From Pseudomonadota bacterium (GTDB taxonomy: Bacteria > Bdellovibrionota_F > JAHFAK01 > JBDREC01), in assembly GCA_043820105.1 (NCBI GenBank), contig JBDREC010000030.1, positions 2,888 through 66,887 on the forward strand: DNA of 64,000 nt, in the 5' to 3' direction. The translations under genes and the position numbers were made by a program. Below are positions 1 through 64,000 of the stretch, one piece after another (position 1 is the first letter of the stretch; the number at the start of each line of letters is the position of its first letter). The notes under the pieces were generated by a model. It did no database searches, had not been told where the DNA came from, and worked only from the letters and a program-made list of their open reading frames with translations.

Positions 1-1370
1 TGATCAAATCCAAGGAAGTGACCGAATTCATGACCAATGCTTGAATCAAAATCATCATTTAAAATATTTATTATTCCACATTGATTATTCTGCCTATAAT
101 AAAATGACCAGGAGTCTGACAAGGTTAATCCAAGCTTATTTTCTCCACTTGGTTTCTGTTGTATTATTGTTGGAATAATTTTAATATCTATGAAAGGATA
201 CTTATTCCATTCTTCAATCATCTTTTCTATCATATAATTTAATAATTCCTGATTATCAATGTCAGTTTCAATATCAATTTCAAGTTTAATATTTCCTGAA
301 TCGCTTTTGTGTATTTTTGCACAATTATATGGAATGAAAGAAGGCTTACTTGTTGCACTAAAAATAATCTTAAATAAATCAAGGCCAATTTCGTCTATGA
401 TCATTAATCTTTCACCCACAGAACCAAAGACATTATTATCCAAATAGGTAAAATAATTTTTCATTTTTGAATCAAGTATAGATGCTGGACCTTGAAGGAA
501 AGCAGGAAAATAAGAAAAATTAGTTTCGGAATGATTATAGTTATAAGCAAACCTTGAAAAAATACCAATACCATTTCTTTTAAGCGATTCAAGATTAAAT
601 CTATTAAAACCACTAATGTAGCCAATTAAAGTAATGATGCTTGACTTATATGGTTCTTGGTTCTTGATAATTTTTAAATTTCTTTGAACAAAGTCTGCAT
701 CTAAAGTTTCATCATTATTTAAAATGGTGACTATATGATCTATATAGCGTTCATATAATCTTATAAGAAACCGTCTTAGCGATTCTTCCTCCGAAAAAAA
801 TTCCTTTGTATATGATCCATAATTAATATATGTCTTTAGGTCATTATATGAAAGATATGCAGGATTTTGATAAATTTGTGACCTGACAAAAGACTGATAT
901 TCTTCGGACCATATTTCATTTGGACTTTCTTTTAAAAGTTCTTCGAAAAATACATTTAAATTTTCCAATTTATCAAGACCATTTTTAAGGCCTACTCCAT
1001 AAATTATTCGATGAAATTTAGATTCATTTGTTTTAGTTTCTATATATGTATTATCGACTTTGGATTTTTCTTTAATTCGATTTTTTCTGCATTCCAAATC
1101 AGTGAAATTATAAAATATAGAATCATCAAAACAAGTATAACAAGCAGGGCAATGTTCTTTTCTGGGTAGCAATCTGCCATTTAACCTATCATCTGCCAGT
1201 AAAATATTTAAAGTATTATTAATCTTTTTTAAAATTGGTTCATATGGTGTTAAAAATTGGCTTTCAGGTATTTTTTTGACATTGTACCCATCCCAAAACT
1301 TCAGATTATTATCTTGGGCAGCAATCATGGTTGAAATTAATATTATAAAAAGTACAAAGTTCAGTTTCAT
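1..1370 (-). CDS. Secreted zinc metallopeptidase, metzincin-like (C-terminus runs off the window)
   Basis: ATG at 1370-1368 on the minus strand opens a frame that runs without a stop to position 1. N-terminal signal peptide (MKLNFVLFIILISTMIAA). The last residues in the window read HEFGHFLGFD followed by the partial codon CA, which is His or Gln and fits HExxHxxGxxH. Missing from the ORF track only because no stop lies inside the window. Confidence 0.6.
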   Translation of the reverse strand, partial: MKLNFVLFIILISTMIAAQDNNLKFWDGYNVKKIPESQFLTPYEPILKKINNTLNILLADDRLNGRLLPRKEHCPACYTCFDDSIFYNFTDLECRKNRIKEKSKVDNTYIETKTNESKFHRIIYGVGLKNGLDKLENLNVFFEELLKESPNEIWSEEYQSFVRSQIYQNPAYLSYNDLKTYINYGSYTKEFFSEEESLRRFLIRLYERYIDHIVTILNNDETLDADFVQRNLKIIKNQEPYKSSIITLIGYISGFNRFNLESLKRNGIGIFSRFAYNYNHSETNFSYFPAFLQGPASILDSKMKNYFTYLDNNVFGSVGERLMIIDEIGLDLFKIIFSATSKPSFIPYNCAKIHKSDSGNIKLEIDIETDIDNQELLNYMIEKMIEEWNKYPFIDIKIIPTIIQQKPSGENKLGLTLSDSWSFYYRQNNQCGIINILNDDFDSSIGHEFGHFLGFD

Positions 1371-1560
1371 TTTTATTCCAATCATTAATATTTTTAATTG
1401 GTTCTGCAGATTCCATGCTCAGCTAGTTTTTTGAAATTTATTCGTAATATCAATTACTTGAAGTATGAAAATAATATTTTTATGTTAAAGAGTTAGTTGT
1501 TGCAAATAAATTTACGAAGTTAATATAAATTTGGGGTAAACATTGTCCCAATAGTCCTGT

Positions 1561-2091
1561 TCATAATGATAATTTGAAATTTTTAAAAAAGACTTGTGCG
1601 ATTATTCCTGCAATAGGTGGCAAAAAGAAGGTGCATGCTAATCTTATTGCAGTAAATTTCCAACCAACAATTCCGATTTCCAGGGGAAGCCTGTTAAGTG
1701 AAATCAAAGACCATCCAGTAATAAAAGCAACAGCTGTTCCAACACTTGCTCCTGATTTAAATAAGATTGCTACAATTGGAAAACAAACAAAAGGCCCACC
1801 TGGAGTTAGGCTGCCAGCAAGCGTACCAATCAATATTCCTCTGAAGCCTGATTCAGTTCCCACCCATTTTGAAATAAAAGCTTGTGAAATCAATTCCTGC
1901 ATAAGTGAAGCTGTCATAAAAGCAAAAATTAGAAGCGGCAAAATTTTAAGAATCATCCAAAAGGTCCAGTTTACGCTTTCACTTGGGAAGGCTGTATTAT
2001 TTTTATAATAAATTATCGTTAATGTAATCGCAATAATTCCTATAATTATTGTTGGAATTAACATATTAGTTTTTCCTTTATTATTTAACAA
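1561..2091 (-). CDS. Integral membrane protein, predicted permease-like
   Basis: 176-aa ORF with several hydrophobic helices and a Gly/Pro-rich GGPFVCFPI segment. The overlapping plus-strand ORF 1574..2008 is treated as its shadow. Confidence 0.5.
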   Translation of the reverse strand: MLNNKGKTNMLIPTIIIGIIAITLTIIYYKNNTAFPSESVNWTFWMILKILPLLIFAFMTASLMQELISQAFISKWVGTESGFRGILIGTLAGSLTPGGPFVCFPIVAILFKSGASVGTAVAFITGWSLISLNRLPLEIGIVGWKFTAIRLACTFFLPPIAGIIAQVFFKNFKLSL

Positions 2092-2216
2092 AGTTTCTCC
2101 GTATTGATTTTGTAAAATTATATGGAATTAAAATATGTGAAGCAAGTTTAATGTATTATCGATGGAGGATGTGTGAAGTGGGATGCGTTTTATTCCACTT
2201 ATTATGATATGTTCAA

Positions 2217-4562
2217 TTATTGAGAATTATTATAAACTTTAAATTTAACTCCATCATCTGAGGTATGAGTAATTGCAAATTTGCCATCATTTAGCATACA
2301 AGTATCTATTCCTCCATTGCCATCTATTCTTTCAACTATGAACTTATCATCACTGTATATTTTCCCATCAGCAGTTGCTAGCAATGCATAGCTCGTATCG
2401 TCGCCATCTGTTAATACTCCCCAGCCAATGACTACTCTTCCATAAGGGTCTCCCGTTGCGCTAATTGGCCCTGAACGATGAACCCATGCGCCACCAATTT
2501 CAATATCTTCTCCATCTATTGTTTGTATTAAATTTCCTCCTGAAGATCTTTTTTCACCTTCAGATGTAAATAAAAGTATTCTAATCTTTCCACCAGATGG
2601 ATACGTATAGGCTGCAATATCTTTGCCGAGATCTCCATATACAGTAAAAAGGCGACTAAATGACTCATAATAATATCCATCTTCACCATTTACGTTGTCT
2701 GCAACTGTAGTTCTGTAATTTGTCAAAGAGCTGTTTTCATAATCCGCTAAAATAAAGGCTCTACCACTAGCAATAGTTCCATTCCTTATAACAAGAAGAT
2801 TGCTATTTGTTAATACAAGCTGTAAATATCCATCAACAGTATGGTTTATAGCAGCTGAATCCAAAATATAATCATTTGATATTTCACCAGTATTGGTATC
2901 AATATAAACAAGTCGAATATAACCATCATCTGAAATAAAGCCAGCAATTCCCTTTCCGTACTTATTTATTGAAATATCAGCAGAGCCAAAAGAACTAACT
3001 CCTTCGTAATCATCCCTGTTAAAAGTTTTTCGACTTACAAGTTGAAAAGATGAATCTATAATTCTAATTATAACAATGCACCCATCGCTAATACTTATTG
3101 TGGCAAAATTTGTTCCATCTGAGTCAATTTCTCCAATTCCTTCTAAACTCCATGTGGCATCATAGTCAGAATCGCGATAAGTATTACGAGAAACCTGAAC
3201 TGCACTACTTGAAAAGGCTCCCCAACGAGTTTCAGTTGTCCAATAAGTTCCAACATTAGAAGTGTATGCAAAAAAAGCCTTGTTATAGTTAGTTCCATAA
3301 GTGACTAAATTAGGTAATCCTATATCATACGAGGTCATATCATCAATGGTTGATTCAAAAACAAAATCATCAGGAGTTGTTGATATCTGATTTTCTTCAA
3401 TTACATAAATAATTGGCGTATGACTTGTAGAAATTCCTGTTGTATTATCTTTCACAATAAGACTGATTGGGTAAATACCTTCAACTGCAGCACTTGAATC
3501 CAGGTCAATTGTAACTACACTTGAATCAGTTGAATCATCTGTGGCGCTGATATCAAAAAAGACCGGTGCATTTGTAACATAAACTGAAATCGGGTTTCCA
3601 GAAGGCGAATAACCTGTCAGTGAAATTTCATTATCATCTCTTCCTATGATAAAGGTAACTCTTTCAATATTCCTGGAAGCTGTCGTTAAATCAGGTGCTT
3701 CCAATAAATCATCCTGTGCAAGGAAAGAAGTGTCAGAAGGAGTAATCAGTTTTGTGCCGTCCATGACTGGGGTTCCAAAGTCAAAGGAGGTACCGTTAAA
3801 GGCAAACAATGAATTGGAATTTGCATCAAAAAAGTCAGCAACATGATAAAGAACAAGATCTGATTCATCATTTTCGTATTTAACATAAAGAGATAATTGA
3901 AAGACCCCATCCGGAATTGTCTCAAATCCAAAACTAAAACTATAGTCATCTTCAGTAAATTCAGCATCAACATGGAGATTTCCTGAATCATCGATATTTA
4001 TTAAAACGAGGATAAAACCATATGCTGAAGCTGTACTTTTTTTAAGACTGCTTTTCATAATTGAACTTGCAACATCATCTGAAGTTATATCATTTCTGGT
4101 AATCAAATCATTTCTGCTTATTATATCCAGTTGTGAAATATCAGATCTTTGAATTATATCTGCCGAAGGAATTATGCCATCTAAAGTTAAAAGGTAATTA
4201 TCTTCTTCATTGCTTCCTGGAACAGGTATAGCCACGGGCGAGGTAATTTCTTCGATTTCTGCCTGAACAGCAGCTTCTATATCTTCAGTTGTTGCTATAT
4301 TTTCATCAATTGTTAGATTATCATCTTCCTCTGTTACAGTTGTATCCTGGATTGTCCCTTGCCCTGGAGTCCTATCAGGCGACCCGGTTTCTAAGCAACT
4401 CGAAAATGGTAGTATTATTAATGAAGTAACTATTCCTAATAATATCAACACATTAAAGATGCTTCCTGTTGGGGTTTTTATTTTATAGCTACTAGTATAG
4501 AAAGTATTATTATCTGGGGTAATTATCTTTTGATTTGATGATTTATTTTGTGCACCTGGCAT
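2217..4562 (-). CDS. Large acidic surface protein or lipoprotein, hypothetical
   Basis: 781-aa ORF with an N-terminal hydrophobic segment ending in a lipobox-like FSSC. A D/E/T/S-rich low-complexity linker follows, then Y/G/T-rich beta-type repeats. Confidence 0.55.
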   Translation of the reverse strand: MPGAQNKSSNQKIITPDNNTFYTSSYKIKTPTGSIFNVLILLGIVTSLIILPFSSCLETGSPDRTPGQGTIQDTTVTEEDDNLTIDENIATTEDIEAAVQAEIEEITSPVAIPVPGSNEEDNYLLTLDGIIPSADIIQRSDISQLDIISRNDLITRNDITSDDVASSIMKSSLKKSTASAYGFILVLINIDDSGNLHVDAEFTEDDYSFSFGFETIPDGVFQLSLYVKYENDESDLVLYHVADFFDANSNSLFAFNGTSFDFGTPVMDGTKLITPSDTSFLAQDDLLEAPDLTTASRNIERVTFIIGRDDNEISLTGYSPSGNPISVYVTNAPVFFDISATDDSTDSSVVTIDLDSSAAVEGIYPISLIVKDNTTGISTSHTPIIYVIEENQISTTPDDFVFESTIDDMTSYDIGLPNLVTYGTNYNKAFFAYTSNVGTYWTTETRWGAFSSSAVQVSRNTYRDSDYDATWSLEGIGEIDSDGTNFATISISDGCIVIIRIIDSSFQLVSRKTFNRDDYEGVSSFGSADISINKYGKGIAGFISDDGYIRLVYIDTNTGEISNDYILDSAAINHTVDGYLQLVLTNSNLLVIRNGTIASGRAFILADYENSSLTNYRTTVADNVNGEDGYYYESFSRLFTVYGDLGKDIAAYTYPSGGKIRILLFTSEGEKRSSGGNLIQTIDGEDIEIGGAWVHRSGPISATGDPYGRVVIGWGVLTDGDDTSYALLATADGKIYSDDKFIVERIDGNGGIDTCMLNDGKFAITHTSDDGVKFKVYNNSQ

Positions 4563-4830
4563 GAAATCCCCCCACCTTTTTTGTTCGATGCTTTATTATA
4601 TCATATTAATGATCTAAATTAAAGTGAGATTAATCACAAAACTGCATTTTATTTTTTCCACGCATTTTGTCTTGAAGAAAAATGCCTTTTCAAGTTTAAA
4701 ACAAGGAGGGAAGGGTATGAAGTTATTAACAAAATGGACTTGAATTTATGCTTGAACATTCCTGGATTGAAGCAGTTAGGGCAGCTACAAAATAATACGT
4801 TCTTAAAAAAATACTTGTTACCTAAGCACC

Positions 4831-6027
4831 TCAGCTTTTAATATTATCAGCAAGTTCCATCCCAAAATTAAAACACGTGCTAAGAGCTTCCTGATCCGGA
4901 TTCCATTTGGATTTTATGCCTTCATTTACAACTTCAAACCCGGCTTCTTTTAAATAATTATTAATAAGTTTAACAGATTCGCCACTCCAGCCATAGGCTC
5001 CAAAAGCTGCGGCTTTTTTGTTTTTAAATTTCAGACCCTTTATTTCTTCAAGTAAGGCTGCTGTAGAGGTTAATATACCGTTGTTTATTGTTGGGGAACC
5101 GATTAAAATCGCCTTTGACTTGAAAATCTCAGTAATAATATCGTTTTTGTCTCCTTTGGAGGAATTAAAGAGCTTAACATTTACCTGTGCGTCTTTAGCT
5201 GCAATTCCCCTGGCGATGTTTTCAGCCATAATTCTGGTGCCATCCCACATTGTATCATAGATTATGGAGATTTGATTTTCCTTATATTCATTTGACCATT
5301 CGATATATTTTTTAACAATTTGTGCTGGATCATTTCTCCAGATTACTCCATGGCTTGTGCAGATAATATCAAGCGGCAAATCCAGAGCTAAAAACTGATC
5401 TATTTTCTTTTTCACAAGTGCACTAAATGGAGTTAAAATGTTTGCATAATATTTAATAGCCTCACTATAAAGTTCATGCTGATTCACCAGATCATTAAAC
5501 AGATATTCAGAGGCATAATGCTGTCCAAAGGCGTCATTACTGAATAAAATATTATCCCCTGTCATATAGCAAAACATGCTGTCCGGCCAGTGCAGCATTG
5601 GAGCCTCAATAAAGACTAAGTCTTTGCCATTGCCAAGGGCCAGTTTATCTCCAGTTTTGACCTGGATAAAATTCCAGTCCTCATGGTAATGCCCCTTCAG
5701 GGACTGAATGCCGTTTCCAGTGCAATATATAGGGGTTTTAGGAATATATTTCATAAGTTCAGGCAGGGCACCACTGTGATCAATCTCTGCATGATTAGCC
5801 ACAATAAAATCAATTTTCGTTACATCGATTTCTTTTTTCAAATTTGCCACATATTCTTTTGAAAATGGAGCCCACACTGTATCAACAAGGCCAATTTTTT
5901 CTTCCCTAATCAGGTAGCTGTTGTAGGTTGAACCCTTATGAGTAGAGTATTCATCACCATGAAACTTTTTAAGTTCCCAGTCAATTTTACCAATCCATGA
6001 TACATTGTTTTTTATTGCTATAGACAT
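4831..6027 (-). CDS. Flavodiiron protein (class A; metallo-beta-lactamase-like diiron domain plus flavodoxin domain)
   Basis: 398 aa with the diiron ligand motif H-x-E-x-D-H (NHAEIDHSG). The C-terminal flavodoxin-like region reads ILIGSPTINNG...AAAFGAYGWSG. Confidence 0.8.
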   Translation of the reverse strand: MSIAIKNNVSWIGKIDWELKKFHGDEYSTHKGSTYNSYLIREEKIGLVDTVWAPFSKEYVANLKKEIDVTKIDFIVANHAEIDHSGALPELMKYIPKTPIYCTGNGIQSLKGHYHEDWNFIQVKTGDKLALGNGKDLVFIEAPMLHWPDSMFCYMTGDNILFSNDAFGQHYASEYLFNDLVNQHELYSEAIKYYANILTPFSALVKKKIDQFLALDLPLDIICTSHGVIWRNDPAQIVKKYIEWSNEYKENQISIIYDTMWDGTRIMAENIARGIAAKDAQVNVKLFNSSKGDKNDIITEIFKSKAILIGSPTINNGILTSTAALLEEIKGLKFKNKKAAAFGAYGWSGESVKLINNYLKEAGFEVVNEGIKSKWNPDQEALSTCFNFGMELADNIKS

Positions 6028-6370
6028 TTAAGCCTCCTTTGTTTTTTAGTTCAATAGTTTAATTACTAAAAGTTACAACGAATGTCACTCCTTTAATTCT
6101 TTGTTTTGTATTAGAATTCTAAATTTCATAAAACAGATAATAGTGATTTTCTACTAAACTTACCTTGATTAATATCAATAAAATTTAAATAATTTAATAA
6201 ATTAAATAGAGATCTAACGTTTCTGGAATTCCCCAATTTGAGAAATTTTTTCACTAAAACGGTTATCACAAATATATTAACCTGATATTATTAACTTATT
6301 TTGCCTTGAAAACTGGCATAATAAATGCATTATATTCGAGCCATGTTTATAATTTGGGAGAAAATTTATC

Positions 6371-7099
6371 ATGAAAAATGAATTATTATTTATTTCAATA
6401 CTTGCTTTATCAATTATCTTTGTTTTTGGCTATGCCTTAAGCTCAGATGATGATAAATATGAGTATTCTGAAAGTATGAGTATTGATGCTAAAAACTTGG
6501 ATAAGATTGAAACCTTTTCCATTGATGGATCTTCTGGTGAATTTAATATTAAAACCTGGGATAAGAAATATATTGAGATAAAGCTTGTAAAAAAATCAGA
6601 AACAGAAGAGGGCTTAAAGAAAATTAAAATTTCAAGTGAAGCCAAGAAAGACAAATTTAAGTTAAAAATTGATATTGATACTAGTTTAAAAAAATCCTTA
6701 AATCAGCATGTAGAAATAAATGCAATGGTTCCTAAAAATATTAAACTTGAAATTAATGCAACTGCAGGAAGTATTAAAATTGAAGATTTTGAAGCAAATT
6801 TTAATATTGATTTAAATGCAGGGAGCGTAAAGTTTAAAAACCTTAAGCTTGCTAAAGAGGGAACTGATGTAATTGATCTTGATGCAGGAGAGGTTAAAAT
6901 TGATTTTAACAAAGATCTTCCTCCTTTTAAATTGGACGCCAAGGCTACTGTCGGAGGCATAAAAACAGGCCCAGGTTTTGCAGTAGAAGAAACAAGAGCA
7001 CATTTAATAGGTGGTCAATTAAAATTTTCTTATAATGATGGTACTAAAAAATTGAAAATAAATGTTGGGGCTGGGGGGATTAAGCTCGATAAAGCATGA
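6371..7099 (+). CDS. Secreted beta-repeat protein (DUF4097-like putative adhesin)
   Basis: Signal peptide followed by repeated I-K-I/V-x-x-x-x-G-x-I/V-K strands. An RBS GGGAG lies 9 nt upstream of the ATG. Confidence 0.55.
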   Translation: MKNELLFISILALSIIFVFGYALSSDDDKYEYSESMSIDAKNLDKIETFSIDGSSGEFNIKTWDKKYIEIKLVKKSETEEGLKKIKISSEAKKDKFKLKIDIDTSLKKSLNQHVEINAMVPKNIKLEINATAGSIKIEDFEANFNIDLNAGSVKFKNLKLAKEGTDVIDLDAGEVKIDFNKDLPPFKLDAKATVGGIKTGPGFAVEETRAHLIGGQLKFSYNDGTKKLKINVGAGGIKLDKA

Positions 7100-7275
7100 A
7101 ACGGAAATTGTGAAATGTGCGGCAAATATGTGTTTGAAAAATTGTATCGCACTTTTTTAAAACTATTCCAAATTCTAGAATTTGTTTCTTAATTTTAAAA
7201 AATCCATAAATAATATTATCAAACCCATTGATTTTATTCAATTCACGGTTCTGGCATTTGAATTGCATAGAATTA

Positions 7276-7330
7276 ATTCAAAATTCAAGATTCAAAATTC
7301 AAAATTAAGGATAAAAGTTGAAAGAGAAGA
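7276..7330. repeat. Left copy of ~45-bp direct repeat: (TTCAAAA/TTCAAGA)x4 followed by TTAAGGATAAAAGTTGAAAG
   Basis: Near-identical copy at 7672..7720. Contains the TTG start of the four-helix-bundle ORF. Confidence 0.8.
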
Positions 7331-7713
7331 ATTTAATTTTAGAGAAAACTTTTGGGTTTTCTATTATGATATATAAATTATACAAGGAATTAGTAATAAA
7401 GGAAAAAGAATATATTATTGCCAAGCAGGTTTTAAAAAGTGGTACATCAATAGGAGCGAATGTGAATGAGGCGCAGGCTGCGATGAGCAAGAAGGATTTT
7501 ATAGCAAAGCTTGAAATTGCATCCAAAGAAGCGAGAGAAACTCAATATTGGATAGATCTTTTAATAGCAGTTCAAATTGTTAATAAAGAAAATAAAGTAA
7601 TAAAAATAATTCATAATGAAATTATTGCTATTAATAAAATATTATCAAAAATCATCATAACAACAAAGAATAAGATTCAAGATTCAAGATTCAAAATTAA
7701 GAATAAAAGTTGA
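7318..7713 (+). CDS. Four-helix-bundle protein (23S rRNA intervening-sequence protein family, TIGR02436-like)
   Basis: TTG start. The motif LKSGTSIGANVNEAQ...SKKDFIAKLEIASKEARETQYWIDLL is the family hallmark. The start lies in the left copy and the stop in the right copy of a flanking direct repeat. Confidence 0.75.
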   Translation: MKEKNLILEKTFGFSIMIYKLYKELVIKEKEYIIAKQVLKSGTSIGANVNEAQAAMSKKDFIAKLEIASKEARETQYWIDLLIAVQIVNKENKVIKIIHNEIIAINKILSKIIITTKNKIQDSRFKIKNKS

Positions 7714-7758
7714 AATAAAAATTAATCTTGAATTTTGAATCTTGAATTTTGAATTAAT
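7672..7758. repeat. Right direct repeat copy (7672-7720) plus adjacent inverted heptamer array (7725-7758)
   Basis: AAGATTCAAGATTCAAGATTCAAAATTAAGAATAAAAGTTGAAAT, then TCTTGAATTTTGAATCTTGAATTTTGAATT, which is the reverse complement of the heptamer part. Contains the TGA stop of the four-helix-bundle ORF. Confidence 0.8.
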
Positions 7759-7775
7759 TTCCGGAGGAAATTACC

Positions 7776-9305
7776 ATGCTAGCAACCATAAAAACAGCCT
7801 CTCTTTATGGAATTGATGCTAGGATGATTGATGTTGAAGTTGATATTAGCGCAGGTTTTCCGGGCTATACAATTGTTGGACTAGCCGAAGGAGCCGCAAA
7901 GGAAAGCAAGGAAAGAGTTAAAACAGCTGTTAGAAATTGCGGATTTTCATTTCCTAAAGGTAGAATTACAATTAATTTAGCTCCTGCCTGGCTTAAAAAA
8001 GCAGAGTCTGCTTATGATTTGCCTATTGCTCTGGGCTTATTAATAGCCTCTAAGCAAGTTTTATCATTTATGCATCATGATTACATTGTTCTGGGAGAAA
8101 TCGGTTTGTCAGGGGAGTGCAAGGCTGTTAAGGGATGTTTAGTAGCAGTCAACGCAGGTAAAAATAATAATATTAAGCATGCAATTGTGCCAAAGGCAAA
8201 TGAAAAAGAAGCCTCTATTGTTGATGGAATTAAAGTTTTTGGAGCTAAGGATTTATATGATGCGATTGCTGCTTTAAATGGAAAGATAAAGCCTGCAAAA
8301 AAAGAAATTAGATCAGGATTAACAGAAGTAGAAATGGAATATAGCAGTGATTTTTCTGAAGTTAAGGGACAAGTAAAATTGAAAAGGGCTGTTGAAATAG
8401 CTGTTTCAGGAAATCATAATATACTTATGATTGGAAGTGCTGGCTGTGGAAAAACAATGATAGCCAAGCGTATTCCCACAATAATGCCACAAATGAGTTT
8501 TGCGGAAAGTTTAGAAACTACAAAAATTTATTCAATTGCAGGATTATTAAAATCAAAGGAAAGTTTGCTTTATGAAAGACCTTTCAGGTCTCCTCATCAT
8601 ACTATTTCAGATGTCGGAATAATTGGAGGCGGGCAGGGAATTCCAAGGCCTGGGGAGGTTTGTTTGGCAAACAACGGTGTTTTATTTCTTGATGAAATGC
8701 CTGAGTTTAAAAGGTCAGCAATAGAAGTATTAAGACAGCCGCTTGAAGATAAAAAAGTTTTTATAAATCGAGCATTAAATACAGTAAGCTATCCTGCCAA
8801 TTTTCTTTTGGTAGCTGCTATGAATCCATGCCCCTGTGGAAACCTGGGGGATGCTAAAAAAACATGTACCTGTTCAGCTGCTCAAGTTGCTAGATATTTC
8901 TTTAAAATATCATCTCCATTATTAGATAGGATTGATCTACACCTGGAAGTGCCTAGCATTAAATTTAAAGATTTAACTTCAAAAAGTTCTGAAGAAACTA
9001 GTGAAGTTGTTAAAAAGCGTGTTTGCAAGATTAGAAAAATACAAGCCAAGCGTTTTGAAAAAGAAAAAATACTTACAAATTCTGAAATGTTGCCAAAACA
9101 TCTTAATACCTTTTGTTATCTTGATAAAAAATCAAAAAGCCTTTTAAAAATAGCTGTTGATGAAAAGGGTTTTTCAGCGAGAGCTTATTCAAGAGTTATA
9201 AAGGTAGCTAGAACCATAGCAGATATGGAAGAATCAGATCTGATTATGCAGGAACATGTTGAAGAAGCTATTAATTATCGTATTCTTGATAAAATGGTTT
9301 TTTAG
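7776..9305 (+). CDS. comM: YifB/ComM family Mg-chelatase-like AAA+ ATPase
   Basis: N-terminal Lon-like domain, Walker A GSAGCGKT, and a C-terminal zinc-ribbon-like CPCG...CTC. RBS GGAGG upstream. Confidence 0.85.
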   Translation: MLATIKTASLYGIDARMIDVEVDISAGFPGYTIVGLAEGAAKESKERVKTAVRNCGFSFPKGRITINLAPAWLKKAESAYDLPIALGLLIASKQVLSFMHHDYIVLGEIGLSGECKAVKGCLVAVNAGKNNNIKHAIVPKANEKEASIVDGIKVFGAKDLYDAIAALNGKIKPAKKEIRSGLTEVEMEYSSDFSEVKGQVKLKRAVEIAVSGNHNILMIGSAGCGKTMIAKRIPTIMPQMSFAESLETTKIYSIAGLLKSKESLLYERPFRSPHHTISDVGIIGGGQGIPRPGEVCLANNGVLFLDEMPEFKRSAIEVLRQPLEDKKVFINRALNTVSYPANFLLVAAMNPCPCGNLGDAKKTCTCSAAQVARYFFKISSPLLDRIDLHLEVPSIKFKDLTSKSSEETSEVVKKRVCKIRKIQAKRFEKEKILTNSEMLPKHLNTFCYLDKKSKSLLKIAVDEKGFSARAYSRVIKVARTIADMEESDLIMQEHVEEAINYRILDKMVF

Positions 9306-9312
9306 ACCTTAA

Positions 9313-10062
9313 CTACTCTACGCTATCAACCCCTACGACATTAATTAGTGATTTATCTTCTATTTTAGTTTCTTCACCAATAATTATATGATCATTATTT
9401 TTAAGTCCTTTTTTAATAACAATTAAATTGTTATATTTTCCTCCCAAGGAAAGATATCTTTTTTCAGCTGTTTTAGCATATTTATTAAAAACAAAGACAA
9501 ATGGAAGCTTGTTTTCATATCGAATATATTCCATTGGAACATAAATATCTCTAACTTCATTAAACCTAAAATAAACATTAATATATTTACCTATTTTAAG
9601 ATTCTTAGTTAGATTATTTGCTTTAAATACAGTTGTTATAATAGATTGTTCTTCTGGAAAATTCATATCAACCTTCTTGCTAACAAACTTACCTTCAATA
9701 AAATTGTAATCTAATTCATTTGCATCAGGAAGTTCTAAATAAGGTGTCATATTTTGCTTTAATAATTCAAGTTCAGTGTTGTGTATGGAAAAACTTACTT
9801 TATATTCTTTTACTGGCACATCTTTATAATCATGAAAACCAGAAATATTTTGAGGTGATATTGGAAGTGGTGCTTTATTTGCCTGTAAAAACCCAGCGAA
9901 AGTAAGTTTATTGTATAGATAGCGACTTTTTACTACTCTTGTAAAAGCTTTAACTTTGTCTTTGTCAGAGTTTTTCACTTCTTCCAAAATGACAGGAATC
10001 ACCGGAGAAGCACTTAAGGCTATAAAAACAAGAGCTGTCAATATTTTTAAAAGGCTCTTCAT
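9313..10062 (-). CDS. Secreted hypothetical protein
   Basis: Signal peptide MKSLLKILTALVFIALSASP. No recognisable domain. Confidence 0.5.
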   Translation of the reverse strand: MKSLLKILTALVFIALSASPVIPVILEEVKNSDKDKVKAFTRVVKSRYLYNKLTFAGFLQANKAPLPISPQNISGFHDYKDVPVKEYKVSFSIHNTELELLKQNMTPYLELPDANELDYNFIEGKFVSKKVDMNFPEEQSIITTVFKANNLTKNLKIGKYINVYFRFNEVRDIYVPMEYIRYENKLPFVFVFNKYAKTAEKRYLSLGGKYNNLIVIKKGLKNNDHIIIGEETKIEDKSLINVVGVDSVE

Positions 10063-10174
10063 ATACTTTTCATCTCTTATGTGGGTTGGTTTTCAATATA
10101 ACAATAGCTACTGATTTTGTAAAGCATATTTAGTCTTGTGTTTTTATTTGGGATAAAATAATTTGTAATGCAAT

Positions 10175-11248
10175 ATGTGCTTTATAAATAAATATAAAGG
10201 AATAGCGATAGTGATTTTTTCAATGCTATTATCTTTTGATGCTCACTCATGGACAAGGCATGATGGGATTACATACCTATGCATTAAAGATCTTGAGGGA
10301 TTAAATAATTATTCTCAAATTAAAGTCGAAAAAATAGAGGAATTTATTAAAAAAGCTTTTTCTGATTCTTATAGATTCCAAGATTTTGTTAGAGAATTTG
10401 ATTTTAATGAGGAAATGAAGCTTAGCTATCTTGAAAAAAAAGATGTGGCTAGCGCTTTAGATATAATTTCTCTTTATTCAGCGGAACCAGATTCTAACAT
10501 GGATCTTAATCTCAAACATCCAGATCAAATATATATGGGGGGTAGCATAGGTGATACTGCTAAAGGGTTTAGACATCTTTATTTTAAAACATTTAATCCC
10601 TTTGATTTTAGAGCAAGTTTCCATGTGCCATTTCGAGAATTGGGAATGTTACCAGAAAGAGCCCAGGTTTGCAATGATTTGAGTCAGCTTGCTTTCAAGG
10701 CGGGTTCTGATTACTGGGGTTTTAGATTCTTAGCCTGGTCACTTCATTATTTGCAAGATATTACAAATCCTTTGCATTCAACTCAAATACCTACATTTAA
10801 AATGGCACCTGTAAAAGCTGTTTTAGGTGGATTTAAAAATTTAATTAGAAGATCATCGCAAGTTATTGCAAATTACCATTATTTGTATGAAGATTTAATT
10901 TTTGAGCTTTTAACTAAAGATAAAAAAGATTATTTAATTACAGTATTGCAAGGTGATTCGTTTGAAGATTTTAAAAACATCAGTGTGTATTTGAAAGCAA
11001 AAGCTATTGTCTCATCTAAACAAGCTTATGATCTTGGGAATAGTATTGTTGAATTTTTCGGCAAAGAATATTTTGAAGAGGGCATTGACGTACCCAATAA
11101 TCCAAAAGCTTATCCCATAAATGAATATCTCAATAATGTAAATCCTGACTCTCAACTTATCAAAGTCAGCCAAGAGTGTTTAAGACAATGCGGGCTTGTT
11201 ACGCGTTCTCTTGTCAAAAAAGCAATAGACGAAATAAATTCTAAATAA
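10175..11248 (+). CDS. Hypothetical protein, possible zinc-dependent phospholipase C or P1-nuclease-like (weak)
   Basis: 357-aa ORF. The H-rich segment AWSLHYLQDITNPLHSTQ resembles metal-binding motifs of that fold. Start uncertain (an alternative GTG/ATG lies about 40 nt downstream). Confidence 0.4.
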   Translation: MCFINKYKGIAIVIFSMLLSFDAHSWTRHDGITYLCIKDLEGLNNYSQIKVEKIEEFIKKAFSDSYRFQDFVREFDFNEEMKLSYLEKKDVASALDIISLYSAEPDSNMDLNLKHPDQIYMGGSIGDTAKGFRHLYFKTFNPFDFRASFHVPFRELGMLPERAQVCNDLSQLAFKAGSDYWGFRFLAWSLHYLQDITNPLHSTQIPTFKMAPVKAVLGGFKNLIRRSSQVIANYHYLYEDLIFELLTKDKKDYLITVLQGDSFEDFKNISVYLKAKAIVSSKQAYDLGNSIVEFFGKEYFEEGIDVPNNPKAYPINEYLNNVNPDSQLIKVSQECLRQCGLVTRSLVKKAIDEINSK

Positions 11249-11262
11249 AACAAATTATTCCT

Positions 11263-12303
11263 TCATACGCATGAACGTTTAGAAATTTTGTTTTTATGTT
11301 TTCTAATGAAAATTAAGATTCCAATAATTAAAAAAAGAATAAAAAATGATATGACAATCCAATTTATAATATACTTAGACCCTTTTTTAAACATTACATC
11401 TTTTATATTATATTCTTCTAAGGCTGATTCTGAGTCCTTTCTATAGCGGACTTTTATATTATCGATTTTGCTAATTTTGGAGTTTTCAGCTTGCTGAATA
11501 TCAATTCTATATAAAATATGATGAATGAGATTATTATCTTTTGTAAGCACTTCATCAAGCCGTTGGATTTTATGGCTCTTTATTCCTGTTTGCTCACCAA
11601 GATGGGGTTCTCCAATAAAAAAATCTTCATTGGGATTAGTAACATAAAAATTTATTTCTATTGCCATCTTTTCTTCATCATAAACAAGCTCAGAAGTTAT
11701 GTTTACAGTTGTTTCCTTTTTTTCAGAGTCTTTTACTGTTTCTTCTTCATCAAGTAGAGCATCAAGAAGCTTGTAGGCATCATTTGATTCCCAGCCAAGA
11801 GCTCCTTGTATACTTGCAAGTATTTTTCCATTTTTAGATATTAGAAATGTTGTAGGAAAGGCTTGAACAGAATATGACCTGGTATTTTGCCCTTCAGGAT
11901 CCAGCAACATTAGAAATGGATAATTTTCATTCTTAGCAAGTGGTGCAACCTGTATAGCACCTCCAGAGTCAACAGAAACTGCAATGATTTTTAAATCTTT
12001 GCTTTCATATTTAGAATGTAAGGCTTTATATGAGTTAAGTTCACGTCTGCAGTATCCACACCATGTTGCCCAAAAGGTCAGAATTATTACATTACCAAAA
12101 TATGAGCTTAATTTATGTGTTTTATTTGTTAAGTCAGGAAGCTCGAAATCACTTGCGTCTTTATCTGTAGCTTCTTCATTTATATTAAGTTTTTTAAAAA
12201 GTTGGCTAATATCATTGTCAATTGCAAAGATATTGAGTCCAAAAGCGAGTATAAGCGTTAAGGAAATGATAATTTGTGTAAATACTTTTGTAAAACATTT
12301 CAT
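11263..12303 (-). CDS. TlpA/ResA-like thiol:disulfide oxidoreductase (thioredoxin fold) with C-terminal membrane anchor
   Basis: N-terminal signal/TM, a CxxC active site WCGYC in the context ILTFWATWCGYCRRE, and a C-terminal hydrophobic helix. Confidence 0.75.
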   Translation of the reverse strand: MKCFTKVFTQIIISLTLILAFGLNIFAIDNDISQLFKKLNINEEATDKDASDFELPDLTNKTHKLSSYFGNVIILTFWATWCGYCRRELNSYKALHSKYESKDLKIIAVSVDSGGAIQVAPLAKNENYPFLMLLDPEGQNTRSYSVQAFPTTFLISKNGKILASIQGALGWESNDAYKLLDALLDEEETVKDSEKKETTVNITSELVYDEEKMAIEINFYVTNPNEDFFIGEPHLGEQTGIKSHKIQRLDEVLTKDNNLIHHILYRIDIQQAENSKISKIDNIKVRYRKDSESALEEYNIKDVMFKKGSKYIINWIVISFFILFLIIGILIFIRKHKNKISKRSCV

Positions 12304-12327
12304 AAAAATTAACCTTCAGATTGATCT

Positions 12328-13011
12328 TTAATTTTTTACTTTTATATATGGGAAATCGTTCATAACTTTAGAAACACCTAATCTCATAAGCTCATCAGAA
12401 CTTAACCATTTGCCATTTGTGACAAAATACTGTTTTATTTGACTAAGATCTTCATTTAGAGGTTTTTGTTTTTCTCTATAATACCCTTTCCATATTACAG
12501 TGTCAGATAAAACATCAATTAATTCTGCTGCAAATGCAACTGAAGCTGGTTTGTCAACAGCATATGAGGTGCCAAGTCTATCTTCGTATTGAATTAGGGT
12601 GGCAACCAGATAGGCATCAATTTCATTTTTTGCCAATATTTTTTTGCAGATCTCTTTATTTGAGTGAATTTGATTTAGTTCTAATCTTGGCACTATATTC
12701 ATAAGTGCAAAAGGTGATAAAACCTTTGCTTCTGATTTAGATAAAATGGCATTGTATAATAAATTAGAAAGCTTTAACTCACTGTTTTTTTCAACAAGAC
12801 CTCCGTCACTACCATTTTTACTTATTTCAAAAATTGTTTGTGTTTTTTTATCATGCATCATTGCTTGCTTTGAAACTGGAAATACTGCAATTTTATTGTA
12901 AAATACAGTGTTTGCGGAAGTTGAATTTATATTTTTTGAAGAGCATGAAAAAAAACTTAATAATAAAGGAAAAGTGACAAAAAAAATCAATTTCTTATTT
13001 AATTCTTTCAA
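12328..13011 (-). CDS. Lipoprotein, hypothetical
   Basis: Signal peptide with lipobox LLSFFSCSS. Overlaps the murA stop by 17 nt, so the two are co-oriented and probably co-transcribed. Confidence 0.55.
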   Translation of the reverse strand: MKELNKKLIFFVTFPLLLSFFSCSSKNINSTSANTVFYNKIAVFPVSKQAMMHDKKTQTIFEISKNGSDGGLVEKNSELKLSNLLYNAILSKSEAKVLSPFALMNIVPRLELNQIHSNKEICKKILAKNEIDAYLVATLIQYEDRLGTSYAVDKPASVAFAAELIDVLSDTVIWKGYYREKQKPLNEDLSQIKQYFVTNGKWLSSDELMRLGVSKVMNDFPYIKVKN

Positions 13012-14245
13012 TTAAAGCTCCAAGATTTCTAAGTTTTTCATCTATATTTTCATAGCCTCTGTCAAGGTGATAAACGCGAGATATCTCTGTATAACCTTGG
13101 GCTGCCAATGCTGCAATTACTAAAGAAGCTGAAGCCCTCAAATCAGTAGCCATAACATTAGCTCCTGACAAGTGTTTCCTGCCTTCAATTATTGCACAAT
13201 TACCATGAAGATCAATTTTTGCCCCCATTCTAGCTAATTCAGATGTGTGCATAAATCTATTTTCAAATATATTTTCAACAATTGTACTTTGACCATCAGC
13301 AACAGTAAGTAAGGCAGTGAATTGAGCTTGCATATCAGTAGGAAAGCCAGGATAGGGCTTTGTTTCAATCTTTGTGCCTTTTATTTTCCCATTTGAAAGT
13401 ACTTCAATTGAATCTTCATTTATTTTTAAATTTACTCCAATTTCTTTATACTTGTGCAATACAGCTTTTAAGTGTGCAGGATTGCAGTTATTAATTAGTA
13501 CATTTCCATTTGTAATTGCAGCTGCCGCGATGTAGGTGCCACTTTCGATTCTATCAGGAATAACGTCCATATTACAACCTGAGAGCTTATTAACACCCTC
13601 GCAAATTAGTGAGTTAGTACCAATGCCTTTTATATTAGCTCCCATTTGAACCAGCATTTGAGCGATGAAAGTAACTTCTGGTTCACAAGCAGCGTTATCA
13701 ATAGTTGTTATTCCATTTGCAATGCTTGCTGCCATTAAAATATTAATTGTTCCGGTTACAGTTACTTTGGGGAAATGTATGTTTGCACCTTTTAAGTTTT
13801 CAGCGTTTACAACTATGTAACCATGCTTTTGCTGTATCTTTGCACCAAGCTTTTCAAGAGCCATGATATGTAGATCTACAGGCCTTTTACCGATTGCACA
13901 ACCGCCTGGTAAAGATATTTTTACTGATCCAAACCTAGCAGCAAGTGGACCTAAAATAACAATTGATGCTCGCATTTTTCGCACCATTTCATATTCAGCG
14001 CAAGTGTTAGTTATTTCATCAGCTTTTAAAATAACTTCATTGTTTTTTAATTGGACTTTTACCCCAAGGTTTTCAAGAATTTTAATAAAAAATTTAGTAT
14101 CACCTAAGATTGGAAAATTGCTAAGTGAAACTTCTTGGTCTGTTAGCAATGAACATGCAAGAGCAGGAAGGGCCGCATTTTTAGCCCCACTAATAGTAAC
14201 TTCGCCCTCAAGTTTTTTACCACCCTCAATGATTAATCTATCCAA
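12995..14245 (-). CDS. murA: UDP-N-acetylglucosamine 1-carboxyvinyltransferase
   Basis: Full-length match to the MurA pattern, including the catalytic Cys loop LPGGCAIGKRPVDLH. Confidence 0.9.
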   Translation of the reverse strand: MDRLIIEGGKKLEGEVTISGAKNAALPALACSLLTDQEVSLSNFPILGDTKFFIKILENLGVKVQLKNNEVILKADEITNTCAEYEMVRKMRASIVILGPLAARFGSVKISLPGGCAIGKRPVDLHIMALEKLGAKIQQKHGYIVVNAENLKGANIHFPKVTVTGTINILMAASIANGITTIDNAACEPEVTFIAQMLVQMGANIKGIGTNSLICEGVNKLSGCNMDVIPDRIESGTYIAAAAITNGNVLINNCNPAHLKAVLHKYKEIGVNLKINEDSIEVLSNGKIKGTKIETKPYPGFPTDMQAQFTALLTVADGQSTIVENIFENRFMHTSELARMGAKIDLHGNCAIIEGRKHLSGANVMATDLRASASLVIAALAAQGYTEISRVYHLDRGYENIDEKLRNLGALIERIK

Positions 14246-14266
14246 CTATAATTCCTTAATTTTAAT

Positions 14267-14303
14267 AAATTCAAAACCCAAAATTCAAAATTCAAAATTA
14301 ATC
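14267..14303. repeat. Heptamer array (AAAATTC)x4 in the murA-prmC spacer
   Basis: AATTCAAAACCCAAAATTCAAAATTCAAAATTAATCCC. Confidence 0.85.
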
Positions 14304-14305
14304 CC

Positions 14306-15322
14306 TCATTTCTTAATAAAGCTAACAATCCTTGGTGTTCCAGAAAGATCATTATAGAAATTAAAATCAATATAGTGTCCAAGATCTAGTACTATCTTCA
14401 TAACTGAGCTTAATTGCTCATCTCCAATTTCCATTAATATTTCACCCTGAGGTTTTAAATAAATCCAAGCATTTTCTACAATTTTCCTGATATGCTTTAA
14501 ACCATCTTCACCACCATCAAGAGCATTTATAGGTTCATATTTTATAACATTGTCATCAAGGTTTTTTAAATCTTTGCAGTCAATATAAGGAGGATTTGTA
14601 ACGATTAAATCAAAGCTTTCTGGCTTCATGTGGTCAAAATATTCACCCTTAATTAAAGTAATATAATTATTAAGATCATGCATATATATATTTTGGAAAG
14701 CTATTTCTAAAGCTTTGTTGGAATTATCAAGTGCATAAATATTTACAGTCTCTTGTTTAAGTTCACTTGCTAAAGCAATAGCAATGGCACCAGAACCTGT
14801 GCCAATATCAGCTATATTAATTTGATTTCTATCAATATAGAAGTCCTGTGAACTTAAAAACTTGGAAATGCCTTTATTTTCAGTTTCATTATGTATAGAT
14901 TCACGCTGATTTTTTCTTTGAATTTTTGTAATTGCAATCTCAACTAATTGTTCTGTTTCTGGTCTTGGAATTAAAACACTATCATTTACCATGAACTCAA
15001 GAGACCAGAACTCTTTTTTGCCTGTAATATAGGAAACAGGTTCTTTTTTATTTCTTCGTTCCATGAATTTTTCAAATACCTTAATCTTATCTGTTTCAAC
15101 TTTATCATTAGGATGAGTATAGAGATATTCTCTGCCTCTGTTGTTGTTTATAACATGCAATAATATGACTTCTGTATCTAGTTTTGGGGTAGAGACTGAG
15201 TCCTTAAGTAAGGTAGTTCCGTAATTTATAAGAGAATTAATTGAACTTATAGTGTTAATCTCTGTAGTTTCTGTAATTTTTCTTTGGGGTATCATAAGTT
15301 TTTCTCCCAAATTAAAGTTCAA
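14306..15322 (-). CDS. prmC: Release factor glutamine N5-methyltransferase
   Basis: NPPY motif (VTNPPYI) and SAM-binding DIGTGSGAIA. Sits immediately downstream of prfA as in the conserved operon. Confidence 0.85.
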   Translation of the reverse strand: MNFNLGEKLMIPQRKITETTEINTISSINSLINYGTTLLKDSVSTPKLDTEVILLHVINNNRGREYLYTHPNDKVETDKIKVFEKFMERRNKKEPVSYITGKKEFWSLEFMVNDSVLIPRPETEQLVEIAITKIQRKNQRESIHNETENKGISKFLSSQDFYIDRNQINIADIGTGSGAIAIALASELKQETVNIYALDNSNKALEIAFQNIYMHDLNNYITLIKGEYFDHMKPESFDLIVTNPPYIDCKDLKNLDDNVIKYEPINALDGGEDGLKHIRKIVENAWIYLKPQGEILMEIGDEQLSSVMKIVLDLGHYIDFNFYNDLSGTPRIVSFIKK

Positions 15323-15328
15323 ATAAAA

Positions 15329-16387
15329 TTATTGTGCCCTTAAAGCCTCTGTTTGAAAGTGATTTTGTAAGGATCTAACTGTTTCTTCAAGATCACCTTC
15401 CATAATTAAATCTAATTTATATAAAGTCAGACCAATTCGGTGGTCTGTCATTCTGCCTTGTGGAAAATTATATGTTCTAATGCGCTCTGACCTATCACCA
15501 GATCCAACCATTGCTCTTCTGGTTTCAGAAATTTCTGATGCCTGTTTTTCTCTTTCCATGTCTAGTATTCTAGCCTTTAAAATTTTTAAAGCTTTTGCTT
15601 TATTTTTGTGCTGCGATTTTTCATCTTGCATTGCAACAGTTATTCCTGTTGGAAGATGAGTGATTCTAACAGCTGAATCAGTCGTATTAACAGACTGACC
15701 TCCAGGACCTGAAGATCTATAAACATCTATTCGAAGATCTTTTTCTTCAAATTTCACATCAACATCTTCTGCTTCAGGTAAAACTGCAACAGTAACGGCT
15801 GAAGTATGAATTCTTCCTTGTGTTTCTGTGTCTGGAACACGTTGAACTCTGTGAACACCACCTTCGTACTTTAGGCTACCAAAAACATTTTTGCCGCTAA
15901 TGGAGGCTATAATTTCTTTAAATCCTCCAATTCCAATTGAGTTAGAGCTAATTACTTCAACCTTCCAGTTAGAAATCTCAGCAAATTTTGAATACATTCT
16001 AAATAAATTAGCAGCAAATAAAGCAGCTTCATCACCACCTGTTCCCGCTCTAATCTCAAGAATTATATTCTTTCCATCATATGGATCTTTAGGGATAAGC
16101 AAAGTTTTTAACTTTTCAATTAAGGTAACTTCTTGTGGTTCCAGTTGATCGAGCTCTTCTTCTGCCATTTCACCAAGCTCTCCGCCTTCTGCTATGAGCT
16201 CTTTATTGCCTTGAATTTCAGAATTTATTTTCTTCCATTGGTCATAAACCACCATCAGATCTTCAAGATCAGAACGTTCCTTGGCTATTTTTTGAAAGTT
16301 CTTTTGGTCTTTTATTGTATCAGGATTAATTAGTTTTTGTTCAAGTTCCTGATAATGCTTTTGTATTTCAATCAATTTTTTGAACAT
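15329..16387 (-). CDS. prfA: Peptide chain release factor 1
   Basis: GGQ motif ([21 protein letters not shown]) and the RF1-type tripeptide region [16 protein letters not shown]. The start is taken at the internal Met (MFKKLIEIQ), not the ORF-track start at 16450. Confidence 0.85.
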
Positions 16388-17408
16388 TAGGATCGAGCTC
16401 CTTAAACCTATATTTTTCAGGCACATAGTTGCCCAAACTATTTTCAACATATAGAGCTGATTTTATTGATGCAATGGCAACTTCCAGCTGATCATCACTT
16501 GGTTCTTGTGTTGTAATTCTTTGCAGCCACATTCCAGGTATTACTAAGGTGTTTAGTATTTTGTTATTTGGATTATAACCTGCATATCTAATGATTTCAT
16601 ATGCAATTCCGCCAATAGGGAAAATTAATGGGATTTTAATTGAAATTATTAGTAACTTTTCTAAAAATGGATTTAAACCAGAAATTTGTGGTAAAAGTGG
16701 ATAAATAATTGAAAACACACAAATACTAATTAAAATAACCATTATTAAAAAGGAAGTACCGCATCTTGGATGAAATGTGGTGTATTTTTTAACACTTTCA
16801 ATAGTTAAATCATCATCATTTTCATAAGCAAAAATGGCCTTGTGTTCAGCTCCATGATACTCAAAAACTCTTTTTATTTCTTTATAAAGGGAGATTAAAT
16901 AAACATAAGCTAAGAAAATCAAAATCTTAATAATACCGTCAACCAAGTGAAAAATTACTGTATCAACTGTCATTCCAATATCAAAAAGATATTCAAGACC
17001 TTCAGTTAAAATGTGTGGAAGATAAACAAATAAAGCTGCACCAAAGAAAAATGCAAAAACTATTGAGCCAGCGATTGCTAAATCACTAATTGTAGTTTTT
17101 TTCTTGTCCTTTTTCATTTTATCTTTTTCTTCTTGTGGCAAGGCTTGGTTTGCAGAAAAAGCCAGAGCTTGAATTCCATTAATAAGAGATTCTAATACAA
17201 CAACAACTCCACGCAAAAATGGTTTTCTTAGAAATTTATATTTTTCCCATAAAGAACGCCATCTTGTTTCTTTAAGAATTATTTGACCTTCAGGAGTTCT
17301 AACTGATATTGCCATTGAATTTGGAGAGCGCATCATTACGCCTTCAATAACTGCTTGTCCTCCTAGGTTGGGTCTTTCATCCTTTTTCTTTTTATTTTTG
17401 CAGCCCAT
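16368..17408 (-). CDS. DUF1385-family membrane-associated protein (YqhQ-like)
   Basis: Signature [14 protein letters not shown] near the N-terminus. Conserved position between rpmE and prfA. Confidence 0.75.
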
Positions 17409-17617
17409 TATTTAGCTTTGTTCTTTGAATATTTTCTATTGAATTGCTCAATTCTTCCGGCTGAATCCATTATTTTTTCTTGTCCTGTATAAAATGGATG
17501 ACAATTTGAACAAATTTCTATGCTAAATGATCCTTTTGTAGACTTTGTTTCAATAGTATTTCCGCAAGCACATTTGATTGAAGCTTCAGGATACTTAGGG
17601 TGAATCTTATCTTTCAT
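17408..17617 (-). CDS. rpmE: 50S ribosomal protein L31 (zinc-ribbon type A)
   Basis: 69 aa starting MKDKIHPKY, with the Cys pairs CACG and [11 protein letters not shown]. Confidence 0.9.
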
Positions 17618-17745
17618 TTTATCAAATCCTTTGTTTAATTTAAATTGCGTGCGAATCTTTAATAAAAAACTTATTAAATTACAAGTTAAAAGTTCAATAT
17701 ATTGATTAAATTAATTTCAAATTCTAATAATATTGCCTTTTTTTT

Positions 17746-17775
17746 GTATTTGGTATTTAGTATTTGGTATTTGAC
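17746..17775. repeat. Heptamer array (TATTTGG)x4 in the rpmE / FAD-oxidase divergent spacer
   Basis: GTATTTGGTATTTAGTATTTGGTATTTGAC. Confidence 0.85.
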
Positions 17776-19434
17776 AAGATTTTTATGGAGGAATTAGTGT
17801 CAACAAACAATAAAAAAAAGTACTATGGATGGGGTGATATTAATGTTAAATATCCGCTGGATAATAAGTTTTTAGCCTATCTTAATAAAGAACTAAATAT
17901 GAAAAAAGCGAAAGCTTTTGGCACTTGTGATTTAAAAGAAATCAAAATTCATGATTCCAAGATCAGCACTGCTGTTAAAAATGAATTTATAGACATTGTT
18001 GGTGCTGAATTTGTTGCTGATGACCAAGAAACTCGTATATTAAACTCCTTCGGAAAATCATATAAAGACCTAATTAGAATTAGAAAGGGAGCATTAGGCT
18101 TAGCTTGCGATATTGTTATATATCCTAAAAGTACTGAAGAGACTTTAAAAATAGTACAAAAAGCATATGAAAATAATTTAAACATAATTACAAGAGGAGG
18201 TGGTTCATCTGTTTTATCAGGTGTTAATCCAATTATTTCCCCAACTATTATTTTAAACCTGGACTATCTTGATAGAATATTAGAAATTGATAAACACTCC
18301 CAGGTTGTTAGAGCATATGCAGGAATTTTGGGACCAATGCTTGAGGAAGAGTTAAATGCTGAAGGATATACTTTAGGGCATTTCCCACAGTCGTTTGAGT
18401 ATTCAAGTCTTGGTGGTTGGATTGCAAGCAAAAGTGCTGGTCAATTCTCAAGTTTTTATGGAAATATTGAAGATCTTGTTTCATCTTTAAAAGTTGTTAA
18501 CCCTATGGGTGTTTTTGAATCAAAACAAATTCCATCATCAGCAGCTGGTCCATGTTTAAAAGACCTTTTCATTGGATCTGAAGGGGCCTTTGGTGTTATA
18601 ACTGAAGCTACTATGAAAATTAGAAAACTGCCTGAAAAAATGGATTTTTCCGGCGTTTATTTTTCAACTTTTGAGGCAGGAATAAATGCATCTAGAGAAA
18701 TGTATCAAGGAGGTATAAAACCTCTATTATTAAGACTATCAGATGTTAAAGAAACTGAAGTCTTTTTTAAACTGGGATTGATTGCACATGGGATGAAAGA
18801 TTGGTTTAAGAAATCAGCAGGAAAACTATATTTCAAAGCAAAGGGATGGCATGAAGGTGAAGGAGCTATAATGATGCTTGGATTTTTATCTAATGATCCA
18901 AATAAAAAAGCAGCTTTTTCTGTTATTAAAAATTATTCAGGAATTAATCTTGGTGAAACAATTGGCAAAAATTGGTATAAAGATCGCTTTAAACATCCTT
19001 ATTTAAGGGATTCATTAATAAATAAACGCTTTTTTGTAGATACTTTTGAAACAGCTACAAATTGGAAAAATATTGATCCTCTTTATAGAAATATTGAAGA
19101 AGCTATTAATGATGAATTTTCAAAGATGGGCTTAAAATGCATTGTGCTAACTCATTTATCTCATTTATACATTGAAGGATCTTCTCTTTATTTTACAGTT
19201 TTAGCCCCTCAAATTGAAGGCCAAGAAATAAGACAATGGGAAGATGTGAAAAAAACCATAACAAATACCATCATGAAATTTGGCGGCACTCTTAGTCACC
19301 ACCATGGTGTTGGACAGGATCATATGCCGTGGATTAATGAAGAGCTGGGAGATGTAGGAATGGAAATGCTAAAAGCCCTTAAAAATACATTGGATCCAAA
19401 AGGACTTTTGAATCCTGGAGTGCTTGTAGGTTAA
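17764..19434 (+). CDS. FAD-linked oxidase, alkyldihydroxyacetonephosphate-synthase-like (GlcD/AGPS superfamily)
   Basis: N-terminal YYGWGD, an FAD-binding PCMH-type region (ITRGGGSSV), and C-terminal HHHGVG. Family-level call only. Confidence 0.65.
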   Translation: MVFDKIFMEELVSTNNKKKYYGWGDINVKYPLDNKFLAYLNKELNMKKAKAFGTCDLKEIKIHDSKISTAVKNEFIDIVGAEFVADDQETRILNSFGKSYKDLIRIRKGALGLACDIVIYPKSTEETLKIVQKAYENNLNIITRGGGSSVLSGVNPIISPTIILNLDYLDRILEIDKHSQVVRAYAGILGPMLEEELNAEGYTLGHFPQSFEYSSLGGWIASKSAGQFSSFYGNIEDLVSSLKVVNPMGVFESKQIPSSAAGPCLKDLFIGSEGAFGVITEATMKIRKLPEKMDFSGVYFSTFEAGINASREMYQGGIKPLLLRLSDVKETEVFFKLGLIAHGMKDWFKKSAGKLYFKAKGWHEGEGAIMMLGFLSNDPNKKAAFSVIKNYSGINLGETIGKNWYKDRFKHPYLRDSLINKRFFVDTFETATNWKNIDPLYRNIEEAINDEFSKMGLKCIVLTHLSHLYIEGSSLYFTVLAPQIEGQEIRQWEDVKKTITNTIMKFGGTLSHHHGVGQDHMPWINEELGDVGMEMLKALKNTLDPKGLLNPGVLVG

Positions 19435-19446
19435 TTTATACTTAAA

Positions 19447-19528
19447 AATTCAATTTCAAACTTGCAGTACAAAATTAAAACTTTTAATTGTAATTTTGAA
19501 TTTTGAATTTAAAATTTTGAATTTTTTT
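19447..19528. repeat. Heptamer arrays (TTTTGAA-type) downstream of the FAD oxidase gene
   Basis: TAATTTTGAATTTTGAATTTAAAATTTTGAATTTTTTTT, preceded by an AAAATTC-type stretch. Confidence 0.8.
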
Positions 19529-19529
19529 T

Positions 19530-19823
19530 ATGGAATGGATAAAAGAAAAGAAAAACGGTTATCTTCTGCTTTATGTAAAACTAATTCCCAATGCATCTAA
19601 AACTGAAATATCTGAGATTACAGATGAACTAATAAAAATAAAAGTAACTGAAGCACCCATTGATAATAAGGCAAATCAGGCTTTGATAAAATTTTTGGCT
19701 AAAAAATTGGGCCTTTCAAAAGGTCTTCTTAAGATAATTAAAGGTGAAAAATCTAAAGAAAAGACTATTAGAATTGAGTTTGCTACAAAAGCACAATTAT
19801 TAAAATTAATCTTAAAGACTTAG
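19530..19823 (+). CDS. DUF167 (YggU) family protein
   Basis: 97 aa with LLYVKLIPNASKTEI...APIDNKANQALIKFLAKKLG, typical of YggU. Confidence 0.7.
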   Translation: MEWIKEKKNGYLLLYVKLIPNASKTEISEITDELIKIKVTEAPIDNKANQALIKFLAKKLGLSKGLLKIIKGEKSKEKTIRIEFATKAQLLKLILKT

Positions 19824-20702
19824 TCTTGTTAACTTTCTACGACTCGTATCACCTGTATAGAGTGGATTAGAATTGTCATGGATTTGTCTTTTCTTTATGA
19901 AAGTTAGTTCGCAATGAAAATATTGATTAACTTCCCATTGGCTACATCCAAAAATATGACAATTTCCAGGATTTATTCCAGATAACCAGTTAAAATCTAG
20001 TGTTGTGTCTGAGACATGTGTCATGCATCGATCGCTAATATTACTATAGCAGGCTCTTTGAGCTTCTCTGATTTCAGCTCTTTCTATTTCCCACTCTCTT
20101 AAATAGTCATCAACATTAGGAACTTCATTATCTTCGCCAGATTCCCTGATTTCAATATTTTTAAAATTACCTAGACATTCTTTTATTTCATTGGTTTTTA
20201 ATAAATCTTTGTCTCTACGAGTTGTTCTTCTTCCTCGAAGTTGCTCTGAAATGACGATATATGGATAACCTATAGTGGGTCTCATAATTCTTAAAGATGG
20301 TTCTTCTGAATTTTCATCTATGCTAAAAGCATCTGCATATAAATCCATAGAATAGATATGAATTTTACCTTCTGTATCTTGTGTGTGAATACGGGCTGAC
20401 ATTGCATGTGGTACATCTCCCCATATTGTATCAGTATCATTGTTATAATACAAAACAAGGTCCTGGCTTTCAATTATTGTTTCACCGTCCCTGAGGTTCA
20501 ACAAGGGAAGCATTTTATTATTTAAACATGAATTTGCTTCCTGTGAAAAGGTGAATTTTTTGCCTCGAAAAGAGTCTTGAGCATAGCTTGGCTGAATGCT
20601 TAGTAAAGCCCCTAAAATAATTATATAATATTTTAATTTTATAAGCTTTTTCATTATTGCCTTTGCCATTTTACATTCCTCTACAATTAACAAAAGCAAC
20701 AA
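19812..20702 (-). CDS. Secreted Cys-containing hypothetical protein
   Basis: Signal peptide (IIILGALLSIQPSYA). Ten Cys in the mature part. No recognised domain. Confidence 0.5.
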   Translation of the reverse strand: MLLLLIVEECKMAKAIMKKLIKLKYYIIILGALLSIQPSYAQDSFRGKKFTFSQEANSCLNNKMLPLLNLRDGETIIESQDLVLYYNNDTDTIWGDVPHAMSARIHTQDTEGKIHIYSMDLYADAFSIDENSEEPSLRIMRPTIGYPYIVISEQLRGRRTTRRDKDLLKTNEIKECLGNFKNIEIRESGEDNEVPNVDDYLREWEIERAEIREAQRACYSNISDRCMTHVSDTTLDFNWLSGINPGNCHIFGCSQWEVNQYFHCELTFIKKRQIHDNSNPLYTGDTSRRKLTRLSL

Positions 20703-20794
20703 GTATGCCAGATGGCAATAATCGAAATTAACAAATTAATTCGTAGTCTTATCTAATGGCTTGCAGAATTTTATGTTAAAATTGCTTAATAATA

Positions 20795-21595
20795 TTAAGG
20801 TTTTTGTTTAAAAATAGATTTTTGTAAAACCCCAGATTTTTCAATACTATTTTTTAAAGAAAATAAAATTGTTAAGGATATAGAAAGGATTGAGCTTATG
20901 AAAATTGCAATAACTATAGCTATTTGATATTTTATTGCAGTTAAGGGGCTTATTCCACTGAGTATTTGACCTGTCATCATCCCTGGAAGAGCTACAATTC
21001 CCATGGTTGCAATGGTTGCAATAAAAGGATTCATAGCTTCTGTTAATGCCTCTCGAAAATAGGGGAGACATATTTCATATGTACTTGCTCCACAGGATAA
21101 ATAATAATTATATCTATTGCTATTTCTTGTTAGGAGATTATAGAACTTACTAAGACCAATGATATTTCCACGCAAAATGTTTCCAAGAAGCATTCCACCA
21201 ACGGCGATTATATATTTTGCATCAAAAATATTTTCAAGCCCTATAATATAGCAGTTGAAATATAAAAGCATGGCAAAGTTCACAAGAATCATTGCAGAAA
21301 GTGATGGTATGATGAGGACTTTAAAATTAATATCTGTCTTTATTATAAAAGCAAATGAAGCTACTACTATCATGACCAAGAACCATGTAATGTTGATTAG
21401 AGCATTGTTGTATTGAAAAAGGTATTCAAAAAAAATTCCAATTAGAAAAAGCTGAACTGTCATTCTGAAAAATGCAAGCAAAGTTGTTGATATAATATTT
21501 ATTTTCAATTTATAAAAACCAAGCAGCACGAATGTTAAAAGAGTAAATCCAAGTGCTAAACCAAAATAAGAAATATCAATAATTTCATAGTTCAT
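20795..21595 (-). CDS. ABC exporter permease, FetB/YbbM-like
   Basis: 266-aa polytopic membrane protein. 4-nt start/stop overlap (ATGA) with the upstream ATPase gene. Confidence 0.6.
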   Translation of the reverse strand: MNYEIIDISYFGLALGFTLLTFVLLGFYKLKINIISTTLLAFFRMTVQLFLIGIFFEYLFQYNNALINITWFLVMIVVASFAFIIKTDINFKVLIIPSLSAMILVNFAMLLYFNCYIIGLENIFDAKYIIAVGGMLLGNILRGNIIGLSKFYNLLTRNSNRYNYYLSCGASTYEICLPYFREALTEAMNPFIATIATMGIVALPGMMTGQILSGISPLTAIKYQIAIVIAIFISSILSISLTILFSLKNSIEKSGVLQKSIFKQKP

Positions 21596-22209
21596 AAAGT
21601 TATTACCTTAAATTCTCCATTTTGCAGCCATAAGCTTTCATCATGGGAAATAATTATTTGAGTTGCAGAAGAAAGATTGCAAAAGTATTTAATTATTGCT
21701 TCAGCACTTTCCTTGTCAAGTGCTGATGTTATTTCATCTAAAAGGAAAATAGATTTATTTAATAATAAGGCAACAATGACTGCAATTCTTTGTTTTTCAC
21801 CACCTGATAAGTCTTCATAATTTTTTTGAAGGATGTCTTTTTCTAATAAAAAAATATCGAAATATTTTATTATTGTATCTTTGCTAAAATCTAAGCCATT
21901 ATTGCCTTTAAAGGCTGCTATTTCTGCAAAAAGGTTAAGAGTATTGCCTGCAAAAATATCCAAATCTTGTGGTACATAGGCAAAGTTTTTGCGAATGTGC
22001 CATATGTTTTTAATGAGTTCGTCATCTTTGAAATATATTTGGCCATTATCTGCTTTGACAAAACCAAGGAGAAGCTTTAATATCGTGGACTTGCCAATCC
22101 CTGACCTGCCTTTAATAAGAACTTTGTCCTGTGGATAAATTTCTAGGTTGAAATTTTCAAGGAGTATTTTACTTTGGAAACTTACATTAATATTTTCGAA
22201 TTTAATCAT
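21592..22209 (-). CDS. ABC transporter ATP-binding protein, FetA/YbbL-like
   Basis: Walker A GRSGIGKST, signature LSGGEKQR, Walker B LLDEITSALD. At 205 aa it is shorter than typical importer ATPases. Confidence 0.8.
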   Translation of the reverse strand: MIKFENINVSFQSKILLENFNLEIYPQDKVLIKGRSGIGKSTILKLLLGFVKADNGQIYFKDDELIKNIWHIRKNFAYVPQDLDIFAGNTLNLFAEIAAFKGNNGLDFSKDTIIKYFDIFLLEKDILQKNYEDLSGGEKQRIAVIVALLLNKSIFLLDEITSALDKESAEAIIKYFCNLSSATQIIISHDESLWLQNGEFKVITL

Positions 22210-22267
22210 ATCAGATTTCTAGTAATATTTTTTTGGGGAAATTGTAAAGTTAAATTTGAAAAGATCT

Positions 22268-22915
22268 TTAGTTACAATATCTTTGTGCTAAGATTTCATA
22301 CTCTTTAACTTTTGGAGTATAAACACTTGAATAAACATAACCCCCTAAAGCAACAATTGAGGCAGGGATTAAAGCGAATCCACAAAGATGTACTGATTTT
22401 GTGATAGCACATAATAATGCCCAGGTCATCATTGCTCCAAGAGCTACACCAAAGCCAAGCATTTCCCATTTGACATAGTACTGATAAGAATTTGTTACTG
22501 CTCTGCATCTTGATTCCTTATCAATAAATAAATTCAAACCTAATTCTTTAGATAAAATCTGTAAATATTCCTCTGCTTCTGGTTTGTCAGTTTGATATAA
22601 TTCAAAATAATAGTTGAGTTGTTTTGAAATTGGATAATTGATATCATCAAGTTCAACAACTAGATTTTCCTTTTCATGGTCATATGAATAGGTGATAATA
22701 TGATCATCGATATACAAAGTTTTGCTTGAGATATCTAAATCAAAAAAGATTCCATACTCATTAAAATAGTTTTGTAGGTTATTCATCTGATCAAAATATG
22801 GAACTTGTTTATTATTGCTTTCAGTGTTTCTTCCTGTATCTTGAGCATAAGCACTAATTGTTAATAAATGTGAAAATATAATTATTAATGCTAAATGTTT
22901 TCTAAAAATATGCAC
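22268..22915 (-). CDS. Secreted or membrane-anchored hypothetical protein
   Basis: Signal peptide plus C-terminal hydrophobic helices. Confidence 0.45.
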   Translation of the reverse strand: MHIFRKHLALIIIFSHLLTISAYAQDTGRNTESNNKQVPYFDQMNNLQNYFNEYGIFFDLDISSKTLYIDDHIITYSYDHEKENLVVELDDINYPISKQLNYYFELYQTDKPEAEEYLQILSKELGLNLFIDKESRCRAVTNSYQYYVKWEMLGFGVALGAMMTWALLCAITKSVHLCGFALIPASIVALGGYVYSSVYTPKVKEYEILAQRYCN

Positions 22916-23150
22916 AATAATTTCCTTTCAATTTGCATGGTCTCTACTCTTAAGAATATAAACTATGCAATTTAAAAACCAAAGAAACATCTTGTATTAA
23001 TCCTTAAAAAACTAAAGCTTATGTATTTTATTAAGTTTTTTTATGTTTAATAAATGTATTCTTTACTTAAGATCACAGATAAGTGGGCAAAGTTGTCTCA
23101 AATATTCCAAATGTTCCCATGTGCTCATGTGCTCTTGTTGTTCCCATGTC

Positions 23151-24617
23151 TTAATACAATAAATCAGAATTATTTATTTCTTTTGGTAGTTTATTCAGTA
23201 CCTGTTTCCACATTTTTTTATCTTCCATACAAAGATAAACAGGGCAATCCGGATAGTATGATTTGATTTTTCGTTCTAGTGCTTGAAAGGCTTTTATTCT
23301 TAAAGGTTCATAATAGCGATATTTACGATCACTGTGTAAAGTAAATTCACCTAAAGGCAAAACAGAGTTTTCAAAACGTTCATTAATAATATCTTTTAAT
23401 TTTGGATCAAAACGGAAACAACCCAAGGAAAGCCAAACAAGTTTTTTGACTTGAGATTTGGATTCAAAAATTGAAAATAGTTTATCAATTACATAAGAAT
23501 ATTCTTCTTCAAATCCAGGATAAATAACAATAGGATCAAAATGAAAGGCCAGCTTAAAACCATTCTGCAAGCATGCTTTGGCTGCATTTAACCGTTGCTC
23601 AAGACTTGCTGTATATAGCTCATCAGATTCAATTATTCTGTTTGTGTTTAAAGACCACGAAATAACAATATTTGAAGCATTTTTTTTATGTCTTAAAATA
23701 TTTTCAATATAATCAGATTTTGTTTTAAATTCAATTAAGCAAGAAGGATGATTTTTAGTTATTTTGATTAGTGAACTTGAATAATTAGTAATATGATCAG
23801 TTCCCAGGGAATCAGTTAAATTTCCTGGACCAACTCTTAAGAATTTATTTTTAAACTCAAGCTCCAGCTCTTTTTCAAGGTCAGCAAGATTCGTATAAAT
23901 TGCAATAGGTTTTAAGTTCAAATAATACTGCAAAATGCAATAAGAACAATCAAAAGGACAATTGCTGCCAATATCAAAATTATGATAGTTACAACAAATC
24001 ATTTTCTTTGTTCCAGGGCAACGCCTGGCAAATTTGCCCTTTGATCTTGTAAGGAAAATAGTTTTTTTGCCCTTTAAAATTGGATTTACTGATTCAGCAA
24101 AATAGTCTCGCCAAAAATCCAGAGTAGGCGATTCATTAGGCTCTATAACTTCGATGTTTTCTTTCTGAGCATACTTTAAGGCATTTTTAGCAATAAGGTC
24201 ATTGCACGATTTTGGATCGATTATAATAGTTTCTGGCACGAATTTTGGTCTATATTCTGTTTTGCATTTGGTGTTTAATTTTGAATTTTGAATTTTGAAT
24301 TTTGAATTTATTCCCTTATTCCCTGCAATTACTGGATACCTCCGCGCCCTCAGTCGTTTTTTCACTTCCTCAACAACATTACTATAATCTTTTTCTATAT
24401 TTCTAAATTCTATATCATCTATAATTTTTTCTCTTGTGATTTTCTCTCTTTTTCTAATCTCTTCAATTAGCTCTCCAATTAACAATATATTATTCACGCT
24501 AATTGGATATTTTGTTAGATCATCAAAAAAGTTTAATATACTAGAAAAATATTTTTCTGTTTTCCTTCTTTGTTTATCGGATGGATTTCTATCTTTAAAA
24601 TATTCGTATAAATTCAT
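23151..24617 (-). CDS. Radical SAM protein, spore-photoproduct-lyase (SplB)-like, with ~110-aa N-terminal extension
   Basis: CxxxCxxC motif CPFDCSYC followed by ILQYY. The N-terminal extension contains an in-frame (TTTTGAA)x5 array at 24276-24312, read as NSKFKIQNSKLN. Confidence 0.65.
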   Translation of the reverse strand: MNLYEYFKDRNPSDKQRRKTEKYFSSILNFFDDLTKYPISVNNILLIGELIEEIRKREKITREKIIDDIEFRNIEKDYSNVVEEVKKRLRARRYPVIAGNKGINSKFKIQNSKLNTKCKTEYRPKFVPETIIIDPKSCNDLIAKNALKYAQKENIEVIEPNESPTLDFWRDYFAESVNPILKGKKTIFLTRSKGKFARRCPGTKKMICCNYHNFDIGSNCPFDCSYCILQYYLNLKPIAIYTNLADLEKELELEFKNKFLRVGPGNLTDSLGTDHITNYSSSLIKITKNHPSCLIEFKTKSDYIENILRHKKNASNIVISWSLNTNRIIESDELYTASLEQRLNAAKACLQNGFKLAFHFDPIVIYPGFEEEYSYVIDKLFSIFESKSQVKKLVWLSLGCFRFDPKLKDIINERFENSVLPLGEFTLHSDRKYRYYEPLRIKAFQALERKIKSYYPDCPVYLCMEDKKMWKQVLNKLPKEINNSDLLY

Positions 24618-24672
24618 GAATTTTAGATATTATAAAGAAAAAAGTTTGTATAGGAAAATTTTGTGGCGTTTA

Positions 24673-26535
24673 TTATAGTTCTCTAGAAATCCTGCTTCCA
24701 AGTTTTGCAGGATCAATATTTCTTCCTCTTTCATTTACATAGATTATTACTTCAGAATTTCCTTGTGCGTATTCAATCACAACAGGAGGATTATAAGCTC
24801 TGTCATCAGCTACAACTGTTATTTCAATATCATTTCTAAGTTTCTGTGTTCTTCTGGCTATAAAAACTGCAAGCTTGATTTCATACATTTGTTCTTTGCT
24901 GAAAGCAAAGTGATCTTGAACCAAGACTTTATGTAAATCAAACAGGTCAATATAGACTCTTGCTGTAGATTTATCTTCTTCAGTAGATGCAGAGGCTAAA
25001 AGTTCATAATAAGCTTCAGCACTTTTAATATCTCTTTTTTTGCTCGTTTCCTTTTGAATAACTGAGGCATATTTATTAGCTGCATTGTTATCTAAATAAG
25101 TTAACTCTAAATAATGATTTGCATAAACTATCCTATTGTCAAGTGTTGTATTTAATACTATACTAGCATACTTATCAGCTGTTGGTCCATTGCCATTTCT
25201 GTATTCATTGTAGTAATTATTAGCTATTTCTGATCCTAAAAAAGTAACTAGTTTATTGTATTTAGAAGCAACTTCAATGCCTGCTTTTTCAGCTAAAGTA
25301 GCATATCTTTTTGCTTCTTCAATATTTCTATCAGCTAATGATGCAAATGTACTTCCTGCTTTAGCTCCAAAATTATTCAGTAGAGCATAATACCTTTTTG
25401 CCATGTTTTCTTCAAAATCAGCAACTATTAAGCTTCTATATTCTTCTGCCTGAGCTACTTCTTTCTTATAAAGAAGATCTACATATTGCTCAGCCATTTC
25501 AGTGTCATTTGTATACATTTCAATATACTGAGCATAGCAATTTTCCATTTTAGCTGAAGAATTAGATTTGATTCTTCCTGAAGCAACACAACCTTGAGCA
25601 ACTAAGTATCTGGTCTGTTCATAAGCAAAAAGTGATTCAACTGCATCCATGCATATTTTCTGGTCTTCAAATGCTTTGTCTTGGCATTTTTCTTTAAATG
25701 CATCTTGAATACCAGCTACTGTGCTGTCATCATGAGTTGTTGTTTCAATATTTTCAATTTCATCTTTATAAAGGTTAGGTAAAGAATCTACCATTGCTAA
25801 AACATATTTTTTAGCACTAGCATTGTCAACTGTCATTGCTAAAGCAGTGTTTCTAATTTTTGTATCATTACCAGCAACATCCTCAAGCCATACAAGACCT
25901 TGATCAATATACCAGCAGTTTTCGTAATAAGCAGAGCTCATCTCTTGTTCACCTTTCGAAACACTCTTAACAACAACTTTTCTTTTTTCGTCTGCTAAGT
26001 TCTTTTTGTCTAGTTTATTTAAAAAAGATATACTTGCTGTGTAATATGTATTGTCATAAACTTTCCCAGGAACTTCACATCTATCTTCATGTCTTTTGTG
26101 CATTCTCTTGCTTTGAGCAAACAACTCTTTTAAAACTGCTTCTTTGCAAGAATCAGTAATATTATTTAGAGCCTTTTCAACAATGACTTTTTCCCAGTCT
26201 ATCATCTCATTGCCCCAATAACCTTCAAGATACATTTCAGCCATTGCCATACAAAGATTGGTTTTGCTTGGACTGTCTTGAATTTTAGTATCAAACAAAT
26301 TATCTGAAAATTCAGTAAAGCTTAGGTCAATTTCTTCAGCCTTTACTTCTTTTGCTTGTTCAGTTCCTTCTATATTTTGTGCTGGTTCAATTAATATATC
26401 AGCGCCACTTACAGGACGATATGAAAATTCATCAGAAACTCTATCATCAGGTATTGGACTAAAAGAAAATAGTGGAAGGCTCAAACTAAGCACTAATATT
26501 AATGTTAATAATAATTTTATTTTTTCTAAATTCAT
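24673..26535 (-). CDS. Secreted helical-repeat (TPR-like) hypothetical protein
   Basis: Signal peptide followed by a 620-aa Y/A/E/K-rich helical sequence with repeated YxxxA/YYxL patterns. Confidence 0.5.
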   Translation of the reverse strand: MNLEKIKLLLTLILVLSLSLPLFSFSPIPDDRVSDEFSYRPVSGADILIEPAQNIEGTEQAKEVKAEEIDLSFTEFSDNLFDTKIQDSPSKTNLCMAMAEMYLEGYWGNEMIDWEKVIVEKALNNITDSCKEAVLKELFAQSKRMHKRHEDRCEVPGKVYDNTYYTASISFLNKLDKKNLADEKRKVVVKSVSKGEQEMSSAYYENCWYIDQGLVWLEDVAGNDTKIRNTALAMTVDNASAKKYVLAMVDSLPNLYKDEIENIETTTHDDSTVAGIQDAFKEKCQDKAFEDQKICMDAVESLFAYEQTRYLVAQGCVASGRIKSNSSAKMENCYAQYIEMYTNDTEMAEQYVDLLYKKEVAQAEEYRSLIVADFEENMAKRYYALLNNFGAKAGSTFASLADRNIEEAKRYATLAEKAGIEVASKYNKLVTFLGSEIANNYYNEYRNGNGPTADKYASIVLNTTLDNRIVYANHYLELTYLDNNAANKYASVIQKETSKKRDIKSAEAYYELLASASTEEDKSTARVYIDLFDLHKVLVQDHFAFSKEQMYEIKLAVFIARRTQKLRNDIEITVVADDRAYNPPVVIEYAQGNSEVIIYVNERGRNIDPAKLGSRISREL

Positions 26536-26793
26536 TGTATCACTCCTTAAAGTAAAATTTATTAAAGATTATAAAAACAATAATCCTTAAATACCCCTCT
26601 TCATGTCATCTCATGTATTGTGCAACTGCAGTGCCAGGCTTGCAATGTTAAAAAGTACATTCATTACAGTTGGTTAAATATCAAGGAAATAACTATTTTA
26701 TGTTAAACTGTGAGGAATTAATTCAATTTAATCTTCAAGTGAGACAGATATGACTCTTTCTTGCATAAGTTTTTTCAAATGTTCCTGGGACAT

Positions 26794-28404
26794 TTAAGAC
26801 GCTTTTTTCTTTAACTTTTTACTTACAATATCCAAAAATTCCATAAGTTCCGGTGATTTTAATAAATAGCATGAAGTTATGAAAACTGATAAAGGAACCA
26901 TGACCATAATTATCATAATAGCTATTCTAGCTAAAATTGAATGAGCATCATATATGTTAATGGCCTGGACCATAAATATTGCCGCTATTGACATTAACAA
27001 AGTGGAAATCGCTACAAGCTTTAATTTTTTTATTGTATGATAAATTGAAAATGATTCAAGTTTTGATCTTAGAAAATATAGTAAAAGAATAAGAGTAATT
27101 GCAATTGATATTGAATTTGCAAGCGCGATACCACCATTTCCTAAAAACGGAGCTAAAACAAGACAAAATAAAATATTTGTTGCCATAGCAATTGCTGAAA
27201 CTTTTACAGGTGTCCTGGTATCTTTCATTGAATAATAAGCTGGAACAATTATTCTTGCTGAAGCAATAAAAACAAGTCCCATTGCATGAAACAATAGGGC
27301 AAAGCTTGTTAGATCAACAGATTTTTGATTAAAAATTCCATATCCAAATAAAGTATAAACAATAGGTCCTCTTAAAATAATAAGGCCAAAAGTAGCTGGG
27401 ATGGTTACAAACAAAACAAGTCTTAAGGCATAATCAAGAGTTTGCTTCATTTCATCATATTTTAAAGCTATTGCTTCACGCGATAACCTTGGCAAAATTA
27501 CAGTTGATACAGATACAACAAAAATTCCAAGAGTTAACTCAAGAATTCTACTTGAAAATTGCAGGGATGAAACTGAGCCAGGTTCCAGAAAAGATGCAAT
27601 TAGTTGAGACGTAATAATATTAATTTCATATACAGTAGCTCCAAATAGGCTTGGAGCAAGGAGATACAGGACTTTTTTAATGCCAGGATCTTTAAATTGA
27701 ATTGTGGGTTTAAATTGCATTCCTAAACGTTTTAAAGAAGGTATTTGTATTGAAAGTTGAAGCACCCCTCCTATAACAACACCAGTTGCAAAAGCAAAAA
27801 CAATATTTGAAAATAAATCCTTGAAAATGAAAACAGAAGATATGACTGCAATGTTTAAAAGAATAGGGGACAAAGATGGAATAAAAAATTTTTCAAATGA
27901 ATTCAACATTGCCTGTGTAAGAGCAGCCAGGCCAATAAAAAGAATATAAACAAACATGATACGAGTTAGTAAAATTGTTAGTTCAGCCTTACCAGAAACT
28001 TGTGAAAAACCTGGTGCAAAGACATAATTAATTAATATTGGAGCAAAAATAACAAATAAAATAACCAGAATAGTTATAGCAAAGGTCATAAAGTAAAAAA
28101 ACCTTTGGGCAAAAAGCCATAGATCTTCTTCTTCTCTTTTCTTAATAAAATCTGTAAAGACTGGAATAAAAGCAGCGCTCATTGCACCTTCACCAACGAC
28201 TTTGCGAAGTAAGTTTGGAATCATAAAAGCTACTCCAAAAGCATCAGAAGCTATTCCTGTTCCAAGAAAAATTGCCCTTACCTGTTCTCTGACAAGACCC
28301 AGGATTCTACTGGCAAGCGTTGATGTCCCTAATATGGAGGCTGATTTCAGCGTTTTTATATTTTTTTTATTCATCAATTTTCCAAAGTCCGTTTTCATAA
28401 ACAA
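26794..28404 (-). CDS. murJ: Lipid II flippase MurJ (MviN)
   Basis: ILGLVREQVRAIFLGTGIASDAFGVAFMIPNLLRKVVGEGAMSAAFIPVF matches the MurJ N-terminal core. About 14 TM segments. The real start is probably the internal Met at 28374. Confidence 0.85.
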   Translation of the reverse strand: MFMKTDFGKLMNKKNIKTLKSASILGTSTLASRILGLVREQVRAIFLGTGIASDAFGVAFMIPNLLRKVVGEGAMSAAFIPVFTDFIKKREEEDLWLFAQRFFYFMTFAITILVILFVIFAPILINYVFAPGFSQVSGKAELTILLTRIMFVYILFIGLAALTQAMLNSFEKFFIPSLSPILLNIAVISSVFIFKDLFSNIVFAFATGVVIGGVLQLSIQIPSLKRLGMQFKPTIQFKDPGIKKVLYLLAPSLFGATVYEINIITSQLIASFLEPGSVSSLQFSSRILELTLGIFVVSVSTVILPRLSREAIALKYDEMKQTLDYALRLVLFVTIPATFGLIILRGPIVYTLFGYGIFNQKSVDLTSFALLFHAMGLVFIASARIIVPAYYSMKDTRTPVKVSAIAMATNILFCLVLAPFLGNGGIALANSISIAITLILLLYFLRSKLESFSIYHTIKKLKLVAISTLLMSIAAIFMVQAINIYDAHSILARIAIMIIMVMVPLSVFITSCYLLKSPELMEFLDIVSKKLKKKAS

Positions 28405-28909
28405 ATTCTAAAAAGGCTATATCTTGGGTGCTTTCATAATTACTTTCAATTTTCAAGGTTGCCTTACTTCCGAAAATGCCAAGGTTTGAGGTGGTAAATT
28501 TTGTATCATTAACTCTTTTTGCCATTTTCTTAAGTGTTTTTGCATCAAGTTTTTGGAGTTCATCTCTTTTTAAACCCTTAAGCTTTTCAGAGTAACAAGC
28601 TATTATACTTTCAATATCTCCTTTTTCTGCAGCTGATAACCATCTGTCAAAAGACTTCTGCGGAGTGTCGATATTTTTAAGCTTCCCTGATTCATTGATA
28701 ATAATATTATAAATAAGTTCTTTATGAATTTTTATCTTCCCATAGCTTGTCTTTAGTTCAAAATGATTATTTTCAAATCCTACTATTTCGGCTTTGAGTT
28801 CTTGACCACCAAGCAAAATAAGAGTTTCAGCATATAAATAAATTTGAATAAAAAAAAGAAATAATAAAATGAATAGAAAGTTCCTGTTTTTCAAATATAA
28901 AATCCTCAT
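28367..28909 (-). CDS. Secreted hypothetical protein
   Basis: Signal peptide LFILLFLFFIQIYLYA. 180 aa. Confidence 0.45.
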   Translation of the reverse strand: MRILYLKNRNFLFILLFLFFIQIYLYAETLILLGGQELKAEIVGFENNHFELKTSYGKIKIHKELIYNIIINESGKLKNIDTPQKSFDRWLSAAEKGDIESIIACYSEKLKGLKRDELQKLDAKTLKKMAKRVNDTKFTTSNLGIFGSKATLKIESNYESTQDIAFLEFVYENGLWKIDE

Positions 28910-29048
28910 AAATTAAGAATTGAAAATTGATTATTGATTATTGAAAATTAGGCCTTAATAATCAAACATTATTTTTAAAACCTTTATGATTGACTTTTTT
29001 ACCTTTCAAGTAAAAATCCGGGCATTGTTTATTTTTTTGGAAAAATTA

Positions 29049-29708
29049 ATGAAATTATATTTTAAAATAATTCTATTTTTAATGATCACTGCAACTTTAT
29101 TTGCAGACAAAAATGAAGATGAAAAAACAATTAATGCATTATCAGATAAATTTTTTAAAATGAAAACATTGATTTGTGACTTTGAGCAGGTCTATTATAA
29201 TGCTAGTTTTGGAAATGATACAAAACCGCAAATTGGCAAACTGTACATTCAAAAGCCAGGTAAAATGAAGTGGGAATATTTAAAACCTGAAAAAAAAGAC
29301 ATTCTAAGCGACGGAAAAACCCTATGGGTTTATAGAAAGGATCAAAATCTATCTGTTTCTCAACCAGGCTTTGGTGAAATGAAAAATCAGACAGGCATGT
29401 CATTTTTATGGGGAAATGGAAAATTAAGAGATCAGTTCGATGTTAGTGTCAGCTCAGAAAGTGGAGAAAAAAATGAAATAGTGCTTGTTTTAACTCCAAA
29501 GGTTCCAAGCGCATCCATGGATTTTATTTATATGCTTATTGATAATAAAACCTATGATATAAAAAAACTGACTTTATATGACAAACAACGAAATGAAAAT
29601 AGATTTAAATTCAGCAACTTAAAGTATAACTCTAAAGTAGAAGTTGAATTTACTCCACCAAAGGATGCAAAGGAGTTTAAGACACCTGATATAAGTGGTA
29701 AGTCGTAA
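29049..29708 (+). CDS. lolA: Outer-membrane lipoprotein carrier protein LolA-like
   Basis: Signal peptide, then F-x-Q with spaced G/P/W pattern (FEQVYY...GKLYIQKPGKMKWEY...DGKTLWVY). Start moved to the Met at 29049 inside the ORF-track frame. Confidence 0.65.
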   Translation: MKLYFKIILFLMITATLFADKNEDEKTINALSDKFFKMKTLICDFEQVYYNASFGNDTKPQIGKLYIQKPGKMKWEYLKPEKKDILSDGKTLWVYRKDQNLSVSQPGFGEMKNQTGMSFLWGNGKLRDQFDVSVSSESGEKNEIVLVLTPKVPSASMDFIYMLIDNKTYDIKKLTLYDKQRNENRFKFSNLKYNSKVEVEFTPPKDAKEFKTPDISGKS

Positions 29709-29911
29709 GTGGTAAGTTGTAAGTGGTAAGTAGAGCAAGTTTTTTCCTGTGGAATCAATTTTAGCTCATTTTATTTCAATTTTCTTAATTATAATTATAA
29801 TCTTTATCCTTAAATTAGTTAGTAAATTAAACGACTTATCTCTATTTTTAAAAAATGGCACATCTATTGCATTTATTATCTTAAAAGTATTTTCAAGTAT
29901 AAGGAATAATA

Positions 29912-30250
29912 ATGAAGACTGGGAAACAAATGATAAAATTTATTCTGATTATAGCGATATTAAGACTTTCAGTTTTTATGCTAATTGGTTGTGGGTCAGA
30001 AATAGACCAATCAATTGATGCAGCTTATCTTATGTACCCAAGTCAATGCTATGTTGATCAAGCTGAATTTGCAAACGCTTCTGAAATCATTTCTCAAACA
30101 ACAAGATTTAAAGTATCAGAAATCACGTTAACAGCAGAAATTGATGAGGATGAAGATGGAATATACGACGAGTGTCAAAATTACAAACAAAGCAATCAAG
30201 CCCAAGTCATTTCAATCCAAGACGAAGAAATCGAAACTTTTCAAAACTAA
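29912..30250 (+). CDS. Small acidic lipoprotein, hypothetical
   Basis: Lipobox LIGCGS. 112 aa. Confidence 0.45.
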   Translation: MKTGKQMIKFILIIAILRLSVFMLIGCGSEIDQSIDAAYLMYPSQCYVDQAEFANASEIISQTTRFKVSEITLTAEIDEDEDGIYDECQNYKQSNQAQVISIQDEEIETFQN

Positions 30251-30479
30251 ACCGAATACCAACACTTATTTTTTATGAAAATCTCAGGGAAGTTGTTTTA
30301 AAAAGGGCATACGCCCCAGTTGCTACACTCAGGCATTAAAAGGCTTTATTTTGTAATTGATAAAGAGCTTACTTATACTTGGAAAATAGCGCGGTGAGAT
30401 CAAGGCCAAAATTCCGCTGGGAATTTTGAGCCGTCTTTTTTTGAGTTAAATACCCGATTTCCTTTTCAAAATCAGGCAA

Positions 30480-32219
30480 TTAGTACTCAGTATCTAGTCC
30501 GTAAATATGCAAAATATCACTTTTAGAAACGATTCCAATAAGTTTTTTGGTATCTTCTCTATCTACAATTGGAATAGTGTGCACATGATTCTCGTGCATT
30601 GTGTGCATTAGGAATTCAAGTGATTGGTCGGGATGGGCATGGATTGATAAGTCTCTGTTTGCTATCTTTGCAATCTTTTTTTGATAATGATGCTTAACAA
30701 ATTCCTCTTTTATTTTATCTGAACTAACCATTCCTAAAAGATCCCCAAATCTATCTAAAACTGGATAATATGAAAATTTCAAGTCAAAGTCTTTTGTAGC
30801 TACTACAACACTTAGATCATAGTTCATTGATTCAAAATGAATATTCATTGCATCTTCTGCTACAAAATGTTTTAGCTCTTCCTCTTGCTCATGAGAAGGG
30901 ATGTGACAGCCATCTTGCATTGAAAGGGCATTATATATTGGAACTTTGTGAAATTTTTGGCTAATAGCATATGAGATGAGGTTTGATATCATCAGGGGTA
31001 AAATAATTGAATAATCATGAGTCATTTCAAAAATAATTATTACAGAAGTCATAGGAGCTCTGATTATTCCTGAAAAAACTGCACCCATTCCAACAAGAGC
31101 ATAAGCTCCTGGACTCGCGACAAATCCTGGCGCAATTATTTGAAAAAGGTAACCCATAAATCCACCAAGCATGGCACCAATAAATAAGGATGGAGCAAAA
31201 ATTCCACCTGCTGTGCCAGTTGAATATGAAACAACAGTTGCAAAAACCTTCATTATTAACAAAAGAACTACCATGTAAAAAACAAGATTACCGTTTAATA
31301 CATCTTCAACAGTATCATAACCAATACCCATAATCTTAGGACTAACCAAAGCCATCAGACCAATACAAAGCCCACCAATCATTGGTTGCAAGGGTAGAGA
31401 CCAAACAGGCAAGCGTAGTTTTAATAATTTTCTAATTCCCAAAAGTGCATTAATAAAGAAAAGTGAAACAAAGCCAGCCGCGATTCCTAAGACAAGATAG
31501 AAACCAAATTCCCAAACACTAATTAAAGCATAAGGTGGAACTTCAAAAATAGGGTGGTTACCTAAAATTGATCTTTCTACTGCCGCAGCAGCAACAGCAG
31601 CAAGGACAGCTGAACCCAATATTTTTGTATTAAAGTTACCAACGATTTCTTCTATTGTAAATGTAACTGCAGCTAGCGGTGTATTAAAAGCAGCAGCTAA
31701 ACCAGCAGCTGCTCCCACTGGAACCAAAGCCTTTATTTTTTCAGCAGATAAATAAAAAGTCTTTCCGATAAAGGAAGCTAGACCGCCTGTAATATATACA
31801 GTAGGACCCTCGCGGCCAACAGAGCTTCCAGTTCCAATGCTAAGGGCTGATAAGAAAAATTTAGCTATTGTATTTTTAATGCTCATTCTTCCACATCGCG
31901 CAAACAATGACGCTTTAAGCTGAGGAATACCAGAACCTCTTGCTTGTGGAAAAAAGAAATGCAGCAAAACCCCACAGACTAAGCAACCTAAAGTTGGAGT
32001 CAAAATTAATTTCAAATAAGCAGTATTAGAAGCGTTTTTTAATTCAAAAACATTATTAAATAAATATTCTATAAGCATATGAAAGGAAACAGCAACAAGT
32101 CCGCAAACAGCACCAATAACAATGGTTATTAGAAAAAAGAACTTGTCTTCAGATAAACCAAGCTTATGTATATATTTAATTATGTAATTTTGTAGGCTGT
32201 ACCATCTGCGCCAAGCCAT
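30480..32219 (-). CDS. ClC-family chloride channel / H+-Cl- antiporter with C-terminal CBS pair
   Basis: Selectivity motifs GSGIPQ, GREGP and GIFAPSLFIGA. C-terminal CBS-like region. Confidence 0.85.
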   Translation of the reverse strand: MAWRRWYSLQNYIIKYIHKLGLSEDKFFFLITIVIGAVCGLVAVSFHMLIEYLFNNVFELKNASNTAYLKLILTPTLGCLVCGVLLHFFFPQARGSGIPQLKASLFARCGRMSIKNTIAKFFLSALSIGTGSSVGREGPTVYITGGLASFIGKTFYLSAEKIKALVPVGAAAGLAAAFNTPLAAVTFTIEEIVGNFNTKILGSAVLAAVAAAAVERSILGNHPIFEVPPYALISVWEFGFYLVLGIAAGFVSLFFINALLGIRKLLKLRLPVWSLPLQPMIGGLCIGLMALVSPKIMGIGYDTVEDVLNGNLVFYMVVLLLIMKVFATVVSYSTGTAGGIFAPSLFIGAMLGGFMGYLFQIIAPGFVASPGAYALVGMGAVFSGIIRAPMTSVIIIFEMTHDYSIILPLMISNLISYAISQKFHKVPIYNALSMQDGCHIPSHEQEEELKHFVAEDAMNIHFESMNYDLSVVVATKDFDLKFSYYPVLDRFGDLLGMVSSDKIKEEFVKHHYQKKIAKIANRDLSIHAHPDQSLEFLMHTMHENHVHTIPIVDREDTKKLIGIVSKSDILHIYGLDTEY

Positions 32220-32321
32220 TTGCTATAAAACCCGTATATGGAATTTAATAAAGATTAGATCTGAGTGGCTACATACAAAAATCAAAAAGTTTTAGCAAGG
32301 ATTTTTTCCATTCTCAATTAA

Positions 32322-32729
32322 TTATAAAAAAGTTTTGTATCCCACATTAAGTATCTTTTCGAGGCGTTTTGCCATAGATTTGCCAATAGGTCTTTTTCCA
32401 TTTTCCATTTTTGATATATTGCTTTGCAAAACTCCTAGCTTTTTAGCTAATTCCAATTGACTTAAACCCTCTTTGAGTCTTGCTCCTTTTATAAATGTCC
32501 CCTTATTTTCTAAAACAGAATCATCAAATGCCTCTTTCCAAGGAATTGATTTTTCATAGCTTGATGACTTTAAATTATGAAATTCTTCTAAAAGTTTAAT
32601 GATAATTTTTAATATGCCAGAAGTAACTTGAAACTTTTTCCTTTCTTTGTTTGGAAAATGAACAACAATGTAAGGAGTATTTTTCTTAATAAGGTGCTTT
32701 CTCTCTTGTACCAACATAATATACCTCAA
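32322..32729 (-). CDS. HTH (XRE-family) antitoxin, HigA-like
   Basis: C-terminal helix-turn-helix LSQLELAKKLGVLQSNISKMENGKRPI. Overlaps the 3' end of the upstream toxin ORF. Confidence 0.65.
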   Translation of the reverse strand: MRYIMLVQERKHLIKKNTPYIVVHFPNKERKKFQVTSGILKIIIKLLEEFHNLKSSSYEKSIPWKEAFDDSVLENKGTFIKGARLKEGLSQLELAKKLGVLQSNISKMENGKRPIGKSMAKRLEKILNVGYKTFL

Positions 32730-33048
32730 TTATTTTAATTTTTTTGTCTATTAATTCCCAACAAACAACGTAGCTTGGTTTTCCTTTTTTAGTAATATGA
32801 CAATGATGTTTGTTTTCACTCAGCTTACTATAATTTGGCCAATTACCTCTAACAGGACCATAGTTTTCCATTTCCTTGAACAGTGTAGAAAGAAGAAACT
32901 GTATTTTATGGGGCAATCTTGGCATCCTTTTTTTCACTGAATTCTTTAGAAAAACCTCCCAATTTATTCTTCCATTATATGTCATTTTTAGACCTATGTC
33001 AAATATATATTGACATATTAATATTGCAATTTTAAGACCAAAAAACAA
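32686..33048 (-). CDS. RelE/ParE-superfamily toxin (HigB/YafQ-like)
   Basis: C-terminal pattern HHCHITKKGKPSYVVCWELIDKKIKIIEVYYVGTREKAPY. Toxin-first order with a downstream HTH antitoxin. The true start is probably the internal MTYNG at 32986. Confidence 0.6.
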   Translation of the reverse strand: MFFGLKIAILICQYIFDIGLKMTYNGRINWEVFLKNSVKKRMPRLPHKIQFLLSTLFKEMENYGPVRGNWPNYSKLSENKHHCHITKKGKPSYVVCWELIDKKIKIIEVYYVGTREKAPY

Positions 33049-33183
33049 GAATCACTAATATGCATTTCATTTCTTAGACTTAGCCTTTATGAGCCTAAAT
33101 AAAAAGCTTTGAATTCTTATGTTTTCTAGAAATTGGAAGAAATAATGGGAACCTCAAGTTTTTTTAATTATTACTTTACTAAA

Positions 33184-33330
33184 AATCACAAATCACAATA
33201 TCCAAATTACAAGCAAATTACAAATTCAGAAAAACAATAATAAAAACAAAATCTAATTTGTACTTCTTCTTTTTGGTCATTTGGACATTGTAATTTGTGT
33301 ATTGTTTGTAACTTGTTATTTGTTTATTGG
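33184..33330. repeat. Two opposed heptamer arrays (AATCACA-type and its complement ATTTGTG-type) forming a ~150-bp imperfect palindrome
   Basis: AAATCACAAATCACAATATCCAAATTACAAGCAAATTACAAATTC at 33184-33235, and GACATTGTAATTTGTGTATTGTTTGTAACTTGTTATTTGTTTATTGG at 33285-33330. Confidence 0.75.
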
Positions 33331-33423
33331 AATTTATATCCTTTGTTTAACAAATTAAACACATCTGGGCTATCAGCTATCAGCAAGAAAAAATTAAAGG
33401 CAGATAGCTTTTTGCTATTTATA

Positions 33424-33933
33424 TTAGTCTTCTTGATTTATGAGTATTGATCCATCCTTGTATGCATCGCCTCCACCTGCCAAATCTCTTTTAATCAATT
33501 GCCAATATTTCGATTTTATTCCATCATCATCTAAATCTTGTTGTATTACTATTAAACAGGCTGTTGTTGGATCTAAAATATCTTCTTCACACTCAACTTT
33601 AGCGCCACCATATGTATCTTGGTCTGGAACAAAACCAATTATTTTAAATCCATTTGTATCGCCTGCAAATGCTGCCTGAGAACCTGCTTGCTTATCTCCG
33701 TTTAATAAATTTACATCCATTGTTGGCATTCCAAGTGGAATATGATGAAATTTTGCATTATCAATATTGTAGTCAGCTTCAGCAGCAAATATGCCGTTTA
33801 TAAGTGCGTTAACTTCTGACTTTTTAGACTTCTTGATATAAGCCATAAAACTTGGGATTGCGATTGCTGCCAAGATGCCGATAATGGCAACAACAATTAT
33901 TAGTTCAACTAGTGTAAAGCCTTTCTTTTTCAT
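33424..33933 (-). CDS. Type IV pilin / pseudopilin (prepilin N-terminal cleavage-methylation domain)
   Basis: [29 protein letters not shown], the canonical class III signal. No other pil genes nearby. Confidence 0.8.
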
Positions 33934-34067
33934 TTTTTTCTCCTCTTTGTTATTAATGAAACAAGCTTGTAGATAATACTAGCAACTTTCATGCCAAAAA
34001 TAGCAATATTATAACTAATTGATTTCATTGAAACGCGAAAATAGAAAATCCTTGTAAAAAGCAAAAA

Positions 34068-34106
34068 GTGACAAAATTTGTCACGTGACATGACAAAATT
34101 TGTCAC
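34068..34106. promoter_or_regulatory. Two adjacent copies of the 17-bp perfect palindrome GTGACAAAATTTGTCAC
   Basis: Read directly in the pilin-upstream / hipA-downstream spacer. Further copies lie at 34153-34169 and 35999-36015. Confidence 0.6.
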
Positions 34107-34152
34107 TCGATTTTTAAGCTGCTGTTATCATTGATTGAATGCGCCGCAGCAA

Positions 34153-34169
34153 GGTGACGAAATTTGTCA
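34153..34169. promoter_or_regulatory. Third palindrome copy (GTGACGAAATTTGTCAC), part of the conserved module palindrome-CTCTAAnnGTGTT-G tract
   Basis: A similar module is found at 35999-36050. Confidence 0.6.
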
Positions 34170-34192
34170 CTTCTCTAATAGTGTTAGTTTCC

Positions 34193-34218
34193 AGGGGGGG
34201 GGGGGGGGGGGCGGGGGG
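34193..34218. repeat. Homopolymeric tract G19-C-G6
   Basis: Counted directly. Extremely atypical for this AT-rich DNA. The paralogous module at 36038-36044 has only G7. Confidence 0.9.
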
Positions 34219-34265
34219 TTATATTAAAAGAATGTCCTAGTAATCTGTTTTATTGATTGTTTTTA

Positions 34266-35510
34266 TTATTTTTTGCTAAAGAGCTTTTTAGCAACTTTTT
34301 GGTGATACTCTATAATATGCTTAATATCTCTATCAAAAAGATCAAGACTTTTTGCAAGTTTTTTAAATTGAGATATCGCACTTCTAACTTCATCTATTAT
34401 TGCTTTTTTATCATATTCTGAAATTTGAAAAAGTTTAGCCAGGTGATCAAGTTCTCTTATTGAAGGATTTTTTCCTTCACCTGCAATTGTCATTGAATGT
34501 TCACCACCCATGCCTTGTGAAAACATTAAATCATAAGCTGGAGCAAAAGACCAAGTTCCGTTTTTATTCATTAAAAAAGCAAAGTTTTTCACATGATCAT
34601 CCCTGTTAGAGGACAAAATGTTAAAAACCATTAATCTATAGCACATTTTAACTGATTCAAAATCATGTGTAAGTTTTGAGCAAACCTTTAAAAGGGTTTC
34701 ATAATCAACAGATGGCACCCTAAAATCAGCGTGTATTAAATTTCCAAAAGAGTGAAAATGAATTCTTTGATTTCCTTTTCTGTCAAATCTTTTAGTTCCA
34801 AAATAATAATTATTTTTATTATCTTGAAACAAGTGATATTCTGGAATTATAATGCCAGCAGCTTCTGCCATTTGTGAATAAATATACTCTATTTTTCCAG
34901 CTTCTAAAAAGTCGTTTTCAGATCTAAATTTTATCATCCATGCTTCATAATTTTTTGGTAGATCTGACTCTTTTGAAATTAAATCTTTACCATTAAATCC
35001 TACAAGAATTTTGGGTCTGGCTCCACCTGGAGATCCGCCAGTTCTAAAAAGGATGGGCAAAATATCTTTTTCATTTCCTTTTAAAATTTCAATTGAATTT
35101 TGAGAAAGCTCATATAGATTTACTGTTTCATTCTTTTTAAGTTTTAAATCCATAGCTGGTTCATAAGTTAAAGCCCCTATAGTCCTGTTAGCTACAAATA
35201 ACAATCTATCAATATGAGAAATTTCTCTTAAATCCAAGCCTTGTTTATTAAAAAAACGATCTTGTAATAAAAGCCCCCAACCATCTGGCATAGAATCATT
35301 AAATACACCATGAATATAACCTAAGAATGCTTTTTTACATACCTGAAGTCCCATACGACAATCAAGTTTGAATGGTGAAATGTTTATGTTTTTTGAAAGA
35401 AAATTTGAATCATATTCAAAATAAATTCTTTTTTTATTATCCTGAACAATTTGTCCCAATAGTGTCGAATCATTGGAAGAGGTAGTGTAGAAAACCTTTA
35501 CTTTTTTCAT
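34266..35510 (-). CDS. hipA: HipA-family Ser/Thr kinase toxin
   Basis: The N-terminal HipA coupling domain motif (PDGWGLLLQDRFF) and the catalytic region (DDHVKNFAFLM) are both present. 4-nt overlap with the upstream hipB-like gene. Confidence 0.8.
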   Translation of the reverse strand: MKKVKVFYTTSSNDSTLLGQIVQDNKKRIYFEYDSNFLSKNINISPFKLDCRMGLQVCKKAFLGYIHGVFNDSMPDGWGLLLQDRFFNKQGLDLREISHIDRLLFVANRTIGALTYEPAMDLKLKKNETVNLYELSQNSIEILKGNEKDILPILFRTGGSPGGARPKILVGFNGKDLISKESDLPKNYEAWMIKFRSENDFLEAGKIEYIYSQMAEAAGIIIPEYHLFQDNKNNYYFGTKRFDRKGNQRIHFHSFGNLIHADFRVPSVDYETLLKVCSKLTHDFESVKMCYRLMVFNILSSNRDDHVKNFAFLMNKNGTWSFAPAYDLMFSQGMGGEHSMTIAGEGKNPSIRELDHLAKLFQISEYDKKAIIDEVRSAISQFKKLAKSLDLFDRDIKHIIEYHQKVAKKLFSKK

Positions 35511-35815
35511 AATCTTCCTCTTTTTTTCATTTTAATTTTTTCCAGTTTTTCAATATCTTTAATTGATTTTGTTTCAATTTCAGGAAAAAGACACAAGAAA
35601 TCTTCCAAACAATTCAATGCACTAGCAATTTTCAATAAGGATTCAAAAGAAATTTTCCCTGTTAATTCAAATCTTTTAAGGCTTGCTTCAGTAACATTGG
35701 ATTTTTTGGCCAAGGTGCTGCGTTTAAGGTTATGCTGCAAACGCAGGATTTTAGCTTTTTGAGAGACCTTTTTCATTAGCTCAAAGGGAGTATATATATT
35801 AATTTTATGGCTCAT
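35507..35815 (-). CDS. hipB: HipB-like HTH (XRE) antitoxin
   Basis: HTH LKRSTLAKKSNVTEASLKRFE. Translationally coupled to hipA. Confidence 0.7.
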   Translation of the reverse strand: MSHKINIYTPFELMKKVSQKAKILRLQHNLKRSTLAKKSNVTEASLKRFELTGKISFESLLKIASALNCLEDFLCLFPEIETKSIKDIEKLEKIKMKKRGRL

Positions 35816-35998
35816 ATATTAATCTTTGCAAGGCTTAAATGGTATTAATAGATATTATATTGTCTATTATCAGGAATGTCAAGAGTGAATTGGAAAGTTT
35901 TTTCTGTCTTCAATTAATTATTAGTTTATTAATCTTCAGTGTCAGTATTGATATTCCCAGAAAGATAAGCATTAAAACATGACAATTTTTGCCATAGG

Positions 35999-36050
35999 GT
36001 GACAAATTTTGTCACTACTCTAAGGGTGTTTATTCGAGGGGGGGAGGTGC
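35999..36050. promoter_or_regulatory. Fourth palindrome copy plus CTCTAAGGGTGTTTATTCGAG-G7 module
   Basis: GTGACAAATTTTGTCAC followed by a sequence paralogous to 34170-34218. Lies between the hepT stop and the hipB promoter region. Confidence 0.6.
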
Positions 36051-36051
36051 G

Positions 36052-36420
36052 TTATATGGAAATCAGCCTTTTGAAGCTCTTAAGATACAAAGGAAGTTTA
36101 TCATATAATTCATTTGCAAGTTTTTCTTTATACATATGTGCAATCTGATTTCTAGCATCTGTTATTTCCAGCCAAATTTCATCATATTCAAGTAATTCTT
36201 GTTTATATGCTTCTCTAAAAGTTGCTTTAGGAGAATTGGATATTATTCCATGAATATCTTCAAGATATGTTTTTAGCATTTTCCATGAAAGATCAAAGGT
36301 GAATTCAAAACGTTGAATAGCTGAATCTCGCATATATTCAGTTTTATCCTGTTTTAAAACATCATCCAGTCTATTAACAGCTTTGTTTAGCTGTTGTTTA
36401 ATTGCTTCAAGTTTAGTCAT
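36052..36420 (-). CDS. hepT: HepT-like toxin (nucleotidyltransferase substrate-binding protein, HI0074 family / DUF86)
   Basis: 122 aa with the family pattern ...RDSAIQRFEFTFDLSWKMLK...; paired with the upstream MNT gene by an 8-nt overlap. Confidence 0.7.
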   Translation of the reverse strand: MTKLEAIKQQLNKAVNRLDDVLKQDKTEYMRDSAIQRFEFTFDLSWKMLKTYLEDIHGIISNSPKATFREAYKQELLEYDEIWLEITDARNQIAHMYKEKLANELYDKLPLYLKSFKRLISI

Positions 36421-36730
36421 TTATTTTTATTTCCTCTATATTTTGCATTGCTACTTTTTTAAACTCTTCTGAAACTTGTGTAAAATCAACAAGCTCTATT
36501 TTATATAAATAGGGAAGGTTTTCAATATCTTCTTTTATTTTTTCCATTTTTTCTATTGGAATTTGTAAAGTGCCTAAAAGTCCAACATCAATATCTGACC
36601 TTTCTGAACCTTTGCCAGAAACCCTTGAACCAAAGTAAAAGACTCTAAATTCTTCTAAATTTAAGTGCTTTCCTAGAATTTGAATAATATTTGATGTCAA
36701 TTTATTTTTATTACAATTTTTAAAATTCAT
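36413..36730 (-). CDS. mntA: MNT-type nucleotidyltransferase antitoxin (HI0073 family)
   Basis: GSRVSGKGSERSDIDVGLL, the minimal nucleotidyltransferase motif. Confidence 0.7.
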   Translation of the reverse strand: MNFKNCNKNKLTSNIIQILGKHLNLEEFRVFYFGSRVSGKGSERSDIDVGLLGTLQIPIEKMEKIKEDIENLPYLYKIELVDFTQVSEEFKKVAMQNIEEIKIND

Positions 36731-36900
36731 TCTATCTACAATTTTTATTTATATAAATATTCAAATGATAGTATATTAAGATAAAAAATTAATTCAAATG
36801 TTAAATTTCTTTTTTTTCTATATACATAATTCTAATTTTATTTAATGATATTCAAAATTAAATGATTAAGAGTTAGGATTATGATGAAGATTAGGATTTT

Positions 36901-38838
36901 TTAAATTATTATCCTTGATTTTGTTTGTTTGCCTAAAGATTCAATCATAACTTCAGTCATCAATTTTGAAAATTTTGCTGGATCTTTTATGTTTGAGCCT
37001 TCTGTTAATAATGCTTGATCAAAAATGAGTTCACAATAATTTTTAAGCTTTTCATCCTCTTTGTTTTGAGAATAAAGGTCATTCATTGCTTCAATTAAAA
37101 TGTGATCTGCATTGAGTTCTAGGATTCTTTTTGATTTTGGAGCAGCTTGCCCTGTTGCTTTTAAAATTCTTTCCATATTTGCAGTTGGATCATCTTTATC
37201 TGAAACTAAACAAGCAACTGAGTCAGTAAGCCTTGTTGAAAATTTCACATCTTTAACATGTTCACTTAATTCTTCTTTCATAAATGCTAGCAAAGAATCA
37301 AATTTTTCTTTTGCCTTTTCAGTAGATTCTTTTTCATTTTCATCTAGGCTTACATCAGTTTTTAAAACTGACTTGAATTCTTTTTCCTTATATTTATCAA
37401 AATTTCCCAAAACAAACTCATCAACATGATCAACAAAATATAAAACCTCAATATCTTTTTTCTTAAAGGCTTCTAGATGAGGGGAGTTTTGAATTGTTTC
37501 AATATTGTCACCTGTAATATAATAAATCTCCTTTTGATCTTCTTTCATGTTTTTCACATAAGTTTCAAGTGAGATCAATTCATCAGATTTTGTTGATTTA
37601 AATAAAACTAGGTCCATTAGCTTTTCTTTATTTGGCATATCTGAATAGATACCTTCTTTTATTAAAAGACCAAATTCAGTAAAAAAGCCTTTATATTTAT
37701 CAAATTCTTTTTCTTTCATTTTAGTTAAGGACTCTAGCACCTTTTTTGTTAGGTGTGATCTAATGGAAGCAACACGTCTGTCATTTTGAAGCATTTCTCT
37801 TGATACATTTAAAGACAAGTCAGAGGCATCAACAAGGCCTTTAACAAATCTTAAATAAGAGGGTAGTAAATCTTTGCAGTCATCCATAATTAATATTTTT
37901 TTAACATATAGATTAATCAATGAATCGCGATCTGAAAAAGAAAAATGAAATGGCTTTTTAGAAGGAATAAATAAAAGTGCTTTATATTCAAGCCTACCTT
38001 CAGCTGATAAATGGATTGTATCAAGGGGCTTTTCCCAGTCATGACTTATATGCTTATAAAATTCATCATATTCTTCTTGTTTAATTTCACTTTTGTTTCT
38101 TGCCCAAATTGCTTCTTTTGAATTTAATGTTTCTTTTTCAATTTTCTTTGTTGTGATTTCTTTTCCATCTTCGCCTTTTGATGTTTCTTCTTTTTCAACA
38201 TTCATTGTAATAGGATAAGAAATAAAGTCAGAATGTTTTTTAATAATTGATCTGATTTTCCAATCGTCTGTGTAATCGTCTTCATTATCTTTTTTACTTT
38301 TTAGATCCAAAATGACTGTTGTGCCAACAGAATCTTTTTCCCAATCTTCAACAGTAAAAGATCCATCGCCTTTTGATTCCCATTTATAAGCTTTTTCAGA
38401 ATCAACGTGTTTTGTAATAATTGTAACAAGCTTTGAAACCATGAAAGCTGAATAAAAACCAACTCCAAATTGACCAATTAATTCAATTGGAAGGTCTTTT
38501 CTGTTTTCTAAAAGTTTAACAAACTCTTCAGAACCGGATTTGGCAATTGTACCGATTTTATCAATGAGCTCTTCCTTGGTCATTCCAATACCATTATCAG
38601 TGATCATAAGTCTTTTATTTTTCTTGTCTGCTTCAATAAAAATCTCAAATTCTTCCCTATCTTTTTTAGCATTTTTATCTGTTAATGACCTGAATCTAAG
38701 CTTATCAATAGCATCAGATGCATTTGAAATTAGCTCTCTTAAAAATATTTCTTTTTCAGAATATAAAGAATTAATAACAATATCTAATAATTTTTGTGTT
38801 TCAGCTTTAAATTGGAAGTTTTCAATATTTGGGCTCAT
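36901..38838 (-). CDS. htpG: Chaperone HtpG (Hsp90)
   Basis: N-terminal GHKL ATPase motifs (LRELISNASDAIDKLRF, ITDNGIGMT, GQFGVGFYSAF). 645 aa. Confidence 0.9.
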   Translation of the reverse strand: MSPNIENFQFKAETQKLLDIVINSLYSEKEIFLRELISNASDAIDKLRFRSLTDKNAKKDREEFEIFIEADKKNKRLMITDNGIGMTKEELIDKIGTIAKSGSEEFVKLLENRKDLPIELIGQFGVGFYSAFMVSKLVTIITKHVDSEKAYKWESKGDGSFTVEDWEKDSVGTTVILDLKSKKDNEDDYTDDWKIRSIIKKHSDFISYPITMNVEKEETSKGEDGKEITTKKIEKETLNSKEAIWARNKSEIKQEEYDEFYKHISHDWEKPLDTIHLSAEGRLEYKALLFIPSKKPFHFSFSDRDSLINLYVKKILIMDDCKDLLPSYLRFVKGLVDASDLSLNVSREMLQNDRRVASIRSHLTKKVLESLTKMKEKEFDKYKGFFTEFGLLIKEGIYSDMPNKEKLMDLVLFKSTKSDELISLETYVKNMKEDQKEIYYITGDNIETIQNSPHLEAFKKKDIEVLYFVDHVDEFVLGNFDKYKEKEFKSVLKTDVSLDENEKESTEKAKEKFDSLLAFMKEELSEHVKDVKFSTRLTDSVACLVSDKDDPTANMERILKATGQAAPKSKRILELNADHILIEAMNDLYSQNKEDEKLKNYCELIFDQALLTEGSNIKDPAKFSKLMTEVMIESLGKQTKSRIII

Positions 38839-38972
38839 TTTGGGGGTCTCCTGTAATTAAATTTATCTGTGAATTATTTCAGTTTGGCTTTCAGCAATTA
38901 GCTTTCAGCGGTCAGCATAAAAAGCTGATAGCTTATTTGACTTTTTAATCACTATTATGAATATGTCAATAA

Positions 38973-39965
38973 GTGTCGAAAAAATTAATTGCTATTTCTT
39001 TGAAATCATTAGATGAATTGAGAATGGAAAATATAAGAAAAAAAATTAAATTAAATAAAAAGAATGAATTTGATGTAATTTCTATAGGTTCAAATGCTGT
39101 TGATGCTATTTGTGTTTTACCTCAATTTCCAGAATATAATAAAAAACTGAGAATGAATGATTTTGAAATTGATGGGGGTGGGCAAGCTTCAACAGCAGCT
39201 GTTGCTTGTTCAAAACTTGGCTTAAAAACAAGATATATTGGAAAAGTTGGAGATGATATTTTTGGAAGGTATGCTATTGAAAGACTGATTGCTGAAAATG
39301 TTGATGTTGAGGGGGTACTTGTTAAACAAAATGCTAAAACTCAGTTTGCTGTTATTATGCTTGAAAAAAATATAGGTGAAAGAACTATTATTTGGAATAG
39401 GGATGATGCTTTAGAGCTTCTAGCTTCTGACCTAGATAAAGATATAATTTGTTCAGGAAAAGTTCTGCTAATTGGAAACAGTCATCCTCTGGCTACTAAA
39501 CAGGCGATTGAATGGGCAGAGAAAGAAGATATGCTAATCGTAATGGATGCCGAAAGAGTTGAAGAACATACAAAAGATATTTTGCCTCATGTTGATGTTT
39601 TAATAGGAGACTCAGAATTTTGTAAGTTAATTAGCCAAGAAAAAGATGATAAAGAAGCTTTAATAAAAACTAAAGATTTAGGTCCAAAGATAGTTGGCTC
39701 AACTTTAGGAGAAAACGGATCGATTTTTTATGATGGAAACAATTTTTATACTTCTAAAGCCTTTAACATTAATACTATCGATACAACTGGAGCAGGCGAT
39801 GTCTTTCATGCTGCCTTTATCAGGGCATTGTTTGAAGATTGGAATTTGCAAAAAACTAGCGACTTTTCAAACGCTGTAGCTGCCATTAAATGTACAGATC
39901 TAGGTGGAAGAAAAGCAATTCCAGGTTTCAATGAAGCCTTGAAATTTCTTTCAGAAAACATTTGA
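38973..39965 (+). CDS. PfkB-family carbohydrate/nucleoside kinase (ribokinase-like)
   Basis: Anion-hole motif DTTGAGDVFHAAFIRAL. GTG start in the ORF track. An alternative ATG (MENIRKK) lies at 39024. Confidence 0.75.
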   Translation: MSKKLIAISLKSLDELRMENIRKKIKLNKKNEFDVISIGSNAVDAICVLPQFPEYNKKLRMNDFEIDGGGQASTAAVACSKLGLKTRYIGKVGDDIFGRYAIERLIAENVDVEGVLVKQNAKTQFAVIMLEKNIGERTIIWNRDDALELLASDLDKDIICSGKVLLIGNSHPLATKQAIEWAEKEDMLIVMDAERVEEHTKDILPHVDVLIGDSEFCKLISQEKDDKEALIKTKDLGPKIVGSTLGENGSIFYDGNNFYTSKAFNINTIDTTGAGDVFHAAFIRALFEDWNLQKTSDFSNAVAAIKCTDLGGRKAIPGFNEALKFLSENI

Positions 39966-40008
39966 TATTACTTTTATTTTAATTTAAAATCCCAATCCAA
40001 TTGAACAT

Positions 40009-40126
40009 TACGCCGTACGCTGTACGCCGTACGCTGAAAGTAGTATTCTGTTTTTCTATTTACTGAATACCGAATACTAAATACTGAATACTAATCTTCC
40101 AGCTTACCACTTACAGCTTACAGCTT
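40009..40126. repeat. Three consecutive different heptamer arrays: (CCGTACG/CTGTACG)x4, (TACTGAA)x5, (CTTACCA/CTTACAG)x4
   Basis: Read directly in the spacer upstream of the phosphofructokinase gene. Confidence 0.85.
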
Positions 40127-40142
40127 TAAAAAGAGGTGTTAA

Positions 40143-41195
40143 ATGACAAAAAGAATTGGAATCTTAACAGGTGGAGGTGATTGCCCAGGTTTGAATGCAG
40201 TTATTAGAGCGATTGTTAGAAAAGGAATGTTACTTGGTTACGAAATGGTTGGAGTTATGGAAGGCTGGAGGGGAATGCTTGATAAAAAAACAGTTGTTCT
40301 TACTAGAAATATGATTTCTGGTATTTTACAAAAGGGTGGAACTATCCTTAAAACAACTAGAACTAATCCTTATAATACCGAAGATGGACCTAAGCTAGTT
40401 GCTAAAAACTTTCACGAAATGGGTTTCCATGCTTTAATAGCAATTGGTGGTGAAGATACTCTTGGCGTTGCGTCCAAATTATATGAGCAGGAAAAACTAA
40501 ATGTTGTTGGTGTTCCAAAAACAATTGATAATGACCTGTCAGGAACAGATCAAACCTTTGGTTTTGATACTGCAATCACTGTGGCTACTGATGCCATTGA
40601 CAGATTGCACACAACAGCTGAATCACATCAACGTGTCCTGGTCTGTGAAGTTATGGGCCGTCATGCAGGCTGGATAGCCGCGTATGCTGGCCTTGCTGGT
40701 GGTGCTGACTACATTCTCATTCCAGAAGTTCCGGTTGATGTTAATAAACTTTGTGAATCTATTGCAAAAAGACATAACCTGGGCAAAGACTTTTCAATTA
40801 TTGTTGTCTCAGAAGGCGCTAAATTAAGTGATGAAACATTAGGTGAAAATGGTCTTGTTCTGCAACATGGTAAAAAAGATGCTTTTGGACATGTAATTTT
40901 AGGTGGTATTGGAAAGACAATGTCAGATATAATTCAGGAAAAAACAGGCTATGAAACTAGATACACAATTCTAGGACATATTCAAAGAGGCGGCTCTCCA
41001 ACAGCTTATGACAGAGTGTTGGGAACAAGATATGGAATTCATGCAATGGAACTTGTTCACTCAGGTCAGTTTGGAAAAATGTCAGCTCTAAGAGGAAATG
41101 ACATTGTAGGAGTTGATCTTGCAAAGGCAACAGAAAGACTAAAAACAGTTCCTGTTGAGTTTTTTAGAGACAATATCGAAATCTTTTTTGAATAG
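40143..41195 (+). CDS. pfk: 6-phosphofructokinase, probably pyrophosphate-dependent
   Basis: PfkA-family fold (GILTGGGDCPGLNAVIRA). IGGEDT has Asp at the E. coli Gly104 position. VPKTIDNDL has Lys at the Gly124 position. This is the residue pair associated with PPi use. Confidence 0.8.
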   Translation: MTKRIGILTGGGDCPGLNAVIRAIVRKGMLLGYEMVGVMEGWRGMLDKKTVVLTRNMISGILQKGGTILKTTRTNPYNTEDGPKLVAKNFHEMGFHALIAIGGEDTLGVASKLYEQEKLNVVGVPKTIDNDLSGTDQTFGFDTAITVATDAIDRLHTTAESHQRVLVCEVMGRHAGWIAAYAGLAGGADYILIPEVPVDVNKLCESIAKRHNLGKDFSIIVVSEGAKLSDETLGENGLVLQHGKKDAFGHVILGGIGKTMSDIIQEKTGYETRYTILGHIQRGGSPTAYDRVLGTRYGIHAMELVHSGQFGKMSALRGNDIVGVDLAKATERLKTVPVEFFRDNIEIFFE

Positions 41196-41203
41196 ATAAA
41201 TAT

Positions 41204-41274
41204 GTACAGCGTACAGAGTACAGCGTACAGCGTGATTATCTTTTACGCCGTACGCTGTACGCCGTACGCTGTAC
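41204..41274. terminator. Long imperfect inverted repeat built from CGTACAG heptamers (29-nt arms, 13-nt loop) between pfk and deoB
   Basis: Left arm GTACAGCGTACAGAGTACAGCGTACAGCG. Right arm CGCCGTACGCTGTACGCCGTACGCTGTAC. Function as terminator or attenuator is inferred. Confidence 0.4.
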
Positions 41275-41290
41275 TTTCTAAGGTATTTAT

Positions 41291-42451
41291 ATGTCAAATT
41301 TTAATCGAGTCTGCGTAATTGTCCTGGATTCAGTTGGCGTTGGCGAGCTTCCTGATGCTGAGAAATATGGTGATGTTGGAAGCAATACACTTGGAAATAT
41401 TGCAAAAGTTACAGGTGGATTAAGTTTACCAAACCTCCAAAAAATGGGTTTAGGAAATATTATTGATGTTTTAGGTGTTGATAAATGTGAAAAACCAATT
41501 GCATCTTGGGGAAAAATGGATGAGGCTTCTCCTGGCAAAGATACAACTACAGGGCATTGGGAAATGGCCGGTATTATTCTTGATAAGCCTTTTGTCACTT
41601 ATGAAAACTGCTTTCCACAGGATCTAATTGATCGCTTTGAAGCTGAAGCCGGATATAAATCAATTGGACATTGTCCAGAGTCTGGAACAGAAATTATAAA
41701 ACGGCTTGGCAATCAACATTATGAAACTGGTGAGCTCATTGTTTACACAAGTGCTGATTCAGTTTTCCAAATTGCAGCTCATGAGGAAAAGGTGCCAATT
41801 GATGAACTTTACAGAATTTGTGAAATTGCACGAAAAATTTGTGATGAATATTCGATTGGAAGAGTCATTGCTCGTCCGTTTGTTGGAGAACCTGGGAATT
41901 TCACAAGAACTGCCAATAGAAAAGATTTTTCTGTAACTCCACCTGCAGATACAATGCTTACTTTGGCTCAAAAAGCCGGGCATAAAGTTGTTGGCATCGG
42001 AAAAACTGATTATATTTTTGATTTCCAGGGAACTACTGATTCCTTTCATGGTGCTACAAATGCTGAAAATGTTGAATCTACTATAAAAGCATTGCAGGAA
42101 TTTAAGGAAGGTTTAATTTTTACAAATCTTGTTGATTTTGATATGTTATGGGGACATAGAAATGATCCAGAAGGTTATAAAAAAGGGTTAGAAGAATTTG
42201 ATGTCTTATTACCAAAAATTTTGGACCTTATTACGGATGATACTTTACTTTTTATTACAGCTGACCATGGCTGTGATCCAACAACAGCCAGTACTGATCA
42301 CTCAAGGGAATATGTTCCAATTTTAATGTATAATCCAAAAATGATTCCAGGAACAGATCTTGGAATAAGAGAAACCTTTGCAGATCTAGCAAAAACGGTA
42401 TGTGAAGTTCTGAAGCTCGATGATTTAAAAGTTGGAAAAAGCTTCCTATAG
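41291..42451 (+). CDS. deoB: Phosphopentomutase
   Basis: N-terminal VIVLDSVGVGELPDA and overall alkaline-phosphatase-superfamily pattern. 386 aa. Confidence 0.9.
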   Translation: MSNFNRVCVIVLDSVGVGELPDAEKYGDVGSNTLGNIAKVTGGLSLPNLQKMGLGNIIDVLGVDKCEKPIASWGKMDEASPGKDTTTGHWEMAGIILDKPFVTYENCFPQDLIDRFEAEAGYKSIGHCPESGTEIIKRLGNQHYETGELIVYTSADSVFQIAAHEEKVPIDELYRICEIARKICDEYSIGRVIARPFVGEPGNFTRTANRKDFSVTPPADTMLTLAQKAGHKVVGIGKTDYIFDFQGTTDSFHGATNAENVESTIKALQEFKEGLIFTNLVDFDMLWGHRNDPEGYKKGLEEFDVLLPKILDLITDDTLLFITADHGCDPTTASTDHSREYVPILMYNPKMIPGTDLGIRETFADLAKTVCEVLKLDDLKVGKSFL

Positions 42452-42495
42452 ATAAAACGCCGTACGCTGTACGATTTCCCCAAAAGGAGACTAAT

Positions 42496-43803
42496 TTGAA
42501 CGCCTACGAACTTATTAAAAAGAAAAGAGATGGTTCAGAATTAAATTATGAAGAACTCGAAAGCTTTTTGCAGGCATATTTAAACGGTGATATTAAAGAC
42601 TATCAAATGTCAGCAATGTTAATGGCAATGTTATTAAAAGGGATGTCATTTGAAGAAGTCTCAAATTATACAAAGATCTTAATGAAGTCAGGTGATATTT
42701 ATGACTTTGCAGATCTTGATGGTCCTAAAGTTGATAAGCATTCAACTGGAGGAGTTGGTGACAAGCCTTCAATTGTTTTAGCACCCCTTTTGGCTTCTGT
42801 TGGAGTATATGTGCCAATGGTGTCTGGACGAGGCCTAGGTCATACAGGTGGCACATTAGATAAACTTGAAGCAATTTCTGGTTTTAACACACAAGTATCT
42901 TACGAAGAATTTAAAAACATTCTATATAAAGTTGGCTGTGTTATGGGTGGTCAAACCCAAAACTTTGTGCCTCTTGATAAAATGCTTTATGCTCTCAGAG
43001 ATGTTACAGCTACAGTTGATGACATGAATCTAATTTGTGGTTCTATAATGAGCAAAAAACTATCTGAAGGCATTGATGCTTTAGTTTTAGATGTTAAGAC
43101 AGGAAGTGGTGCCTTTATGGTTGCATATGAAGACTCAAAAGCACTTGCAAAGCTTTGTGTAACAATTGGTAACAATATTGGCAAAAAGGTAAGGGCAATA
43201 ATAACTGATATGAATCAGCCTCTTGGATCTTATGTTGGCAATTCCTGTGAAATTTTTGAGTGTATAAAGTTGCTAAGAGGTGATGAAGTTGCTTCTGACA
43301 TTTATGATCTTACCATGAAACTTGCCCAAGAAATGTATTTATTATCAGGGAAAACAACCTCAAAAGAAGAAGCAGATAAGGTCTTAAAAGAAGCCATTAC
43401 ATCTGGCCGTGCACTTGAAAAATTTGGAGAGCTTATTGAGGCTCATGGTGGAAATCCAAAGGTAATAGAAGATACTAACTTGCTGCCAGATACAGAAAAC
43501 AGGTATGAGCTTAAAGCTCAAAGGTCTGGTTATATTTCTGAAATAAAAACAAATGATATTGGTTTTGCAGGAATTTATCTTGGAGCTGGCAGAAAAACTT
43601 TAGACACTCAAATAGATCATGCTGTAGGCTTTAAGATTAATAAAAAACTAGGTGATAAGATATCAGCTGGTGATACTATCTTAACTATCCATTACAATAA
43701 TGATTCAGGTCTTGGAGCTGCAATAAATAAATTGAATGAGTCCTACATAATTTCAGACAAACATTATGAACCTGGAAAGTTAATTAAAGAAATAGTGGAC
43801 TAA
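42496..43803 (+). CDS. pdp: Pyrimidine-nucleoside (thymidine) phosphorylase
   Basis: Phosphate-binding motif DKHSTGGVGDK. TTG start 7 nt after SD AAGGAG. Confidence 0.9.
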   Translation: MNAYELIKKKRDGSELNYEELESFLQAYLNGDIKDYQMSAMLMAMLLKGMSFEEVSNYTKILMKSGDIYDFADLDGPKVDKHSTGGVGDKPSIVLAPLLASVGVYVPMVSGRGLGHTGGTLDKLEAISGFNTQVSYEEFKNILYKVGCVMGGQTQNFVPLDKMLYALRDVTATVDDMNLICGSIMSKKLSEGIDALVLDVKTGSGAFMVAYEDSKALAKLCVTIGNNIGKKVRAIITDMNQPLGSYVGNSCEIFECIKLLRGDEVASDIYDLTMKLAQEMYLLSGKTTSKEEADKVLKEAITSGRALEKFGELIEAHGGNPKVIEDTNLLPDTENRYELKAQRSGYISEIKTNDIGFAGIYLGAGRKTLDTQIDHAVGFKINKKLGDKISAGDTILTIHYNNDSGLGAAINKLNESYIISDKHYEPGKLIKEIVD

Positions 43804-43980
43804 GTTTATTAATTTAAAATAATTCGCGACATTCAATACACAAGCAGTTAATTGCAACAAAAATATTGCCCCAAATTATCATTTAATTACATGTATTTAA
43901 AAAACGACCAAGCCATTGCCACGTGGCATCATTTTTGCATGCTTATTTTGCTAAATTTATTTTTCATTATAGGGCATTTT

Positions 43981-46900
43981 ATGAGACTAATTACTTTTTC
44001 ACTAAAGATAAAAAACTGTTTTTCTTATTTCTTAATTATAGCTGTTCAATTTTTGTTTATATTAGAATTAAGTTTATATGCTTCTTCAGAAAACTGTATG
44101 AGGCTTTTTTCAGATGAAAGAATTATTTCAACCCAAGATAGCCAGCAAGTAAATAAAGAAACCGCACAACAAGCATCTGCTAACTCACAAAGAAATTCTG
44201 CTAAAGATAAAATCATTTTTTCAATTAATGCTCCAAAGAGTATTTCGAATAAAGTAGAACTAGCTTCTGAAATGTTAGAAAGAGAAATGCAGGCAAATTA
44301 TGGATCATACTCATCAGAGCACCCAGTATTTAAATATGTTGAATCCATTTTAAAGGATATCTTTGCAGGTCTTGATGGAAAGCCTTTCAAGTTAATAGTA
44401 ACGAAAGGATGGGAAGAAGTAAATGCATGTGTTTTAGGCAATGGAACAATTATTTTTTCAGACAGATTACTAACTTTTTGTGAAACTGTAGAAGAGCTTC
44501 ATTTTATTTTAAGTCACGAAGTAATACATGCAAAAAAGCATCTCAAAGAATATGAAGACAAACAGGATACAACAGTTGGAACACTCTTAAAAGACTTCTA
44601 TCAAAACCTGTTTAGGGATAGAATGCAAGAGTATGAAGCAGATATTAGAGGTTTTACAGAAGGGTCGGGTTCAAGTGATTCAATTATTAATCCTTATGGA
44701 GGGATTGTTTTTTTTAATCGCTTAATGGAAATTGAAAGATCTTCTAAAAGCAAATATAATCGCAGCTTTAATTATGGTCTTACTCATGGTAGAAGTGCAG
44801 ATAGGCTTTTAAACCTTCACTTTGCAACAAGATTAGTTGATATTGACAATCTCTCAAGAGATTTGACTGTAATTCCTGATGAAATAAGAGACAAACTAGA
44901 TTTTCGAAGGTCTTTAGAAAAAGAAATATTGAAACCATTGGAAGTTAAATCAGGAGAAGATCTAAGTAATATTATTTCTGCAAGAGAAGCAGCTTTGGAA
45001 AAAGCTAATTTTTATATATTAAAAAATGCAGTGTCCATTTTATATAAGAGATATATGGATAAATATTCATCAAGGAGAACTGCCAGTGATAGTGATAATT
45101 TTTTAGAACCAATTGAAAAAGAGTTTTTACTTAAAACTCTTAATGCCTTTAAAAAAGAAATCGATATAATTTTAGAAGAAAAAAAGGTTCCAGTTTTTTT
45201 AAGGCCCTTATTCCGTGGAATAATAATTGCTTTAAGTTCTGATTTGCCAATAGAAGATGCAAGACCAATGCTTGATGGCTCTGACCCGGAAAATGCATTA
45301 GCCTGTTTTAGAGATTTTTTTGATTATTTTGAAGATAAGGCTGACTACCTTGATTTGCCTGATAATTTGGAAGAATTTGCAAAACTTGATTTGCCTCTTA
45401 CAAATAAACCAAAAGAACTCCTGCAATTTTTGATAAATGAATCTTTAGATGAGGAAATTTTTAGTGATAATCAGGGCAATTTTGACCTTGGACTATATAG
45501 AGACTATGTGCGCAGGCTAAGTGAGTCAACAAAGAAACTTTATGATAAAGTTGGATTAACTAAAGATATAGATTCAAATATGCTTTATGCAGAACTTTTG
45601 CCTTATGCTTTATTAAACTATTCAAGAGATGAAATGAATCAAGTTGCCCAGGATCTTATCTTAGATGTTGGTGAAAATATGAATGATTTTTATGAAGCAG
45701 CCAGAAAGGATGTGGAAATTCCCGAGAAAGTATTAGATAAAGCAAAAAAGAATTTAGAGGAAAGTGATAATAAAAAAGATATATCACCAAAAAGAAAAGA
45801 GTTTTTGGATATAGCAATGGAATACCTTAATAGCTTTAGAGACTTTATAAAGAATCCTCCAGAGGAATTTGAATCAGAATTTATAGCGGAATCTGCTTTT
45901 ATTGAAAATCATAGCAAAACATTTATAAGTAAAATAGATTCATTTGCATGGAAAACTCAAGAAGAAGTAATTATAGCATTAACAAAATTATTCAGAGAAG
46001 ATCTCAATAAAGAAGACATTAGAAAAGTTGTAAAGCTAATATTTGAATGCCCGGACTTTTTCTCAAGTAAAAGATCTTATATTGATGAGAATATGAGTCC
46101 AGTAGGTAAGGCTGCATTTTTAGTTAGAATATTAAGATTCTGTTTTGATTTTGATGAGTTTGGCTCCCTTGTTGGACACAAGGCTTCAATTCCAGATTTT
46201 CTTAACAATGGTTTTAGCTTTACTAGCAGATGGGAATATATTGATAAAAGAACAAATAATGCAGAAATTAAAGAACTCTATAAAATGCTTTTTCATAATA
46301 TAGAATCTATTAATGATCTTAAAGCTACAGAAACAAAAAAAGACGAAGCAATAGAAGATTCATATAATCAAATATATTTTGCTTATTTAGATTACTTGAG
46401 CAAAGAAAAAAATATAGAAGAGTTTAGAATATTATTTGATGATATAATAGATATTGCTCCTAGAAATAGCACTGAGTTTTTAGAATTTCAATTAACAGCA
46501 GCAGCATCTATTTTTGAAAATTATGATTTTGATTTTTCTAATCCTGAGCATTTAGACCTTTATATAAAAGCATGTTCTTTGGTTCCAGATAGTGTACTTG
46601 CTTCGCAGTTAGTTGAAAATGGTCTGGAAAAAGCTTTTGATTATCTGGATAACAAAACACTTGAAAATTATTTATTTCAAGATGAAAGGCTTGCTTTTTT
46701 ATCATTAACAAAAATTAGATCTAGATACATAAATGAGCGTATCCGATCAGTTGAACATCTTGACAGAGCTTTAGAAAAAATCGCCTCAGCCTCTATTCCA
46801 AAACAGCAATCAATACAAGAAAGGGGAGGCAAAGCTTTAATAGGAAATGAAATATTGGATATCTTAATTAATGACCCATTTAATTTTCTCAAAATCGCAA

Positions 46901-48675
46901 TTTTTGAAAGACATTCAGACATGAAGCTTAAAACAGCCTTACTAAATGCCTATCTTTTTTATGTTGAAAATATTGTGCATTTGGGTGGTAACCCTGCAGA
47001 CAGAAGAACAGAAGAAGATTTTATTGGTTTTGCAAGCCATTATGAAAGAATGTTTTCTTTAGATAATGTCACAAAACATAATATTTTAAAAAAATTATTA
47101 ATTGGAGAAAATGGTGTCTTAAGAAATGAAAGTAAGAAGCTAGAAATGCTTGAGCTTATATTGGAAGTTCTAGTCAGAGAAGGAAAAACAGATGCAGAGA
47201 GCAGGCTACGCTCAATATTGAGCATTGGTTTAAAATCCATTGCAATGCAGGCAGATGATATTTCATTATATTTTTTCATAGCAAACTTTTTACATGATCA
47301 AATGTTTATAAGACCTGAAAGTGAAAGCTCTTGGGTTGATGTACTGATTGAATCAGATGTTTTCAAAGATTATAGCAGAGAGTATTACAAAAAAGAAGAA
47401 CTTGAAGAACTTGCTAAACCAATTGCCAATGCTATTAGTAGCTCTCCAAGTGCTAAACATGACAGTTATATTTTTTATGAAGGATCTAGTCCAAATTTAG
47501 ATCTTTTAAGAAGAAATCTTTTTGATAAAGCTTCAAGATACTTGCCAAGCATAGAAGGAGGTGAAAAGAAAAATTACTCGCCAGTTGAATTCATTGTTGA
47601 AGTAGCAAGCAACTTATATGCACCAGGTAAAAGAGCATTACAAATAATGGGACAATATCTAGAGATCCCTGAAGAGTTTGAAGAAGATTTTTCAAAGGTC
47701 TATGATGCAATGGAAGGTCAGTCTAAGTTATCAGGCTATCACACCTTGAAAAGAAACTGGGAAGGTTCAGAAGAAGAGCTTCTTGATTTTGGTTTATATG
47801 AAGGGGGTGGCTCTTTGGTAACAGTGTGGAAGGCAGAAACAAAAAGAAATGGTACTGAAGTTTTAAGAGTGCTAAACCCTAATGTAGAATATCACATGCA
47901 AGAGATATGTGATATTTTAGAAGAAGCTTTTAGGAAGCTAGAAGCAGAATATCCTGATGCAAGACTTGCAGTACTTGCAGTTAATGATATAAGAGAGTGG
48001 ATAAGACGAGATATTAATGACCAAAACTTTTGGGATAATGATGTAATTTTTCATGATTTACACCATGGGTTTTCTGCACCTGGTTCTGGGTTTAGTATTT
48101 ATATCCCAAAGTCTTATGAACCAAGATCTGCTAAAGTAAAAAGAGAAGAATATATTGAGGGCATAAATCTAACAAGATGGCAAGGCACAGAAGAAGAAAG
48201 AAAAGATATAGTAAGTTCAATTGTAGTAAATTTTATTTATCAAATTGGAAATGGCTTAGTTTTATCTGATATTCATCCCGGTAATATTAGAATTATGAAT
48301 GGCAATAAAATTGCCTATCTTGACAGGAATCTTTATATTGAAATCACAGGAGCAGAAAAGGACTTATTATCATCTGTTATAACTGGACAAGAATTAATAA
48401 TTATTGATACTTTTACTTCATATTTACAGGAAATACCTGAAAACAGAAACATTAATGTTCAGGCAATCCTTGAAAATGCAGTCTTAGCATCTTCAAACAT
48501 TAATGACCCAACAAAAAGATTTTTAGATATCCTGGTAAAGGTAAAATCTTCAAATATCAAAGTACCCTTAAAAATTACCTTATTAATTAAAAATGCTTTA
48601 GCTCTAAATAAAATGTCTAAAAAAGCAGGCTTTAATAGTTTAGTTGAAGCAGCAATGTATCCACATACAAGATAG
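43981..48675 (+). CDS. Giant membrane-anchored multidomain protein: M48-like HExxH peptidase domain, long helical region, C-terminal UbiB/ABC1-like atypical kinase domain
   Basis: N-terminal hydrophobic helices. VNACVLGNGTIIFSDRLL...ELHFILSHEVIHAKKH is the M48/M56 pattern. The C-terminus has a Gly-rich loop EGGGSLVTVWKAE, DIHPGNIRI (compare ABC1 DPHPGNI) and a YLDRN DFG-like motif. Start moved to the Met at 43981 (MRLITFSL). Confidence 0.65.
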   Translation: MRLITFSLKIKNCFSYFLIIAVQFLFILELSLYASSENCMRLFSDERIISTQDSQQVNKETAQQASANSQRNSAKDKIIFSINAPKSISNKVELASEMLEREMQANYGSYSSEHPVFKYVESILKDIFAGLDGKPFKLIVTKGWEEVNACVLGNGTIIFSDRLLTFCETVEELHFILSHEVIHAKKHLKEYEDKQDTTVGTLLKDFYQNLFRDRMQEYEADIRGFTEGSGSSDSIINPYGGIVFFNRLMEIERSSKSKYNRSFNYGLTHGRSADRLLNLHFATRLVDIDNLSRDLTVIPDEIRDKLDFRRSLEKEILKPLEVKSGEDLSNIISAREAALEKANFYILKNAVSILYKRYMDKYSSRRTASDSDNFLEPIEKEFLLKTLNAFKKEIDIILEEKKVPVFLRPLFRGIIIALSSDLPIEDARPMLDGSDPENALACFRDFFDYFEDKADYLDLPDNLEEFAKLDLPLTNKPKELLQFLINESLDEEIFSDNQGNFDLGLYRDYVRRLSESTKKLYDKVGLTKDIDSNMLYAELLPYALLNYSRDEMNQVAQDLILDVGENMNDFYEAARKDVEIPEKVLDKAKKNLEESDNKKDISPKRKEFLDIAMEYLNSFRDFIKNPPEEFESEFIAESAFIENHSKTFISKIDSFAWKTQEEVIIALTKLFREDLNKEDIRKVVKLIFECPDFFSSKRSYIDENMSPVGKAAFLVRILRFCFDFDEFGSLVGHKASIPDFLNNGFSFTSRWEYIDKRTNNAEIKELYKMLFHNIESINDLKATETKKDEAIEDSYNQIYFAYLDYLSKEKNIEEFRILFDDIIDIAPRNSTEFLEFQLTAAASIFENYDFDFSNPEHLDLYIKACSLVPDSVLASQLVENGLEKAFDYLDNKTLENYLFQDERLAFLSLTKIRSRYINERIRSVEHLDRALEKIASASIPKQQSIQERGGKALIGNEILDILINDPFNFLKIAIFERHSDMKLKTALLNAYLFYVENIVHLGGNPADRRTEEDFIGFASHYERMFSLDNVTKHNILKKLLIGENGVLRNESKKLEMLELILEVLVREGKTDAESRLRSILSIGLKSIAMQADDISLYFFIANFLHDQMFIRPESESSWVDVLIESDVFKDYSREYYKKEELEELAKPIANAISSSPSAKHDSYIFYEGSSPNLDLLRRNLFDKASRYLPSIEGGEKKNYSPVEFIVEVASNLYAPGKRALQIMGQYLEIPEEFEEDFSKVYDAMEGQSKLSGYHTLKRNWEGSEEELLDFGLYEGGGSLVTVWKAETKRNGTEVLRVLNPNVEYHMQEICDILEEAFRKLEAEYPDARLAVLAVNDIREWIRRDINDQNFWDNDVIFHDLHHGFSAPGSGFSIYIPKSYEPRSAKVKREEYIEGINLTRWQGTEEERKDIVSSIVVNFIYQIGNGLVLSDIHPGNIRIMNGNKIAYLDRNLYIEITGAEKDLLSSVITGQELIIIDTFTSYLQEIPENRNINVQAILENAVLASSNINDPTKRFLDILVKVKSSNIKVPLKITLLIKNALALNKMSKKAGFNSLVEAAMYPHTR

Positions 48676-48696
48676 GGTAATTTAATAAATTAGGTT

Positions 48697-49461
48697 TTAT
48701 TTAGATAAAATTTTGCCTTCTAGATATTTTTCAGTCTTTACAAGCTCACCTTTTTTATTAAAATATTTTAAGGTTCCATTAAGCTTGCCTTTTTCAAAGA
48801 AACCTTTTTCTTTTATTTTACCATTATCATGCCACATGGTGTATTTACCATAAGGCCGGCCATTTTTAAAATATGACTCAACCATCTTTTGGCCATTTTC
48901 ATACCATGCGAGTGACAAACCTTCTCGCTTGGCATTGTTCATTTCATACTCTTCTGATTTTTGACCATTTTTGTGGTACTTGGTAAATTTACCATGTGGT
49001 ATATTATTTATATAATGAACTATTTTTTCAAAACTTTCATTTGGATAATATTCAATATATTTCCCATTGAGTTTGCCATCTATATATGAGATTTGGGTAG
49101 CTTTTTTTCCATTTGAATAATATTGAATTGCATCTCCATTTTTAGCAAAACTACTTCCAGATACTGAAAGTCCATGCTTATATTGAATAACAGGAAGATC
49201 TTTGCCTTTTTCATCATATCTTAATTCTGTGCCCTGTTTTAAACCATGTTCATAATTTGATTCGCATTTGAGTTTTCCATTTTTATGAAACTCATAATAG
49301 GGGCCATGTTTAATTAATTTATTATCTTTATCTTTATAAACACAATAGATAGAATTTTCTCCTTTATCTGCAAAGGTATTTCCATCACATTTAAGCTTTT
49401 GTTCAGTAGAGTAAGCAGAGAAAAGCCATAGGAGGCATATAATTATAATTGATTTTTTCAT
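48697..49461 (-). CDS. Secreted MORN-variant repeat protein (YwqK-like)
   Basis: Signal peptide, then repeated units of ~23 aa (YxxNGKL...G..K.Y.ENG). Confidence 0.6.
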   Translation of the reverse strand: MKKSIIIICLLWLFSAYSTEQKLKCDGNTFADKGENSIYCVYKDKDNKLIKHGPYYEFHKNGKLKCESNYEHGLKQGTELRYDEKGKDLPVIQYKHGLSVSGSSFAKNGDAIQYYSNGKKATQISYIDGKLNGKYIEYYPNESFEKIVHYINNIPHGKFTKYHKNGQKSEEYEMNNAKREGLSLAWYENGQKMVESYFKNGRPYGKYTMWHDNGKIKEKGFFEKGKLNGTLKYFNKKGELVKTEKYLEGKILSK

Positions 49462-49678
49462 GAACTCACATTAATTTCTACTTCAAAGAAAGTCAAAAAA
49501 GAAAAACTTTATTATTTTTTTTATTGATATAATTTGAACAAAAACTTAATTTACTTATGCTTTTTTTAAAAGTTGAATTATTGGTACGTTTAGAAATTTA
49601 TAAAAGGTTTTTTTGTTTTTTAAGAAGATATTACTGTCGCCTTAAAAAAACTTTGAGTAAAATTTAGGTAAAAAAAAA

Positions 49679-49711
49679 CCGGCTCGATTATATTGAGCCG
49701 GTCAAAAAAAA
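49679..49711 (-). terminator. Intrinsic terminator hairpin (CCGGCTC-9 nt-GAGCCGG) flanked by A9/T9 runs
   Basis: A U-run follows the hairpin only on the minus strand. Which transcript it ends is unclear. Confidence 0.45.
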
Positions 49712-49731
49712 TATTTTCAAGGAGGAGGAAT

Positions 49732-49836
49732 TTGAAAAAGCTACTTGTAAGATCAAGTAGCATCAAATTATGTTTTAATAAGTATAGTAAAATCAAGCAA
49801 TTGTCAACTAAAAAGGCCTATAAAGGCGTTGGCTAA
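49732..49836 (+). CDS. Possible small basic protein (34 aa) or leader peptide
   Basis: TTG start 7 nt after a perfect AGGAGGAGG. Reads MKKLLVRSSSIKLCFNKYSKIKQLSTKKAYKGVG and ends 31 nt before the next gene. Below the ORF-track size cutoff. Confidence 0.25.
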   Translation: MKKLLVRSSSIKLCFNKYSKIKQLSTKKAYKGVG

Positions 49837-49867
49837 TGTTTAACTTTAAGAGATGAGGTAAGCTTCC

Positions 49868-50419
49868 ATGACTAAAGATGAATTAAGCCCAAAAGAAGGC
49901 GAAGTTATCATAACTGAAGATGGTGTAGATAAAATAGTTAAAGAAGAAGATTATAAGTTACAGGAAAATGAGATAATTGTTACAAGAGGTGGCCATAAAA
50001 GAGTCGTAAAAGATAGAAGAAAAAAACCAACTCCTTTCATTAGCAAATACACTTTTTGGGGAAAAAGAAGGGGTAACAGAAGAGATTCAGATCCTCAAAA
50101 AAATTACTATGTTGATCGTGTTGGAGCTATTTATTGGATAGTAGTTTTTATTATTATCATTTTGTCTGTAAGTGATTCGATTTTTACTTTACACCATTTG
50201 AAATTTGGCTACAAAGAAATTAACCCAGTATTAAATAAATTTTTATTTTCCAATGCATACTTTCTTTTAATAAAATATGCCTTTACTGTAGTTGGGATCT
50301 TAGCTTTAGTTTTACATAAGTTTTTTATCTTTGTAAGAGAACTGATTATATTTATTATTTTATCATATGCAGCTTTAAATATTTATCAGATTTGGTTGTT
50401 CGTTAATCTTCCACAATAG
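49868..50419 (+). CDS. Membrane protein, hypothetical
   Basis: Soluble basic N-terminal half, then 3-4 TM helices. RBS GAGG upstream. Confidence 0.5.
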   Translation: MTKDELSPKEGEVIITEDGVDKIVKEEDYKLQENEIIVTRGGHKRVVKDRRKKPTPFISKYTFWGKRRGNRRDSDPQKNYYVDRVGAIYWIVVFIIIILSVSDSIFTLHHLKFGYKEINPVLNKFLFSNAYFLLIKYAFTVVGILALVLHKFFIFVRELIIFIILSYAALNIYQIWLFVNLPQ

Positions 50420-50420
50420 T

Positions 50421-50446
50421 AATTCAAAATTCAAAATTCAAAATTA
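50421..50446. repeat. Heptamer array (AATTCAA)x3.5 between the membrane-protein gene and the HAD hydrolase gene
   Basis: AATTCAAAATTCAAAATTCAAAATTA. Confidence 0.85.
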
Positions 50447-51221
50447 TATCTATTGTTTCAGCAAACCCCAAACCACCCGGTTTTGTTGTAATGAATTTAG
50501 GTAAATTTGAGATCTGATCTTGAAAATTGGAGATATTTGCAACACCAATTGAATTATTAAATTTTTTAAACATTGGTTCATCATTTGGGGAGTCACCAAT
50601 GAAAATTGAATTGTTATTAATTTCTTCAAATGACTTATTAAGCATTTCTTTTGAAAACTTATCAATCATTGTTGCCTTATCATAAGCTCCAAACCATCCA
50701 TTTACATGAATAGAACTAATTTTTGAAATAGCTCCATGCTTTGTAAAGATTTCTACTATTTTATTTATTTCTTCTTTTGAAAGAGGATCAATATCTTCAC
50801 AAAAATCAATTGCCAAATCAAATTCTCGATAAGCCTGGTCAGATGAGACTATTGCATTGGGAACCTCAAGTAATACTTCATTTTCAATTGCCTTAAGCTT
50901 TGCTTTAGCATTTATAGTTTCTTCTTTTGAGAAAAAATATTTCTTATTAAGCTTTCCATTCTTCATGTAAAAATAGAAGGCTCCATTTTCACCAATAACA
51001 GCAAAGACTGGCCACATTCTGGCAATGTGATCAACCCAACCAGCAGGTCTTCCTGTAACAGGAATGACTTTTATGCCAGCATCAAATGCTTTCCAAAGGG
51101 CATTAAAGCTTTCCTTTATAAGTTTGCCTTCATGAGTAATGGTATCATCAATGTCTGCAAAAATATATTTAATCTTTGATAAACAGGATTCAGAGTTTTC
51201 TAATAGTTTCATTTTTACCAA
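50424..51221 (-). CDS. HAD-IIB (Cof-type) hydrolase, mannosyl-3-phosphoglycerate-phosphatase-like
   Basis: Motif I FADIDDTIT, motif II PVTGRP, and a C-terminal GDSPNDEPMF. Confidence 0.75.
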   Translation of the reverse strand: MVKMKLLENSESCLSKIKYIFADIDDTITHEGKLIKESFNALWKAFDAGIKVIPVTGRPAGWVDHIARMWPVFAVIGENGAFYFYMKNGKLNKKYFFSKEETINAKAKLKAIENEVLLEVPNAIVSSDQAYREFDLAIDFCEDIDPLSKEEINKIVEIFTKHGAISKISSIHVNGWFGAYDKATMIDKFSKEMLNKSFEEINNNSIFIGDSPNDEPMFKKFNNSIGVANISNFQDQISNLPKFITTKPGGLGFAETIDIILNFEF

Positions 51222-51257
51222 CTAATTAATTCAAAATTTAAAATTCATAGTCCAAAA

Positions 51258-52700
51258 TCAAAGAATATATCTACTCAAATCTTCATCCTTCGCCAAATCA
51301 TCAAGTCTTTCTTTAACATAACCCTTAGTGATCTCTATGGTCTGCGCCGGCAAATCCGGGGCCTCAAATGAAATCTCATCAAAGATTTTTTCCATGACAG
51401 TATGCAGTCTTCTTGCTCCAATGTTTTCAGTTTTTTCATTAACATATTCAGCTATTTCTGAAATTTCTGCAACTGCTTCATCTGTAAATTGAATATCAAT
51501 GTCTTCAGTTTTCATCATCTCCACATACTGTTTTGTTAAAGAATTTTCAGGCTCAGTTAGAATTCTTTGAAAATCATTTTTAGTAAGCCTATTGAGCTCA
51601 ACTCTTATTGGAAATCTTCCTTGAAGTTCTGGAATAAGATCTGATGGTTTTGATATATGAAAAGCACCAGAGGCTACAAAAAGGATATGGTCTGTTTTAA
51701 TCATGCCATATTTAGTCATTACATTGGAACCCTCGACTATTGGCAGAATATCTCTTTGTACACCCTGTCTGGAAACATCAGGCCCTTGTTTAGAGCCTTG
51801 GCTTGCAATTTTGTCAATCTCATCTAAAAAGATAATACCAGAATTCTCAGCTCTTTTTACAGCTTCCTTGGAAACCTTATCCATATCCATTAAACGATTG
51901 ATTTCATCATTAATGATTATTTCACGAGCCTCTTTGATTTTCATCTTCCGTCTTTTGCTTTTTTTAGGAAACATATTTCCTAAAGCTTCTTGCATATTCA
52001 TTTGCATATCATCTGGAATCTGACCAGAAAAAATTTCAATTGAAGGAATTGATTTTGATTTAGTCTCAATTTCAATTTCTTTTTCTTCAAGCTTTTCTTC
52101 ATCAAGCAGTAGTTTTAATTTTTCACGGCTTTCTGATTTTTTTTCTTCCTCTTCTTGAAGTCTTTGCTCTTTTAATACATCACCTAGATCAGGTTGACTA
52201 TCCTGATTCATTCGATCAAAGTGTGTATTTCTTGAAAAAGGAGGTTTCATGCGAGGTTTAGCAGGAGTGGGTAGTAATAAATCAAGCAGCTTTTCTTGCG
52301 CATTTATTTTAGCTTTTTCATAAAGCCTTTCTCTTTCTTCTGCTTTAACCATATTAACACTTATTTGGACAAGGTCTCTGACCATTGATTCAACATCTTT
52401 GCCCACATATCCAATTTCAGTAAACTTTGAAGCCTCTACTTTAATAAATGGCGCTTGGGCGAGCTTAGCTAGCCTTCGTGCTATTTCAGTTTTTCCAACA
52501 CCTGTTGGTCCAATCATGATGATGTTCTTTGGTGTAATTTCATCACGCATATCTTCAGAAACGTTTTGTCTTCTCCATCTATTTCTAAGAGCAATGGCTA
52601 CTGCACGTTTTGCTTTATCCTGTCCAATAATATATCGATCAAGCTGAGCTACGACTTCTTTTGGAGTTAAAGTTAGTTTATTTTCCATTAAATTCTCCAT
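51258..52700 (-). CDS. hslU: ATP-dependent protease ATPase subunit HslU (CodX-like)
   Basis: [34 protein letters not shown] plus Walker [16 protein letters not shown]. Confidence 0.9.
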
Positions 52701-52776
52701 ATTTTTTATTAAGTGATTAAAAGCAAATAAAATGTAAATTGTAAAAACTACTTACCACTTACCACTTACCACTTAT

Positions 52777-53316
52777 TTATAATTCTTCTACTACAATATT
52801 ATAATTTGTAAAAACACAAATATCTGCAGCGACTTTTAAAGACTTTTCAGCTATTTCTTTAGCTGATAAATCAGTATTTTCTTTTAAAGCTCTGGCAGCA
52901 GCCAGTGCAAAGGATCCGCCTGATCCTATTGCAGCGATTCCATCATCAGGTTCAATGACATCGCCTCTACCTGATAAGGTTAATATTGTTTCATCATTTG
53001 CAACAATCATTAAAGCTTCTAATTGCCTTAAGAATTTATCTGATCTCCATTCTTTAGCTAGCTCAACAGAAGCTCTTGTAATATTACCGTTGTATTCTTC
53101 GAGCTTTGCTGAAAACTTATCAAATAAAGTAAAGGCATCAGCTGTTGCTCCAGCAAAACCTGCAATCACTTTATCATTAAAAAGTCTTCTAACTTTCCTG
53201 GCAGTAGCTTTCATTATTGTATTTTGCAAACTTACTTGCCCATCACCTGCCAAAGCAACTTTTCCATCTTTTTGCACAGCTAAAATGGTTGTTGCGTGAA
53301 ATGTTATTTCTGACAT
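52777..53316 (-). CDS. hslV: ATP-dependent protease subunit HslV, CodW-type (N-terminal Ser plus 5-residue extension)
   Basis: [14 protein letters not shown] closely parallels Bacillus CodW (MSSFHATTIFAV). Strong similarity continues through [26 protein letters not shown]. Confidence 0.9.
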
Positions 53317-53331
53317 GTTCTCTCCATTTTT

Positions 53332-53361
53332 GTTGCTGGTTGCTGGTTGCTAGTTGCTGGT
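53332..53361. repeat. Heptamer array (GTTGCTG)x4
   Basis: Read directly in the hslV upstream spacer. Confidence 0.85.
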
Positions 53362-53432
53362 GAAAAAACCTATCACATAATAACAAACAAGCAGCAATCC
53401 AAATTTATCTAAGTGTTTGAATTTGGTTTTCT

Positions 53433-53468
53433 ACCACTTACCACTTACCACTTACCACTTACCACTTA
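53433..53468. repeat. Heptamer array (CTTACCA)x5
   Basis: Read directly. The same unit recurs at 52749-52776, 40096-40126 and, as its complement, at 29693-29731. Confidence 0.85.
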
Positions 53469-53469
53469 A

Positions 53470-54378
53470 TTACGCTTTTGGGTGTGTCCTATCATATTCT
53501 TCAATCAACTTATTAACACTTACTTTAGTATAACGTTGAGTTGTGGATAACATTGAATGTCCCAAAAGCTCTTGAATACTTCTTAAGTCAACCCCTGAAT
53601 CTAAAAGATGAGTTGCAAAGGTGTGTCTAAAAACGTGAGGTGTAACTTTTTTTTGGATTCCATTTCTTTTTAAATACTTATCAATTATTCTTGAAATTCC
53701 TTTTTGAGAAATTCTATTTTTACTTTTATTCAAAAATAAAGGTTTAGAATCATTGGAAACAGAATTATAATCAATACCTACAATATCAAGATATCTTGTC
53801 ATTGCAAACTTTGCTTTATTTCCAAATAAGACGATTCTTTCTTTGTTACCTTTACCAATTAATCGAATACATTTATCATTAAAATCTACATTACTTGTAT
53901 TTAACGAAACAAGCTCACTTACTCTCACACCAGATGCGTATAAAAGTTCAAGTATAGCTCGATCTCTTAATTCTTGCCATGAATCACCATTTGCTGATTC
54001 GATTAAAGTGAATACCTCATCAACTGACATAGTTAATGGTAGATATTTTTTTCTTTTAGGTGTAGCAACATTTTTTGCAATATTTTCTTTTACCTTACCT
54101 TCCGTTTTCATGTAAGTCATAAAGCTTCTTAAGCTTGCTATTTTCCTTGCTAAAGTTGTGCTTGAATTTTTGTTATATAAATAAGCTAAAAAAGCTCTGA
54201 TATGTTGAACTGAAATTATATTTAAATCAAAGGGATCATTAAATGATTTAAGAATTTTTTGCTCAAGTAAGAATCTTGAAAAATCTTCTAAGTCATTTGA
54301 ATAGTTCCTTAGTGTATGACTTGAATAGTGTTTAACATTTTTTAAATATTCAATGAAATCTTTGATATGCTTTTTCAT
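53470..54378 (-). CDS. xerC: Tyrosine recombinase XerC/CodV
   Basis: C-terminal catalytic box HVFRHTFATHLLDSGVDLRSIQELLGHSMLSTTQRYTKV. Sits upstream of hslVU as in the Bacillus codVWX arrangement. Confidence 0.85.
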   Translation of the reverse strand: MKKHIKDFIEYLKNVKHYSSHTLRNYSNDLEDFSRFLLEQKILKSFNDPFDLNIISVQHIRAFLAYLYNKNSSTTLARKIASLRSFMTYMKTEGKVKENIAKNVATPKRKKYLPLTMSVDEVFTLIESANGDSWQELRDRAILELLYASGVRVSELVSLNTSNVDFNDKCIRLIGKGNKERIVLFGNKAKFAMTRYLDIVGIDYNSVSNDSKPLFLNKSKNRISQKGISRIIDKYLKRNGIQKKVTPHVFRHTFATHLLDSGVDLRSIQELLGHSMLSTTQRYTKVSVNKLIEEYDRTHPKA

Positions 54379-54503
54379 TTATAAATAATTTCGTTTGCTT
54401 AAGTTATTAATAAATAAGTATTGTTTTGGTGTTTGTCAAGGTGTAGTGAACATATTAAATTTTGAATTTTGAATTTTAGATTTTGGATTATGGTTTTAGA
54501 CAG

Positions 54504-55778
54504 TTATTTATTTTTCATATCACGAATTGTTTTTACGGAACAGAATTCGCCGCACATTGAGCAAACTTCTTCATCATTTATGCAATCACCATCTCTCATT
54601 GATTTGGCTAGTTGGGGGTCTATAACGGCTTCAAGTTCATTTTTCCAATCAAGGTTTGCTCTTAGGCGAGAAACGTGATCATCCCAGTCCCTGGCTCCTT
54701 TGATGCCTTTAGCTATATCAGCTGCATGAGCTGCAATTCTGCAAGTAATAACTCCTTCACGAACATCATTTAGGCTTGGAAGCTTTAAGTGTTCGGCTCT
54801 TGTTACATAACACAAGAAAGCTGCTCCACTCATAGCTGCTACTGCGCCACCAATTGCACTTGTAATGTGATCATAACCTGGGGCAACATCTGTAACGATA
54901 GGTCCAAGTACGTAGAAGGGTGCATCATTACAAATTTCTCTTTCAAGTTCCATGTTTTTTTGAACTTGATTCAGAGGTATATGGCCTGGACCTTCAATAA
55001 ATACTTGAACGCCAAAGTCAAAAGCTCGTTTTTGAAGTTCACCCTGTGTTTTCAACTCATGAATTTGTGCTTCATCGGTCGCATCAGCTAGGCAGCCAGG
55101 CCTTAATCCATCCCCAATACTAAGAGCCATGTCATACTTTTTGCAAACCTCCAGGATTTGATCAAAATGTGTATATAAAAAAGATTCTTTCTTGTTTTCC
55201 TTAATCCATTTAATTAAGTAGGATCCACCGCGAGAAACAACACCACCAAGTCTTTTTTCAACCATAGGAATACAAGCTTCAGTAACTGCATTGTGGATTG
55301 TTAGAAAATCAACACCTTGCTGCCCATGATTTTCAAGGATTTCCAAAAACTCATCAATTCCAACATTAGTTTCATTTTTGTATTTAACCATTAATTCATA
55401 TATTGGAACTGTTCCAACTGGAATAGTAGATCTTTTGATCATCTCTTGTCTAATTTCAGTTAGATTTCCACCTGTGGATAAGTCCATGACAAAATGAGCA
55501 CCAGCTTTAATAGTAACTTCAAGCTTTGCAAGCTCTTCAATAAGATCAATTTTCATTGGGCTTGTGCCAATGTTAGCATTTACTTTTGTTTTTAATTTTC
55601 TTCCAATTGCATAGGGCAGGGCATTTGTGTGCAGAGGGTTTATTGGAATACAGATTGTACCATCTGCGATTCCCTGTCTTATATATTCAGCGCTAAGTCC
55701 TTCAAATTTAGCACATTCTTCCATTTCTCGTGTAATAATTCCAGCTTTTGCATTTTCCAGTAAGGTCATAGTAAACAC
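54504..55778 (-). CDS. thiC: Phosphomethylpyrimidine synthase
   Basis: Full-length ThiC pattern with the C-terminal Fe-S cluster motif CSMCGEFCS. Confidence 0.9.
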   Translation of the reverse strand: MFTMTLLENAKAGIITREMEECAKFEGLSAEYIRQGIADGTICIPINPLHTNALPYAIGRKLKTKVNANIGTSPMKIDLIEELAKLEVTIKAGAHFVMDLSTGGNLTEIRQEMIKRSTIPVGTVPIYELMVKYKNETNVGIDEFLEILENHGQQGVDFLTIHNAVTEACIPMVEKRLGGVVSRGGSYLIKWIKENKKESFLYTHFDQILEVCKKYDMALSIGDGLRPGCLADATDEAQIHELKTQGELQKRAFDFGVQVFIEGPGHIPLNQVQKNMELEREICNDAPFYVLGPIVTDVAPGYDHITSAIGGAVAAMSGAAFLCYVTRAEHLKLPSLNDVREGVITCRIAAHAADIAKGIKGARDWDDHVSRLRANLDWKNELEAVIDPQLAKSMRDGDCINDEEVCSMCGEFCSVKTIRDMKNK

Positions 55779-56003
55779 TCCATTAAGATTAATTATAATA
55801 CTACTTGCAGCAAACTAAAGTGACCAGAGCGCCAGAGCACCAGTCTCCAGGTTTGATTAATATAACTAGCAAACAATTTATGCTGTATATCTCATTGCAT
55901 AATATAAAATCAAGTAAATCTTTTCCTAAAAAACTTGACATAATGCGTCGCATTGTGATATTGCTTCGCGTGAACAATCTACAAGACTATATGGGGTACT
56001 CTT

Positions 56004-57689
56004 ATGAAACTATTTAAACTAACAAATCTGTTAATTTATCCACTTACCATCTTAATCCTAATCTTAAGTCTTAATCCTGATCTCAATGCACTTACTGAAT
56101 CAGAATTTCTTAATGAGTATAATAATGCCTATACAAGCTTATCAGAATCTCAAAGACAATCATGGATAGAAAGAATCTCAAATAATCACCATGAACTAGA
56201 ACCTGCTCATATTAAAGAAATAATAAAAAGTGATTTTATTGAGGCTGGTAAAAAGCGCAATGACGCAATAGATCTGGATAAGCTACATTTTTTTTATAGC
56301 TTTATAAAAAGCCTGGTTCAAAAGCCACTTGATGATGAACTTCTTGAGGTAATTCTAGGTAAAATAGAATTTGATAATACAAAAATTCAAAGAATAATTG
56401 AAAGCTATTTAAGTGATCTAGATACTTTGAAAAGAAAACCTAAATTAGATGACACTGCCACCAAATTTGTGCCCAAACTTGCTGTTTTATGGTCTGAAGT
56501 ATTATGCATAATATCTTTAAACTCTTATTCAAATTTTAAAGGTAGCTATTATTTTTATTGGATACATAAAATTTATAAAGGTCTAAGCAATACTAAAAAG
56601 GCAATCCCAGCTGAAATAATCACAAAAGTTCATGGATATGCTTTAAGAGCTGCAGTTCAACACATGATTATAAAATCTAGAGATGATTTTCTTAGACCTG
56701 AATATGATAATAAAAGTCCTGAAGCTTTATTTTCTTTATTAAAGGAACTTCTTAATCATCCTAAATATGAACCCTTTAAGCTCGCTGGTACAGCAACATA
56801 TTACTTAAAATTATTAAGTTTTAAAGAATTATTTTATGACCTTGCAAAGCCTAAAAAGACAATTCTTTGTGATTATTTCCTTTTAGAAGTGCTTGAGTAT
56901 AATATTTTTTCAACAGCAATATCTATTATTTACACAAGACATAATGTAAGACCATCACTTGAGCTATCATTACTCATTGCTGAATTGCATTACTTGGATA
57001 TTTTATTAAAGGAATTTGCTATCGAGGTATTAAGTCATGAAAGCTATCAGGATATTCAATATCAAAAAGATAAGCATGCAATAATGGCGGAATATATTAG
57101 AGATAGAGATAAGGCCTTTGGAAGCTATATGACTTTTGATGATAGTGAAAAAGACGCAATAGCATCAAAAAAGACTTTTGATACTGAAGAATATGAAGAT
57201 TTATTAAAAGGACTAAGCTCTTCAATTTCTTTTGAAAAAATGCTAGCAGCTCAAGAACTTTATTTTGCTAAAGATAAATTAAAATCATTAGATATAAATC
57301 AAATAATAAAACTTCATCAAGCACTAGTTGATATTTTAATTGAAGATATTCCTAAAAAAATTGCAGCTCCTGGTTTCATTAATGAAGTAGCAGCCAAAGA
57401 ATATGCAGCCAAAGCTCTTGGTTTAGATGTTTTCACGTCATTGGATGAATCTGGACTTGGAAATATAAGAAAAACAAATTTTTTAAGCTCTGGGGATGCT
57501 TTATTAATAGCGCTTAAGAAATTTTACGGGAAACCTTCTTTCTATGATTTGGGAGATTATATTTTAGAATCCTTAAAACATGATGAGCACAGTTATCAAC
57601 TTAAAATCGCTAAGAGCTTCATTAATAAAGCCAATGGAATTATAGAAGATTCAATCAATCCACGAATATCTTGCATGGCTTTATTTTAA
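56004..57689 (+). CDS. Secreted all-alpha hypothetical protein
   Basis: Signal peptide LLIYPLTILILILSLNPDLNA. 561 aa, no recognised domain. Confidence 0.5.
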   Translation: MKLFKLTNLLIYPLTILILILSLNPDLNALTESEFLNEYNNAYTSLSESQRQSWIERISNNHHELEPAHIKEIIKSDFIEAGKKRNDAIDLDKLHFFYSFIKSLVQKPLDDELLEVILGKIEFDNTKIQRIIESYLSDLDTLKRKPKLDDTATKFVPKLAVLWSEVLCIISLNSYSNFKGSYYFYWIHKIYKGLSNTKKAIPAEIITKVHGYALRAAVQHMIIKSRDDFLRPEYDNKSPEALFSLLKELLNHPKYEPFKLAGTATYYLKLLSFKELFYDLAKPKKTILCDYFLLEVLEYNIFSTAISIIYTRHNVRPSLELSLLIAELHYLDILLKEFAIEVLSHESYQDIQYQKDKHAIMAEYIRDRDKAFGSYMTFDDSEKDAIASKKTFDTEEYEDLLKGLSSSISFEKMLAAQELYFAKDKLKSLDINQIIKLHQALVDILIEDIPKKIAAPGFINEVAAKEYAAKALGLDVFTSLDESGLGNIRKTNFLSSGDALLIALKKFYGKPSFYDLGDYILESLKHDEHSYQLKIAKSFINKANGIIEDSINPRISCMALF

Positions 57690-57829
57690 TTAAAATATAT
57701 TTATGGGGAAAAAGTTTTTTTTCCTGGCACCATGTATGGAATTGTTTTAAAAAGACATTATTATATAAAGAAATATTGAATTCAAATAAATATAGCTTTT
57801 TCAATTATATAATTATAATAAAACAAACC

Positions 57830-58153
57830 ATGGATAGCTTAAAATTAAAATATAAAACGCCACATCTTTTTGAGTTTAATAAAAATAGAAACTCTAAAAC
57901 AGCCTGCTTTAGTGGTTCAGGCGCAAAATATACTTCAGCACTTGATGCGTTTGTATGTAATACTGGAAGCGATAAAGGTGGAAATCCAGATCCAGGATGC
58001 ATGCATGGAGACGGAAACACTAATAATCAAAAATTCATCCTTGTTTGTGGCTTAGGTTCGGCTGTTGTTGCTGCAAGAGAGTGCTCAGGCGGAAGCGGGT
58101 TTAGCTTAAGAGATGATGCCTGTTATATAGGTAATGGTGCAGGTCCACATTAA
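57830..58153 (+). CDS. Small Cys/Gly-rich protein (8 Cys in 84 aa after a 24-aa polar leader), hypothetical
   Basis: The ORF-track frame starts at 57671. The start is set at the Met at 57830 because the upstream part looks like non-coding AT-rich text. Local GC is visibly higher than the flanks. Confidence 0.4.
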   Translation: MDSLKLKYKTPHLFEFNKNRNSKTACFSGSGAKYTSALDAFVCNTGSDKGGNPDPGCMHGDGNTNNQKFILVCGLGSAVVAARECSGGSGFSLRDDACYIGNGAGPH

Positions 58154-58367
58154 TATATATATTGATAAATTTTAAGCGTATTTCTAAGTAAGCAGCATAA
58201 TCCTGGACATTAATACCCCATCCTATTAAGCTATCATAATGTAACCCATTGTAATAATTGTAATACAAAAACTATCTCTGTGGCGTAAAACTTGCAAAGA
58301 TTTCTTTTGATTTTAATTTATTTTAGTACTATGAAAATTAAGTATTTAATATTTTGGGAGTTTATTT

Positions 58368-59057
58368 GTGAAACAACACATTCTTAGATTAATTTCGGCT
58401 CTGATCATTATCTCAATAATTCCCATATTTCTTAATGCCATAAACCTTGAAAATTCTGAAGATGAAGAAAAGATCATTTGTTTAATTGATGAAGCCTTAC
58501 TTCCCCTTTATAATAATGAAGATAGTGAAGAAAGATTGCTGTCAATAATAGATGAAATGATATTAATTTTCACCAAATATTATAACCAAAAAAAAGGCAA
58601 AGGTCTTTTTGCAAGACAGGAAGCCTTTGATAAAAGGATTATTTTTCAAAGGGTTGTTAACGGGTTTCTAATTATTTCAGATATTCAAACTAGTGAAAGG
58701 GCAGATTTAAAAATCTTAAAATTCCTAATTTCAATAAATGGATGCACAATGGACATATCAGTTATCACAATAAAAAAGCTTTTGCTGAATAAAGTTGAAA
58801 CTGTAGTTGAAAACTTTGAGCTTGGCGATTTTGTTTATAAGAAAATAACATTATCAAGAAAATATTTATTGTATTTTGTAAATGATATCAGGCAATACTA
58901 TAGTCGCAGAGTAAGTAAACTTGACTTCAATGTAGAAAGTTTTAGAGACAAATTGAGCAGGGTATATGTTCAAGTAAATTACTATAAGTTAAGAGATGAT
59001 CTAGCAGCCACATTTGATGAACTAGATGAAATCATTCCAAAACCCACCAAGAAATAA
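58368..59057 (+). CDS. Hypothetical protein with N-terminal signal/anchor
   Basis: GTG start 8 nt after GGGAG. 229 aa. Confidence 0.5.
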   Translation: MKQHILRLISALIIISIIPIFLNAINLENSEDEEKIICLIDEALLPLYNNEDSEERLLSIIDEMILIFTKYYNQKKGKGLFARQEAFDKRIIFQRVVNGFLIISDIQTSERADLKILKFLISINGCTMDISVITIKKLLLNKVETVVENFELGDFVYKKITLSRKYLLYFVNDIRQYYSRRVSKLDFNVESFRDKLSRVYVQVNYYKLRDDLAATFDELDEIIPKPTKK

Positions 59058-59820
59058 ACGTAACGTCTGATAACAGATATTATGTCAAATTTAAATCTTT
59101 TTCCGGACTTTAATGAACTTGCCTATAGCTTATCGTCCTTTGGATATTTTTGCTTCAATACCTTTATAAACTTAGGTAAATCCCAAAGACCCCTTTTTGC
59201 TTATTTGGATTTCTAATTTCCTTAGCATTTTAAATTTTATTGACCAGAACTAGCACTTTTTTTGTTTATTTTATTAACATCTTATGTCTTTGATCTTTAT
59301 ATCTAAATTCCCCATCCTAATACCAAAAACCAAATATTAACTCCATGCCTAGACCTTCCTTTAATTGAAAAGTCTTCTCAGAGGCTAAATATGAAAGCCG
59401 TTTTTTTACATAAAAACGAATAAAACTGAATTTGCAGACCCTGGTTCAAAATAAGACTCTTAGGGCATAATTTGCAATTTTTCACTCAAAACAAAGTGAA
59501 GTAGCAAGCAAAAAAAAGATTAAACATTTCGTCCTCTACATTGATTACACCTCTATAATGCCGAATTCATTGCACATTTCAAACCACGCAGTTTTCTTGC
59601 CCTTATTATCTGTCTATCTCCAGGATGCCTCATAAAAAACGCATCGCGCAATTAGGCTTGGCGCGTTATTTTTAATTTGCATCTACATTTTGAAATTGAA
59701 ATTGCAAATTTTAAATATTGAAAATGGATATATTCGTGGAATTTAATAAAAGGACCCTCTTTTCAATCTTAATTTTCCTTTTAATCTTGAGTAAATTTTA
59801 CTTGATATGATATTTTAATT

Positions 59821-59847
59821 TTGTTAGCTAGAACTCGCTTTTAAAAT
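59821..59847 (+). promoter_or_regulatory. Putative sigma70-type promoter of tRNA-Gln (TTGTTA-15-TAAAAT)
   Basis: Hexamers read directly. The -10 ends ~11 nt before the tRNA 5' end. Confidence 0.3.
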
Positions 59848-59858
59848 AAAAGCTTTTT

Positions 59859-59929
59859 TCTGGGCTCGTTCAATGGTAGGACAACAGACTCTGACTCTGT
59901 TTATCGGGGTTCGAATCCTCGGCCCAGAG
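59859..59929 (+). tRNA. tRNA-Gln (anticodon CUG)
   Basis: Manual fold. Acceptor TCTGGGC/GCCCAGA with a U1-A72 pair typical of bacterial tRNA-Gln. D-stem GTTC/GGAC. Anticodon stem ACAGA/TCTGT with loop CTCTGAC. T-arm CGGGG-TTCGAAT-CCTCG. No encoded CCA. T-run follows. Confidence 0.75.
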
Positions 59930-59951
59930 TTTTTTCTATTGGATACATAAG

Positions 59952-60473
59952 ATGACCAAAATCGACTTAATCAAATCTGATATCACAAAACTCAAAATTG
60001 ATGCTATAGTTAATGCAGCCAACAATTCTTTACTTGGCGGTGGTGGTGTTGATGGAGCTATTCATAGAACAGCTGGTCCAGAATTGCTGGAGGAATGCAA
60101 AACTCTTGGAGGTTGTAATACAGGCGATGCCAAAATCACTAAGGCCTATAATCTTCCCTGTAAATATGTTATCCATACCGTAGGGCCTGTATGGAAAGCT
60201 GGAAAAAATAATGAAGAAAAACTCCTGGCTTCTTGTTATAAAAACTGTCTGGATCTTGCCAATCAATATAAAATTAAAACAATAGCTTTCCCATGCATAA
60301 GTACTGGAGTTTATCTGTTTCCTAAAGAAAAGGCTTGCAAAATTGCTATATTCCAAACTTTAGATTTCATAAAAAACAAACCCCTTATTGAGAAAATTAT
60401 TTTTTGTTGTTTTTCTGATAAAGATTATAATATCTATAAAACATTAGCATTTTTTAATATTGACGGAAATTAA
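59952..60473 (+). CDS. Macro-domain protein (O-acetyl-ADP-ribose deacetylase, YmdB-like)
   Basis: [25 protein letters not shown] and the Gly-rich loops of the macro fold. 173 aa. Confidence 0.85.
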
Positions 60474-60495
60474 TTTTTATAACAGATTTTTTACA

Positions 60496-60540
60496 GGAGA
60501 GATGGCTGAGCTGGCCGAAAGCGTCCGACTCGAAATCGGA
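60496..60540 (+). pseudogene. 5' fragment of a tRNA-Ser (anticodon CGA): acceptor 5' strand, class-II D-arm and complete anticodon arm only
   Basis: GGAGAGA-TG-GCTGAGCTGGCCGAAAGC-G-TCCGA-CTCGAAA-TCGGA. No variable-arm stem, T-arm (GGTTCGAATCC-like) or acceptor 3' strand in the next 150 nt. Confidence 0.5.
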
Positions 60541-60631
60541 TAGGTGGTATTTCATGCGAATAAATTGACATGAATTTGCCAATATAATAGATTACTGTTC
60601 TCTTTATAAATTCTACAAGTAAGGGTTAATT

Positions 60632-61951
60632 ATGAAAATTAAAAAACTGATTTCAATTTTAGCTGCGTCTTTCTTTTTTCTTTCACTATCTATCATAGTT
60701 TCAGCAAAAGATTTTACTTATTTAGTAGGAGCAGGAAGTGATGCTGGAAAACAGGCTGCCACAGCACAATCGGCCACTTGGGTAAAAAACCTTACAAAAG
60801 CTATAAATAAGGCTGCAAATGATATAAACGCTGGGGGCGATGTCAGTGTGCTTATAAAAGTAGCAGCTGGCGATTACAATGGAGATATGGGCTCCGGAGC
60901 ATATGCTATACCTTTATTAAATAACTTGAATGGAACTTTGAAAATTGAAGGTGGTTATGATTCAAGCTTTGCTAGCAGAAATCCCTTTGCTACACCATCC
61001 AAAATAGTTACAGTTAAAGACAGATCAGCTCCAATTATAACTTTTACAACTAAATCAAAGCTTAAAGCATTGATTGTTGATGGCCTTATTTTTGATTCTG
61101 AGGCTTCCAATGCTTATGATAAAAAATCCAATACTTTACTATATGGCAAATCCTGCTCTCATGTATTTGTAAAATACAATTATCTGGAACTTAATTTACT
61201 GGAATATAAGAATGTTGTTTTCATGAACGCAGCCAACAGAGTTATGGAAACTCTTGTAAGAGCTGCTACTCCTGAGGCAGAGGTTCATTTTTACAACACA
61301 GTTTTTTTAAATAACAGGATTCCCTTAAAACTTGATGGTCCAGGCTATAAAAACAAGATAAATAAAATAATTGTTGATCATTGCAGTTTTATCCTTAACT
61401 GGGCCTACAATCCTGATCCTAACACAGGTCTACCAGCTGCCTTGGAAATTGGCACAAATAACGCTCTTAATGAAATAGTATTAACAAATAATTTGTTTTA
61501 CAGTAATTTTGGAGGTGCTATTATTGCACTTAATGCAAAATCCCCTGGCATGACTATTAATAAAAACAATTTTATTGGAAACGGCCTACTACATGGGGAA
61601 TCTGAACCTTCTGCAGTAGCTATGATAATTTCCGCTGGTGGGAAAAAACAGCCAATTAATGTTGCAACAATAGAAGATGTCAACTTTGTAAATGAAGCAG
61701 AAGGCAATGTTTCTATTTCACCAGGAATTTCATATTCTCTTGGAAATGTAAAAACAGTTGACGCAAATAAAATAAAAGCAAATGAAAACTGGCAAAATGT
61801 AATAAAATCAATACTAGGACTTAATTTAGATGGTGGCAAGGTTTCAGTCAAAGACTATGCGCCTAAACAAAACTATGATCCCAAGTATCCTCCTTTTGCA
61901 ACAGTAACCCCTGCTTTAGCTTATGGTGCTTCGGAAAAACTTGCCAAATAA
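60632..61951 (+). CDS. Secreted hypothetical protein, possibly right-handed beta-helix fold
   Basis: Signal peptide. N/G/T-rich repetitive short strands. 439 aa. Confidence 0.5.
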   Translation: MKIKKLISILAASFFFLSLSIIVSAKDFTYLVGAGSDAGKQAATAQSATWVKNLTKAINKAANDINAGGDVSVLIKVAAGDYNGDMGSGAYAIPLLNNLNGTLKIEGGYDSSFASRNPFATPSKIVTVKDRSAPIITFTTKSKLKALIVDGLIFDSEASNAYDKKSNTLLYGKSCSHVFVKYNYLELNLLEYKNVVFMNAANRVMETLVRAATPEAEVHFYNTVFLNNRIPLKLDGPGYKNKINKIIVDHCSFILNWAYNPDPNTGLPAALEIGTNNALNEIVLTNNLFYSNFGGAIIALNAKSPGMTINKNNFIGNGLLHGESEPSAVAMIISAGGKKQPINVATIEDVNFVNEAEGNVSISPGISYSLGNVKTVDANKIKANENWQNVIKSILGLNLDGGKVSVKDYAPKQNYDPKYPPFATVTPALAYGASEKLAK

Positions 61952-61981
61952 TTTATTGGTTTTCACTGAAAAGGTATTCTA

Positions 61982-62179
61982 ATGAAAAAGATTTTTTGTT
62001 ATTTAATTTGTCTAGCTTTTTTAGCCTCAATCCTTTCCTGTGCCCCACGATTTCGTCCCAAACCAAGAGCTTGTGGTCCAGACCACACGTGGAATGGAAA
62101 AAAATGTGTTAAACTCTTAAATGCAAAAAAGTGTCCGATAGCTTATCATTGGAATGGTTTTAAATGTGTGAAAAATTAG
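61982..62179 (+). CDS. Small Cys-rich lipoprotein with internal duplication (H-x-WNG-x-KCVK twice)
   Basis: Lipobox ILSC. 65 aa. The two halves read GPDHTWNGKKCVK and IAYHWNGFKCVK. Confidence 0.45.
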   Translation: MKKIFCYLICLAFLASILSCAPRFRPKPRACGPDHTWNGKKCVKLLNAKKCPIAYHWNGFKCVKN

Positions 62180-62198
62180 TTAATTTAAGCTAAATAGA

Positions 62199-62576
62199 TT
62201 ACAGAGACCTAACTTCACGATGTACTAGATATTTATCTATTTCAACGAGGGTTACTTTGCTAACGTCAATAAATTCAATGCCCAACATTGGATAGGAATA
62301 TTGATCATCTTTCTTTTTTTCGTCGATTCGAATAACTTTTCCCTTAACAGTATTAACATGGTTCCCTGTTGGTAATTTGAATTTAAGAGTCAGAATCATT
62401 CCTTTTTCAATATGAAAGCTTTCTTCTAATAATATTCTTGTTTCCAGACCAATTCCTCCTTTGCTAATATTTTTAGCATAGGAAAAGCCAAAGTGCATTT
62501 CACCTTCATCATTTAGTATTTTCATGTATACGGGTATTCTAGGGTATTTTCTTTTATCTGACTCTCCATTAGTCAT
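62199..62576 (-). CDS. PilZ-domain c-di-GMP-binding protein
   Basis: RKYPRIP (RxxxR) ... NISKGGIGLET (D/NxSxxG). Confidence 0.7.
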   Translation of the reverse strand: MTNGESDKRKYPRIPVYMKILNDEGEMHFGFSYAKNISKGGIGLETRILLEESFHIEKGMILTLKFKLPTGNHVNTVKGKVIRIDEKKKDDQYSYPMLGIEFIDVSKVTLVEIDKYLVHREVRSL

Positions 62577-62590
62577 GTCATTTCTCCTTA

Positions 62591-62959
62591 TTAACTTTCT
62601 ATTACATCTGCAAAGGGCATAAAAATATTTGATCTTTTTAAGTTTTCCATTGTGTAAACCTGTTTCAAACCATGCCTTGCTTTGGTTTTAATATCTTCAT
62701 AAATATTTTCAGAAACATCAATTATTTCTTTATATTTATCAATAGCCTTTCTTCTTTTTCCTGCTAGATCTAAGCTTCTGGCCATCCATAATGAAGAAAT
62801 ATTTTTTCTGTATTCTAAAGTTTCTATCTCTTGAGAAATAATAAACTGAGTATAGGCCTTATCAAATTTTCGAAACCTTAGCAAAAATAATCCATAGATG
62901 AAATAGTACATTGCTTCTTCAGGGTCAAGCTCAATCGCTTCTTCTAATTTTTCTAGCAA
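62591..62959 (-). CDS. TPR-like helical protein; possibly the C-terminal part of a gene split by a frameshift
   Basis: TTG start overlapping the stop of 62953..63345. The two frames are joined by a T6 run (GGTTTGGTTTTTTGCTAG). Confidence 0.45.
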   Translation of the reverse strand: MLEKLEEAIELDPEEAMYYFIYGLFLLRFRKFDKAYTQFIISQEIETLEYRKNISSLWMARSLDLAGKRRKAIDKYKEIIDVSENIYEDIKTKARHGLKQVYTMENLKRSNIFMPFADVIES

Positions 62960-63345
62960 AAAACCAAACCTGGTTTAAATATCACAGAACTTATATTATG
63001 AACTTGGCCAATTGTATTTGGAAATGCACGGATTTCCTTGCAAATCGGATCATATCTGTCACATATTAGAGATACAGCGTGATTCTCGTCAAAATTTGCG
63101 CCCTGCTCCTTTATATAAGAGTTCATTCTTTCATATCTTGACATATTATGATCATAAATTATTTGGCTTGGATAATATTCATTTTTTTTCATACTTTCAG
63201 TGAGCTTTAAAAAGTATGCAAGTCCACCTTCTTTCATGTCATCTCTTAAAAGCAGAGAGTGATGAAAAGCTCTGTCATAGGCATCACCAGATACTTTAAT
63301 AACATTGAGCCTGCCTACTTTTCCAAGCAAAGAATTTCTATTCAT
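62953..63345 (-). CDS. Hypothetical protein; possibly the N-terminal part of the same split gene
   Basis: 130-aa ORF ending at the T6 run. No domain recognised. Confidence 0.45.
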   Translation of the reverse strand: MNRNSLLGKVGRLNVIKVSGDAYDRAFHHSLLLRDDMKEGGLAYFLKLTESMKKNEYYPSQIIYDHNMSRYERMNSYIKEQGANFDENHAVSLICDRYDPICKEIRAFPNTIGQVHNISSVIFKPGLVFC

Positions 63346-64000
63346 TCAGATTTACCTTTTTATTAAGCTCTGCTAATATATTTAATGCTTCCATTGGAGT
63401 AATATTATTAATATCAATTTCTTTAATTAATTTCAATAAATTATAATTATCATCCTGAACTGGATTAAAAAGACTTAATTGTTTTTTTTCTTTTGCATAT
63501 CTTTTAGAAATATTGGACAAAGACGCAGGAGATATTTTTATTTTATGCTCATCCCCAGATTCTAAACCAGCTAATATTTCCTTTGCCTTAAAAATAACTT
63601 CATCAGGAATTCCAGCAAGCCTTGCAACTTGAATTCCATAGCTCATGCTGGCTGGTCCTGAAAACAATTTTCTTATGAAAATTATTTCGTCATTAAACTC
63701 TTTAACTCCAATATTAAAGTTAGCAATTTTGTCTTTTTCTTTATCTATCTGTGTTAGTTCATGGTAATGAGTGGCAAATAAGGTTCTGGCTTTTATCTTA
63801 TCATGAATATATTCAGCACAAGCCCAGGCTATGCTAATACCATCAAAGGTACTTGTGCCTCGACCTATTTCATCCATGATAATTAAGCTTTCAGAAGTGG
63901 CACTTGATAAAATCGTTGCTGTTTCTCGCATTTCCACCATAAAAGTTGATTCACCGCCAGCTAAATTGTCACTTGCTCCAATTCTGGTGAAAATTCTATC
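63338..64000 (-). CDS. mutS: DNA mismatch repair protein MutS, C-terminal part (N-terminus beyond window)
   Basis: DEIGRGTSTFDGISIAWACAEYI...FATHYHELT, then the C-terminal GPASMSYGIQVARLAGIP helix-turn-helix region. Confidence 0.85.
   Translation of the reverse strand, partial: DRIFTRIGASDNLAGGESTFMVEMRETATILSSATSESLIIMDEIGRGTSTFDGISIAWACAEYIHDKIKARTLFATHYHELTQIDKEKDKIANFNIGVKEFNDEIIFIRKLFSGPASMSYGIQVARLAGIPDEVIFKAKEILAGLESGDEHKIKISPASLSNISKRYAKEKKQLSLFNPVQDDNYNLLKLIKEIDINNITPMEALNILAELNKKVNLNE

What the first reader, a model, noticed from the sequence alone, without database searches (positions are those of the whole stretch)
34068..36050. Repeated 17-bp perfect palindrome GTGACAAAWTTTGTCAC and a paralogous module ending in hypervariable G tracts (G19 vs G7)
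Four copies of the palindrome occur: three in the pilin-promoter / hipA-3' spacer and one in the hepT-3' / hipB-promoter spacer. Two of them are followed by the same ~25-nt sequence (CTCTAAnnGTGTTnnTTnnAG) and then a G homopolymer. One tract is 19 G plus C plus 6 G. The other is 7 G.

A 19-mer G tract in ~30% GC DNA is a strong slipped-strand substrate, so expression of the adjacent pilin and/or TA operons may be phase-variable. The palindrome is a plausible operator for one of the HTH antitoxins (HipB or the XRE antitoxin) or an att-like recombination site. As written in the minus-strand sense, each module lies immediately after a toxin gene stop (hipA, hepT), so it may also be a 3' structured element.
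Basis: seen in the sequence. Interest (0 to 1): 0.7.

Follow-up and report, generated by a model that had tools for sequence, protein, structure and literature searches.

The report
Pilin enhancer sites, duplicated spacer, G18 tract
The repeated palindrome is most likely the binding site of the activator protein that switches on the neighbouring type IV pilin gene, an ordinary and widespread arrangement. The long G run sits in a duplicated piece of spacer beside an inserted toxin-antitoxin cassette and has no demonstrable switching role.

Summary
There are four copies of GTGACAAAWTTTGTCAC (two perfect, two with one mismatch) and a fifth degenerate copy. A ~60-72 nt direct repeat brackets hipBA. 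The long tract is G18-C-G6, not G19-C-G6, and the other is G7.

The palindrome is not a toxin-antitoxin operator. These loci come from many phyla. A sigma-54 -24/-12 promoter usually lay in between, and sometimes an NtrC-family response-regulator gene ended just upstream.

The window has the same layout. Three palindromes lie 143-229 nt upstream of the pilin ATG, followed by an IHF-like site and TGGCATGAAAGTTGCT. This is a PilR-type enhancer of a sigma-54 pilin promoter.

The module is a local duplication. It includes the hepT stop codon, a G-rich spacer and one enhancer site, and it flanks an inserted hipBA cassette. Homologous hipBA and hepT cassettes elsewhere lack it.

The G18 tract is surely slippage-prone. 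It lies in no credible gene and outside the enhancer-to-promoter interval, so phase variation is unsupported. No close relatives or reads were available.

Verdict: a known kind of regulatory site plus an unexplained homopolymer. Interest is low to moderate.

The parts
33424..33933 (-). Type IV pilin gene (169 aa; N-terminus [25 protein letters not shown])
   Evidence: Pfam N_methyl, E = 6.6e-9. Translation.
33981..33996 (-). Sigma-54 -24/-12 promoter TGGCATGAAAGTTGCT, 47 nt upstream of the pilin ATG
   Evidence: The pattern TGGCAYN5TTGCW has 6 hits in the window against 0.19 expected.
34012..34024 (-). IHF-consensus match AATCAATTAGTTA between the enhancer sites and the -24 element
   Evidence: The pattern is not enriched window-wide (15 hits against 13 expected). 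Only its position is suggestive.
34068..34084 (.). Palindrome 1 (perfect). Proximal PilR-type enhancer site, centre 143 nt from the pilin ATG. On the minus strand it is followed by TTTTTGCTTT, which is terminator-like.
34090..34106 (.). Palindrome 2 (1 mismatch), 22 nt from palindrome 1
34154..34170 (.). Palindrome 3 (1 mismatch), 64 nt from palindrome 2. Part of repeat copy A.
34153..34224 (.). Direct-repeat copy A (palindrome 3 + CTCTAATAGTGTTAGTTTCCAG + G18CG6 + TTATAT), on the hipA-3' side of the hipBA cassette
   Evidence: (D2, D8)
34194..34218 (.). G18-C-G6 tract (C6-G-C18 on the hipBA-sense strand)
34266..35510 (-). hipA toxin gene
   Evidence: Pfam HipA_C and Couple_hipA. 68-69% identical homologues sit in unrelated contexts.
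35507..35815 (-). hipB antitoxin gene (HTH_3)
35854..35882 (-). Perfect-consensus sigma-70 promoter of hipBA (TTGACA-17-TATAAT), conserved with L119 and L120
35979..35995 (.). Degenerate palindrome 5 (ATGACAATTTTTGCCAT, 4 mismatches)
35999..36015 (.). Palindrome 4 (perfect). Part of repeat copy B. No sigma-54 promoter downstream of it.
35998..36057 (.). Direct-repeat copy B (palindrome 4 + CTCTAAGGGTGTTTATTCGAG + G7AGGTGCG + TTATAT). Its TTA at 36052-36054 is the hepT stop codon.
36038..36044 (.). G7 tract
36052..36420 (-). HepT-like (HI0074 family, NTase_sub_bind) toxin gene
36413..36730 (-). MNT-type nucleotidyltransferase antitoxin gene

Best explanation
The 17-bp palindromes are upstream activator (enhancer) sites for a PilR-type, NtrC-family sigma-54 activator that drives the adjacent type IV pilin gene.

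Inferred mechanism, taken from how this family works:
1. Activator dimers bind palindromes 1-3, which lie about 105-190 nt upstream of the start site.
2. They oligomerise.
3. DNA bent at the IHF-like site brings them to sigma-54 RNA polymerase closed at TGGCATGAAAGTTGCT.
4. ATP hydrolysis opens the promoter.

The 'module' is not a functional unit of its own. It is a ~60-72 nt segmental direct repeat containing the last codons and stop of hepT, a G-rich spacer and the distal enhancer site. It now brackets a hipBA cassette that carries its own sigma-70 promoter and was inserted into the hepT-pilin intergenic enhancer region. Copy B, next to hepT, is the original. Copy A was duplicated with the insertion.

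In copy A the G-rich spacer (about G7-N-G6 in copy B) has expanded by replication slippage to G18-C-G6. The tract is probably length-unstable. It sits in no credible ORF (only two short plus-strand ORFs cross it) and is distal to the enhancer-to-promoter interval, so I predict little or no effect on pilin or TA expression.

On the hipBA and hepT mRNAs the tract is a C-rich, G-poor stretch directly after the stop codon. Together with the palindrome hairpin and its T run, it may help terminate read-through into the pilin enhancer.

Shown: the sequence features and the cross-phylum association with pilin genes. Inferred: the identity of the binding protein, the order of evolutionary events, slippage, and any terminator role.
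For: - In 42 of them a pilin N-terminal motif (GFTLIELMIVV-type) lies within 400 nt.
- In 42 of those 42 the palindrome is on the 5' side of the pilin gene. Random positions in the same loci give a mean of 5.9 and a maximum of 13.
- The distance from palindrome centre to pilin ATG is 119-316 nt. The window's three sites are at 143, 165 and 229 nt.
- Hosts span Gamma- and Betaproteobacteria, Myxococcota, Thermodesulfobacteriota, Acidobacteriota, Hydrogenedentota, Aquificota and Ignavibacteria. Many are 55-70% G+C genomes, where this AT-rich 17-mer cannot be a chance match.

(b) Sigma-54 -24/-12 elements lie between palindrome and pilin in those loci and in the window (33981-33996).

(c) In 9 loci a gene with a GAFTGA motif ends within 400 nt of the palindrome. 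In eight of them its last residues form a Fis-type HTH C-terminus (...SFRALRYRLKKL...). Three of the five proteins extracted were scanned and are REC-AAA+-HTH response regulators. This is the pilR-pilA arrangement.

(d) Second, degenerate copies about 21-23 or 42-53 nt away occur in 13 of 43 pilin-associated loci. The window's spacings are 22 and 64 nt.

(e) An IHF consensus match sits between the sites and the promoter. This matches the UAS-IHF-sigma-54 model published for the commensal Neisseria pilE promoter (PMC6528607).

(f) The literature gives the P. aeruginosa PilR site as TGT-N11-ACA (PMC8035640). The junction of palindromes 1 and 2 reads TGT-N11-ACA (read directly from the sequence).

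(g) The module is local.
- The repeat alignment is significant.
- It includes the hepT stop codon in copy B only.
- The nearest hipBA relatives (69% HipA identity) share the hipB promoter and both genes, but neither palindrome, module nor G tract.
- hepT relatives have no C tract or module after the stop.
- A scan of JGI metagenome contigs for the module found nothing.

(h) Tract position: only two short plus-strand ORFs cross it, and neither has a Shine-Dalgarno sequence. It lies distal to palindrome 3.
Against: - No pilR, pilS or rpoN gene is in the window (motif search). The rest of the MAG could not be searched.
- The exact 17-mer was not found in the paper library as a published PilR box. 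The protein assignment therefore rests on genomic association.
- The same palindrome occurs in a different setting in L076: four perfect copies, plus a one-mismatch copy, among iteron-like repeats. The sequence alone is not diagnostic.
- About 60% of scan hits are not next to a recognisable pilin. Some lie at locus edges and some are probably chance hits in AT-rich Firmicutes.
- The two repeat copies are only ~76% identical, yet both keep near-perfect palindromes and the CTCTAA and GTGTT blocks. A purely neutral duplication does not explain this.
- No known insertion mechanism gives a 60-72 nt flanking duplication. Campbell-type integration or unequal recombination is conjecture.
- G18 could be partly an assembly or sequencing artefact.
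Confidence: 0.65

Rival explanations
1. Phase-variation switch. Slipped-strand changes in the G18 tract switch expression of the pilin and/or the hipBA operon on and off.
For: G18 is far beyond the length at which homopolymers become hypermutable (established knowledge). It is an extreme outlier in a 31.7% G+C window, where no other G or C run exceeds 7. It lies near a surface-structure gene, the usual target of contingency loci. Poly-C tracts in Bordetella fim promoters are a precedent (from memory).
Against: The tract is not inside a credible ORF. The only ORFs crossing it are 30 and 33 aa on the plus strand and have no Shine-Dalgarno sequence. It is not between -35 and -10, nor between the three proximal enhancer sites and the sigma-54 promoter. 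It lies distal to all of them. It is downstream of the hipA stop codon. No read or strain data were available to show variation.
Confidence: 0.1
2. Terminator/insulator element. On the minus-strand transcripts, the C-rich tract directly after the toxin stop codons acts as a Rho-loading (rut-like) site. The palindrome hairpins followed by T runs act as pause or intrinsic termination sites. Together they insulate the pilin enhancer and promoter from read-through out of the strong hipBA and MNT-hepT promoters. This can coexist with the enhancer function.
For: Both copies start immediately after, or within 40 nt of, a toxin stop codon. On the mRNA they read C-rich and G-poor (UAACGCACCUCCCCCCCUCGAAUAAACACCC; C6GC18). 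Palindrome 1 scores as a terminator-like hairpin plus TTTTTGCTTT on the minus strand. Poly(C) is the best known activator of Rho (established knowledge).
Against: Hairpin stems are AT-rich, with only 3 G-C pairs. Copy A does not fold better than shuffles (z = +0.38). hepT and hipA homologues elsewhere use ordinary hairpins or nothing. No transcript data are available. The cross-phylum conservation of the palindrome is explained by protein binding, not termination.
Confidence: 0.15
3. Recombination site. The module is an att- or attC-like site at which TA cassettes are captured, so each cassette (MNT-hepT, hipBA) ends in one module, as in an integron array.
For: Each of two consecutive TA operons is followed by one module in the same orientation. 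The module contains an inverted repeat. hipBA is flanked by direct repeats.
Against: There is no integrase near the array. The only tyrosine recombinase is xerC-like, next to hslVU at 53470-54378. There is no module upstream of MNT. Related hipBA and hepT cassettes elsewhere carry no such site. The module was not found in JGI metagenome contigs. The palindrome has an independent, well-supported explanation.
Confidence: 0.07
4. Operator for the HipB or XRE antitoxin.
For: Both are HTH dimers that would bind palindromes. One palindrome pair lies upstream of hipB.
Against: The nearest palindrome (35979-35995) is about 100 nt upstream of the hipB -35 box, not overlapping the promoter. The conserved part of the hipB promoter shared with L119 and L120 begins at the -35 box and has no such palindrome. 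No palindrome lies upstream of the XRE operon. The motif tracks pilin genes in 42 unrelated genomes.
Confidence: 0.03

Closest known systems
PilS/PilR-sigma-54 control of the major type IV pilin gene (P. aeruginosa pilA, Myxococcus and Geobacter pilA, commensal Neisseria pilE with Nps/Npa)
   Same: - A -24/-12 promoter directly upstream of the pilin gene.
- Activator sites about 100-200 nt upstream.
- An IHF-like site in between.
- In related loci, the response-regulator gene lies immediately upstream.
- The published P. aeruginosa site TGT-N11-ACA is reproduced at the junction of palindromes 1 and 2.
   Different: - No pilS/pilR or rpoN gene in the window.
- An unusually high number of near-perfect sites: three proximal, plus a separated pair 1.9 kb upstream with no promoter of its own.
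- The enhancer region is interrupted by a TA cassette.
- Binding was not tested.
Simple-sequence contingency loci (for example poly-G/C tracts in Neisseria, Haemophilus and Campylobacter genes, and the poly-C tract in Bordetella fim promoters)
   Same: A long G/C homopolymer next to a pilus or fimbrial gene in a low-GC genome.
   Different: The tract is neither in a coding region nor between promoter or activator elements. No length variation has been demonstrated.
Neisseria pilE upstream G-quadruplex element for pilin antigenic variation
   Same: A G-rich run a few hundred nt upstream of a pilin gene.
   Different: It is a homopolymer rather than a G3-loop motif. No silent pilin copies are in the window. 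The second copy is not next to a pilin.
Type II TA cassettes (hipBA; MNT/HepT) as small mobile insertions
   Same: hipBA has its own consensus sigma-70 promoter. It is found with 69% HipA identity in unrelated genomic contexts.
   Different: Here it is flanked by a 60-72 nt direct repeat of host spacer. This was not seen at the other loci.

Membership tests
Sigma-54-dependent, PilR-type enhancer-activated pilin promoter | A -24/-12 element (TGGCAC-N5-TTGCW) shortly upstream of a type IV pilin gene | tested here: met
   TGGCATGAAAGTTGCT lies at 33981-33996 on the minus strand, 47 nt before the ATG. The pilin is confirmed by Pfam N_methyl.
Sigma-54-dependent, PilR-type enhancer-activated pilin promoter | Dyad-symmetric activator sites about 80-200 nt upstream of the promoter, conserved at orthologous promoters | tested here: met
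   Three sites lie 143-229 nt from the ATG. The same 17-mer lies 119-316 nt upstream of pilin genes in 42 loci from many phyla, always on the 5' side.
Sigma-54-dependent, PilR-type enhancer-activated pilin promoter | Genetic linkage of the site to an NtrC-family response regulator (pilR) | tested here: inconclusive
   Met in 9 related loci. Not met in the window, where no GAFTGA or Walker A bEBP motif was found.
Sigma-54-dependent, PilR-type enhancer-activated pilin promoter | An IHF site between enhancer and promoter | tested here: inconclusive
   One exact WATCAANNNNTTR match lies at 34012-34024. The pattern is not enriched in the window overall.
Sigma-54-dependent, PilR-type enhancer-activated pilin promoter | Activator binds the site and transcription depends on RpoN | not testable with these tools
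   Needs EMSA or footprinting, and rpoN/pilR mutants or a heterologous reporter.
Phase-variable contingency locus (simple sequence repeat) | A long homopolymer or short tandem repeat | tested here: met
   G18-C-G6 and G7 are the only G or C runs of 7 or more in 64 kb.
Phase-variable contingency locus (simple sequence repeat) | The repeat lies inside an ORF, or between promoter or activator elements, so that length changes alter expression | tested here: not met
   The tract is downstream of the hipA stop and distal to all three proximal enhancer sites. Only spurious 30- and 33-aa ORFs cross it.
Phase-variable contingency locus (simple sequence repeat) | Length heterogeneity within populations | not testable with these tools
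   No reads are available. There are no close relatives: the next-best HtpG is 52-54% identical. The module is absent from JGI metagenome contigs.
Type II antitoxin operator | A palindrome overlapping the TA operon's own promoter, conserved with the TA cassette | tested here: not met
   The hipB promoter is at 35854-35882, while the nearest palindrome is at 35979-35995. The palindrome is absent from L119 and L120 hipBA and from L121 and L122 hepT loci.
Integron-like cassette array / att site | An adjacent integrase and repeated recombination sites at every cassette boundary | tested here: not met
   There is no integrase nearby. There is no module upstream of MNT.
Structured RNA family (Rfam) | A match to a covariance model, or a fold better than shuffles, conserved between copies | tested here: not met
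   There are no hits above gathering score, and only chance-level hits at E > 1. Copy A has z = +0.38 and +0.30. Copy B on the minus strand has z = -2.6, which comes only from pairing of its two palindromes.
Neisseria-type pilE G4 antigenic-variation element | A G4 motif upstream of the expressed pilin, plus silent pilin donor copies | tested here: not met
   tblastn and blastn of the pilin against the window give only the self hit. The rest of the genome was not searched.

The most novel reading that the evidence does not exclude
The duplicated module is maintained rather than neutral. Both copies keep a near-perfect activator site next to a C-rich tract directly after a toxin gene. In this reading the module works as a combined terminator and decoy enhancer that couples TA-operon read-through and activator titration to pilin expression. 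The hypermutable G18 tract would then tune that coupling stochastically, by variable-length Rho loading or a DNA-structure roadblock. This would be a phase-variable insulator between a persistence toxin operon and a sigma-54 pilin enhancer.
Probability: 0.07. Interest if true: 0.6.

Novelty: new member of a known kind. Interest (0 to 1): 0.3.

Why it matters
It gives a concrete, testable regulatory annotation for the pilin gene of a deep-branching, uncultured, low-GC bacterium. NCBI labels it 'Pseudomonadota bacterium', and its nearest HtpG is only about 53% identical.

It also shows that one 17-bp box, GTGACAAAWTTTGTCAC, marks sigma-54 pilin enhancers across many phyla. That makes the box useful for finding major pilin genes and PilR regulons in metagenomes.

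It removes a tempting but unsupported phase-variation and TA-operator reading.

The G18 tract and the repeat that brackets hipBA remain a small unexplained curiosity about how TA cassettes insert into regulatory DNA.

Tried and rejected
- **Exact-protein look-ups** for the window's HipA, pilin and HepT, and for the best HipA homologue P0121, found nothing on record. No alternative assemblies of this locus could be compared for tract length.
- **Metagenome scan** for the module (TTTGTCACTNCTCTAANNGTGTT) gave 0 hits.
- **HtpG homologues** showed no close relative; the next best is 52-54% identical. Synteny comparison was therefore impossible.
Other copies in the same genome could not be counted.
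- **Rfam**, at gathering and permissive thresholds, gave nothing relevant.
- **RNA folding** of both strands of both copies showed no significant shared structure.
- **Silent pilin cassettes:** none in the window.
- **Small plus-strand ORFs across both modules** (34139-34240 and 35999-36148). They resemble each other only because the DNA is repeated. They have different starts, no Shine-Dalgarno sequence and unrelated C-termini, so I judged them spurious.
- **Flanks of hipBA homologues** (L119, L120) and **hepT homologues** (L121, L122) contain no palindrome, module or C tract.
- **Literature:** the exact 17-mer or its core is not in the held papers. The papers that might show PilR or Npa footprints (PMC4474139, PMC2715724) are not held.
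- **NCBIfam** has no PilR-specific model. The adjacent regulators score below every named equivalog cut-off.
- **A sigma-54 promoter downstream of palindromes 4 and 5:** none found (and inspection).
Full report
**1. Observation**

The sequence features exist, with small corrections.
- One search finds four matches to GTGACAAAWTTTGTCAC: 34068-34084 and 35999-36015 are perfect, and 34090-34106 and 34154-34170 have one mismatch each. None was expected in 100 shuffles.
- A fifth, degenerate copy (ATGACAATTTTTGCCAT) lies at 35979-35995.
- The two 'modules' align significantly: 34153-34203 against 35998-36047 scores 52, against 21.4 +/- 3.0 for shuffles. Similarity resumes after the G run as G6/GGTGCG + TTATAT (D8).
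- The long tract is G18-C-G6 (34194-34218), not G19-C-G6. The short one is G7 (36038-36044).
- These are the only G or C runs of 7 or more in the window, which is 31.7% G+C.

**2. Context**

All neighbouring genes are on the minus strand. In transcription order they are htpG, an MNT/HepT-like pair (36730-36052), hipB-hipA (35815-34266), a type IV pilin (33933-33424), an ORF of unknown function (33048-32686, no Pfam match), an XRE-type HTH gene and a CLC channel.

The rest of the window is ordinary chromosome: an EPSP synthase-family gene, prmC, prfA, murJ, lolA, pfk, thiC and xerC-hslVU. There is no integrase near the locus and no T4P machinery. No sigma-54 activator or RpoN was found by motif search.

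The source is an NCBI MAG labelled 'Pseudomonadota bacterium', on a contig of 69,171 nt. The next most similar HtpG in 5.8 billion proteins is only 52-54% identical. No close relative was available for synteny or tract-length comparison.

**3. What the palindrome is**

Many are from 55-70% G+C genomes, where this AT-rich 17-mer would not arise by chance.
- In 42 loci a pilin N-terminus (for example [27 protein letters not shown]) starts within 400 nt.
- In all 42 the palindrome is on the 5' side of the pilin gene. Random positions in the same loci give a mean of 5.9 and a maximum of 13.
- The distance from palindrome centre to pilin ATG is 119-316 nt.
- A sigma-54 -24/-12 element is visible between palindrome and pilin in most of these loci.
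- In nine loci a gene with a GAFTGA motif ends within 400 nt of the palindrome. In eight of them its last residues form a Fis-type HTH C-terminus. The three of these proteins that were scanned are REC-AAA+-HTH response regulators of the NtrC family. This is the pilR-pilA arrangement known from Geobacter and Myxococcus.
- Second, weaker copies about 21-23 or 42-53 nt away occur in 13 of 43 pilin-associated loci.

The window shows the same architecture.
- The promoter TGGCATGAAAGTTGCT lies at 33981-33996 on the minus strand, 47 nt before the pilin ATG. This pattern occurs 6 times in the window against 0.19 expected, so the organism clearly uses sigma-54.
- An exact IHF-consensus match lies at 34012-34024.
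- Three palindromes are centred 143, 165 and 229 nt from the ATG, spaced 22 and 64 nt apart.

This matches the UAS-IHF-sigma-54 model described for commensal Neisseria pilE (PMC6528607). The P. aeruginosa PilR site is quoted in the literature as TGT-N11-ACA (PMC8035640). The junction of palindromes 1 and 2 reads exactly TGT-N11-ACA.

I conclude that the palindromes are enhancer sites for a PilR-type activator. The protein identity is inferred from association, not shown. The exact 17-mer did not turn up as a published box in the held literature.

**4. What the module is**

The fourth palindrome, with the degenerate fifth, sits 1.9 kb further upstream. It lies between the hepT stop and the hipB promoter, and no sigma-54 promoter follows it.

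The repeat unit in copy B begins with TTATAT, whose TTA is the hepT stop codon. In copy A the same hexamer is non-coding. Copy A is therefore derived from a copy-B-like sequence.

The two copies bracket hipBA, and hipBA behaves as an independent cassette.
- Its closest relatives (HipA 69% identical; L119, L120) lie in unrelated contexts.
- Homology to the window begins at the hipB -35 box, a perfect TTGACA-17-TATAAT promoter at 35854-35882, and ends at the hipA stop.
- Those loci have no palindrome, module or G tract.

hepT relatives likewise have nothing comparable after their stop codons. The module was not found in JGI metagenome contigs.

The simplest reading is that hipBA inserted into the hepT-pilin intergenic enhancer region, with duplication of about 60 nt of flanking spacer including one enhancer site. 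The mechanism is conjecture: Campbell-type integration of a circle carrying that segment, or unequal recombination.

One point is left unexplained. The copies are only about 76% identical, yet both keep near-perfect palindromes and the CTCTAA and GTGTT blocks. That hints at some constraint. GTGTT resembles the (C/G)TGTC half-site reported for P. aeruginosa PilR (from memory of Jin et al. 1994; the held papers, give TGT-N11-AGA/ACA and GTCT elements instead). This link is speculative.

**5. The G tract**

Aligned to copy B (G7-A-GGTGCG), copy A (G18-C-G6) looks like the same G-rich spacer with about 11 extra G, as replication slippage would produce.

A run of 18 G is expected to be unstable. 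For that to cause phase variation, the tract must sit where its length matters, and it does not.
- It is downstream of the hipA stop.
- It is distal to all three proximal enhancer sites.
- It is crossed only by 30- and 33-aa plus-strand ORFs with no Shine-Dalgarno sequence.

Length changes would therefore not alter enhancer-promoter spacing or any credible reading frame.

On the hipBA and hepT mRNAs the tract is a C-rich, G-poor segment directly after the stop codon. This is the composition Rho prefers. Palindrome 1 is followed by a T run on that strand and scores as terminator-like. A secondary insulating or terminating role is possible but untested.

Neither copy matches an Rfam family. Copy A folds no better than shuffles on either strand. 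No silent pilin copies exist in the window, so a Neisseria-type G4 recombination element is not supported. An assembly or sequencing contribution to the exact length cannot be excluded.

**6. Rivals**

- HipB or XRE operator: rejected. The position is wrong, the palindrome is not conserved with TA homologues, and the motif tracks pilins.
- att or integron-like site: unlikely. There is no integrase, no third site, and no module at other cassettes.
- Phase-variable switch: the tract is real, but its position argues against a functional switch, and heterogeneity is untestable here.
- Terminator/insulator: compatible with the main explanation, but weakly supported.

**7. Caveat on specificity**

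In L076, a contig binned as Methanomassiliicoccales, the same palindrome occurs four times perfectly, plus once with one mismatch, among iteron-like repeats next to a large ORF. This is evidently a different system. The palindrome alone is not diagnostic. The pilin, sigma-54 promoter and distance context is what supports the assignment in the window.

**8. Verdict**

The palindrome is a new example of a known kind of element: a PilR-type enhancer of a sigma-54 pilin promoter. The module is a local duplication created around a hipBA insertion. The G18 tract is a probable slippage product with no demonstrated function. Interest is low to moderate (0.3).

Noticed in passing
window 7252-7267(+), 20695-20710(-), 26621-26636(-), 29856-29871(+), 43924-43939(+): There are five further strong sigma-54 promoter matches (TGGCAYN5TTGCW). 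With the pilin promoter that makes 6 hits against 0.19 expected. Several lie just upstream of ORFs: a 23S-IVP-like gene with a ComM-like Mg-chelatase gene, a 112-aa ORF at 29912, a 620-aa ORF with no Pfam match, and a 296-aa ORF. None has the palindrome nearby, so other activators must serve them.
   Followed up: partly
L076 1-420 (CALKWP010000111.1, binned as Methanomassiliicoccales): Four perfect copies of GTGACAAAWTTTGTCAC, plus one copy with one mismatch, are interspersed with ~35-nt iteron-like repeats (ATTGACATTTGCTGTACAATTATTGTACAGCAAGAA), upstream of a 372-aa ORF. This looks like a plasmid or phage origin or partition region. It uses the same palindrome for something unrelated to pilins.
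   Followed up: partly
window 34266-35510 and 33424-33933: The HtpG and HepT proteins of this contig are in the protein collection as NCBI entries at 100% identity. The intact-looking HipA has no hit above 69% identity, and exact look-ups for HipA and the pilin found nothing. These genes may be uncalled or marked as pseudogenes in the deposited annotation.
   Followed up: no
window 35854-35882(-) and L119 675-735: The hipB promoter is a perfect TTGACA-17-TATAAT. Its -35 to ATG stretch is conserved with hipBA loci that are only 69% identical in HipA. It includes an AATATAATATC(T/C)ATTA block that is a candidate for the real HipB operator.
   Followed up: partly
window 60496-60606(+): A 111-nt tRNA match sits exactly at the Rfam gathering score (29.0 bits). 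It is much longer than a standard tRNA. It may carry an intron or insertion, or it may be a false positive.
   Followed up: no
window 43852-48675(+): A 1607-aa ORF combines a weak M48 peptidase match near the N-terminus with an ABC1 atypical-kinase domain near the C-terminus. This is an unusual giant fusion.
   Followed up: no
window 34107-34153: A G+C-rich island (GCGCCGCAGC) with a GCTGC...GCAGC inverted repeat lies between palindromes 2 and 3. It stands out in otherwise AT-rich spacer. Its function is unknown.
   Followed up: no
window 32322-33048(-): Downstream of the pilin there are a 120-aa ORF with no Pfam match and an overlapping 135-aa XRE-type HTH protein. This is probably a third TA-like pair. 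The pilin gene is therefore embedded among three TA-type modules.
   Followed up: partly

Follow-up and report, generated by a model that had tools for sequence, protein, structure and literature searches.

Heptanucleotide repeat arrays and a long intercistronic hairpin around the phosphofructokinase gene of an AT-rich bacterial genome

In an AT-rich, deep-branching MAG without close sequenced relatives, the gene for 6-phosphofructokinase (pfk) is preceded by several arrays of 7-nt repeats and followed, before the next gene, deoB, by two opposed arrays that can pair into a long hairpin. Is this hairpin a signal that divides the gene cluster, a mobile palindrome, or one member of a wider repeat population? 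Arrays of this kind have been noted in bacteria repeatedly since 1990, as the STRR, as Mrazek's long SSRs, as the GGGAATC repeats of Xanthomonas and as the TAACTGA repeats of Beggiatoaceae. We addressed the question in a 64-kb stretch of one contig of the MAG, referred to below as the window.

The hairpin between pfk and deoB

The cluster lies on the forward strand and begins with a PfkB-family sugar kinase gene (38973-39965), whose NCBIfam ribokinase-like matches all fall under the equivalog cut-off. It continues with pfk (40143-41195, ATG at 40143), which belongs to the "mixed" type (TIGR02483, 461 bits, over the cut-off) and whose product is 100% identical to NCBI MFH1727810.1, with deoB, encoding phosphopentomutase (41291-42451; NF003766, 533 bits), and with pdp, encoding pyrimidine-nucleoside phosphorylase (42496-43803; TIGR02644, 532 bits). 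The family profiles thus bear out the names pfk, deoB and pdp given in a preliminary description of this DNA.

That description had also proposed an opposed-array hairpin with 29-nt arms in the pfk-deoB spacer. The hairpin is present and its arms measure 30 nt: read directly, 41204-41233 and 41245-41274 pair with 3 mismatches, and in the inverted-repeat search they reach 43 nt (79%). The left arm (41204-41233, forward strand) consists of 4.3 units of GTACAGC, which is TACGCTG in inverse orientation, and the right arm (41245-41274, forward strand) of 4.4 units of TACGCYG; TRF (which called the right array at 41244-41274), the inverted-repeat search and the fold all recovered both arms, and the latter two also placed the loop, GATTATCTTTT, at 41234-41244 on the same strand. 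The arm sequence reads CGCCGTACGCTGTACG. Only 8 nt separate the pfk stop codon from the left arm, and 16 nt separate the right arm from the deoB ATG, with an AAGG Shine-Dalgarno sequence in that gap. Folding the spacer gave -50.9 kcal/mol (z -7.83), a value that 0 of 200 shuffles equaled. This is the most stable structure among all spacers of the window, which makes an RNA-level effect at this site plausible.

The preliminary description offered a strong intrinsic terminator or an attenuator as possible functions, and a dedicated Rho-independent device that splits pfk, deoB and pdp into separate transcription units has several points in its favor. The stem-loop is GC-rich and very stable (-50.9 kcal/mol, z -7.8), it stands right behind the pfk stop and is the strongest in any spacer of the window, and the convergent heptamer pairs of Xanthomonas likewise lie near the end of the upstream ORF (PMC4692102). 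However, behind the stem comes UUUCUAAG, with four U in eight positions, three of them consecutive; this falls below the U-tract criterion of the terminator scan, and the sole match of that scan at the hairpin was a 6-bp sub-hairpin within the right arm. Since it lacks a U-tract, the hairpin is not a canonical terminator. Moreover, the deoB Shine-Dalgarno sequence and ATG follow within 16 nt, leaving no space for a promoter, and no promoter-like site was found on the forward strand of 41196-41290. The attenuator does not hold up either: the hairpin has no leader ORF or leader peptide and no alternative pairing, and it survives as a local structure in a 1.3-kb fold. Two observations from elsewhere in the window also argue against termination, namely that a counterpart hairpin (7672-7755) extends into the 3' end of a coding sequence and that the majority of the arrays are unstructured. 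Altogether, we consider a dedicated terminator or attenuator decidedly unlikely.

Comparison with known RNA families and recombination sites gave no closer match. Across the whole window, Rfam matches were to tRNAs alone, and within 39900-42600 the only matches were sub-threshold ones to miRNA precursors (30-38 bits vs 89-101), as a generic long hairpin produces. An integron attC site is not indicated, as the genes flanking the hairpin are housekeeping genes and the sole tyrosine recombinase gene in the window, which is xerC-like, precedes hslVU and lies 12 kb away.

One array family in three consecutive spacers

Upstream of pfk, three different heptamer arrays had been described. With small corrections, TRF recovered all three, but they are not independent: together they form a nested palindrome, now decayed. 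The outermost is a TACGCYG array (40008-40036, forward strand) of four units in which TACGCCG and TACGCTG alternate, which TRF reported at 40009-40036 and also read as a 14-mer repeated twice at 100%. Next comes a TACTGAA array (40061-40092, forward strand; 4.6 units, 84% by TRF) with a short inverted partner, TAGTATTCTGTTTTT, at 40041-40055 on the same strand (15-nt arms, 87% complementary to 40079-40093). The third, a CTTACMR array composed of CTTCCAG, CTTACCA and CTTACAG (40096-40126, forward strand; 4.4 units, 79% by TRF), stops 16 nt short of the pfk ATG and is an inverted, though diverged, partner of the first: its reverse complement reads CTGTAAG, 1 nt off CTGTACG, and 40012-40040 pairs with 40096-40124 over 29-nt arms at 76% complementarity. 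The region 40005-40130 folds at -32.3 kcal/mol (z -5.6). We also considered that the upstream array might pair with the left hairpin arm and so enclose pfk (46-nt arms, 76% complementary), and rejected this because the 1.3-kb MFE fold retains both local hairpins.

The outermost upstream array and the hairpin are copies of each other: the 29-mer TTACGCCGTACGCTGTACGCCGTACGCTG is 100% identical between 40008-40036 and 41243-41271. A single-arm copy reported behind deoB, at 42451-42475, is also present and is shorter than stated; the exact match is a 16-nt remnant of 2.3 units, ACGCCGTACGCTGTAC, at 42457-42472 on the forward strand, 23 nt before the pdp start. Searching the 64-kb window with the arm 16-mer at up to 3 mismatches returned 10 matches (chance expectation 0.00), all of them in 40011-42473, so that the search for further copies that had been suggested found none outside this interval. 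Hence the TACGCYG family, a GC-rich unit set in non-coding DNA of 28% GC, fills the three successive spacers that separate pfkB, pfk, deoB and pdp, and is absent from the rest of the 64 kb. Clearly, this family has been copied from spacer to neighboring spacer. Since the right arm matches the upstream copy perfectly and its own hairpin partner at 90%, homogenization of copies accounts for the arms better than selection for perfect pairing does.

REPs are built on a conserved consensus of ~35 nt, occur in hundreds of copies and are spread by RAYT transposases. The extragenic position of the palindrome, and three arm copies in 2.5 kb of which two are identical across 29 nt, would suit a REP/REPIN-like or MITE-like mobile palindrome spread by a dedicated transposase, and a REP-like element had indeed been suggested. 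However, the arm is missing from the remaining 61 kb, the other hairpin of the window is built from an unrelated heptamer, and the arms consist of simple repeats with an internal period and have no conserved consensus. Furthermore, we found no RAYT, IS200-like or integron integrase gene among window ORFs of at least 100 aa, the sole tyrosine recombinase being the xerC-like gene of xerC-hslVU. An arm sequence that, within the 64 kb, is limited to this operon and has no RAYT or integrase companion means that the hairpin is not a REP element, and a transposase-driven palindrome of any of these kinds is very improbable.

The identical 29-mers bound a 1206-nt segment that contains pfk and repeats alone. 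This raises the alternative that pfk, together with its upstream arrays and one inverted arm, recombined into an array between the kinase gene and deoB, duplicating that array and leaving the hairpin as the junction. In line with this, the kinase, deoB and pdp would make a coherent nucleoside/pentose unit without pfk, judging from pathway knowledge, and MacGregor (PMC4679880) likewise suspected heptamer arrays of a part in gene rearrangement. On the other hand, pfk is unremarkable in GC3 (the 12 highest values belong to other genes; window mean 0.221, sd 0.031), for which reason we dropped a recent horizontal transfer of the gene. Homologue searches with pfk, deoB and hslU returned the source MAG at 100% and next-best matches at 60-66% (nearest homologues overall, 60-77%), and a pfk scan of genome contigs gave no match over 64% identity; as the three genes are similarly far from database homologues, pfk does not look foreign. 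The identical 29-mers are accounted for just as well if neighboring arrays underwent gene conversion. We therefore regard insertion of pfk as unlikely.

Period-7 arrays across the window and in other genomes

Above all, and absent from the preliminary description, the 64 kb examined show period-7 arrays to be a property of this genome at large. The window holds 10-18 such arrays, compared with 0-1 in shuffles, and at equal thresholds periods 8-10 gave zero; a looser threshold raised the count to 23 vs 0.57. The density of 0.28 per kb is ~16x that of 1.39 Mb from 80 unrelated genomes (0.017 per kb). Although only 14% of the window is non-coding, 13 of 18 arrays lie entirely between genes, and the remaining five touch either the end of an ORF or an in-frame linker. 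Arrays typically lie 11-26 nt 5' of start codons or right behind stop codons, while some separate convergent genes and one ORF contains an in-frame array. A typical array spans 3.6-5.7 units (25-40 nt), and TRF at period 7 gives head-to-tail units in at least three copies (3.7-4.6) at all five sites. The 64 kb contain at least six unrelated families of units; the commonest, CAAAATT, has four arrays sense and four antisense to the flanking genes. Arrays appear singly, as compounds of different units in a row, or as opposed pairs of the same unit that fold into long stems. Of the 16 spacers with arrays, only 5-6 have a strong structure (z <= -3.7), whereas no array-less spacer falls under z -2.0. 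The hslV-hslU spacer, for example, carries ACTTACC x3.7 and the xerC-hslV spacer GTTGCTG x3.9 and TACCACT x5.3 (52750-53468, reverse strand).

A second gene is bracketed in the same manner as pfk, with an array 5' and an opposed-array hairpin 3'. This gene (7318-7713) encodes a four-helix-bundle protein (PF05635). An AATTCAA array of 4.6 units (7275-7306, forward strand, TRF) ends 11 nt 5' of its start, and opposed AAGATTC and AATYTTG arrays (7672-7755, forward strand; arrays at 7672-7698 and 7724-7755, with 29-nt arms that are 90% complementary) form a hairpin of -35.3 kcal/mol (z -7.45) that covers its 3' end and stops 20 nt short of the next start (7776).

The positions and sizes of the arrays could point to sites for a sequence-specific nucleic-acid-binding regulator of transcription or translation. 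Many arrays stop 11-26 nt 5' of start codons, directly before the Shine-Dalgarno sequence, and their lengths are narrowly distributed around ~4-5 units. Regulator binding has been proposed for the Beggiatoaceae TAACTGA repeats (PMC4679880) and for Nostoc heptamers, where deletion of a heptamer repeat altered reporter expression in Nostoc/E. coli constructs (bioRxiv 10.1101/2022.06.06.494920). Against this reading, the unit families in 64 kb number at least six and are unrelated, the commonest unit shows no strand bias (4 sense, 4 antisense), arrays also sit behind stops, between convergent genes and in frame within an ORF, and no functional theme emerged among the window genes beside arrays. 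In addition, scrambled control heptamers match the frequency of the real units in viral contigs, as detailed below. Regulator sites are, in our view, a quite improbable explanation.

We then looked for the same units and layouts in other genomes. At least 120 metagenome contigs, with GC contents of 28-76%, carry TACGCYG x3, and viral contigs contained TACGCYG x3 in 5 cases and CAAAATT x4 in 25. Scrambled heptamers of matched composition were found in 9, 8, 14 and 39 viral contigs; being equally frequent, they show that the particular units are not special, and on this ground we rejected a shared heptamer vocabulary or its horizontal spread. None of the metagenome contigs retrieved by the arm pattern encodes close relatives of the window proteins. 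Compound and opposed arrays are found on unrelated metagenome contigs as well. Among 68 neighboring array pairs, drawn from the window, the 120 TACGCYG x3 metagenome contigs and three contigs of relatives (L081, L202 and L203), 13 were inverted with the same unit, 21 direct with the same unit, 29 of different units and 5 ambiguous. A CTG/CAG core shared among units showed no enrichment. Separately, TCA/TGA occurred in 32 of 66 units vs 16 expected, in a set whose units are not independent.

Similar layouts recur around homologous genes. The nearest deoB homologue (63%) is flanked on both sides by CAGAAGR arrays, and a contig of 62% GC (P0242) carries opposed AACAGCG arrays in its hslV-hslU spacer. 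By bit score the latter had appeared to be a closer HslU relative, which we rejected, as its HslU is internally duplicated and 60-67% identical. Assemblies often break at heptamer arrays, as at the end of L081, which terminates within one, and the hairpin could in principle stem from a chimera that folds back on itself or from mis-joined repeats of the MAG. Yet the hairpin lies within a 69-kb contig, between two intact and correctly spaced genes with Shine-Dalgarno sequences, and like architecture is found in independent JGI, ENA and NCBI assemblies. An assembly artefact is thus extremely unlikely.

Origin, possible roles and relation to known repeats

Taken together, we put the probability at roughly 70% that the pfk arrays and hairpin are local members of a genome-wide population of STRR/LSSR-type heptanucleotide SSRs in spacers. 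They are neither a special terminator nor a mobile element. Replication slippage has a known bias to 7-nt units, and we infer that it creates the arrays and alters their length, that local copying, gene conversion or recombination carries them into neighboring spacers, and that strand or template switching adds inverted partners, which afterwards decay. Under such a process, the pfkB-pfk spacer would hold an old, decayed nested palindrome, the pfk-deoB spacer a young one, and the deoB-pdp spacer a remnant. The narrow range of array lengths (25-40 nt) and the GC-rich TACGCYG unit are not obviously predicted by pure neutral slippage.

REP/BIME stem-loops in mRNA can stabilize upstream cistrons. 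In a polycistronic mRNA the pfk-deoB pair would form a stem of ~30 bp, and if this stem is active, it most likely acts, by analogy, as an intercistronic stem-loop of the REP/BIME type. It might serve as a barrier to 3'-exonucleases, as a substrate of an RNase III-type enzyme or as a modulator of deoB translation initiation, each of which would uncouple pfk expression from that of deoB and pdp. Such an effect would probably be a by-product of the repeat process, not the task of a dedicated device. A bolder and quite doubtful idea is that heptamer arrays, far from being debris of mutation, are an actively propagating operon punctuation: converted into opposed pairs, they would yield ~30-bp stems for dsRNases to cut or protect, and polycistronic mRNAs would be segmented gene by gene. 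The 29-nt perfect copies and the presence of one family in three consecutive spacers suggest the copying into adjoining spacers that this idea involves. If it were true, the bracket layout around pfk, the PF05635 gene and the relative's deoB would be its signature, and the resulting mRNA processing would be comparable to that of IVS stems in rRNA.

Returning to the preferred reading, the arrays best fit an already known kind of heptanucleotide SSR, here as a further example in another lineage. The window is an unusually dense case, ~16x background, in which single, compound and opposed hairpin-forming arrays stand side by side; with one family copied between spacers, it is well suited to asking how arrays spread and how their hairpins affect operons. 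It also holds a lesson for annotation: such hairpins should not be taken for terminators, REPs or attenuators by default.

Among long SSRs in bacteria, heptamers are the commonest class, with slippage as the proposed cause (Mrazek 2007, as cited in PMC4679880). Xanthomonas genomes contain 70-75 convergent pairs of GGGAATC arrays, mainly intergenic and most commonly of ~four units (Rehm et al. 2015, PMC4692102). The window arrays resemble these and the GGGGAYT arrays of Nostoc in their 7-nt units, ~four per array, dispersed on both strands, and in lacking a functional theme in neighboring genes (the Xanthomonas and Nostoc SSRs being ~90% intergenic). Like Xanthomonas, the window has close-set convergent pairs capable of stem-loops (41204-41233/41245-41274 and 7672-7698/7724-7755). 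In contrast to both, its units are not G-rich, so that G-quadruplex formation does not apply, and whereas one motif dominates in Xanthomonas, several unrelated unit families share this genome. Xanthomonas arrays lie nearer the upstream ORF (28 nt vs 160 nt), while in the short spacers of the window arrays abut both stops and starts.

The STRR of heterocystous cyanobacteria (Calothrix, Nostoc PCC 7120) likewise comprise multiple heptamer families near start codons and promoters, and in Nostoc TTCAAAA/TTTTGAA arrays lie near start codons (bioRxiv 10.1101/2022.06.06.494920). The CAAAATT of the window is a rotation of TTCAAAA, a unit tabulated for Nostoc; as scrambled heptamers are equally common in viral contigs, this match is not evidence of common origin, and the host here belongs to another phylum, its MAG being labeled Pseudomonadota by NCBI. 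With the TAACTGA direct repeats of marine Beggiatoaceae, known too from some Cyanobacteria and Bacteroidetes (MacGregor 2015, PMC4679880), the window shares 2-6-copy arrays a few to tens of nt from starts, frequent mixing with other heptamers, and a place in the spacers of essential operons. The TAACTGA dimer itself, TAACTGATAACTGA, had 0 matches in the window at up to 2 mismatches, the closest unit being ATACTGA at 40061-40092. Unlike the TAACTGA repeats, the window arrays show no "forward" orientation bias (4 sense, 4 antisense), and inverted pairs are common among them, whereas the BOGUAY genome has nearly none (169 direct sets vs 1 indirect).

The pfk-deoB palindrome resembles the REP/BIME elements of enterobacteria and the REPINs of Pseudomonas in being extragenic and between co-transcribed genes, but its arms are locus-specific, simple 7-nt tandem repeats and the window has no RAYT gene. 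A last parallel concerns the 23S rRNA IVS of Coxiella burnetii, in which an S23p/PF05635 ORF stands behind 2-3 copies of GACAGAT that vary in number by strain, the whole lying within a stem that RNase III cleaves (PMC4990558). The PF05635 gene of the window lies outside an rRNA gene and pfk is an ordinary metabolic gene; yet, as in that IVS, the PF05635 gene (7318-7713) has a heptamer array 5' (AATTCAA x4.6) and an array hairpin 3'.

Related heptamer arrays around pfk and deoB

The cluster consists of four plus-strand genes: a PfkB-family sugar kinase (38973-39965), pfk (TIGR02483; 40143-41195), deoB (41291-42451) and pdp (42496-43803). All the repeats that the preliminary description reported around pfk were present, with small corrections from TRF and from reading the sequence. 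Upstream of pfk, TRF returned three period-7 arrays: alternating TACGCCG/TACGCTG at 40009-40036 (a 14-mer x2 at 100%), TACTGAA x4.6 at 40061-40092, and CTTACMR x4.4 at 40096-40126. Described as different, these arrays are in fact mutually related, with nested inverted partners: the reverse complement of CTTACAG, CTGTAAG, is one base off CTGTACG (a rotation of TACGCTG), 40012-40040 and 40096-40124 form 29-nt inverted arms (76% complementary), and 40041-40055 is a short inverted counterpart of the TACTGAA array, to which it is 87% complementary. The whole kinase-pfk spacer folds into a nested imperfect hairpin (-32.3 kcal/mol, z -5.6).

Between pfk and deoB, a GTACAGC x4.3 array (41204-41233, left arm) opposes a TACGCYG x4.4 array (41244-41274, right arm), both of period 7 by TRF. 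The opposed arrays and their 3 mismatches were correctly described, but the arms, 41204-41233 and 41245-41274, pair over 30 rather than 29 nt, and reach 43 nt if weaker complementarity is counted. The single-arm copy reported after deoB at 42451-42475 also exists, in the deoB-pdp spacer, but covers only 16 nt (42457-42472). The search for further copies that had been proposed for the genome, run here on the 64-kb window, found the arm 16-mer (up to 3 mismatches) 10 times against a chance expectation of zero, always within 40011-42473 and nowhere else; this one family has been copied locally.

The 29-mer TTACGCCGTACGCTGTACGCCGTACGCTG is 100% identical at 40008-40036, upstream of pfk, and at 41243-41271, in the right arm. 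That arm thus reproduces the upstream array perfectly but is just 90% complementary to its own partner, a pattern which argues that selection for perfect pairing is weaker than copy homogenisation or has been overtaken by it more recently. It is possible that pfk is an inserted cassette bounded by these 29-nt direct repeats, but its GC3 is ordinary. An assembly artefact is unlikely, given the intact genes on either side of the hairpin and the recurrence of this architecture in independent assemblies. The cluster thus appears to hold a series of array palindromes: decayed between the kinase and pfk, fresh between pfk and deoB, and a remnant between deoB and pdp.

A strong hairpin in the pfk-deoB spacer

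Folding the spacer RNA, as had been suggested, confirmed a strong hairpin (-50.9 kcal/mol, z -7.8), equalled by none of 200 shuffles. The opposite strand is more stable (-53.0 kcal/mol) because two A.C mismatches turn into G.U pairs. The AU-rich stem base (41197-41204 with 41282-41289) adjoins the deoB start region.

The preliminary description offered three roles for this element, none of which was borne out. A strong intrinsic terminator is not supported by what lies 3' of the stem, namely UUUCUAAG, then an AAGG Shine-Dalgarno and then the deoB ATG; no promoter-like site was found on the plus strand of the spacer. For an attenuator, neither a leader ORF nor an alternative fold was found, and a 1.3-kb fold retains the local hairpin. 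As for a REP-like element, the 64-kb window holds no dispersed consensus of the arm and no RAYT gene. Rfam gave only sub-threshold matches of generic-hairpin type for the region. The hairpin is thus not a canonical intrinsic terminator, an attenuator or, judged from the 64-kb window, a REP element. Its most likely role, by analogy with REP/BIME stem-loops, would be that the ~30-bp stem blocks 3' exonucleases or is cut by an RNase III-type enzyme, and the AU-rich base beside the deoB start might also make initiation at deoB depend on translation of pfk. A nearly neutral element is just as conceivable. We conclude that the hairpin is real and strong, so that the preliminary interpretation holds in part, but that it is one member, probably of by-product type, of a heptamer repeat population taken to span the genome.

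Period-7 arrays throughout the window

An autocorrelation scan of the window revealed a clear excess at period 7, with 10-18 arrays by threshold (0-1 in shuffles), zero at periods 8-10, and 23 at a looser threshold against 0.57 expected. Their density, 0.28 per kb, compares with 0.017 per kb (24 arrays in 1.39 Mb) across 80 unrelated genomes gathered for another purpose. The arrays measure 25-40 nt and lie nearly always in spacers, many stopping 11-26 nt short of a start codon (7318, 7776, 14245 on the minus strand, GTG 17797, 40143, 41291, 42496, and 53316 on the minus strand); others adjoin stop codons, and one sits between convergent genes. The flanking genes are ordinary housekeeping genes, including hslVU, xerC, thiC, prfA/prmC, an EPSP-synthase-family gene (PF00275) and lolA. 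Multiple unit families occur: CAAAATT (~9 arrays), ACTTACC (4), TACTGAA, TTTGGTA and GTTGCTG, and TACGCYG, which within the window is restricted to the kinase-pfk-deoB-pdp operon. The CAAAATT family has no strand bias relative to flanking genes (4 sense, 4 antisense). The idea that the arrays are protein-binding sites is weakened by this lack of bias, by the many unit families and by the scrambled-unit control described below.

Spacers with arrays (16) and without (18) were folded against dinucleotide shuffles. Only five of the former reached z <= -3.7 and a sixth -2.4, while none of the latter fell below -2.0; the pfk-deoB spacer was the extreme (z -9.3). RNA structure is an occasional trait of the arrays, not a defining one. 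A second clear hairpin (7672-7698 with 7724-7755; -35.3 kcal/mol, z -7.5) overlaps a four-helix-bundle gene (7318-7713) of PF05635, the 23S rRNA IVS protein family, at its 3' end, where the array encodes the last ~20 codons. With an AATTCAA x4.6 array (7275-7306) ending 11 nt upstream of its start, this gene shares the bracket layout of pfk. In the Coxiella IVS, the S23p ORF also has variable GACAGAT heptamers upstream (PMC4990558).

Several further features were observed. A 33-nt CAAAATT-family array (24277-24309) lies in frame within ORF 23151-24617, which has a spore-photoproduct-lyase-like domain; its product, NSKFKIQNSKL, sits between a ~100-aa N-terminal region and the Pfam domain (from residue 126), and may be a repeat-derived linker or mark a two-ORF fusion. 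The 33183-33329 spacer holds AAATCAC x2.3 and an 11-mer repeat, with inverted copies (TTGTAATTTGT and similar) ~75 nt on (18-nt arms, 89% complementary); this is another repeat palindrome, but its periods are not 7. Upstream of a hipA/HTH (HipBA-like) pair (34266-35815) lies a run of 25 G with one C (34194-34218), and a shorter G run (GAGGGGGGGAGG, ~36035) precedes an adjacent MNT/HEPN-like pair (36052-36730). In the spacers by these two toxin-antitoxin-like pairs, the perfect palindromes GTGACAAAATTTGTCAC (three copies, 34066-34172) and the related GGTGACAAATTTTGTCAC near 36000 (~35990-36020) look like operator sites. At 60496-60606, next to tRNA-Gln (59858-59930) and a macro-domain gene, a 111-nt Rfam tRNA match right at threshold (29 bits), not called by ARAGORN, has a tRNA-Ser-like 5' part (anticodon loop CTCGAAA) and a disrupted 3' part, and perhaps represents a tRNA that has been truncated or interrupted. 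Directly after pdp lies a 1607-aa ORF (43852-48675) in which only two segments were recognised, one M48-peptidase-like (residues 171-229) and one an ABC1 atypical-kinase domain (1320-1511), most of the protein having no Pfam match.

Relatives and the heptanucleotide repeat class

The window's proteins match at 100% identity those of a 69-kb contig from an NCBI MAG assigned to Pseudomonadota (among them MFH1727810.1), and the next best homologues are 60-66% identical; judged by these identities, the organism appears to be without close sequenced relatives. The contig of the nearest deoB homologue (L081; 63%, JGI sample 3300045072) has CAGAAGR arrays on either side of the gene and ends inside one. 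The nearest hslVU (70-77%, same sample) has an array-free hslV-hslU spacer of 27 nt, compared with 76 nt and an array in the window, and a 62%-GC ENA contig carries opposed AACAGCG arrays in this spacer and one more. Scanning metagenomes for (TACGCYG)x3 recovered at least 120 contigs of 28-76% GC, many with additional heptamer arrays; among the 120 listed, no contig codes for a protein closely related to one from the window. Across the window, these 120 contigs, L081 and two other relatives' contigs (L202, L203), we counted 68 neighbouring array pairs (gap <=120 nt): 13 inverted with the same unit, 21 direct with the same unit, 29 of different units and 5 ambiguous. As the chance rate of a same-unit match is ~1%, compound and recurrently opposed arrays are standard architectures of the class. 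L202 also has an opposed 9-mer pair at 15543-15608 (CACAGAGGA / TCCTCTGTG).

Many metagenome contigs start or end within heptamer arrays (e.g., L081 1739-1851, L172, L178, L132, L120), indicating that arrays commonly break short-read assemblies; they are probably under-counted in MAGs. TCA/TGA occurs in 32 of 66 units co-occurring with TACGCYG (L082-L201), against 16 expected from letter-shuffled units, and in 10 window units against 4.8, the units being non-independent and the significance uncertain. A 7-nt period puts any stop codon into all three frames within 21 nt.

Some units recur in organisms far apart: Nostoc TTCAAAA is a rotation of the window's CAAAATT (bioRxiv 10.1101/2022.06.06.494920), GACAGAA is present in the Coxiella IVS (PMC4990558) and L081, and TACGCYG in many metagenomes. 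We nevertheless rejected a shared heptamer vocabulary or horizontal spread, since composition-matched scrambled heptamers equalled the real units in viral contigs (9, 8, 14 and 39 loci versus 5 and 25), leaving no evidence for special units. Array formation seems open to any heptamer.

Among the long SSRs of many bacteria, heptamers rank first in abundance, and polymerase slippage has been proposed as their cause (Mrazek 2007, as summarised in PMC4679880). Slippage probably produced the present arrays as well, gene conversion or recombination would have carried them to adjacent spacers, and template switching would yield inverted partners. Xanthomonas has ~185 GGGAATC arrays, most commonly of ~4 units and ~90% intergenic, including 70-75 closely spaced convergent pairs able to form stem-loops (PMC4692102), and TAACTGA and mixed heptamers lie near start codons in Beggiatoaceae, cyanobacteria and Bacteroidetes (PMC4679880). 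The features of the pfk-region arrays match this heptanucleotide SSR class, and we therefore read the pfk-flanking elements as its local members. The window is of value chiefly because it offers, from an unsampled lineage, a dense heptamer example with the full set of architectures, adding a member to a known repeat class.

Follow-up and report, generated by a model that had tools for sequence, protein, structure and literature searches.

The M56 sensor-transducer peptidases BlaR1 and MecR1 place a zinc HExxH peptidase within a multi-domain, regulatory-looking protein; BlaR1 itself is polytopic in the membrane, has an extracellular sensor domain that binds penicillin and contains no kinase. 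In BepA (YfgC), a periplasmic M48 peptidase, the protease is followed by a helical-repeat (TPR) domain, and His-246 serves as an auto-inhibitory fourth zinc ligand, or 'histidine switch' (bioRxiv 10.1101/2020.07.07.192476). That source and PMC13655028 present this residue and its counterpart His-208 of the soluble Geobacter homologue 3C37 as auto-inhibitory and conserved across M48. Among the UbiB/ABC1 atypical kinases, which include E. coli UbiB and plant ABC1K, COQ8A (ADCK3) has its kinase activity unlocked when Ala is exchanged for Gly in its A-rich loop (PMC8956952). Members of the two families also meet in one compartment, as ABC1K kinases and an M48 metalloprotease (PGM48, sll1280 in Synechocystis) belong to the core proteomes of the plant plastoglobule and the Synechocystis cyanoglobule (PMC12223511, PMC8956952).

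The gene described here, found in a window of 64,000 nucleotides (the whole stretch of DNA that was analysed), encodes relatives of both families on a single chain. We are highly confident that its product is one of a large and conserved group of bacterial proteins, not described in the literature that we searched, and that it has three parts in a fixed order: a predicted M48 zinc endopeptidase, a putative helical-repeat scaffold of ~900 residues and a divergent domain assigned to the UbiB/ABC1 fold, predicted to bind ATP. This architecture recurs, and both active sites are strongly conserved.

The open reading frame is uninterrupted (Table 1), with AGGG 6 nt 5' of the ATG and a terminator-like hairpin at 43912-43927, between the gene and the one upstream. 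Its product of 1,564 residues, entitled 'MAG: AarF/UbiB family protein [Pseudomonadota bacterium]' in the NCBI record, was given 1,565 in the preliminary description, which had found the right frame and counted the stop codon. That description had also placed an M48-like peptidase and an ABC1/UbiB-like kinase in this one frame; Pfam recovers Peptidase_M48 and ABC1, both above their curated cut-offs, and the quoted motifs lie where they had been put (HEVIH, DIHPGN and DRN in Table 1).

Table 1. Coordinates of the gene and of its predicted domains and motifs within the window
Feature	Residues	Position	Strand	Basis
Whole gene (ATG at 43981; 1,564 codons + stop; NCBI MFH1727813.1)	1-1564	43981..48675	+	
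Sole hydrophobic segment, FSYFLIIAVQFLFILELSL	14-32	44020..44076	+	Kyte-Doolittle
M48 zinc metallopeptidase domain, BepA/3C37 type	~100-300	44278..44880	+	Pfam, PDB profile, Foldseek
HEVIH (H179, E180, H183): two zinc ligands and catalytic base	179-183	44515..44529	+	Sequence conservation
EYEAD: third zinc ligand Glu, M48 R..E..AD motif	217-221	44629..44643	+	Conservation, alignment
HGRSADR: counterpart of M48 'THPxxxxR'	269-275	44785..44805	+	Conservation, HMMER alignment
Alpha-helical repeat scaffold, ~900 residues	301-1199	44881..47577	+	AF2 DSSP, Foldseek
Divergent UbiB/ABC1-fold domain	~1200-1564	47578..48672	+	Pfam, Foldseek
RALQ: family RxLQ, opposite UbiB KxGQ	1218-1221	47632..47643	+	Alignment with canonical UbiB P0011, P0012
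GQSK: family-specific, without UbiB counterpart	1246-1249	47716..47727	+	Conservation
GGGS: nucleotide-binding loop, replaces UbiB A-rich loop (AAAS)		47803..47814	+	Alignment, conservation
R1296: position of the beta3 'VAIK' lysine	1296	47866..47868	+	Family alignment
DIHPGN: catalytic loop, equivalent of UbiB HxDxHPGN	1430-1435	48268..48285	+	Conservation
DRN: DFG-equivalent metal-binding Asp, then near-invariant Arg	1448-1450	48322..48330	+	Conservation

The protein had been taken for a lone oddity; an exhaustive profile search for relatives instead recovered at least 175 cluster representatives at E<=1e-30. Among the best 150 of these 175, 137 contain both domains at near-constant spacing (median start-to-start distance, 1,078 residues), and all residue counts given below refer to these 137; in a Pfam search of 19 members, every one matched both M48 and ABC1. 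The median length is 1,496 aa, although 17 relatives are giants of up to 6,307 aa, in which the M48-UbiB module shares the chain with an SF1 helicase, methyltransferases, a GHKL ATPase or an APH domain. Representatives share only 17-28% pairwise identity, come from genomes with a GC content of 0.32 to 0.55 and belong to at least two phyla, Pseudomonadota/Gammaproteobacteria and Omnitrophota. The preliminary description knew of no such peptidase-kinase combination, and the literature that we searched likewise held no paper on an M48-UbiB fusion. The sequence comes from a metagenome-assembled genome, and an assembly chimera or frameshift might in principle have joined two unrelated genes. The probability of such an artefact is negligible; it is refuted by the recurrence of the fusion across many samples, from which 137 independent representatives of clusters share domain order and spacing. 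Moreover, conservation extends through the middle region, where invariant positions are found all along, and GC content and GC skew are even across the gene.

The best sequence-profile and fold matches of the N-terminal domain are 3C37 and BepA. Pfam places Peptidase_M48 (PF01435) at residues 128-186 (E 6.8e-7, 29.7 bits against a cut-off of 20.3), the family profile finds 3c37 (E 5.6e-18) and BepA 6ait (E 2.5e-14) in the PDB, and the predicted model of this region, with a pLDDT of ~90, is matched by Foldseek to 3c37 (TMt 0.56-0.61) and to BepA (E 1.3e-4). Of the earlier assignment to an 'M48/M56-type' peptidase, the first half holds and the second does not, no M56 model appearing in the list of Pfam matches with E up to 1. 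The HExxH motif is practically invariant (H 137/137, E 136/137, H 137/137), as is the R..E..AD motif (R214 136/137, E217 137/137, D221 136/137), whose EYEAD block lines up with ExxAD in both 3c37 and BepA. Further on, HMMER aligns 'ltHGksaDR' with 'LTHPLPESR' of BepA, so that H269 stands opposite His-246; here the family has HG...DR where BepA has HP....R, and conservation is again nearly complete (H 137/137, G 137/137, R 135/137). The predicted peptidase has kept every catalytic residue as well as the histidine switch.

The middle of the protein, expected from the start to be helical over some 900 residues, is indeed predicted to be almost entirely helical, DSSP assigning the AF2 model (pTM 0.71) as all-helical. 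Over its first ~300 residues it is modelled with confidence as packed on the peptidase, while a central stretch of ~190 residues has low confidence. The alignment to BepA (511-536 columns) covers protease and TPR domain, the start of the scaffold matching the latter; in length, however, the scaffold goes far beyond it. Other Foldseek matches are to TPR/HEAT solenoids such as Ctr9, Ski3 and HUWE1, whereas Pfam gives no significant family for residues 301-1199. Its distal part contains the conserved motifs LLxGxxGxL (1039-1047), LYFA (1096-1099) and PPxxxxxW (1111-1118).

The UbiB-like domain is a further difference from BepA. Pfam matches it to ABC1 (PF03109, residues 1277-1468, E 8e-14, 51.8 bits against a cut-off of 22.9). 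In the predicted model the kinase core reaches a pLDDT of 81-94, and the best Foldseek matches are COQ8A structures (7udp/4ped/5i35, E 7e-12 to 1.5e-10, TMt 0.62-0.67), followed by the mycobacterial UbiB-like proteins MSMEG_1954 and Rv3197. The 383-400 aligned columns span the whole COQ8A chain, the UbiB-specific N-terminal extension included. The family retains the HxDxHPGN-type loop (D 125/137, with N in 10; G 135/137), the metal-binding Asn (133/137) and the DFG Asp (135/137). At the same time it departs from UbiB in several respects: RxLQ stands for KxGQ (R 134/137, Q 137/137), GGGS for the Ala-rich loop (G 136, G 132, G 137 and S 132 of 137), DR[N] for DFG (R 131/137), and a GQ[ST]K motif is added (G 130, Q 135, K 117 and R 13 of 137). 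The beta3 lysine, present in 102 representatives, is replaced by Arg in 30 (22%), as in the window's copy, and by Ala in 3; the full combination of that copy (R, L, D, H, N, D) occurs in four representatives. The C-terminal transmembrane helices of UbiB are missing from the family. We tried the possibility of a UbiB orthologue and rejected it, as TIGR01982 scores 39 bits against a cut-off of 487.55. The next-best relatives are canonical UbiB proteins, at only E 8e-10, and in the searches run here this divergent form turned up only fused to M48 and scaffold.

The N-terminal TM helices previously assigned to a membrane protein come down to one segment, which follows R2, K9 and K11 and precedes LYASS, and has the look of a signal peptide or signal anchor; elsewhere the Kyte-Doolittle profile gives no transmembrane-like score except at one buried kinase strand. 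By the same measure, 112 of the 120 non-giant members have no hydrophobic segment, and an N-terminal segment is the sole one in 4. Unlike BepA, most members lack a signal peptide; Sec or lipoprotein-like signals are found in a few, the window's copy included, which may therefore be exported or tethered to the membrane, in contrast to most of its relatives. In favour of the earlier comparison with BlaR1, by which an outside signal would trigger proteolysis coupled to phosphorylation across the membrane, are the presence of zinc peptidase and kinase-like domain on one chain and the single N-terminal hydrophobic segment of this copy. The topology already contradicts this idea, which we consider extremely improbable: the polytopic membrane part, the penicillin-binding or any other extracellular sensor domain and an M56 match are all absent, the peptidase resembles the soluble or periplasmic BepA/3C37, and the family is mostly soluble.

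Eleven distinct contexts were compared (the window and 10 homologue places), each with one family copy, and no neighbour gene is conserved across them. In the window and at several other loci the gene lies among housekeeping genes. The window also contains many orphan ORFs and one HipA toxin. At one homologue locus the family gene overlaps at its start with a gene for a DAGK_cat lipid kinase, and at another it is accompanied by genes for an SRPBCC (Polyketide_cyc2) protein and a squalene-hopene cyclase. Such neighbours, the lipid association of UbiB proteins described in the literature and the shared plastoglobule and cyanoglobule proteomes would suit a module for lipid or prenylquinone homeostasis, the fusion being a 'Rosetta stone' for ABC1K kinases and PGM48/sll1280; the UbiB-like part would serve to sense or handle a prenyl lipid, and the M48 part would be responsible for the turnover of associated proteins. 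This seems improbable to us. The neighbourhood hints are weak (2 of 11 contexts), the family has neither membrane anchors nor Pfam-detectable amphipathic or lipid-binding domains, and its kinase domain stands far from UbiB proper by the scores given above. The plastoglobule and cyanoglobule proteins belong to the same two families, but on their lipid droplet they occur as individual polypeptides, whereas the fusion is one soluble chain.

Other homologues adjoin PemK/ParE toxin-antitoxin pairs, a TrwB-like ATPase, a serine recombinase or, at two loci, AAA_14/DUF4143 ATPases. Together with the window's orphan ORFs and HipA toxin, the large size and divergence of the members, their spread over genomes and phyla and the enzymes joined to the module in the giants, these neighbours are consistent with a role in conflict, whether as an effector or toxin sent into another cell (a host, prey or competitor) or as a defence against phages; foreign targets would be attacked or sensed by protease and kinase alike. 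Export signals on an ATP-dependent protein would also make most sense if it were destined for another cell. Yet PADLOC gave no match apart from a weak generic kinase match in one homologue, and a scan of IMG/VR viral contigs with two kinase-motif patterns confirmed no relative. Most members lack an export signal, the rigid architecture with both active sites kept differs from the modular, fast-shuffling build of typical effectors, and housekeeping genes surround the family gene at several loci. The giant fusions carry little functional information, since they resemble the giant multi-enzyme proteins generic in Omnitrophota (bioRxiv 10.64898/2026.06.07.730766). We regard a role in conflict as unlikely, though a serious candidate.

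The explanation that we prefer is a nucleotide-gated, auto-inhibited zinc endopeptidase; the gating mechanism, considered alone, is a tentative proposal that we judge less likely than not. The metal and ATP ligands are near-universal (Asn 133 and DFG-type Asp 135 of 137), whereas the residues of phosphotransfer vary more (beta3 K 102, R 30; catalytic D 125, N 10), a pattern that fits nucleotide-dependent regulation next to a protease under strict conservation. That each locus has a single copy and no conserved neighbour was counted in favour of a stand-alone unit. On the other hand, the strict co-occurrence of the domains equally suits two enzymes working in parallel on one target, and the invariant GGGS loop argues, by analogy with the effect of the A-to-G change in COQ8A (PMC8956952), for a real phosphotransfer rather than mere gating. 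A signal-like N-terminus would put the ATP-dependent domain beyond the cytoplasm, which the gating model does not explain, and the toxin-antitoxin, recombinase and TrwB-like neighbours, with the Sec or lipoprotein-like signals of some members, hint at an accessory or exported role as opposed to cytoplasmic housekeeping. The family also differs from BepA in that no evidence ties it to the BAM complex or LptD. Taken as a whole, architecture and mechanism together, the nucleotide-gated protease has in our judgement a little less than an even chance of being correct. On this view the family would represent a self-contained protease whose scaffold would serve to bind a protein substrate or partner. 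Its M48 site would be auto-inhibited at rest, as in BepA, with H269 on the zinc, and the UbiB-like domain, by binding or hydrolysing ATP or by autophosphorylation, would relieve or establish this inhibition.

The protein encoded by the M48–UbiB-like gene, 1,564 residues long, almost certainly belongs to a family built as a fixed chain of M48 peptidase, helical scaffold and UbiB/ABC1-like domain. Both domain families named in the preliminary description score above the curated Pfam cut-offs in this protein, Peptidase_M48 (PF01435) at residues 128-186 (29.7 bits against a cut-off of 20.3, E = 6.8e-7) and ABC1 (PF03109) at residues 1277-1468 (51.8 bits against 22.9, E = 8e-14), and the motifs it quoted were found where it had placed them. 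The same two domains were each matched in all 19 relatives tested independently with Pfam, PF01435 with a best E of 4.7e-15. An exhaustive profile search, with residues 1-1200 aligned to the matching parts of two relatives as the query, gave 12,105 matches at E<=1e-3, of which 571 reached E<=1e-10 and 175 reached E<=1e-30. When the best 150 cluster representatives were scanned with HMMs that we built for the peptidase and the kinase region, 137 contained both domains, invariably in the same order, with a median start-to-start spacing of 1,078 residues (range 864-1,298) and a median length of 1,496 aa. This constancy of order and spacing excludes an assembly chimera of two genes, which had been raised as a way in which the fusion might prove spurious, and leaves an artefact of any kind with practically no probability. 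The single-region representatives (13 peptidase-only and 2 kinase-only) are mostly short proteins, and the short ones are taken to be contig-end fragments.

Fast word-index searching badly understates the abundance of this fusion: it returned 2, 5 and 2 matches, against the 175 or more found exhaustively at E<=1e-30, and yielded two full-length relatives (29% identity, each with both Pfam domains) and three fragments of the kinase. At 90% identity the window protein itself clusters under a representative of 49 aa, a hypothetical protein. A scan of genome contigs with patterns from a three-sequence alignment gave one locus, L001, from an uncultured gammaproteobacterium. The taxonomic range is known from four names only (Pseudomonadota, Gammaproteobacteria, Omnitrophota and one groundwater metagenome), and the family loci, with one gene copy each, range in GC from 0.32 to 0.55. 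The whole module is also present in 17 representatives of 1,800-6,307 aa. In giants of up to 5,000 aa, the limit of the Pfam scans, the additional domains include HATPase_c with HEAT, SF1 helicase, methyltransferases, CheR, APH and tRNA_edit. One giant, P0160, comes from a Candidatus Omnitrophota MAG and is named GNAT family acetyltransferase at source; at another locus, L012, a 5,166-aa family gene lies directly 3' of a further gene of at least 3,489 aa. Generic multi-enzyme giant proteins with a similar mix of domains have been described in Omnitrophota (bioRxiv 10.64898/2026.06.07.730766).

As a single-sequence query the window protein found no match in the PDB. A four-sequence profile of the N-terminal region matched 3C37 ('Peptidase, M48 family', Geobacter; E = 5.6e-18) and Escherichia coli BepA (E = 2.5e-14), with Ste24 and HtpX marginal only. 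The AlphaFold (AF2) model of residues 60-1200, computed from a 52-sequence alignment (mean pLDDT 74, pTM 0.71), reaches a pLDDT of ~90 across residues ~90-600; its first Foldseek match is BepA (E = 1.3e-4, probability 1.00), and with 3C37 at a TMt of 0.56-0.61 the gluzincin (M48) fold is recovered. The block around E217, the third zinc ligand, lines up with the corresponding stretch in both 3C37 and BepA, and H269 corresponds to BepA His-246 because HMMER aligns HG...DR with 'THPLPESR' of BepA. In BepA this histidine, like His-208 in 3C37, is a fourth zinc ligand that excludes the catalytic water and renders the enzyme latent (bioRxiv 10.1101/2020.07.07.192476), and a 2026 paper describes such an auto-inhibitory histidine plug as general in M48 (PMC13655028). 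The profile and fold matches and the near-complete conservation of the motifs thus identify the N-terminal domain, by fold and motifs, as a complete BepA-type M48 peptidase, presumably a zinc-dependent endopeptidase, and not as an M56/BlaR1 enzyme.

The single open frame ends at 48675 and, read from the ATG at 43981, comprises 1,564 codons plus a stop. This ATG has a Shine–Dalgarno-like AGGG six bases upstream and is the sole candidate start with such an element; the frame is open back to a TTG at 43852, and in-frame ATGs occur at 43891 and 43939 (43852-43980). Translation from 43939 would bring in a further hydrophobic stretch (LILLNLFFIIG), and with Met40 (44098) as the start the signal-like segment would be lost entirely. 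Promoter and terminator scans gave matches no better than chance. The protein had been described as a membrane protein with N-terminal transmembrane helices; the hydropathy scan does not bear this out, since it finds a single signal-peptide- or signal-anchor-like segment at residues 14-32 and otherwise only a buried kinase strand, and a polytopic membrane protein is thereby rejected. No hydrophobic segment is found in 112 of the 120 non-giant members, so that the family is basically soluble and the window copy atypical. An N-terminal signal-like segment is the sole hydrophobic stretch in 4 of the 120, the window protein included, and one of these four (P0126, the family gene at locus L010) has a lipobox-like LPAGC N terminus. 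BepA, on the other hand, is periplasmic and carries a Sec signal. In the BlaR1-style signal transducer that had been proposed, proteolysis and phosphorylation would be coupled. With one hydrophobic segment only, neither Peptidase_M56 nor transpeptidase among the Pfam matches of the window protein up to E = 1, and no sensor-domain match, membership of the M56/BlaR1 sensors is rejected and a transducer of this kind appears highly improbable.

The middle of the protein, ~900 residues, is predicted to be all-helical. In the model its first ~300 residues pack confidently with the peptidase, the central ~190 are of low confidence and the last ~350 are again confident; these last contain the conserved motifs LLxGxxGxL, LYFA and PPxxxxxW just N-terminal to the kinase-like domain. 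The Foldseek alignment with BepA (6ait) extends over 511-536 columns (TMt 0.35-0.37, rmsd ~16 A) and so covers both BepA domains, protease and TPR, although the window protein has no Pfam TPR match. Other fold matches of the middle are generic TPR/HEAT solenoids such as Ctr9, Ski3 and HUWE1, and sequence profiles searched against solved structures retrieved designed helical repeats only. The middle is best described as a putative scaffold that may bind a substrate or partner.

For the C-terminal domain it was the fold search alone that provided the tie to COQ8A, as the kinase profile found nothing significant in the PDB. The model of residues 1000-1564 (core pLDDT 81-94) has as its best PDB matches five COQ8A/ADCK3 structures (E = 7e-12 to 1.5e-10; 383-400 aligned columns against chains of 369-387 residues, TMt 0.62-0.67), followed by the mycobacterial UbiB-like proteins MSMEG_1954 and Rv3197, with Rio2 and PknB only later. 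The model thus has both a protein-kinase-like fold and the N-terminal (KxGQ) extension specific to UbiB. The protein is not a UbiB orthologue, scoring 39 bits with the NCBIfam equivalog TIGR01982, far below the cut-off of 487.55. Several UbiB signatures, aligned with two canonical UbiB proteins, are altered. In place of KxGQ the family has RxLQ, with Q in 137/137, K replaced by R in 134/137 and G by L; in place of the Ala-rich loop (AAAS) stands an essentially invariant GGGS (136, 132, 137 and 132 of 137). The beta3 Lys, at the 'VAIK' lysine position, is Arg in the window protein (R1296), and across the family it is K in 102, R in 30 and A in 3 of 137. The catalytic-loop D1430 and N1435 and the DFG-equivalent D1448 are present in the window protein; the catalytic Asp is D in 125 members and N in 10, the Asn is kept in 133 and the DFG-Asp in 135, followed by R in 131 (of 137). 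A further conserved motif, GQ[ST]K, is found in the kinase-like domain of the family, and the window protein's own combination of residues recurs in 4 representatives. These counts indicate that metal and ATP ligands are almost universal, while the phosphotransfer residues are relaxed in ~30% of members. Constraint is strong at both catalytic centres and tighter on the protease than on the phosphotransfer residues, and the switch histidine, H269, is invariant. In UbiB proteins an Ala-rich loop (AAAS) takes the place of the Gly-rich loop; an Ala-to-Gly change in COQ8A reportedly unlocks protein-kinase activity, and the KxGQ domain has been reported to close off the active site (PMC8956952). With the family itself set aside, the kinase profile matches ordinary UbiB proteins best, at an E of only 8e-10; judged by sequence, the kinase-like domain is a deep, distinct UbiB branch which, in the searches run, occurs solely in the fusion.

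Coordinates and motifs of the family gene, its neighbours and its relatives
Feature	Position	Strand	Observation
SPL-family (spore photoproduct lyase) 488-aa protein	23151-24617	-	E 1.7e-23
HipA-like toxin kinase	34266-35510	-	HipA_C E 1.6e-46, with Couple_hipA
PfkB-family sugar kinase, ATP-dependent phosphofructokinase, deoB phosphopentomutase, pyrimidine-nucleoside phosphorylase	38973-43803	+	directly upstream of family gene
Terminator-like hairpin	43912-43927		between upstream sugar-kinase/nucleoside run and ATG of family gene
M48–UbiB-like gene	43981-48675	+	
MORN_2-repeat protein	48697-49461	-	convergent, 22 bp from stop codon of family gene
DUF5658 protein	49868-50419	+	after MORN_2 gene
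HEVIH	residues 179-183		zinc-binding and catalytic motif HExxH; H 137, E 136, H 137 of 137
RMQEYEAD	E217		third zinc ligand Glu, ExxAD-type helix; 137/137, its Asp 136/137
HG...DR	H269...R275		H 137, G 137, R 135 of 137
Canonical UbiB FIKLGQ			family VRFLQ, window RALQ
Canonical UbiB A-rich loop AS(A)S			family GGGS
Canonical UbiB VKV	R1296		LRV
Canonical UbiB HADPHPGN			LSDIHPGN
Canonical UbiB DFG			DRN
AAA_14/DUF4143-type ATPase	L002 6109-7392		adjoins family gene P0001
Family gene P0126 with 834-aa APH kinase-fold gene	L010 8001-15454		the two overlap by 4 nt
Locus of family gene P0016	L011 7535-12468		groundwater metagenome; family gene adjoins TrwB/DUF87-type ATPase and serine recombinase
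Giants P0047, P0049, P0061, P0076, P0092, P0160			3,013-6,307 aa; complete peptidase-scaffold-kinase module embedded

Genomic contexts were compared for the window and the homologue loci L001, L002, L003 (a short contig without neighbours), L004/5 and L006-L012. No neighbour gene is common to the window and the 10 homologue places, and the family gene stands alone. The MORN_2 and DUF5658 genes have no counterparts near the homologues; phosphofructokinase and PfkB genes also precede the family gene in L010, a resemblance that is probably coincidence. Other loci offer housekeeping settings (Mur ligase, Ddl and RecX; FBPase and a sigma factor) as well as accessory ones, with PemK/ParE pairs and, twice, AAA_14/DUF4143 ATPases. 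In L010, P0126 is preceded by toxin-antitoxin pairs (PemK and ParE) and by an AAA_14/DUF4143 ATPase, and the setting of L011 suggests a mobile element. Such neighbours speak for an effector or defence protein, and a role in biological conflict is a tentative possibility. Against it stand the housekeeping settings; PADLOC-DB 2.0 gave no match for the window protein or four of five relatives and, for the remaining one, a weak generic kinase match (PD-T4-6, E = 3.4e-4), and in IMG/VR viral contigs, searched with two kinase-motif patterns and the full-length query, no relative was confirmed. A module of lipid or prenylquinone bodies would echo the plastoglobule pairing of ABC1K with PGM48 (PMC12223511, PMC8956952). 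Lipid-related neighbours occur at two loci only (DAGK_cat in one, an SRPBCC protein with squalene-hopene cyclase in the other), and we consider this role rather unlikely.

About 8.5 kb upstream of the family gene, the HipA-like gene adds a second protein with a protein-kinase fold, and the SPL-family protein occurs in a genome annotated as Pseudomonadota. Many sizeable ORFs of the window (2217-4562, 24673-26535, 56004-57689, 60632-61951, 10175-11248 and others, 357-781 aa) have no Pfam match at E<=1e-3 or 1e-5 and are interspersed with prfA, prmC, aroA, murJ, lolA, htpG, hslU and thiC; such orphans among housekeeping genes suggest, at 31% GC, a poorly sampled and possibly host-associated lineage.

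How might the two domains work together? We tentatively propose a nucleotide-gated, auto-inhibited endopeptidase: the scaffold would present the substrate, and the UbiB-like domain, through its ATP state or its autophosphorylation, would govern when the H269 plug is released. To our knowledge, BepA is so far the main case in which the release of an M48 enzyme from its auto-inhibiting histidine plug has been worked out. The fusion might also serve as a Rosetta stone, indicating that UbiB/ABC1 and M48 proteins form a general functional pair in which UbiB-type ATP use controls an auto-inhibited M48 peptidase, or the reverse; UbiB/ABC1 domains and M48 peptidases have already been seen side by side in plastoglobules and cyanoglobules, yet so general a reading seems to us improbable.

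The peptidase and the kinase-like domain are each of a known kind, and the combination of PF01435 and PF03109 is already in the precomputed annotations of databases. The fusion itself was without a description in the literature searched, which covered full-text articles from part of the journals for M48 together with UbiB or ABC1, and also kinome or domain-architecture surveys. A protein identical to that of the window is deposited at NCBI as MFH1727813.1, 'MAG: AarF/UbiB family protein [Pseudomonadota bacterium]', on a 69-kb contig; as this name refers to AarF/UbiB only, neither the protease half nor the family itself draws attention.

The biochemical job of the UbiB/ABC1 'kinases' (COQ8, UbiB and the plant ABC1Ks) is still debated. 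The family is unlikely to overturn anything, but at least 175 sequence clusters with both domains fused and their active sites strictly conserved are a strong hint that the two activities can couple. Its loop is Gly-rich, whereas that of canonical UbiB is the kinase-suppressing Ala-rich one, and its mostly soluble members should lend themselves to study more readily than the membrane-bound relatives. The family offers a soluble, naturally Gly-loop system that links M48 regulation with UbiB function and, if the general pairing of UbiB/ABC1 with M48 were true, this natural single-chain version would be a tractable system for the biochemical role of UbiB.

Follow-up and report, generated by a model that had tools for sequence, protein, structure and literature searches.

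tRNA genes are common targets of integration, and partial copies of them mark the ends of islands (PMC9897764; PMC4383910). Upon integrase-mediated insertion, the element restores the tRNA gene and displaces its end fragment (Islander; Hudson, Lau and Williams, 2015, PMC4383910). Among 3919 islands surveyed, the displaced fragment comes from the 3′ end of the tRNA gene in 3760 and from the 5′ end in only 159. A fragment of the latter kind has to be located upstream of the intact cognate tRNA, in the same orientation and with an integrase between the two, and three crossover sites are known, namely the anticodon loop, T loop, and T/acceptor junction (PMC4383910). Partial tRNA copies resulting from integration events are common (van der Gulik et al, 2023, RNA Biol, PMC9897764). 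As regards tRNA-Ser(CGA), Pseudomonas fluorescens SBW25 is viable without its single serCGA gene, tRNA-Ser(UGA) reading UCG, which makes up 22.5% of the serine codons and 1.31% of all codons of this organism (Ayan, Park and Gallie, 2020, eLife, PMC7661048). The gene is kept in only ∼70% of 319 bacterial genera, and its retention correlates with UCG use (PMC7661048).

The locus described here is part of a 64-kb stretch of contig (64,000 nucleotides, referred to as the window) from a deep-branching, poorly sampled, AT-rich lineage known from a metagenome-assembled genome (MAG). No close relatives were found among 5.8 billion proteins, in GTDB representative genomes, or in JGI metagenomes; a neighboring 561-aa protein is an ORFan, matching only itself in the same 5.8 billion proteins, and the best identities elsewhere were 71% for the macro-domain protein, 62% for the beta-helix protein, and ∼60% for the C-terminus of MutS (see below for the genes). 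The only tRNA called by ARAGORN in the window is an intact tRNA-Gln(CTG) on the plus strand (59859-59929; ARAGORN 59858-59930; Rfam tRNA 55.6 bits over the full model, positions 1-71), in which CCA is not encoded and which is followed by a T-run. The 800-nt gap 5′ of it contains neither an Rfam match nor an ORF. Twenty-two bases further 3′, an intact gene (59952-60473, +; 173 aa; MFH1727824.1) encodes a macro-domain protein, a YmdB-like O-acetyl-ADP-ribose deacetylase (Pfam PF01661, 1.1e-50; NCBIfam NF001664, 229 bits versus a cut-off of 200). Starting 22 bases past the stop codon of this gene, GGAGAGATGGCTGAGCTGGCCGAAAGCGTCCGACTCGAAATCGGATAGGTGG (60496-60547, +; 52 nt) is a true tRNA-Ser(CGA) sequence, confirmed as the 5′ stub of a class-II tRNA gene. 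The original prediction, which had placed an intact tRNA-Gln, a macro-domain gene, and the 5′ part of a tRNA-Ser(CGA) in this order, was thereby confirmed by ARAGORN, Rfam, Pfam, and a dedicated covariance model.

The stub reads GGAGAGA-TG-GCTGAGCTGGCCGAAAGC-G-TCCGA-CTCGAAA-TCGGA-TAGGTGG. It has kept the acceptor 5′ strand, the D arm with G18 and G19, the complete anticodon arm, in which CGA is flanked by U33 and a purine at position 37, and the 5′ strand of the variable stem (GGTGG), the variable arm being represented by its first 7 nt only. Everything beyond this point is lost, namely the remaining variable arm, T arm, acceptor 3′ strand, and discriminator. Comparators came from a pattern scan of GTDB in which each species was represented by one genome. 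The pattern prescribed the acceptor strand, D-stem, and CTCGAAA loop and nothing else, gene positions 29 and 45 being left free. The scan yielded 52 loci (Bacillota, Actinomycetota, Riflebacteria/Ozemobacteraceae, Muiribacteriota, and others), 49 of which contain an intact tRNA-Ser(CGA) of 90-98 nt according to ARAGORN; two of the other three are cut by the end of the locus, and one is itself a stub (see below). None of the window's proteins is encoded near any of the 52.

A covariance model built from 30 intact tRNA-Ser(CGA) relatives (R1) recognized the stub with 41.9 bits (E 1.2e-8; 60496-60604). Apart from a few terminal bases, the alignment was confined to model positions 1-46; the variable and T arms (positions 47-83) were absent, and 55 unaligned bases were found instead. 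Rfam in truncated mode gave 24.6 bits for model positions 1-51. Between 36 and 42 of the first 45 bases of the stub are identical to those of the tRNA-Ser(CGA) genes of the 52 loci, and the motif following them, TAGG(T/C)GG, is the start of the variable stem and common to the stub and its relatives. Both models thus recovered the acceptor 5′ strand, class-II D arm, and anticodon arm that had been predicted. Of the further claim, that the tRNA breaks off at the variable-arm boundary, the truncation stands, but not the exact place, as homology continues for 7 nt into the variable arm (to ∼60547/60548).

One anticodon-stem pair sets the stub apart from its relatives: 29:45 is T:A, compared with C:G in 30 of 30 aligned relatives. 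This exchange is compensatory and preserves the top pair of the anticodon stem; the stub, therefore, goes back to a functioning tRNA and does not owe its likeness to chance. The stub is also undecayed, with eight of eight D-stem and anticodon-stem pairs intact and U8, A14, G18, G19, and U33 in place. Its GC content is 59.6%, compared with 25% over the next 84 nt and 32% for the genome.

In place of the 3′ part of the tRNA, the stub is followed by an AT-rich spacer of 84 nt (60548-60631, +; 25% GC). ARAGORN detected no complete tRNA in 60301-60900, irrespective of whether default settings were used, introns were allowed, or thresholds were set to 80%, and neither R1 nor a T-loop motif search nor ARAGORN detected a tRNA-Ser 3′ half anywhere in the 64-kb window. 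With at most one mismatch, GGTTCRAATCC occurs in the window only in the tRNA-Gln and at two far-off chance sites; with filters off, R1 had no second match in the window better than E 0.45. The one apparently contradictory result came from Rfam RF00005, whose full-length match (60496-60606) reached 29.0 bits, which is exactly the gathering score. This alignment skips 17 model positions, accommodates an insert of 53 nt, and has the T arm deleted, as does the R1 alignment. Its acceptor closure is TCTCTTT at 60599-60605, forming two G-U pairs, with an A as discriminator and without G73. Heptamers able to pair with GGAGAGA start at 0.55% of window positions, one per 100 nt being expected in 42% of cases, and TCTCTTT was rejected as acceptor 3′ strand because such a pyrimidine heptamer is expected by chance (P ∼0.42 per 100 nt).

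For the variable stem, the sole candidate partner of GGTGG is UUGCC, ∼25 nt away, and the resulting fold is insignificant; the fold z-scores were +0.21 for the 84-nt spacer and −1.2 for stub plus spacer, neither of which is significant. A tRNA containing an intron or an oversized variable arm was, therefore, rejected, the ARAGORN modes also being negative. The original prediction that no T arm and no acceptor 3′ strand follow the stub is upheld by the absence of the T-loop motif and by the chance-level occurrence of TCTCTTT, and a complete tRNA-Ser with an odd variable arm, which it had named as the contrary case, was not called by ARAGORN in any mode. The depositor's annotation appears to agree. 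The locus-tag series ABIA04_053xx has exactly four free slots between 05315 (the 561-aa protein) and 05340 (the beta-helix protein), which correspond to two ORFs, the tRNA-Gln, and the macro-domain gene. As this leaves no slot between the macro-domain and beta-helix genes, the numbering suggests that the depositor's pipeline called no tRNA at the stub. The long variable-arm stem-loop is the main identity element for SerRS. Lacking this stem-loop, the T arm, the acceptor 3′ strand, and a call by a tRNA finder, the stub does not qualify as a functional class-II tRNA-Ser gene.

The stub is probably a dead tRNA-Ser(CGA) pseudogene made by deletion, and not the edge of an island. A working tRNA-Ser(CGA) gene would once have stood 3′ of the tRNA-Gln and macro-domain genes. 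A spontaneous deletion, or other illegitimate recombination, with one end inside the variable arm would have removed what followed in the gene (the remaining variable arm, T arm, and acceptor 3′ strand), together with some downstream DNA. As a result, the stub would have come to lie next to the AT-rich DNA 5′ of the beta-helix gene. The spacer contains a promoter-like site (TTGACA-17-TAGATT; 60565-60593), such sites being no commoner than in shuffles, and the AAGGG ribosome-binding site of the beta-helix gene. The latter, the first gene past the break (60632-61951, +), encodes a protein of 439 aa with a signal peptide, predicted to be secreted and similar to right-handed beta-helix proteins. 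Besides the self-match, it has 46 homologues, the closest of which is 62% identical and a few of which have PF13229 (Beta_helix). Further 3′ follow genes for a Cys-rich lipobox protein of 65 aa and, convergently, a PilZ protein (4.3e-12). The core gene mutS starts 2.8 kb 3′ of the stub and is intact to the end of the window. The secreted beta-helix protein, Cys-rich lipoprotein, PilZ protein, and frameshifted gene that had been predicted downstream were all found, as judged from homologues, the lipobox, and the PilZ match.

Deletion is positively supported by the frameshifted gene. It is a collapsed pseudogene on the minus strand (62591-63345), 2.4 kb 3′ of the stub, which derives from a C45-like protein with TPR (∼560 aa) and carries two deletion scars. 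Its 130-aa ORF (62953-63345, −) has 39 homologues, all of 547-748 aa except one of 272 aa and one of 2276 aa. When the best homologue (562 aa) was used as reference, its residues 8-53 aligned with residues 3-48 of the ORF and its residues 297-371 with residues 49-123. The fact that the two blocks abut indicates a clean in-frame loss of ∼243 residues. Residues 444-562 of the reference aligned with an adjoining 122-aa ORF in another frame, which indicates a second loss, of ∼72 residues, accompanied by a frameshift. The other overlapping ORF pairs checked for decay in the window were either a normal MNT/HEPN pair or uninformative, and decay is claimed for 62591-63345 only. With two scars at a distance of 2.4 kb, a third deletion, ending in the variable arm of the tRNA, is the most economical account of the stub. 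The stub and its collapsed neighbor together suggest ongoing deletional decay in this poorly sampled lineage.

Loss of the tRNA would have been tolerated because TCG is hardly used in this 32%-GC genome and because tRNA-Ser(UGA), the presence of which is assumed, would read UCG by wobble. In the long ORFs of the window (17,044 codons), TCG is used for 31 of 1176 serines (2.6%), which corresponds to a frequency of 1.8 per 1000 codons. The mechanism was presumably deletion rather than an insertion replacing sequence, and the remaining stub is presumably without function. Since the stub is still undecayed, the event was probably recent; intact stems and 60% GC in a 32%-GC genome are, however, equally compatible with a very recent event and with selection on the stub.

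The original prediction had left it at an old integration or deletion junction. Deletion is supported by the scars nearby and the rarity of TCG, whereas integration is not, for lack of an integrase, a repeat, and a shift in composition. If the locus were nevertheless the product of integration, the stub would be the displaced 5′ fragment at the left edge of an island of the rare reversed type, with the intact tRNA-Ser(CGA) lying beyond the window or the junction having eroded, which we consider improbable. The 3′ half that the original prediction had suggested at the other end of an island, possibly outside the window, has nothing positive in its favor. In support of an island, tRNA genes are common integration targets whose partial copies mark island ends, 5′ fragments are on record in 159 of the 3919 Islander islands, and the stub is an end fragment with, on its 3′ side, where the island would have to lie, a contig that may run past the window. 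Of this contig (69,171 nt), however, at most ∼5 kb are outside the window. No integrase, repeat, compositional, or phage signal was detected in the 3.45 kb that follow the stub; the reading would also turn mutS into island cargo, and the variable arm, in which the break lies, is none of the known crossover sites (anticodon loop, T loop, T/acceptor junction). In the entire 64-kb window, neither an intact tRNA-Ser (ARAGORN, R1) nor a phage or island integrase was detected. Although its product belongs to the integrase family, a gene ∼6 kb to the left of the stub (53470-54378) was rejected as island integrase, as it is xerC, the sole recombinase of the region, situated directly upstream of hslV-hslU in the xerC-hslVU arrangement. 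Likewise, no att-like repeat of the stub or junction sequence was found within the window.

Past the break, the DNA has a native appearance. GC3 of the beta-helix gene is 0.227, compared with a window mean of 0.220 ± 0.030, and the tetranucleotide signature of 60548-64000 correlates with that of the rest of the window at 0.978, against a mean of 0.967 for the window; the value for 60548-62190, 0.939, coincides with the mean. No phage content was found by PHROGs, by a viral-contig pattern scan, or by an IMG/VR search with the beta-helix protein. The fact that homologues of this protein occur in unrelated contexts in other phyla hints at mobility; these contexts (≤62% identity) are chromosomal and show neither tRNAs nor synteny. 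Simple insertion of the beta-helix/lipoprotein gene pair is excluded, as the stop codons of the lipoprotein and PilZ genes are a mere 19 nt apart, with no tRNA remnant between them. At 80 metagenome loci, neither a tRNA-Gln nor a tRNA-Ser adjoins the homologues of the macro-domain gene (≤71% identity). The loci of the MutS relatives, too, showed neither synteny nor an adjoining tRNA.

Just as improbable as an island edge, in our view, is that the stub is an extra partial copy, produced by partial duplication or imported with neighboring DNA, and that a working tRNA-Ser(CGA) is encoded elsewhere, so that function was kept. Partial copies often accompany intact tRNA genes (PMC9897764), the undecayed state of the stub would fit, and a precedent is available for this very type of tRNA. 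A locus of Thermincola sp. (L027; JAVSMW010000002.1) contains a 42-nt 5′ stub of a GGAGAGATGG-type tRNA-Ser(CGA), not called by ARAGORN, and ∼150 nt 3′ of it a different, intact tRNA-Ser(CGA), to which the native 3′ flank now belongs; a 5′ stub of this tRNA type can, thus, adjoin a replacement gene. For the locus described here, however, no second copy of any part of the stub exists within 64 kb, and the low use of TCG makes outright loss of the tRNA unproblematic. This possibility overlaps with that of a pseudogene made by deletion, since the stub is dead DNA according to both; they differ only in whether the genome lost the function.

Still less likely is an artefact of assembly, that is, a mis-join or collapse at 60547/60548 of a tRNA-Ser(CGA) that is in reality intact. 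The source is a MAG contig, tRNA sequences common to members of a community are able to confuse assembly graphs, and the collapsed C45-TPR gene is a second odd structure nearby. Yet, a join through a shared tRNA k-mer would yield a full-length hybrid tRNA and not a stub, GC3 and the tetranucleotide signature are the same on both sides of the junction, and the spacer 3′ of it provides the beta-helix gene with a normal ribosome-binding site and start. Moreover, the in-frame deletion of 243 aa next door is not an error typical of assemblers.

The known split tRNA genes (Nanoarchaeum equitans, Caldivirga) are archaeal and split after position 37/38. Their leaders are GC-rich and complementary to each other, and they depend on the splicing endonuclease of archaea. 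That the stub is kept by selection, be it as a tRNA-half-like small RNA, as a structured leader or processing signal of the beta-helix mRNA, or as one gene of a split tRNA whose 3′ half would be supplied in trans, is highly improbable. The stub is probably transcribed, being located 22 nt past the macro-domain stop codon and 84 nt before the beta-helix gene, and the only hints of selection are its perfect stems, conserved bases, and 60% GC under strong AT pressure. On the other hand, it is no substrate for RNase P or the CCA-adding enzyme as it has no T arm, its folds are insignificant (z = −1.2 and +0.21), the break is not after position 37/38, the next 84 nt are AT-rich (25% GC) instead of forming a GC-rich pairing leader, and the window contains neither a complementary segment nor a 3′ half. 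If conserved and expressed, the stub would represent an unusual bacterial tRNA-half gene, for which its undecayed state is the sole argument.

As a dead tRNA-Ser(CGA) pseudogene, the stub has little importance beyond annotation. It exposes a pitfall, as Rfam RF00005 calls the stub complete at the gathering score and a dedicated tRNA finder rejects it, and it adds a small data point on how the dispensable tRNA-Ser(CGA) is lost from genomes that are rich in AT and make very little use of UCG.

The comparison with known systems leads to the same assessment. Like the split tRNAs of Nanoarchaeum equitans and Caldivirga, the stub is a 5′ half encoded without a 3′ half beside it; of the Nanoarchaeum-type features compared, it has neither the break position nor the GC-rich leader. 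With the Islander islands (PMC4383910), it shares a tRNA end fragment beside genes of patchy phylogenetic distribution, but it departs from them in the cognate tDNA (within the window), the integrase, the crossover site, and the composition. The pseudo-tRNAs surveyed by van der Gulik et al (PMC9897764) are likewise partial and can be misreported as complete, and, as in those fragments, the sequence of the stub is perfect over part of the cloverleaf. Those cases arose mainly by integration of elements, with an intact cognate at the other end, or are CRISPR spacers, whereas the 64-kb window contains neither a partner copy of the stub nor an integrase nor a repeat, and the stub is a 5′ part instead of the usual 3′ part. 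The Thermincola locus is alike in containing a 5′ stub of the same type of tRNA-Ser(CGA) that ARAGORN does not call. Its stub ends in the anticodon stem, however, and that of the window in the variable arm; in addition, it represents replacement by another tRNA-Ser(CGA), whereas in the window the stub is not followed by any such tRNA. The loss of serCGA in Pseudomonas (PMC7661048) concerns the same tRNA species, and UCG is very rare in the window. In that case, the deletion was clean and engineered and tRNA-Ser(UGA) compensates; here, the event was natural, a 52-nt stub was left behind, and tRNA-Ser(UGA), none being encoded in the window, is assumed. As in pseudogenes made by deletion, a part is missing that intact homologues possess, the boundary is sharp, and there is no signature of a mobile element. 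The feature is most likely an ordinary tRNA pseudogene stub.

The match to RF00005, the general tRNA model of Rfam, spans window positions 60496–60606 and begins with the 52-nt 5′ stub of tRNA-Ser(CGA) (60496–60547, plus strand). It was reported as "complete" with a score of 29.0 bits, which is exactly the gathering score, and its alignment skips the T arm. The region is a concrete case of a tRNA fragment clearing a curated Rfam threshold.

Downstream of the stub and the secreted beta-helix ORF, a 65-aa protein with a lipobox (ILSC) is encoded at 61982–62179 (plus strand); its H/Y-x-WNG-x-KCVK motif is duplicated, and it has five Cys residues in addition. Between the beta-helix and TPR ORFs, GenBank tags and accessions are numbered such that a single gene fits, so the small gene is probably missing from the GenBank annotation. 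The two overlapping ORFs that follow at 62591–63345 (minus strand; 130 and 122 aa) are what is left of a collapsed, roughly 560-aa C45-like + TPR protein, with one in-frame loss of about 243 aa and another, of about 72 aa, that shifted the frame. In GenBank, each piece has its own entry as a hypothetical protein (ABIA04_05355 and ABIA04_05350).

In the 800 nt upstream of tRNA-Gln (59058–59857), neither an ORF of at least 50 aa nor an Rfam match was found. This interval contains a GC-rich hairpin near 59635–59675, flanked by A- and T-runs, which resembles a bidirectional terminator. It is preceded by a lineage-specific gene block (56004–59057, plus strand) without any Pfam family, whose 561-aa protein had no match but itself in a search of 5.8 billion proteins; a Cys/Gly-rich C-terminal region is encoded by the ORF at 57671–58153. 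The sole member of the Phage_integrase family near the stub is the housekeeping recombinase of a classically arranged xerC-hslV-hslU locus (51258–54378, minus strand). Farther away, the gene for a Pol-beta-type nucleotidyltransferase overlaps that for an NTase substrate-binding (HEPN-like) protein (36052–36730, minus strand); the two look like an MNT/HEPN toxin-antitoxin-type pair.

Among the tRNA-Ser(CGA) loci of other genomes (L-numbers), a tight cluster, Ser(tga)-Ser(gct)-Arg(gcg)-Ser(cga)-Ser(gga), is kept across Ozemobacteraceae/Riflebacteria-type MAGs (L006, L013, L029, L030, L032, L040, L042, L043, L045, L047, L048, L050, L054 and L055; cut or partial in L010, L015 and L044). At many other loci, tRNA-Ser(cga) is followed by tRNA-Ser(gga), at a spacing of about 100–170 nt at most. 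Locus L027 of Thermincola sp. (JAVSMW010000002.1, 4674–4956) contains a 42-nt 5′ stub of a GGAGAGATGG-type tRNA-Ser(CGA), the same type as the stub in the window; the L027 stub breaks off within the anticodon stem. A different, intact tRNA-Ser(CGA) lies about 150 nt past it, and the 3′ flank of this gene matches that of the native gene in L012; the arrangement resembles a tRNA gene replacement with the 5′ stub left behind.
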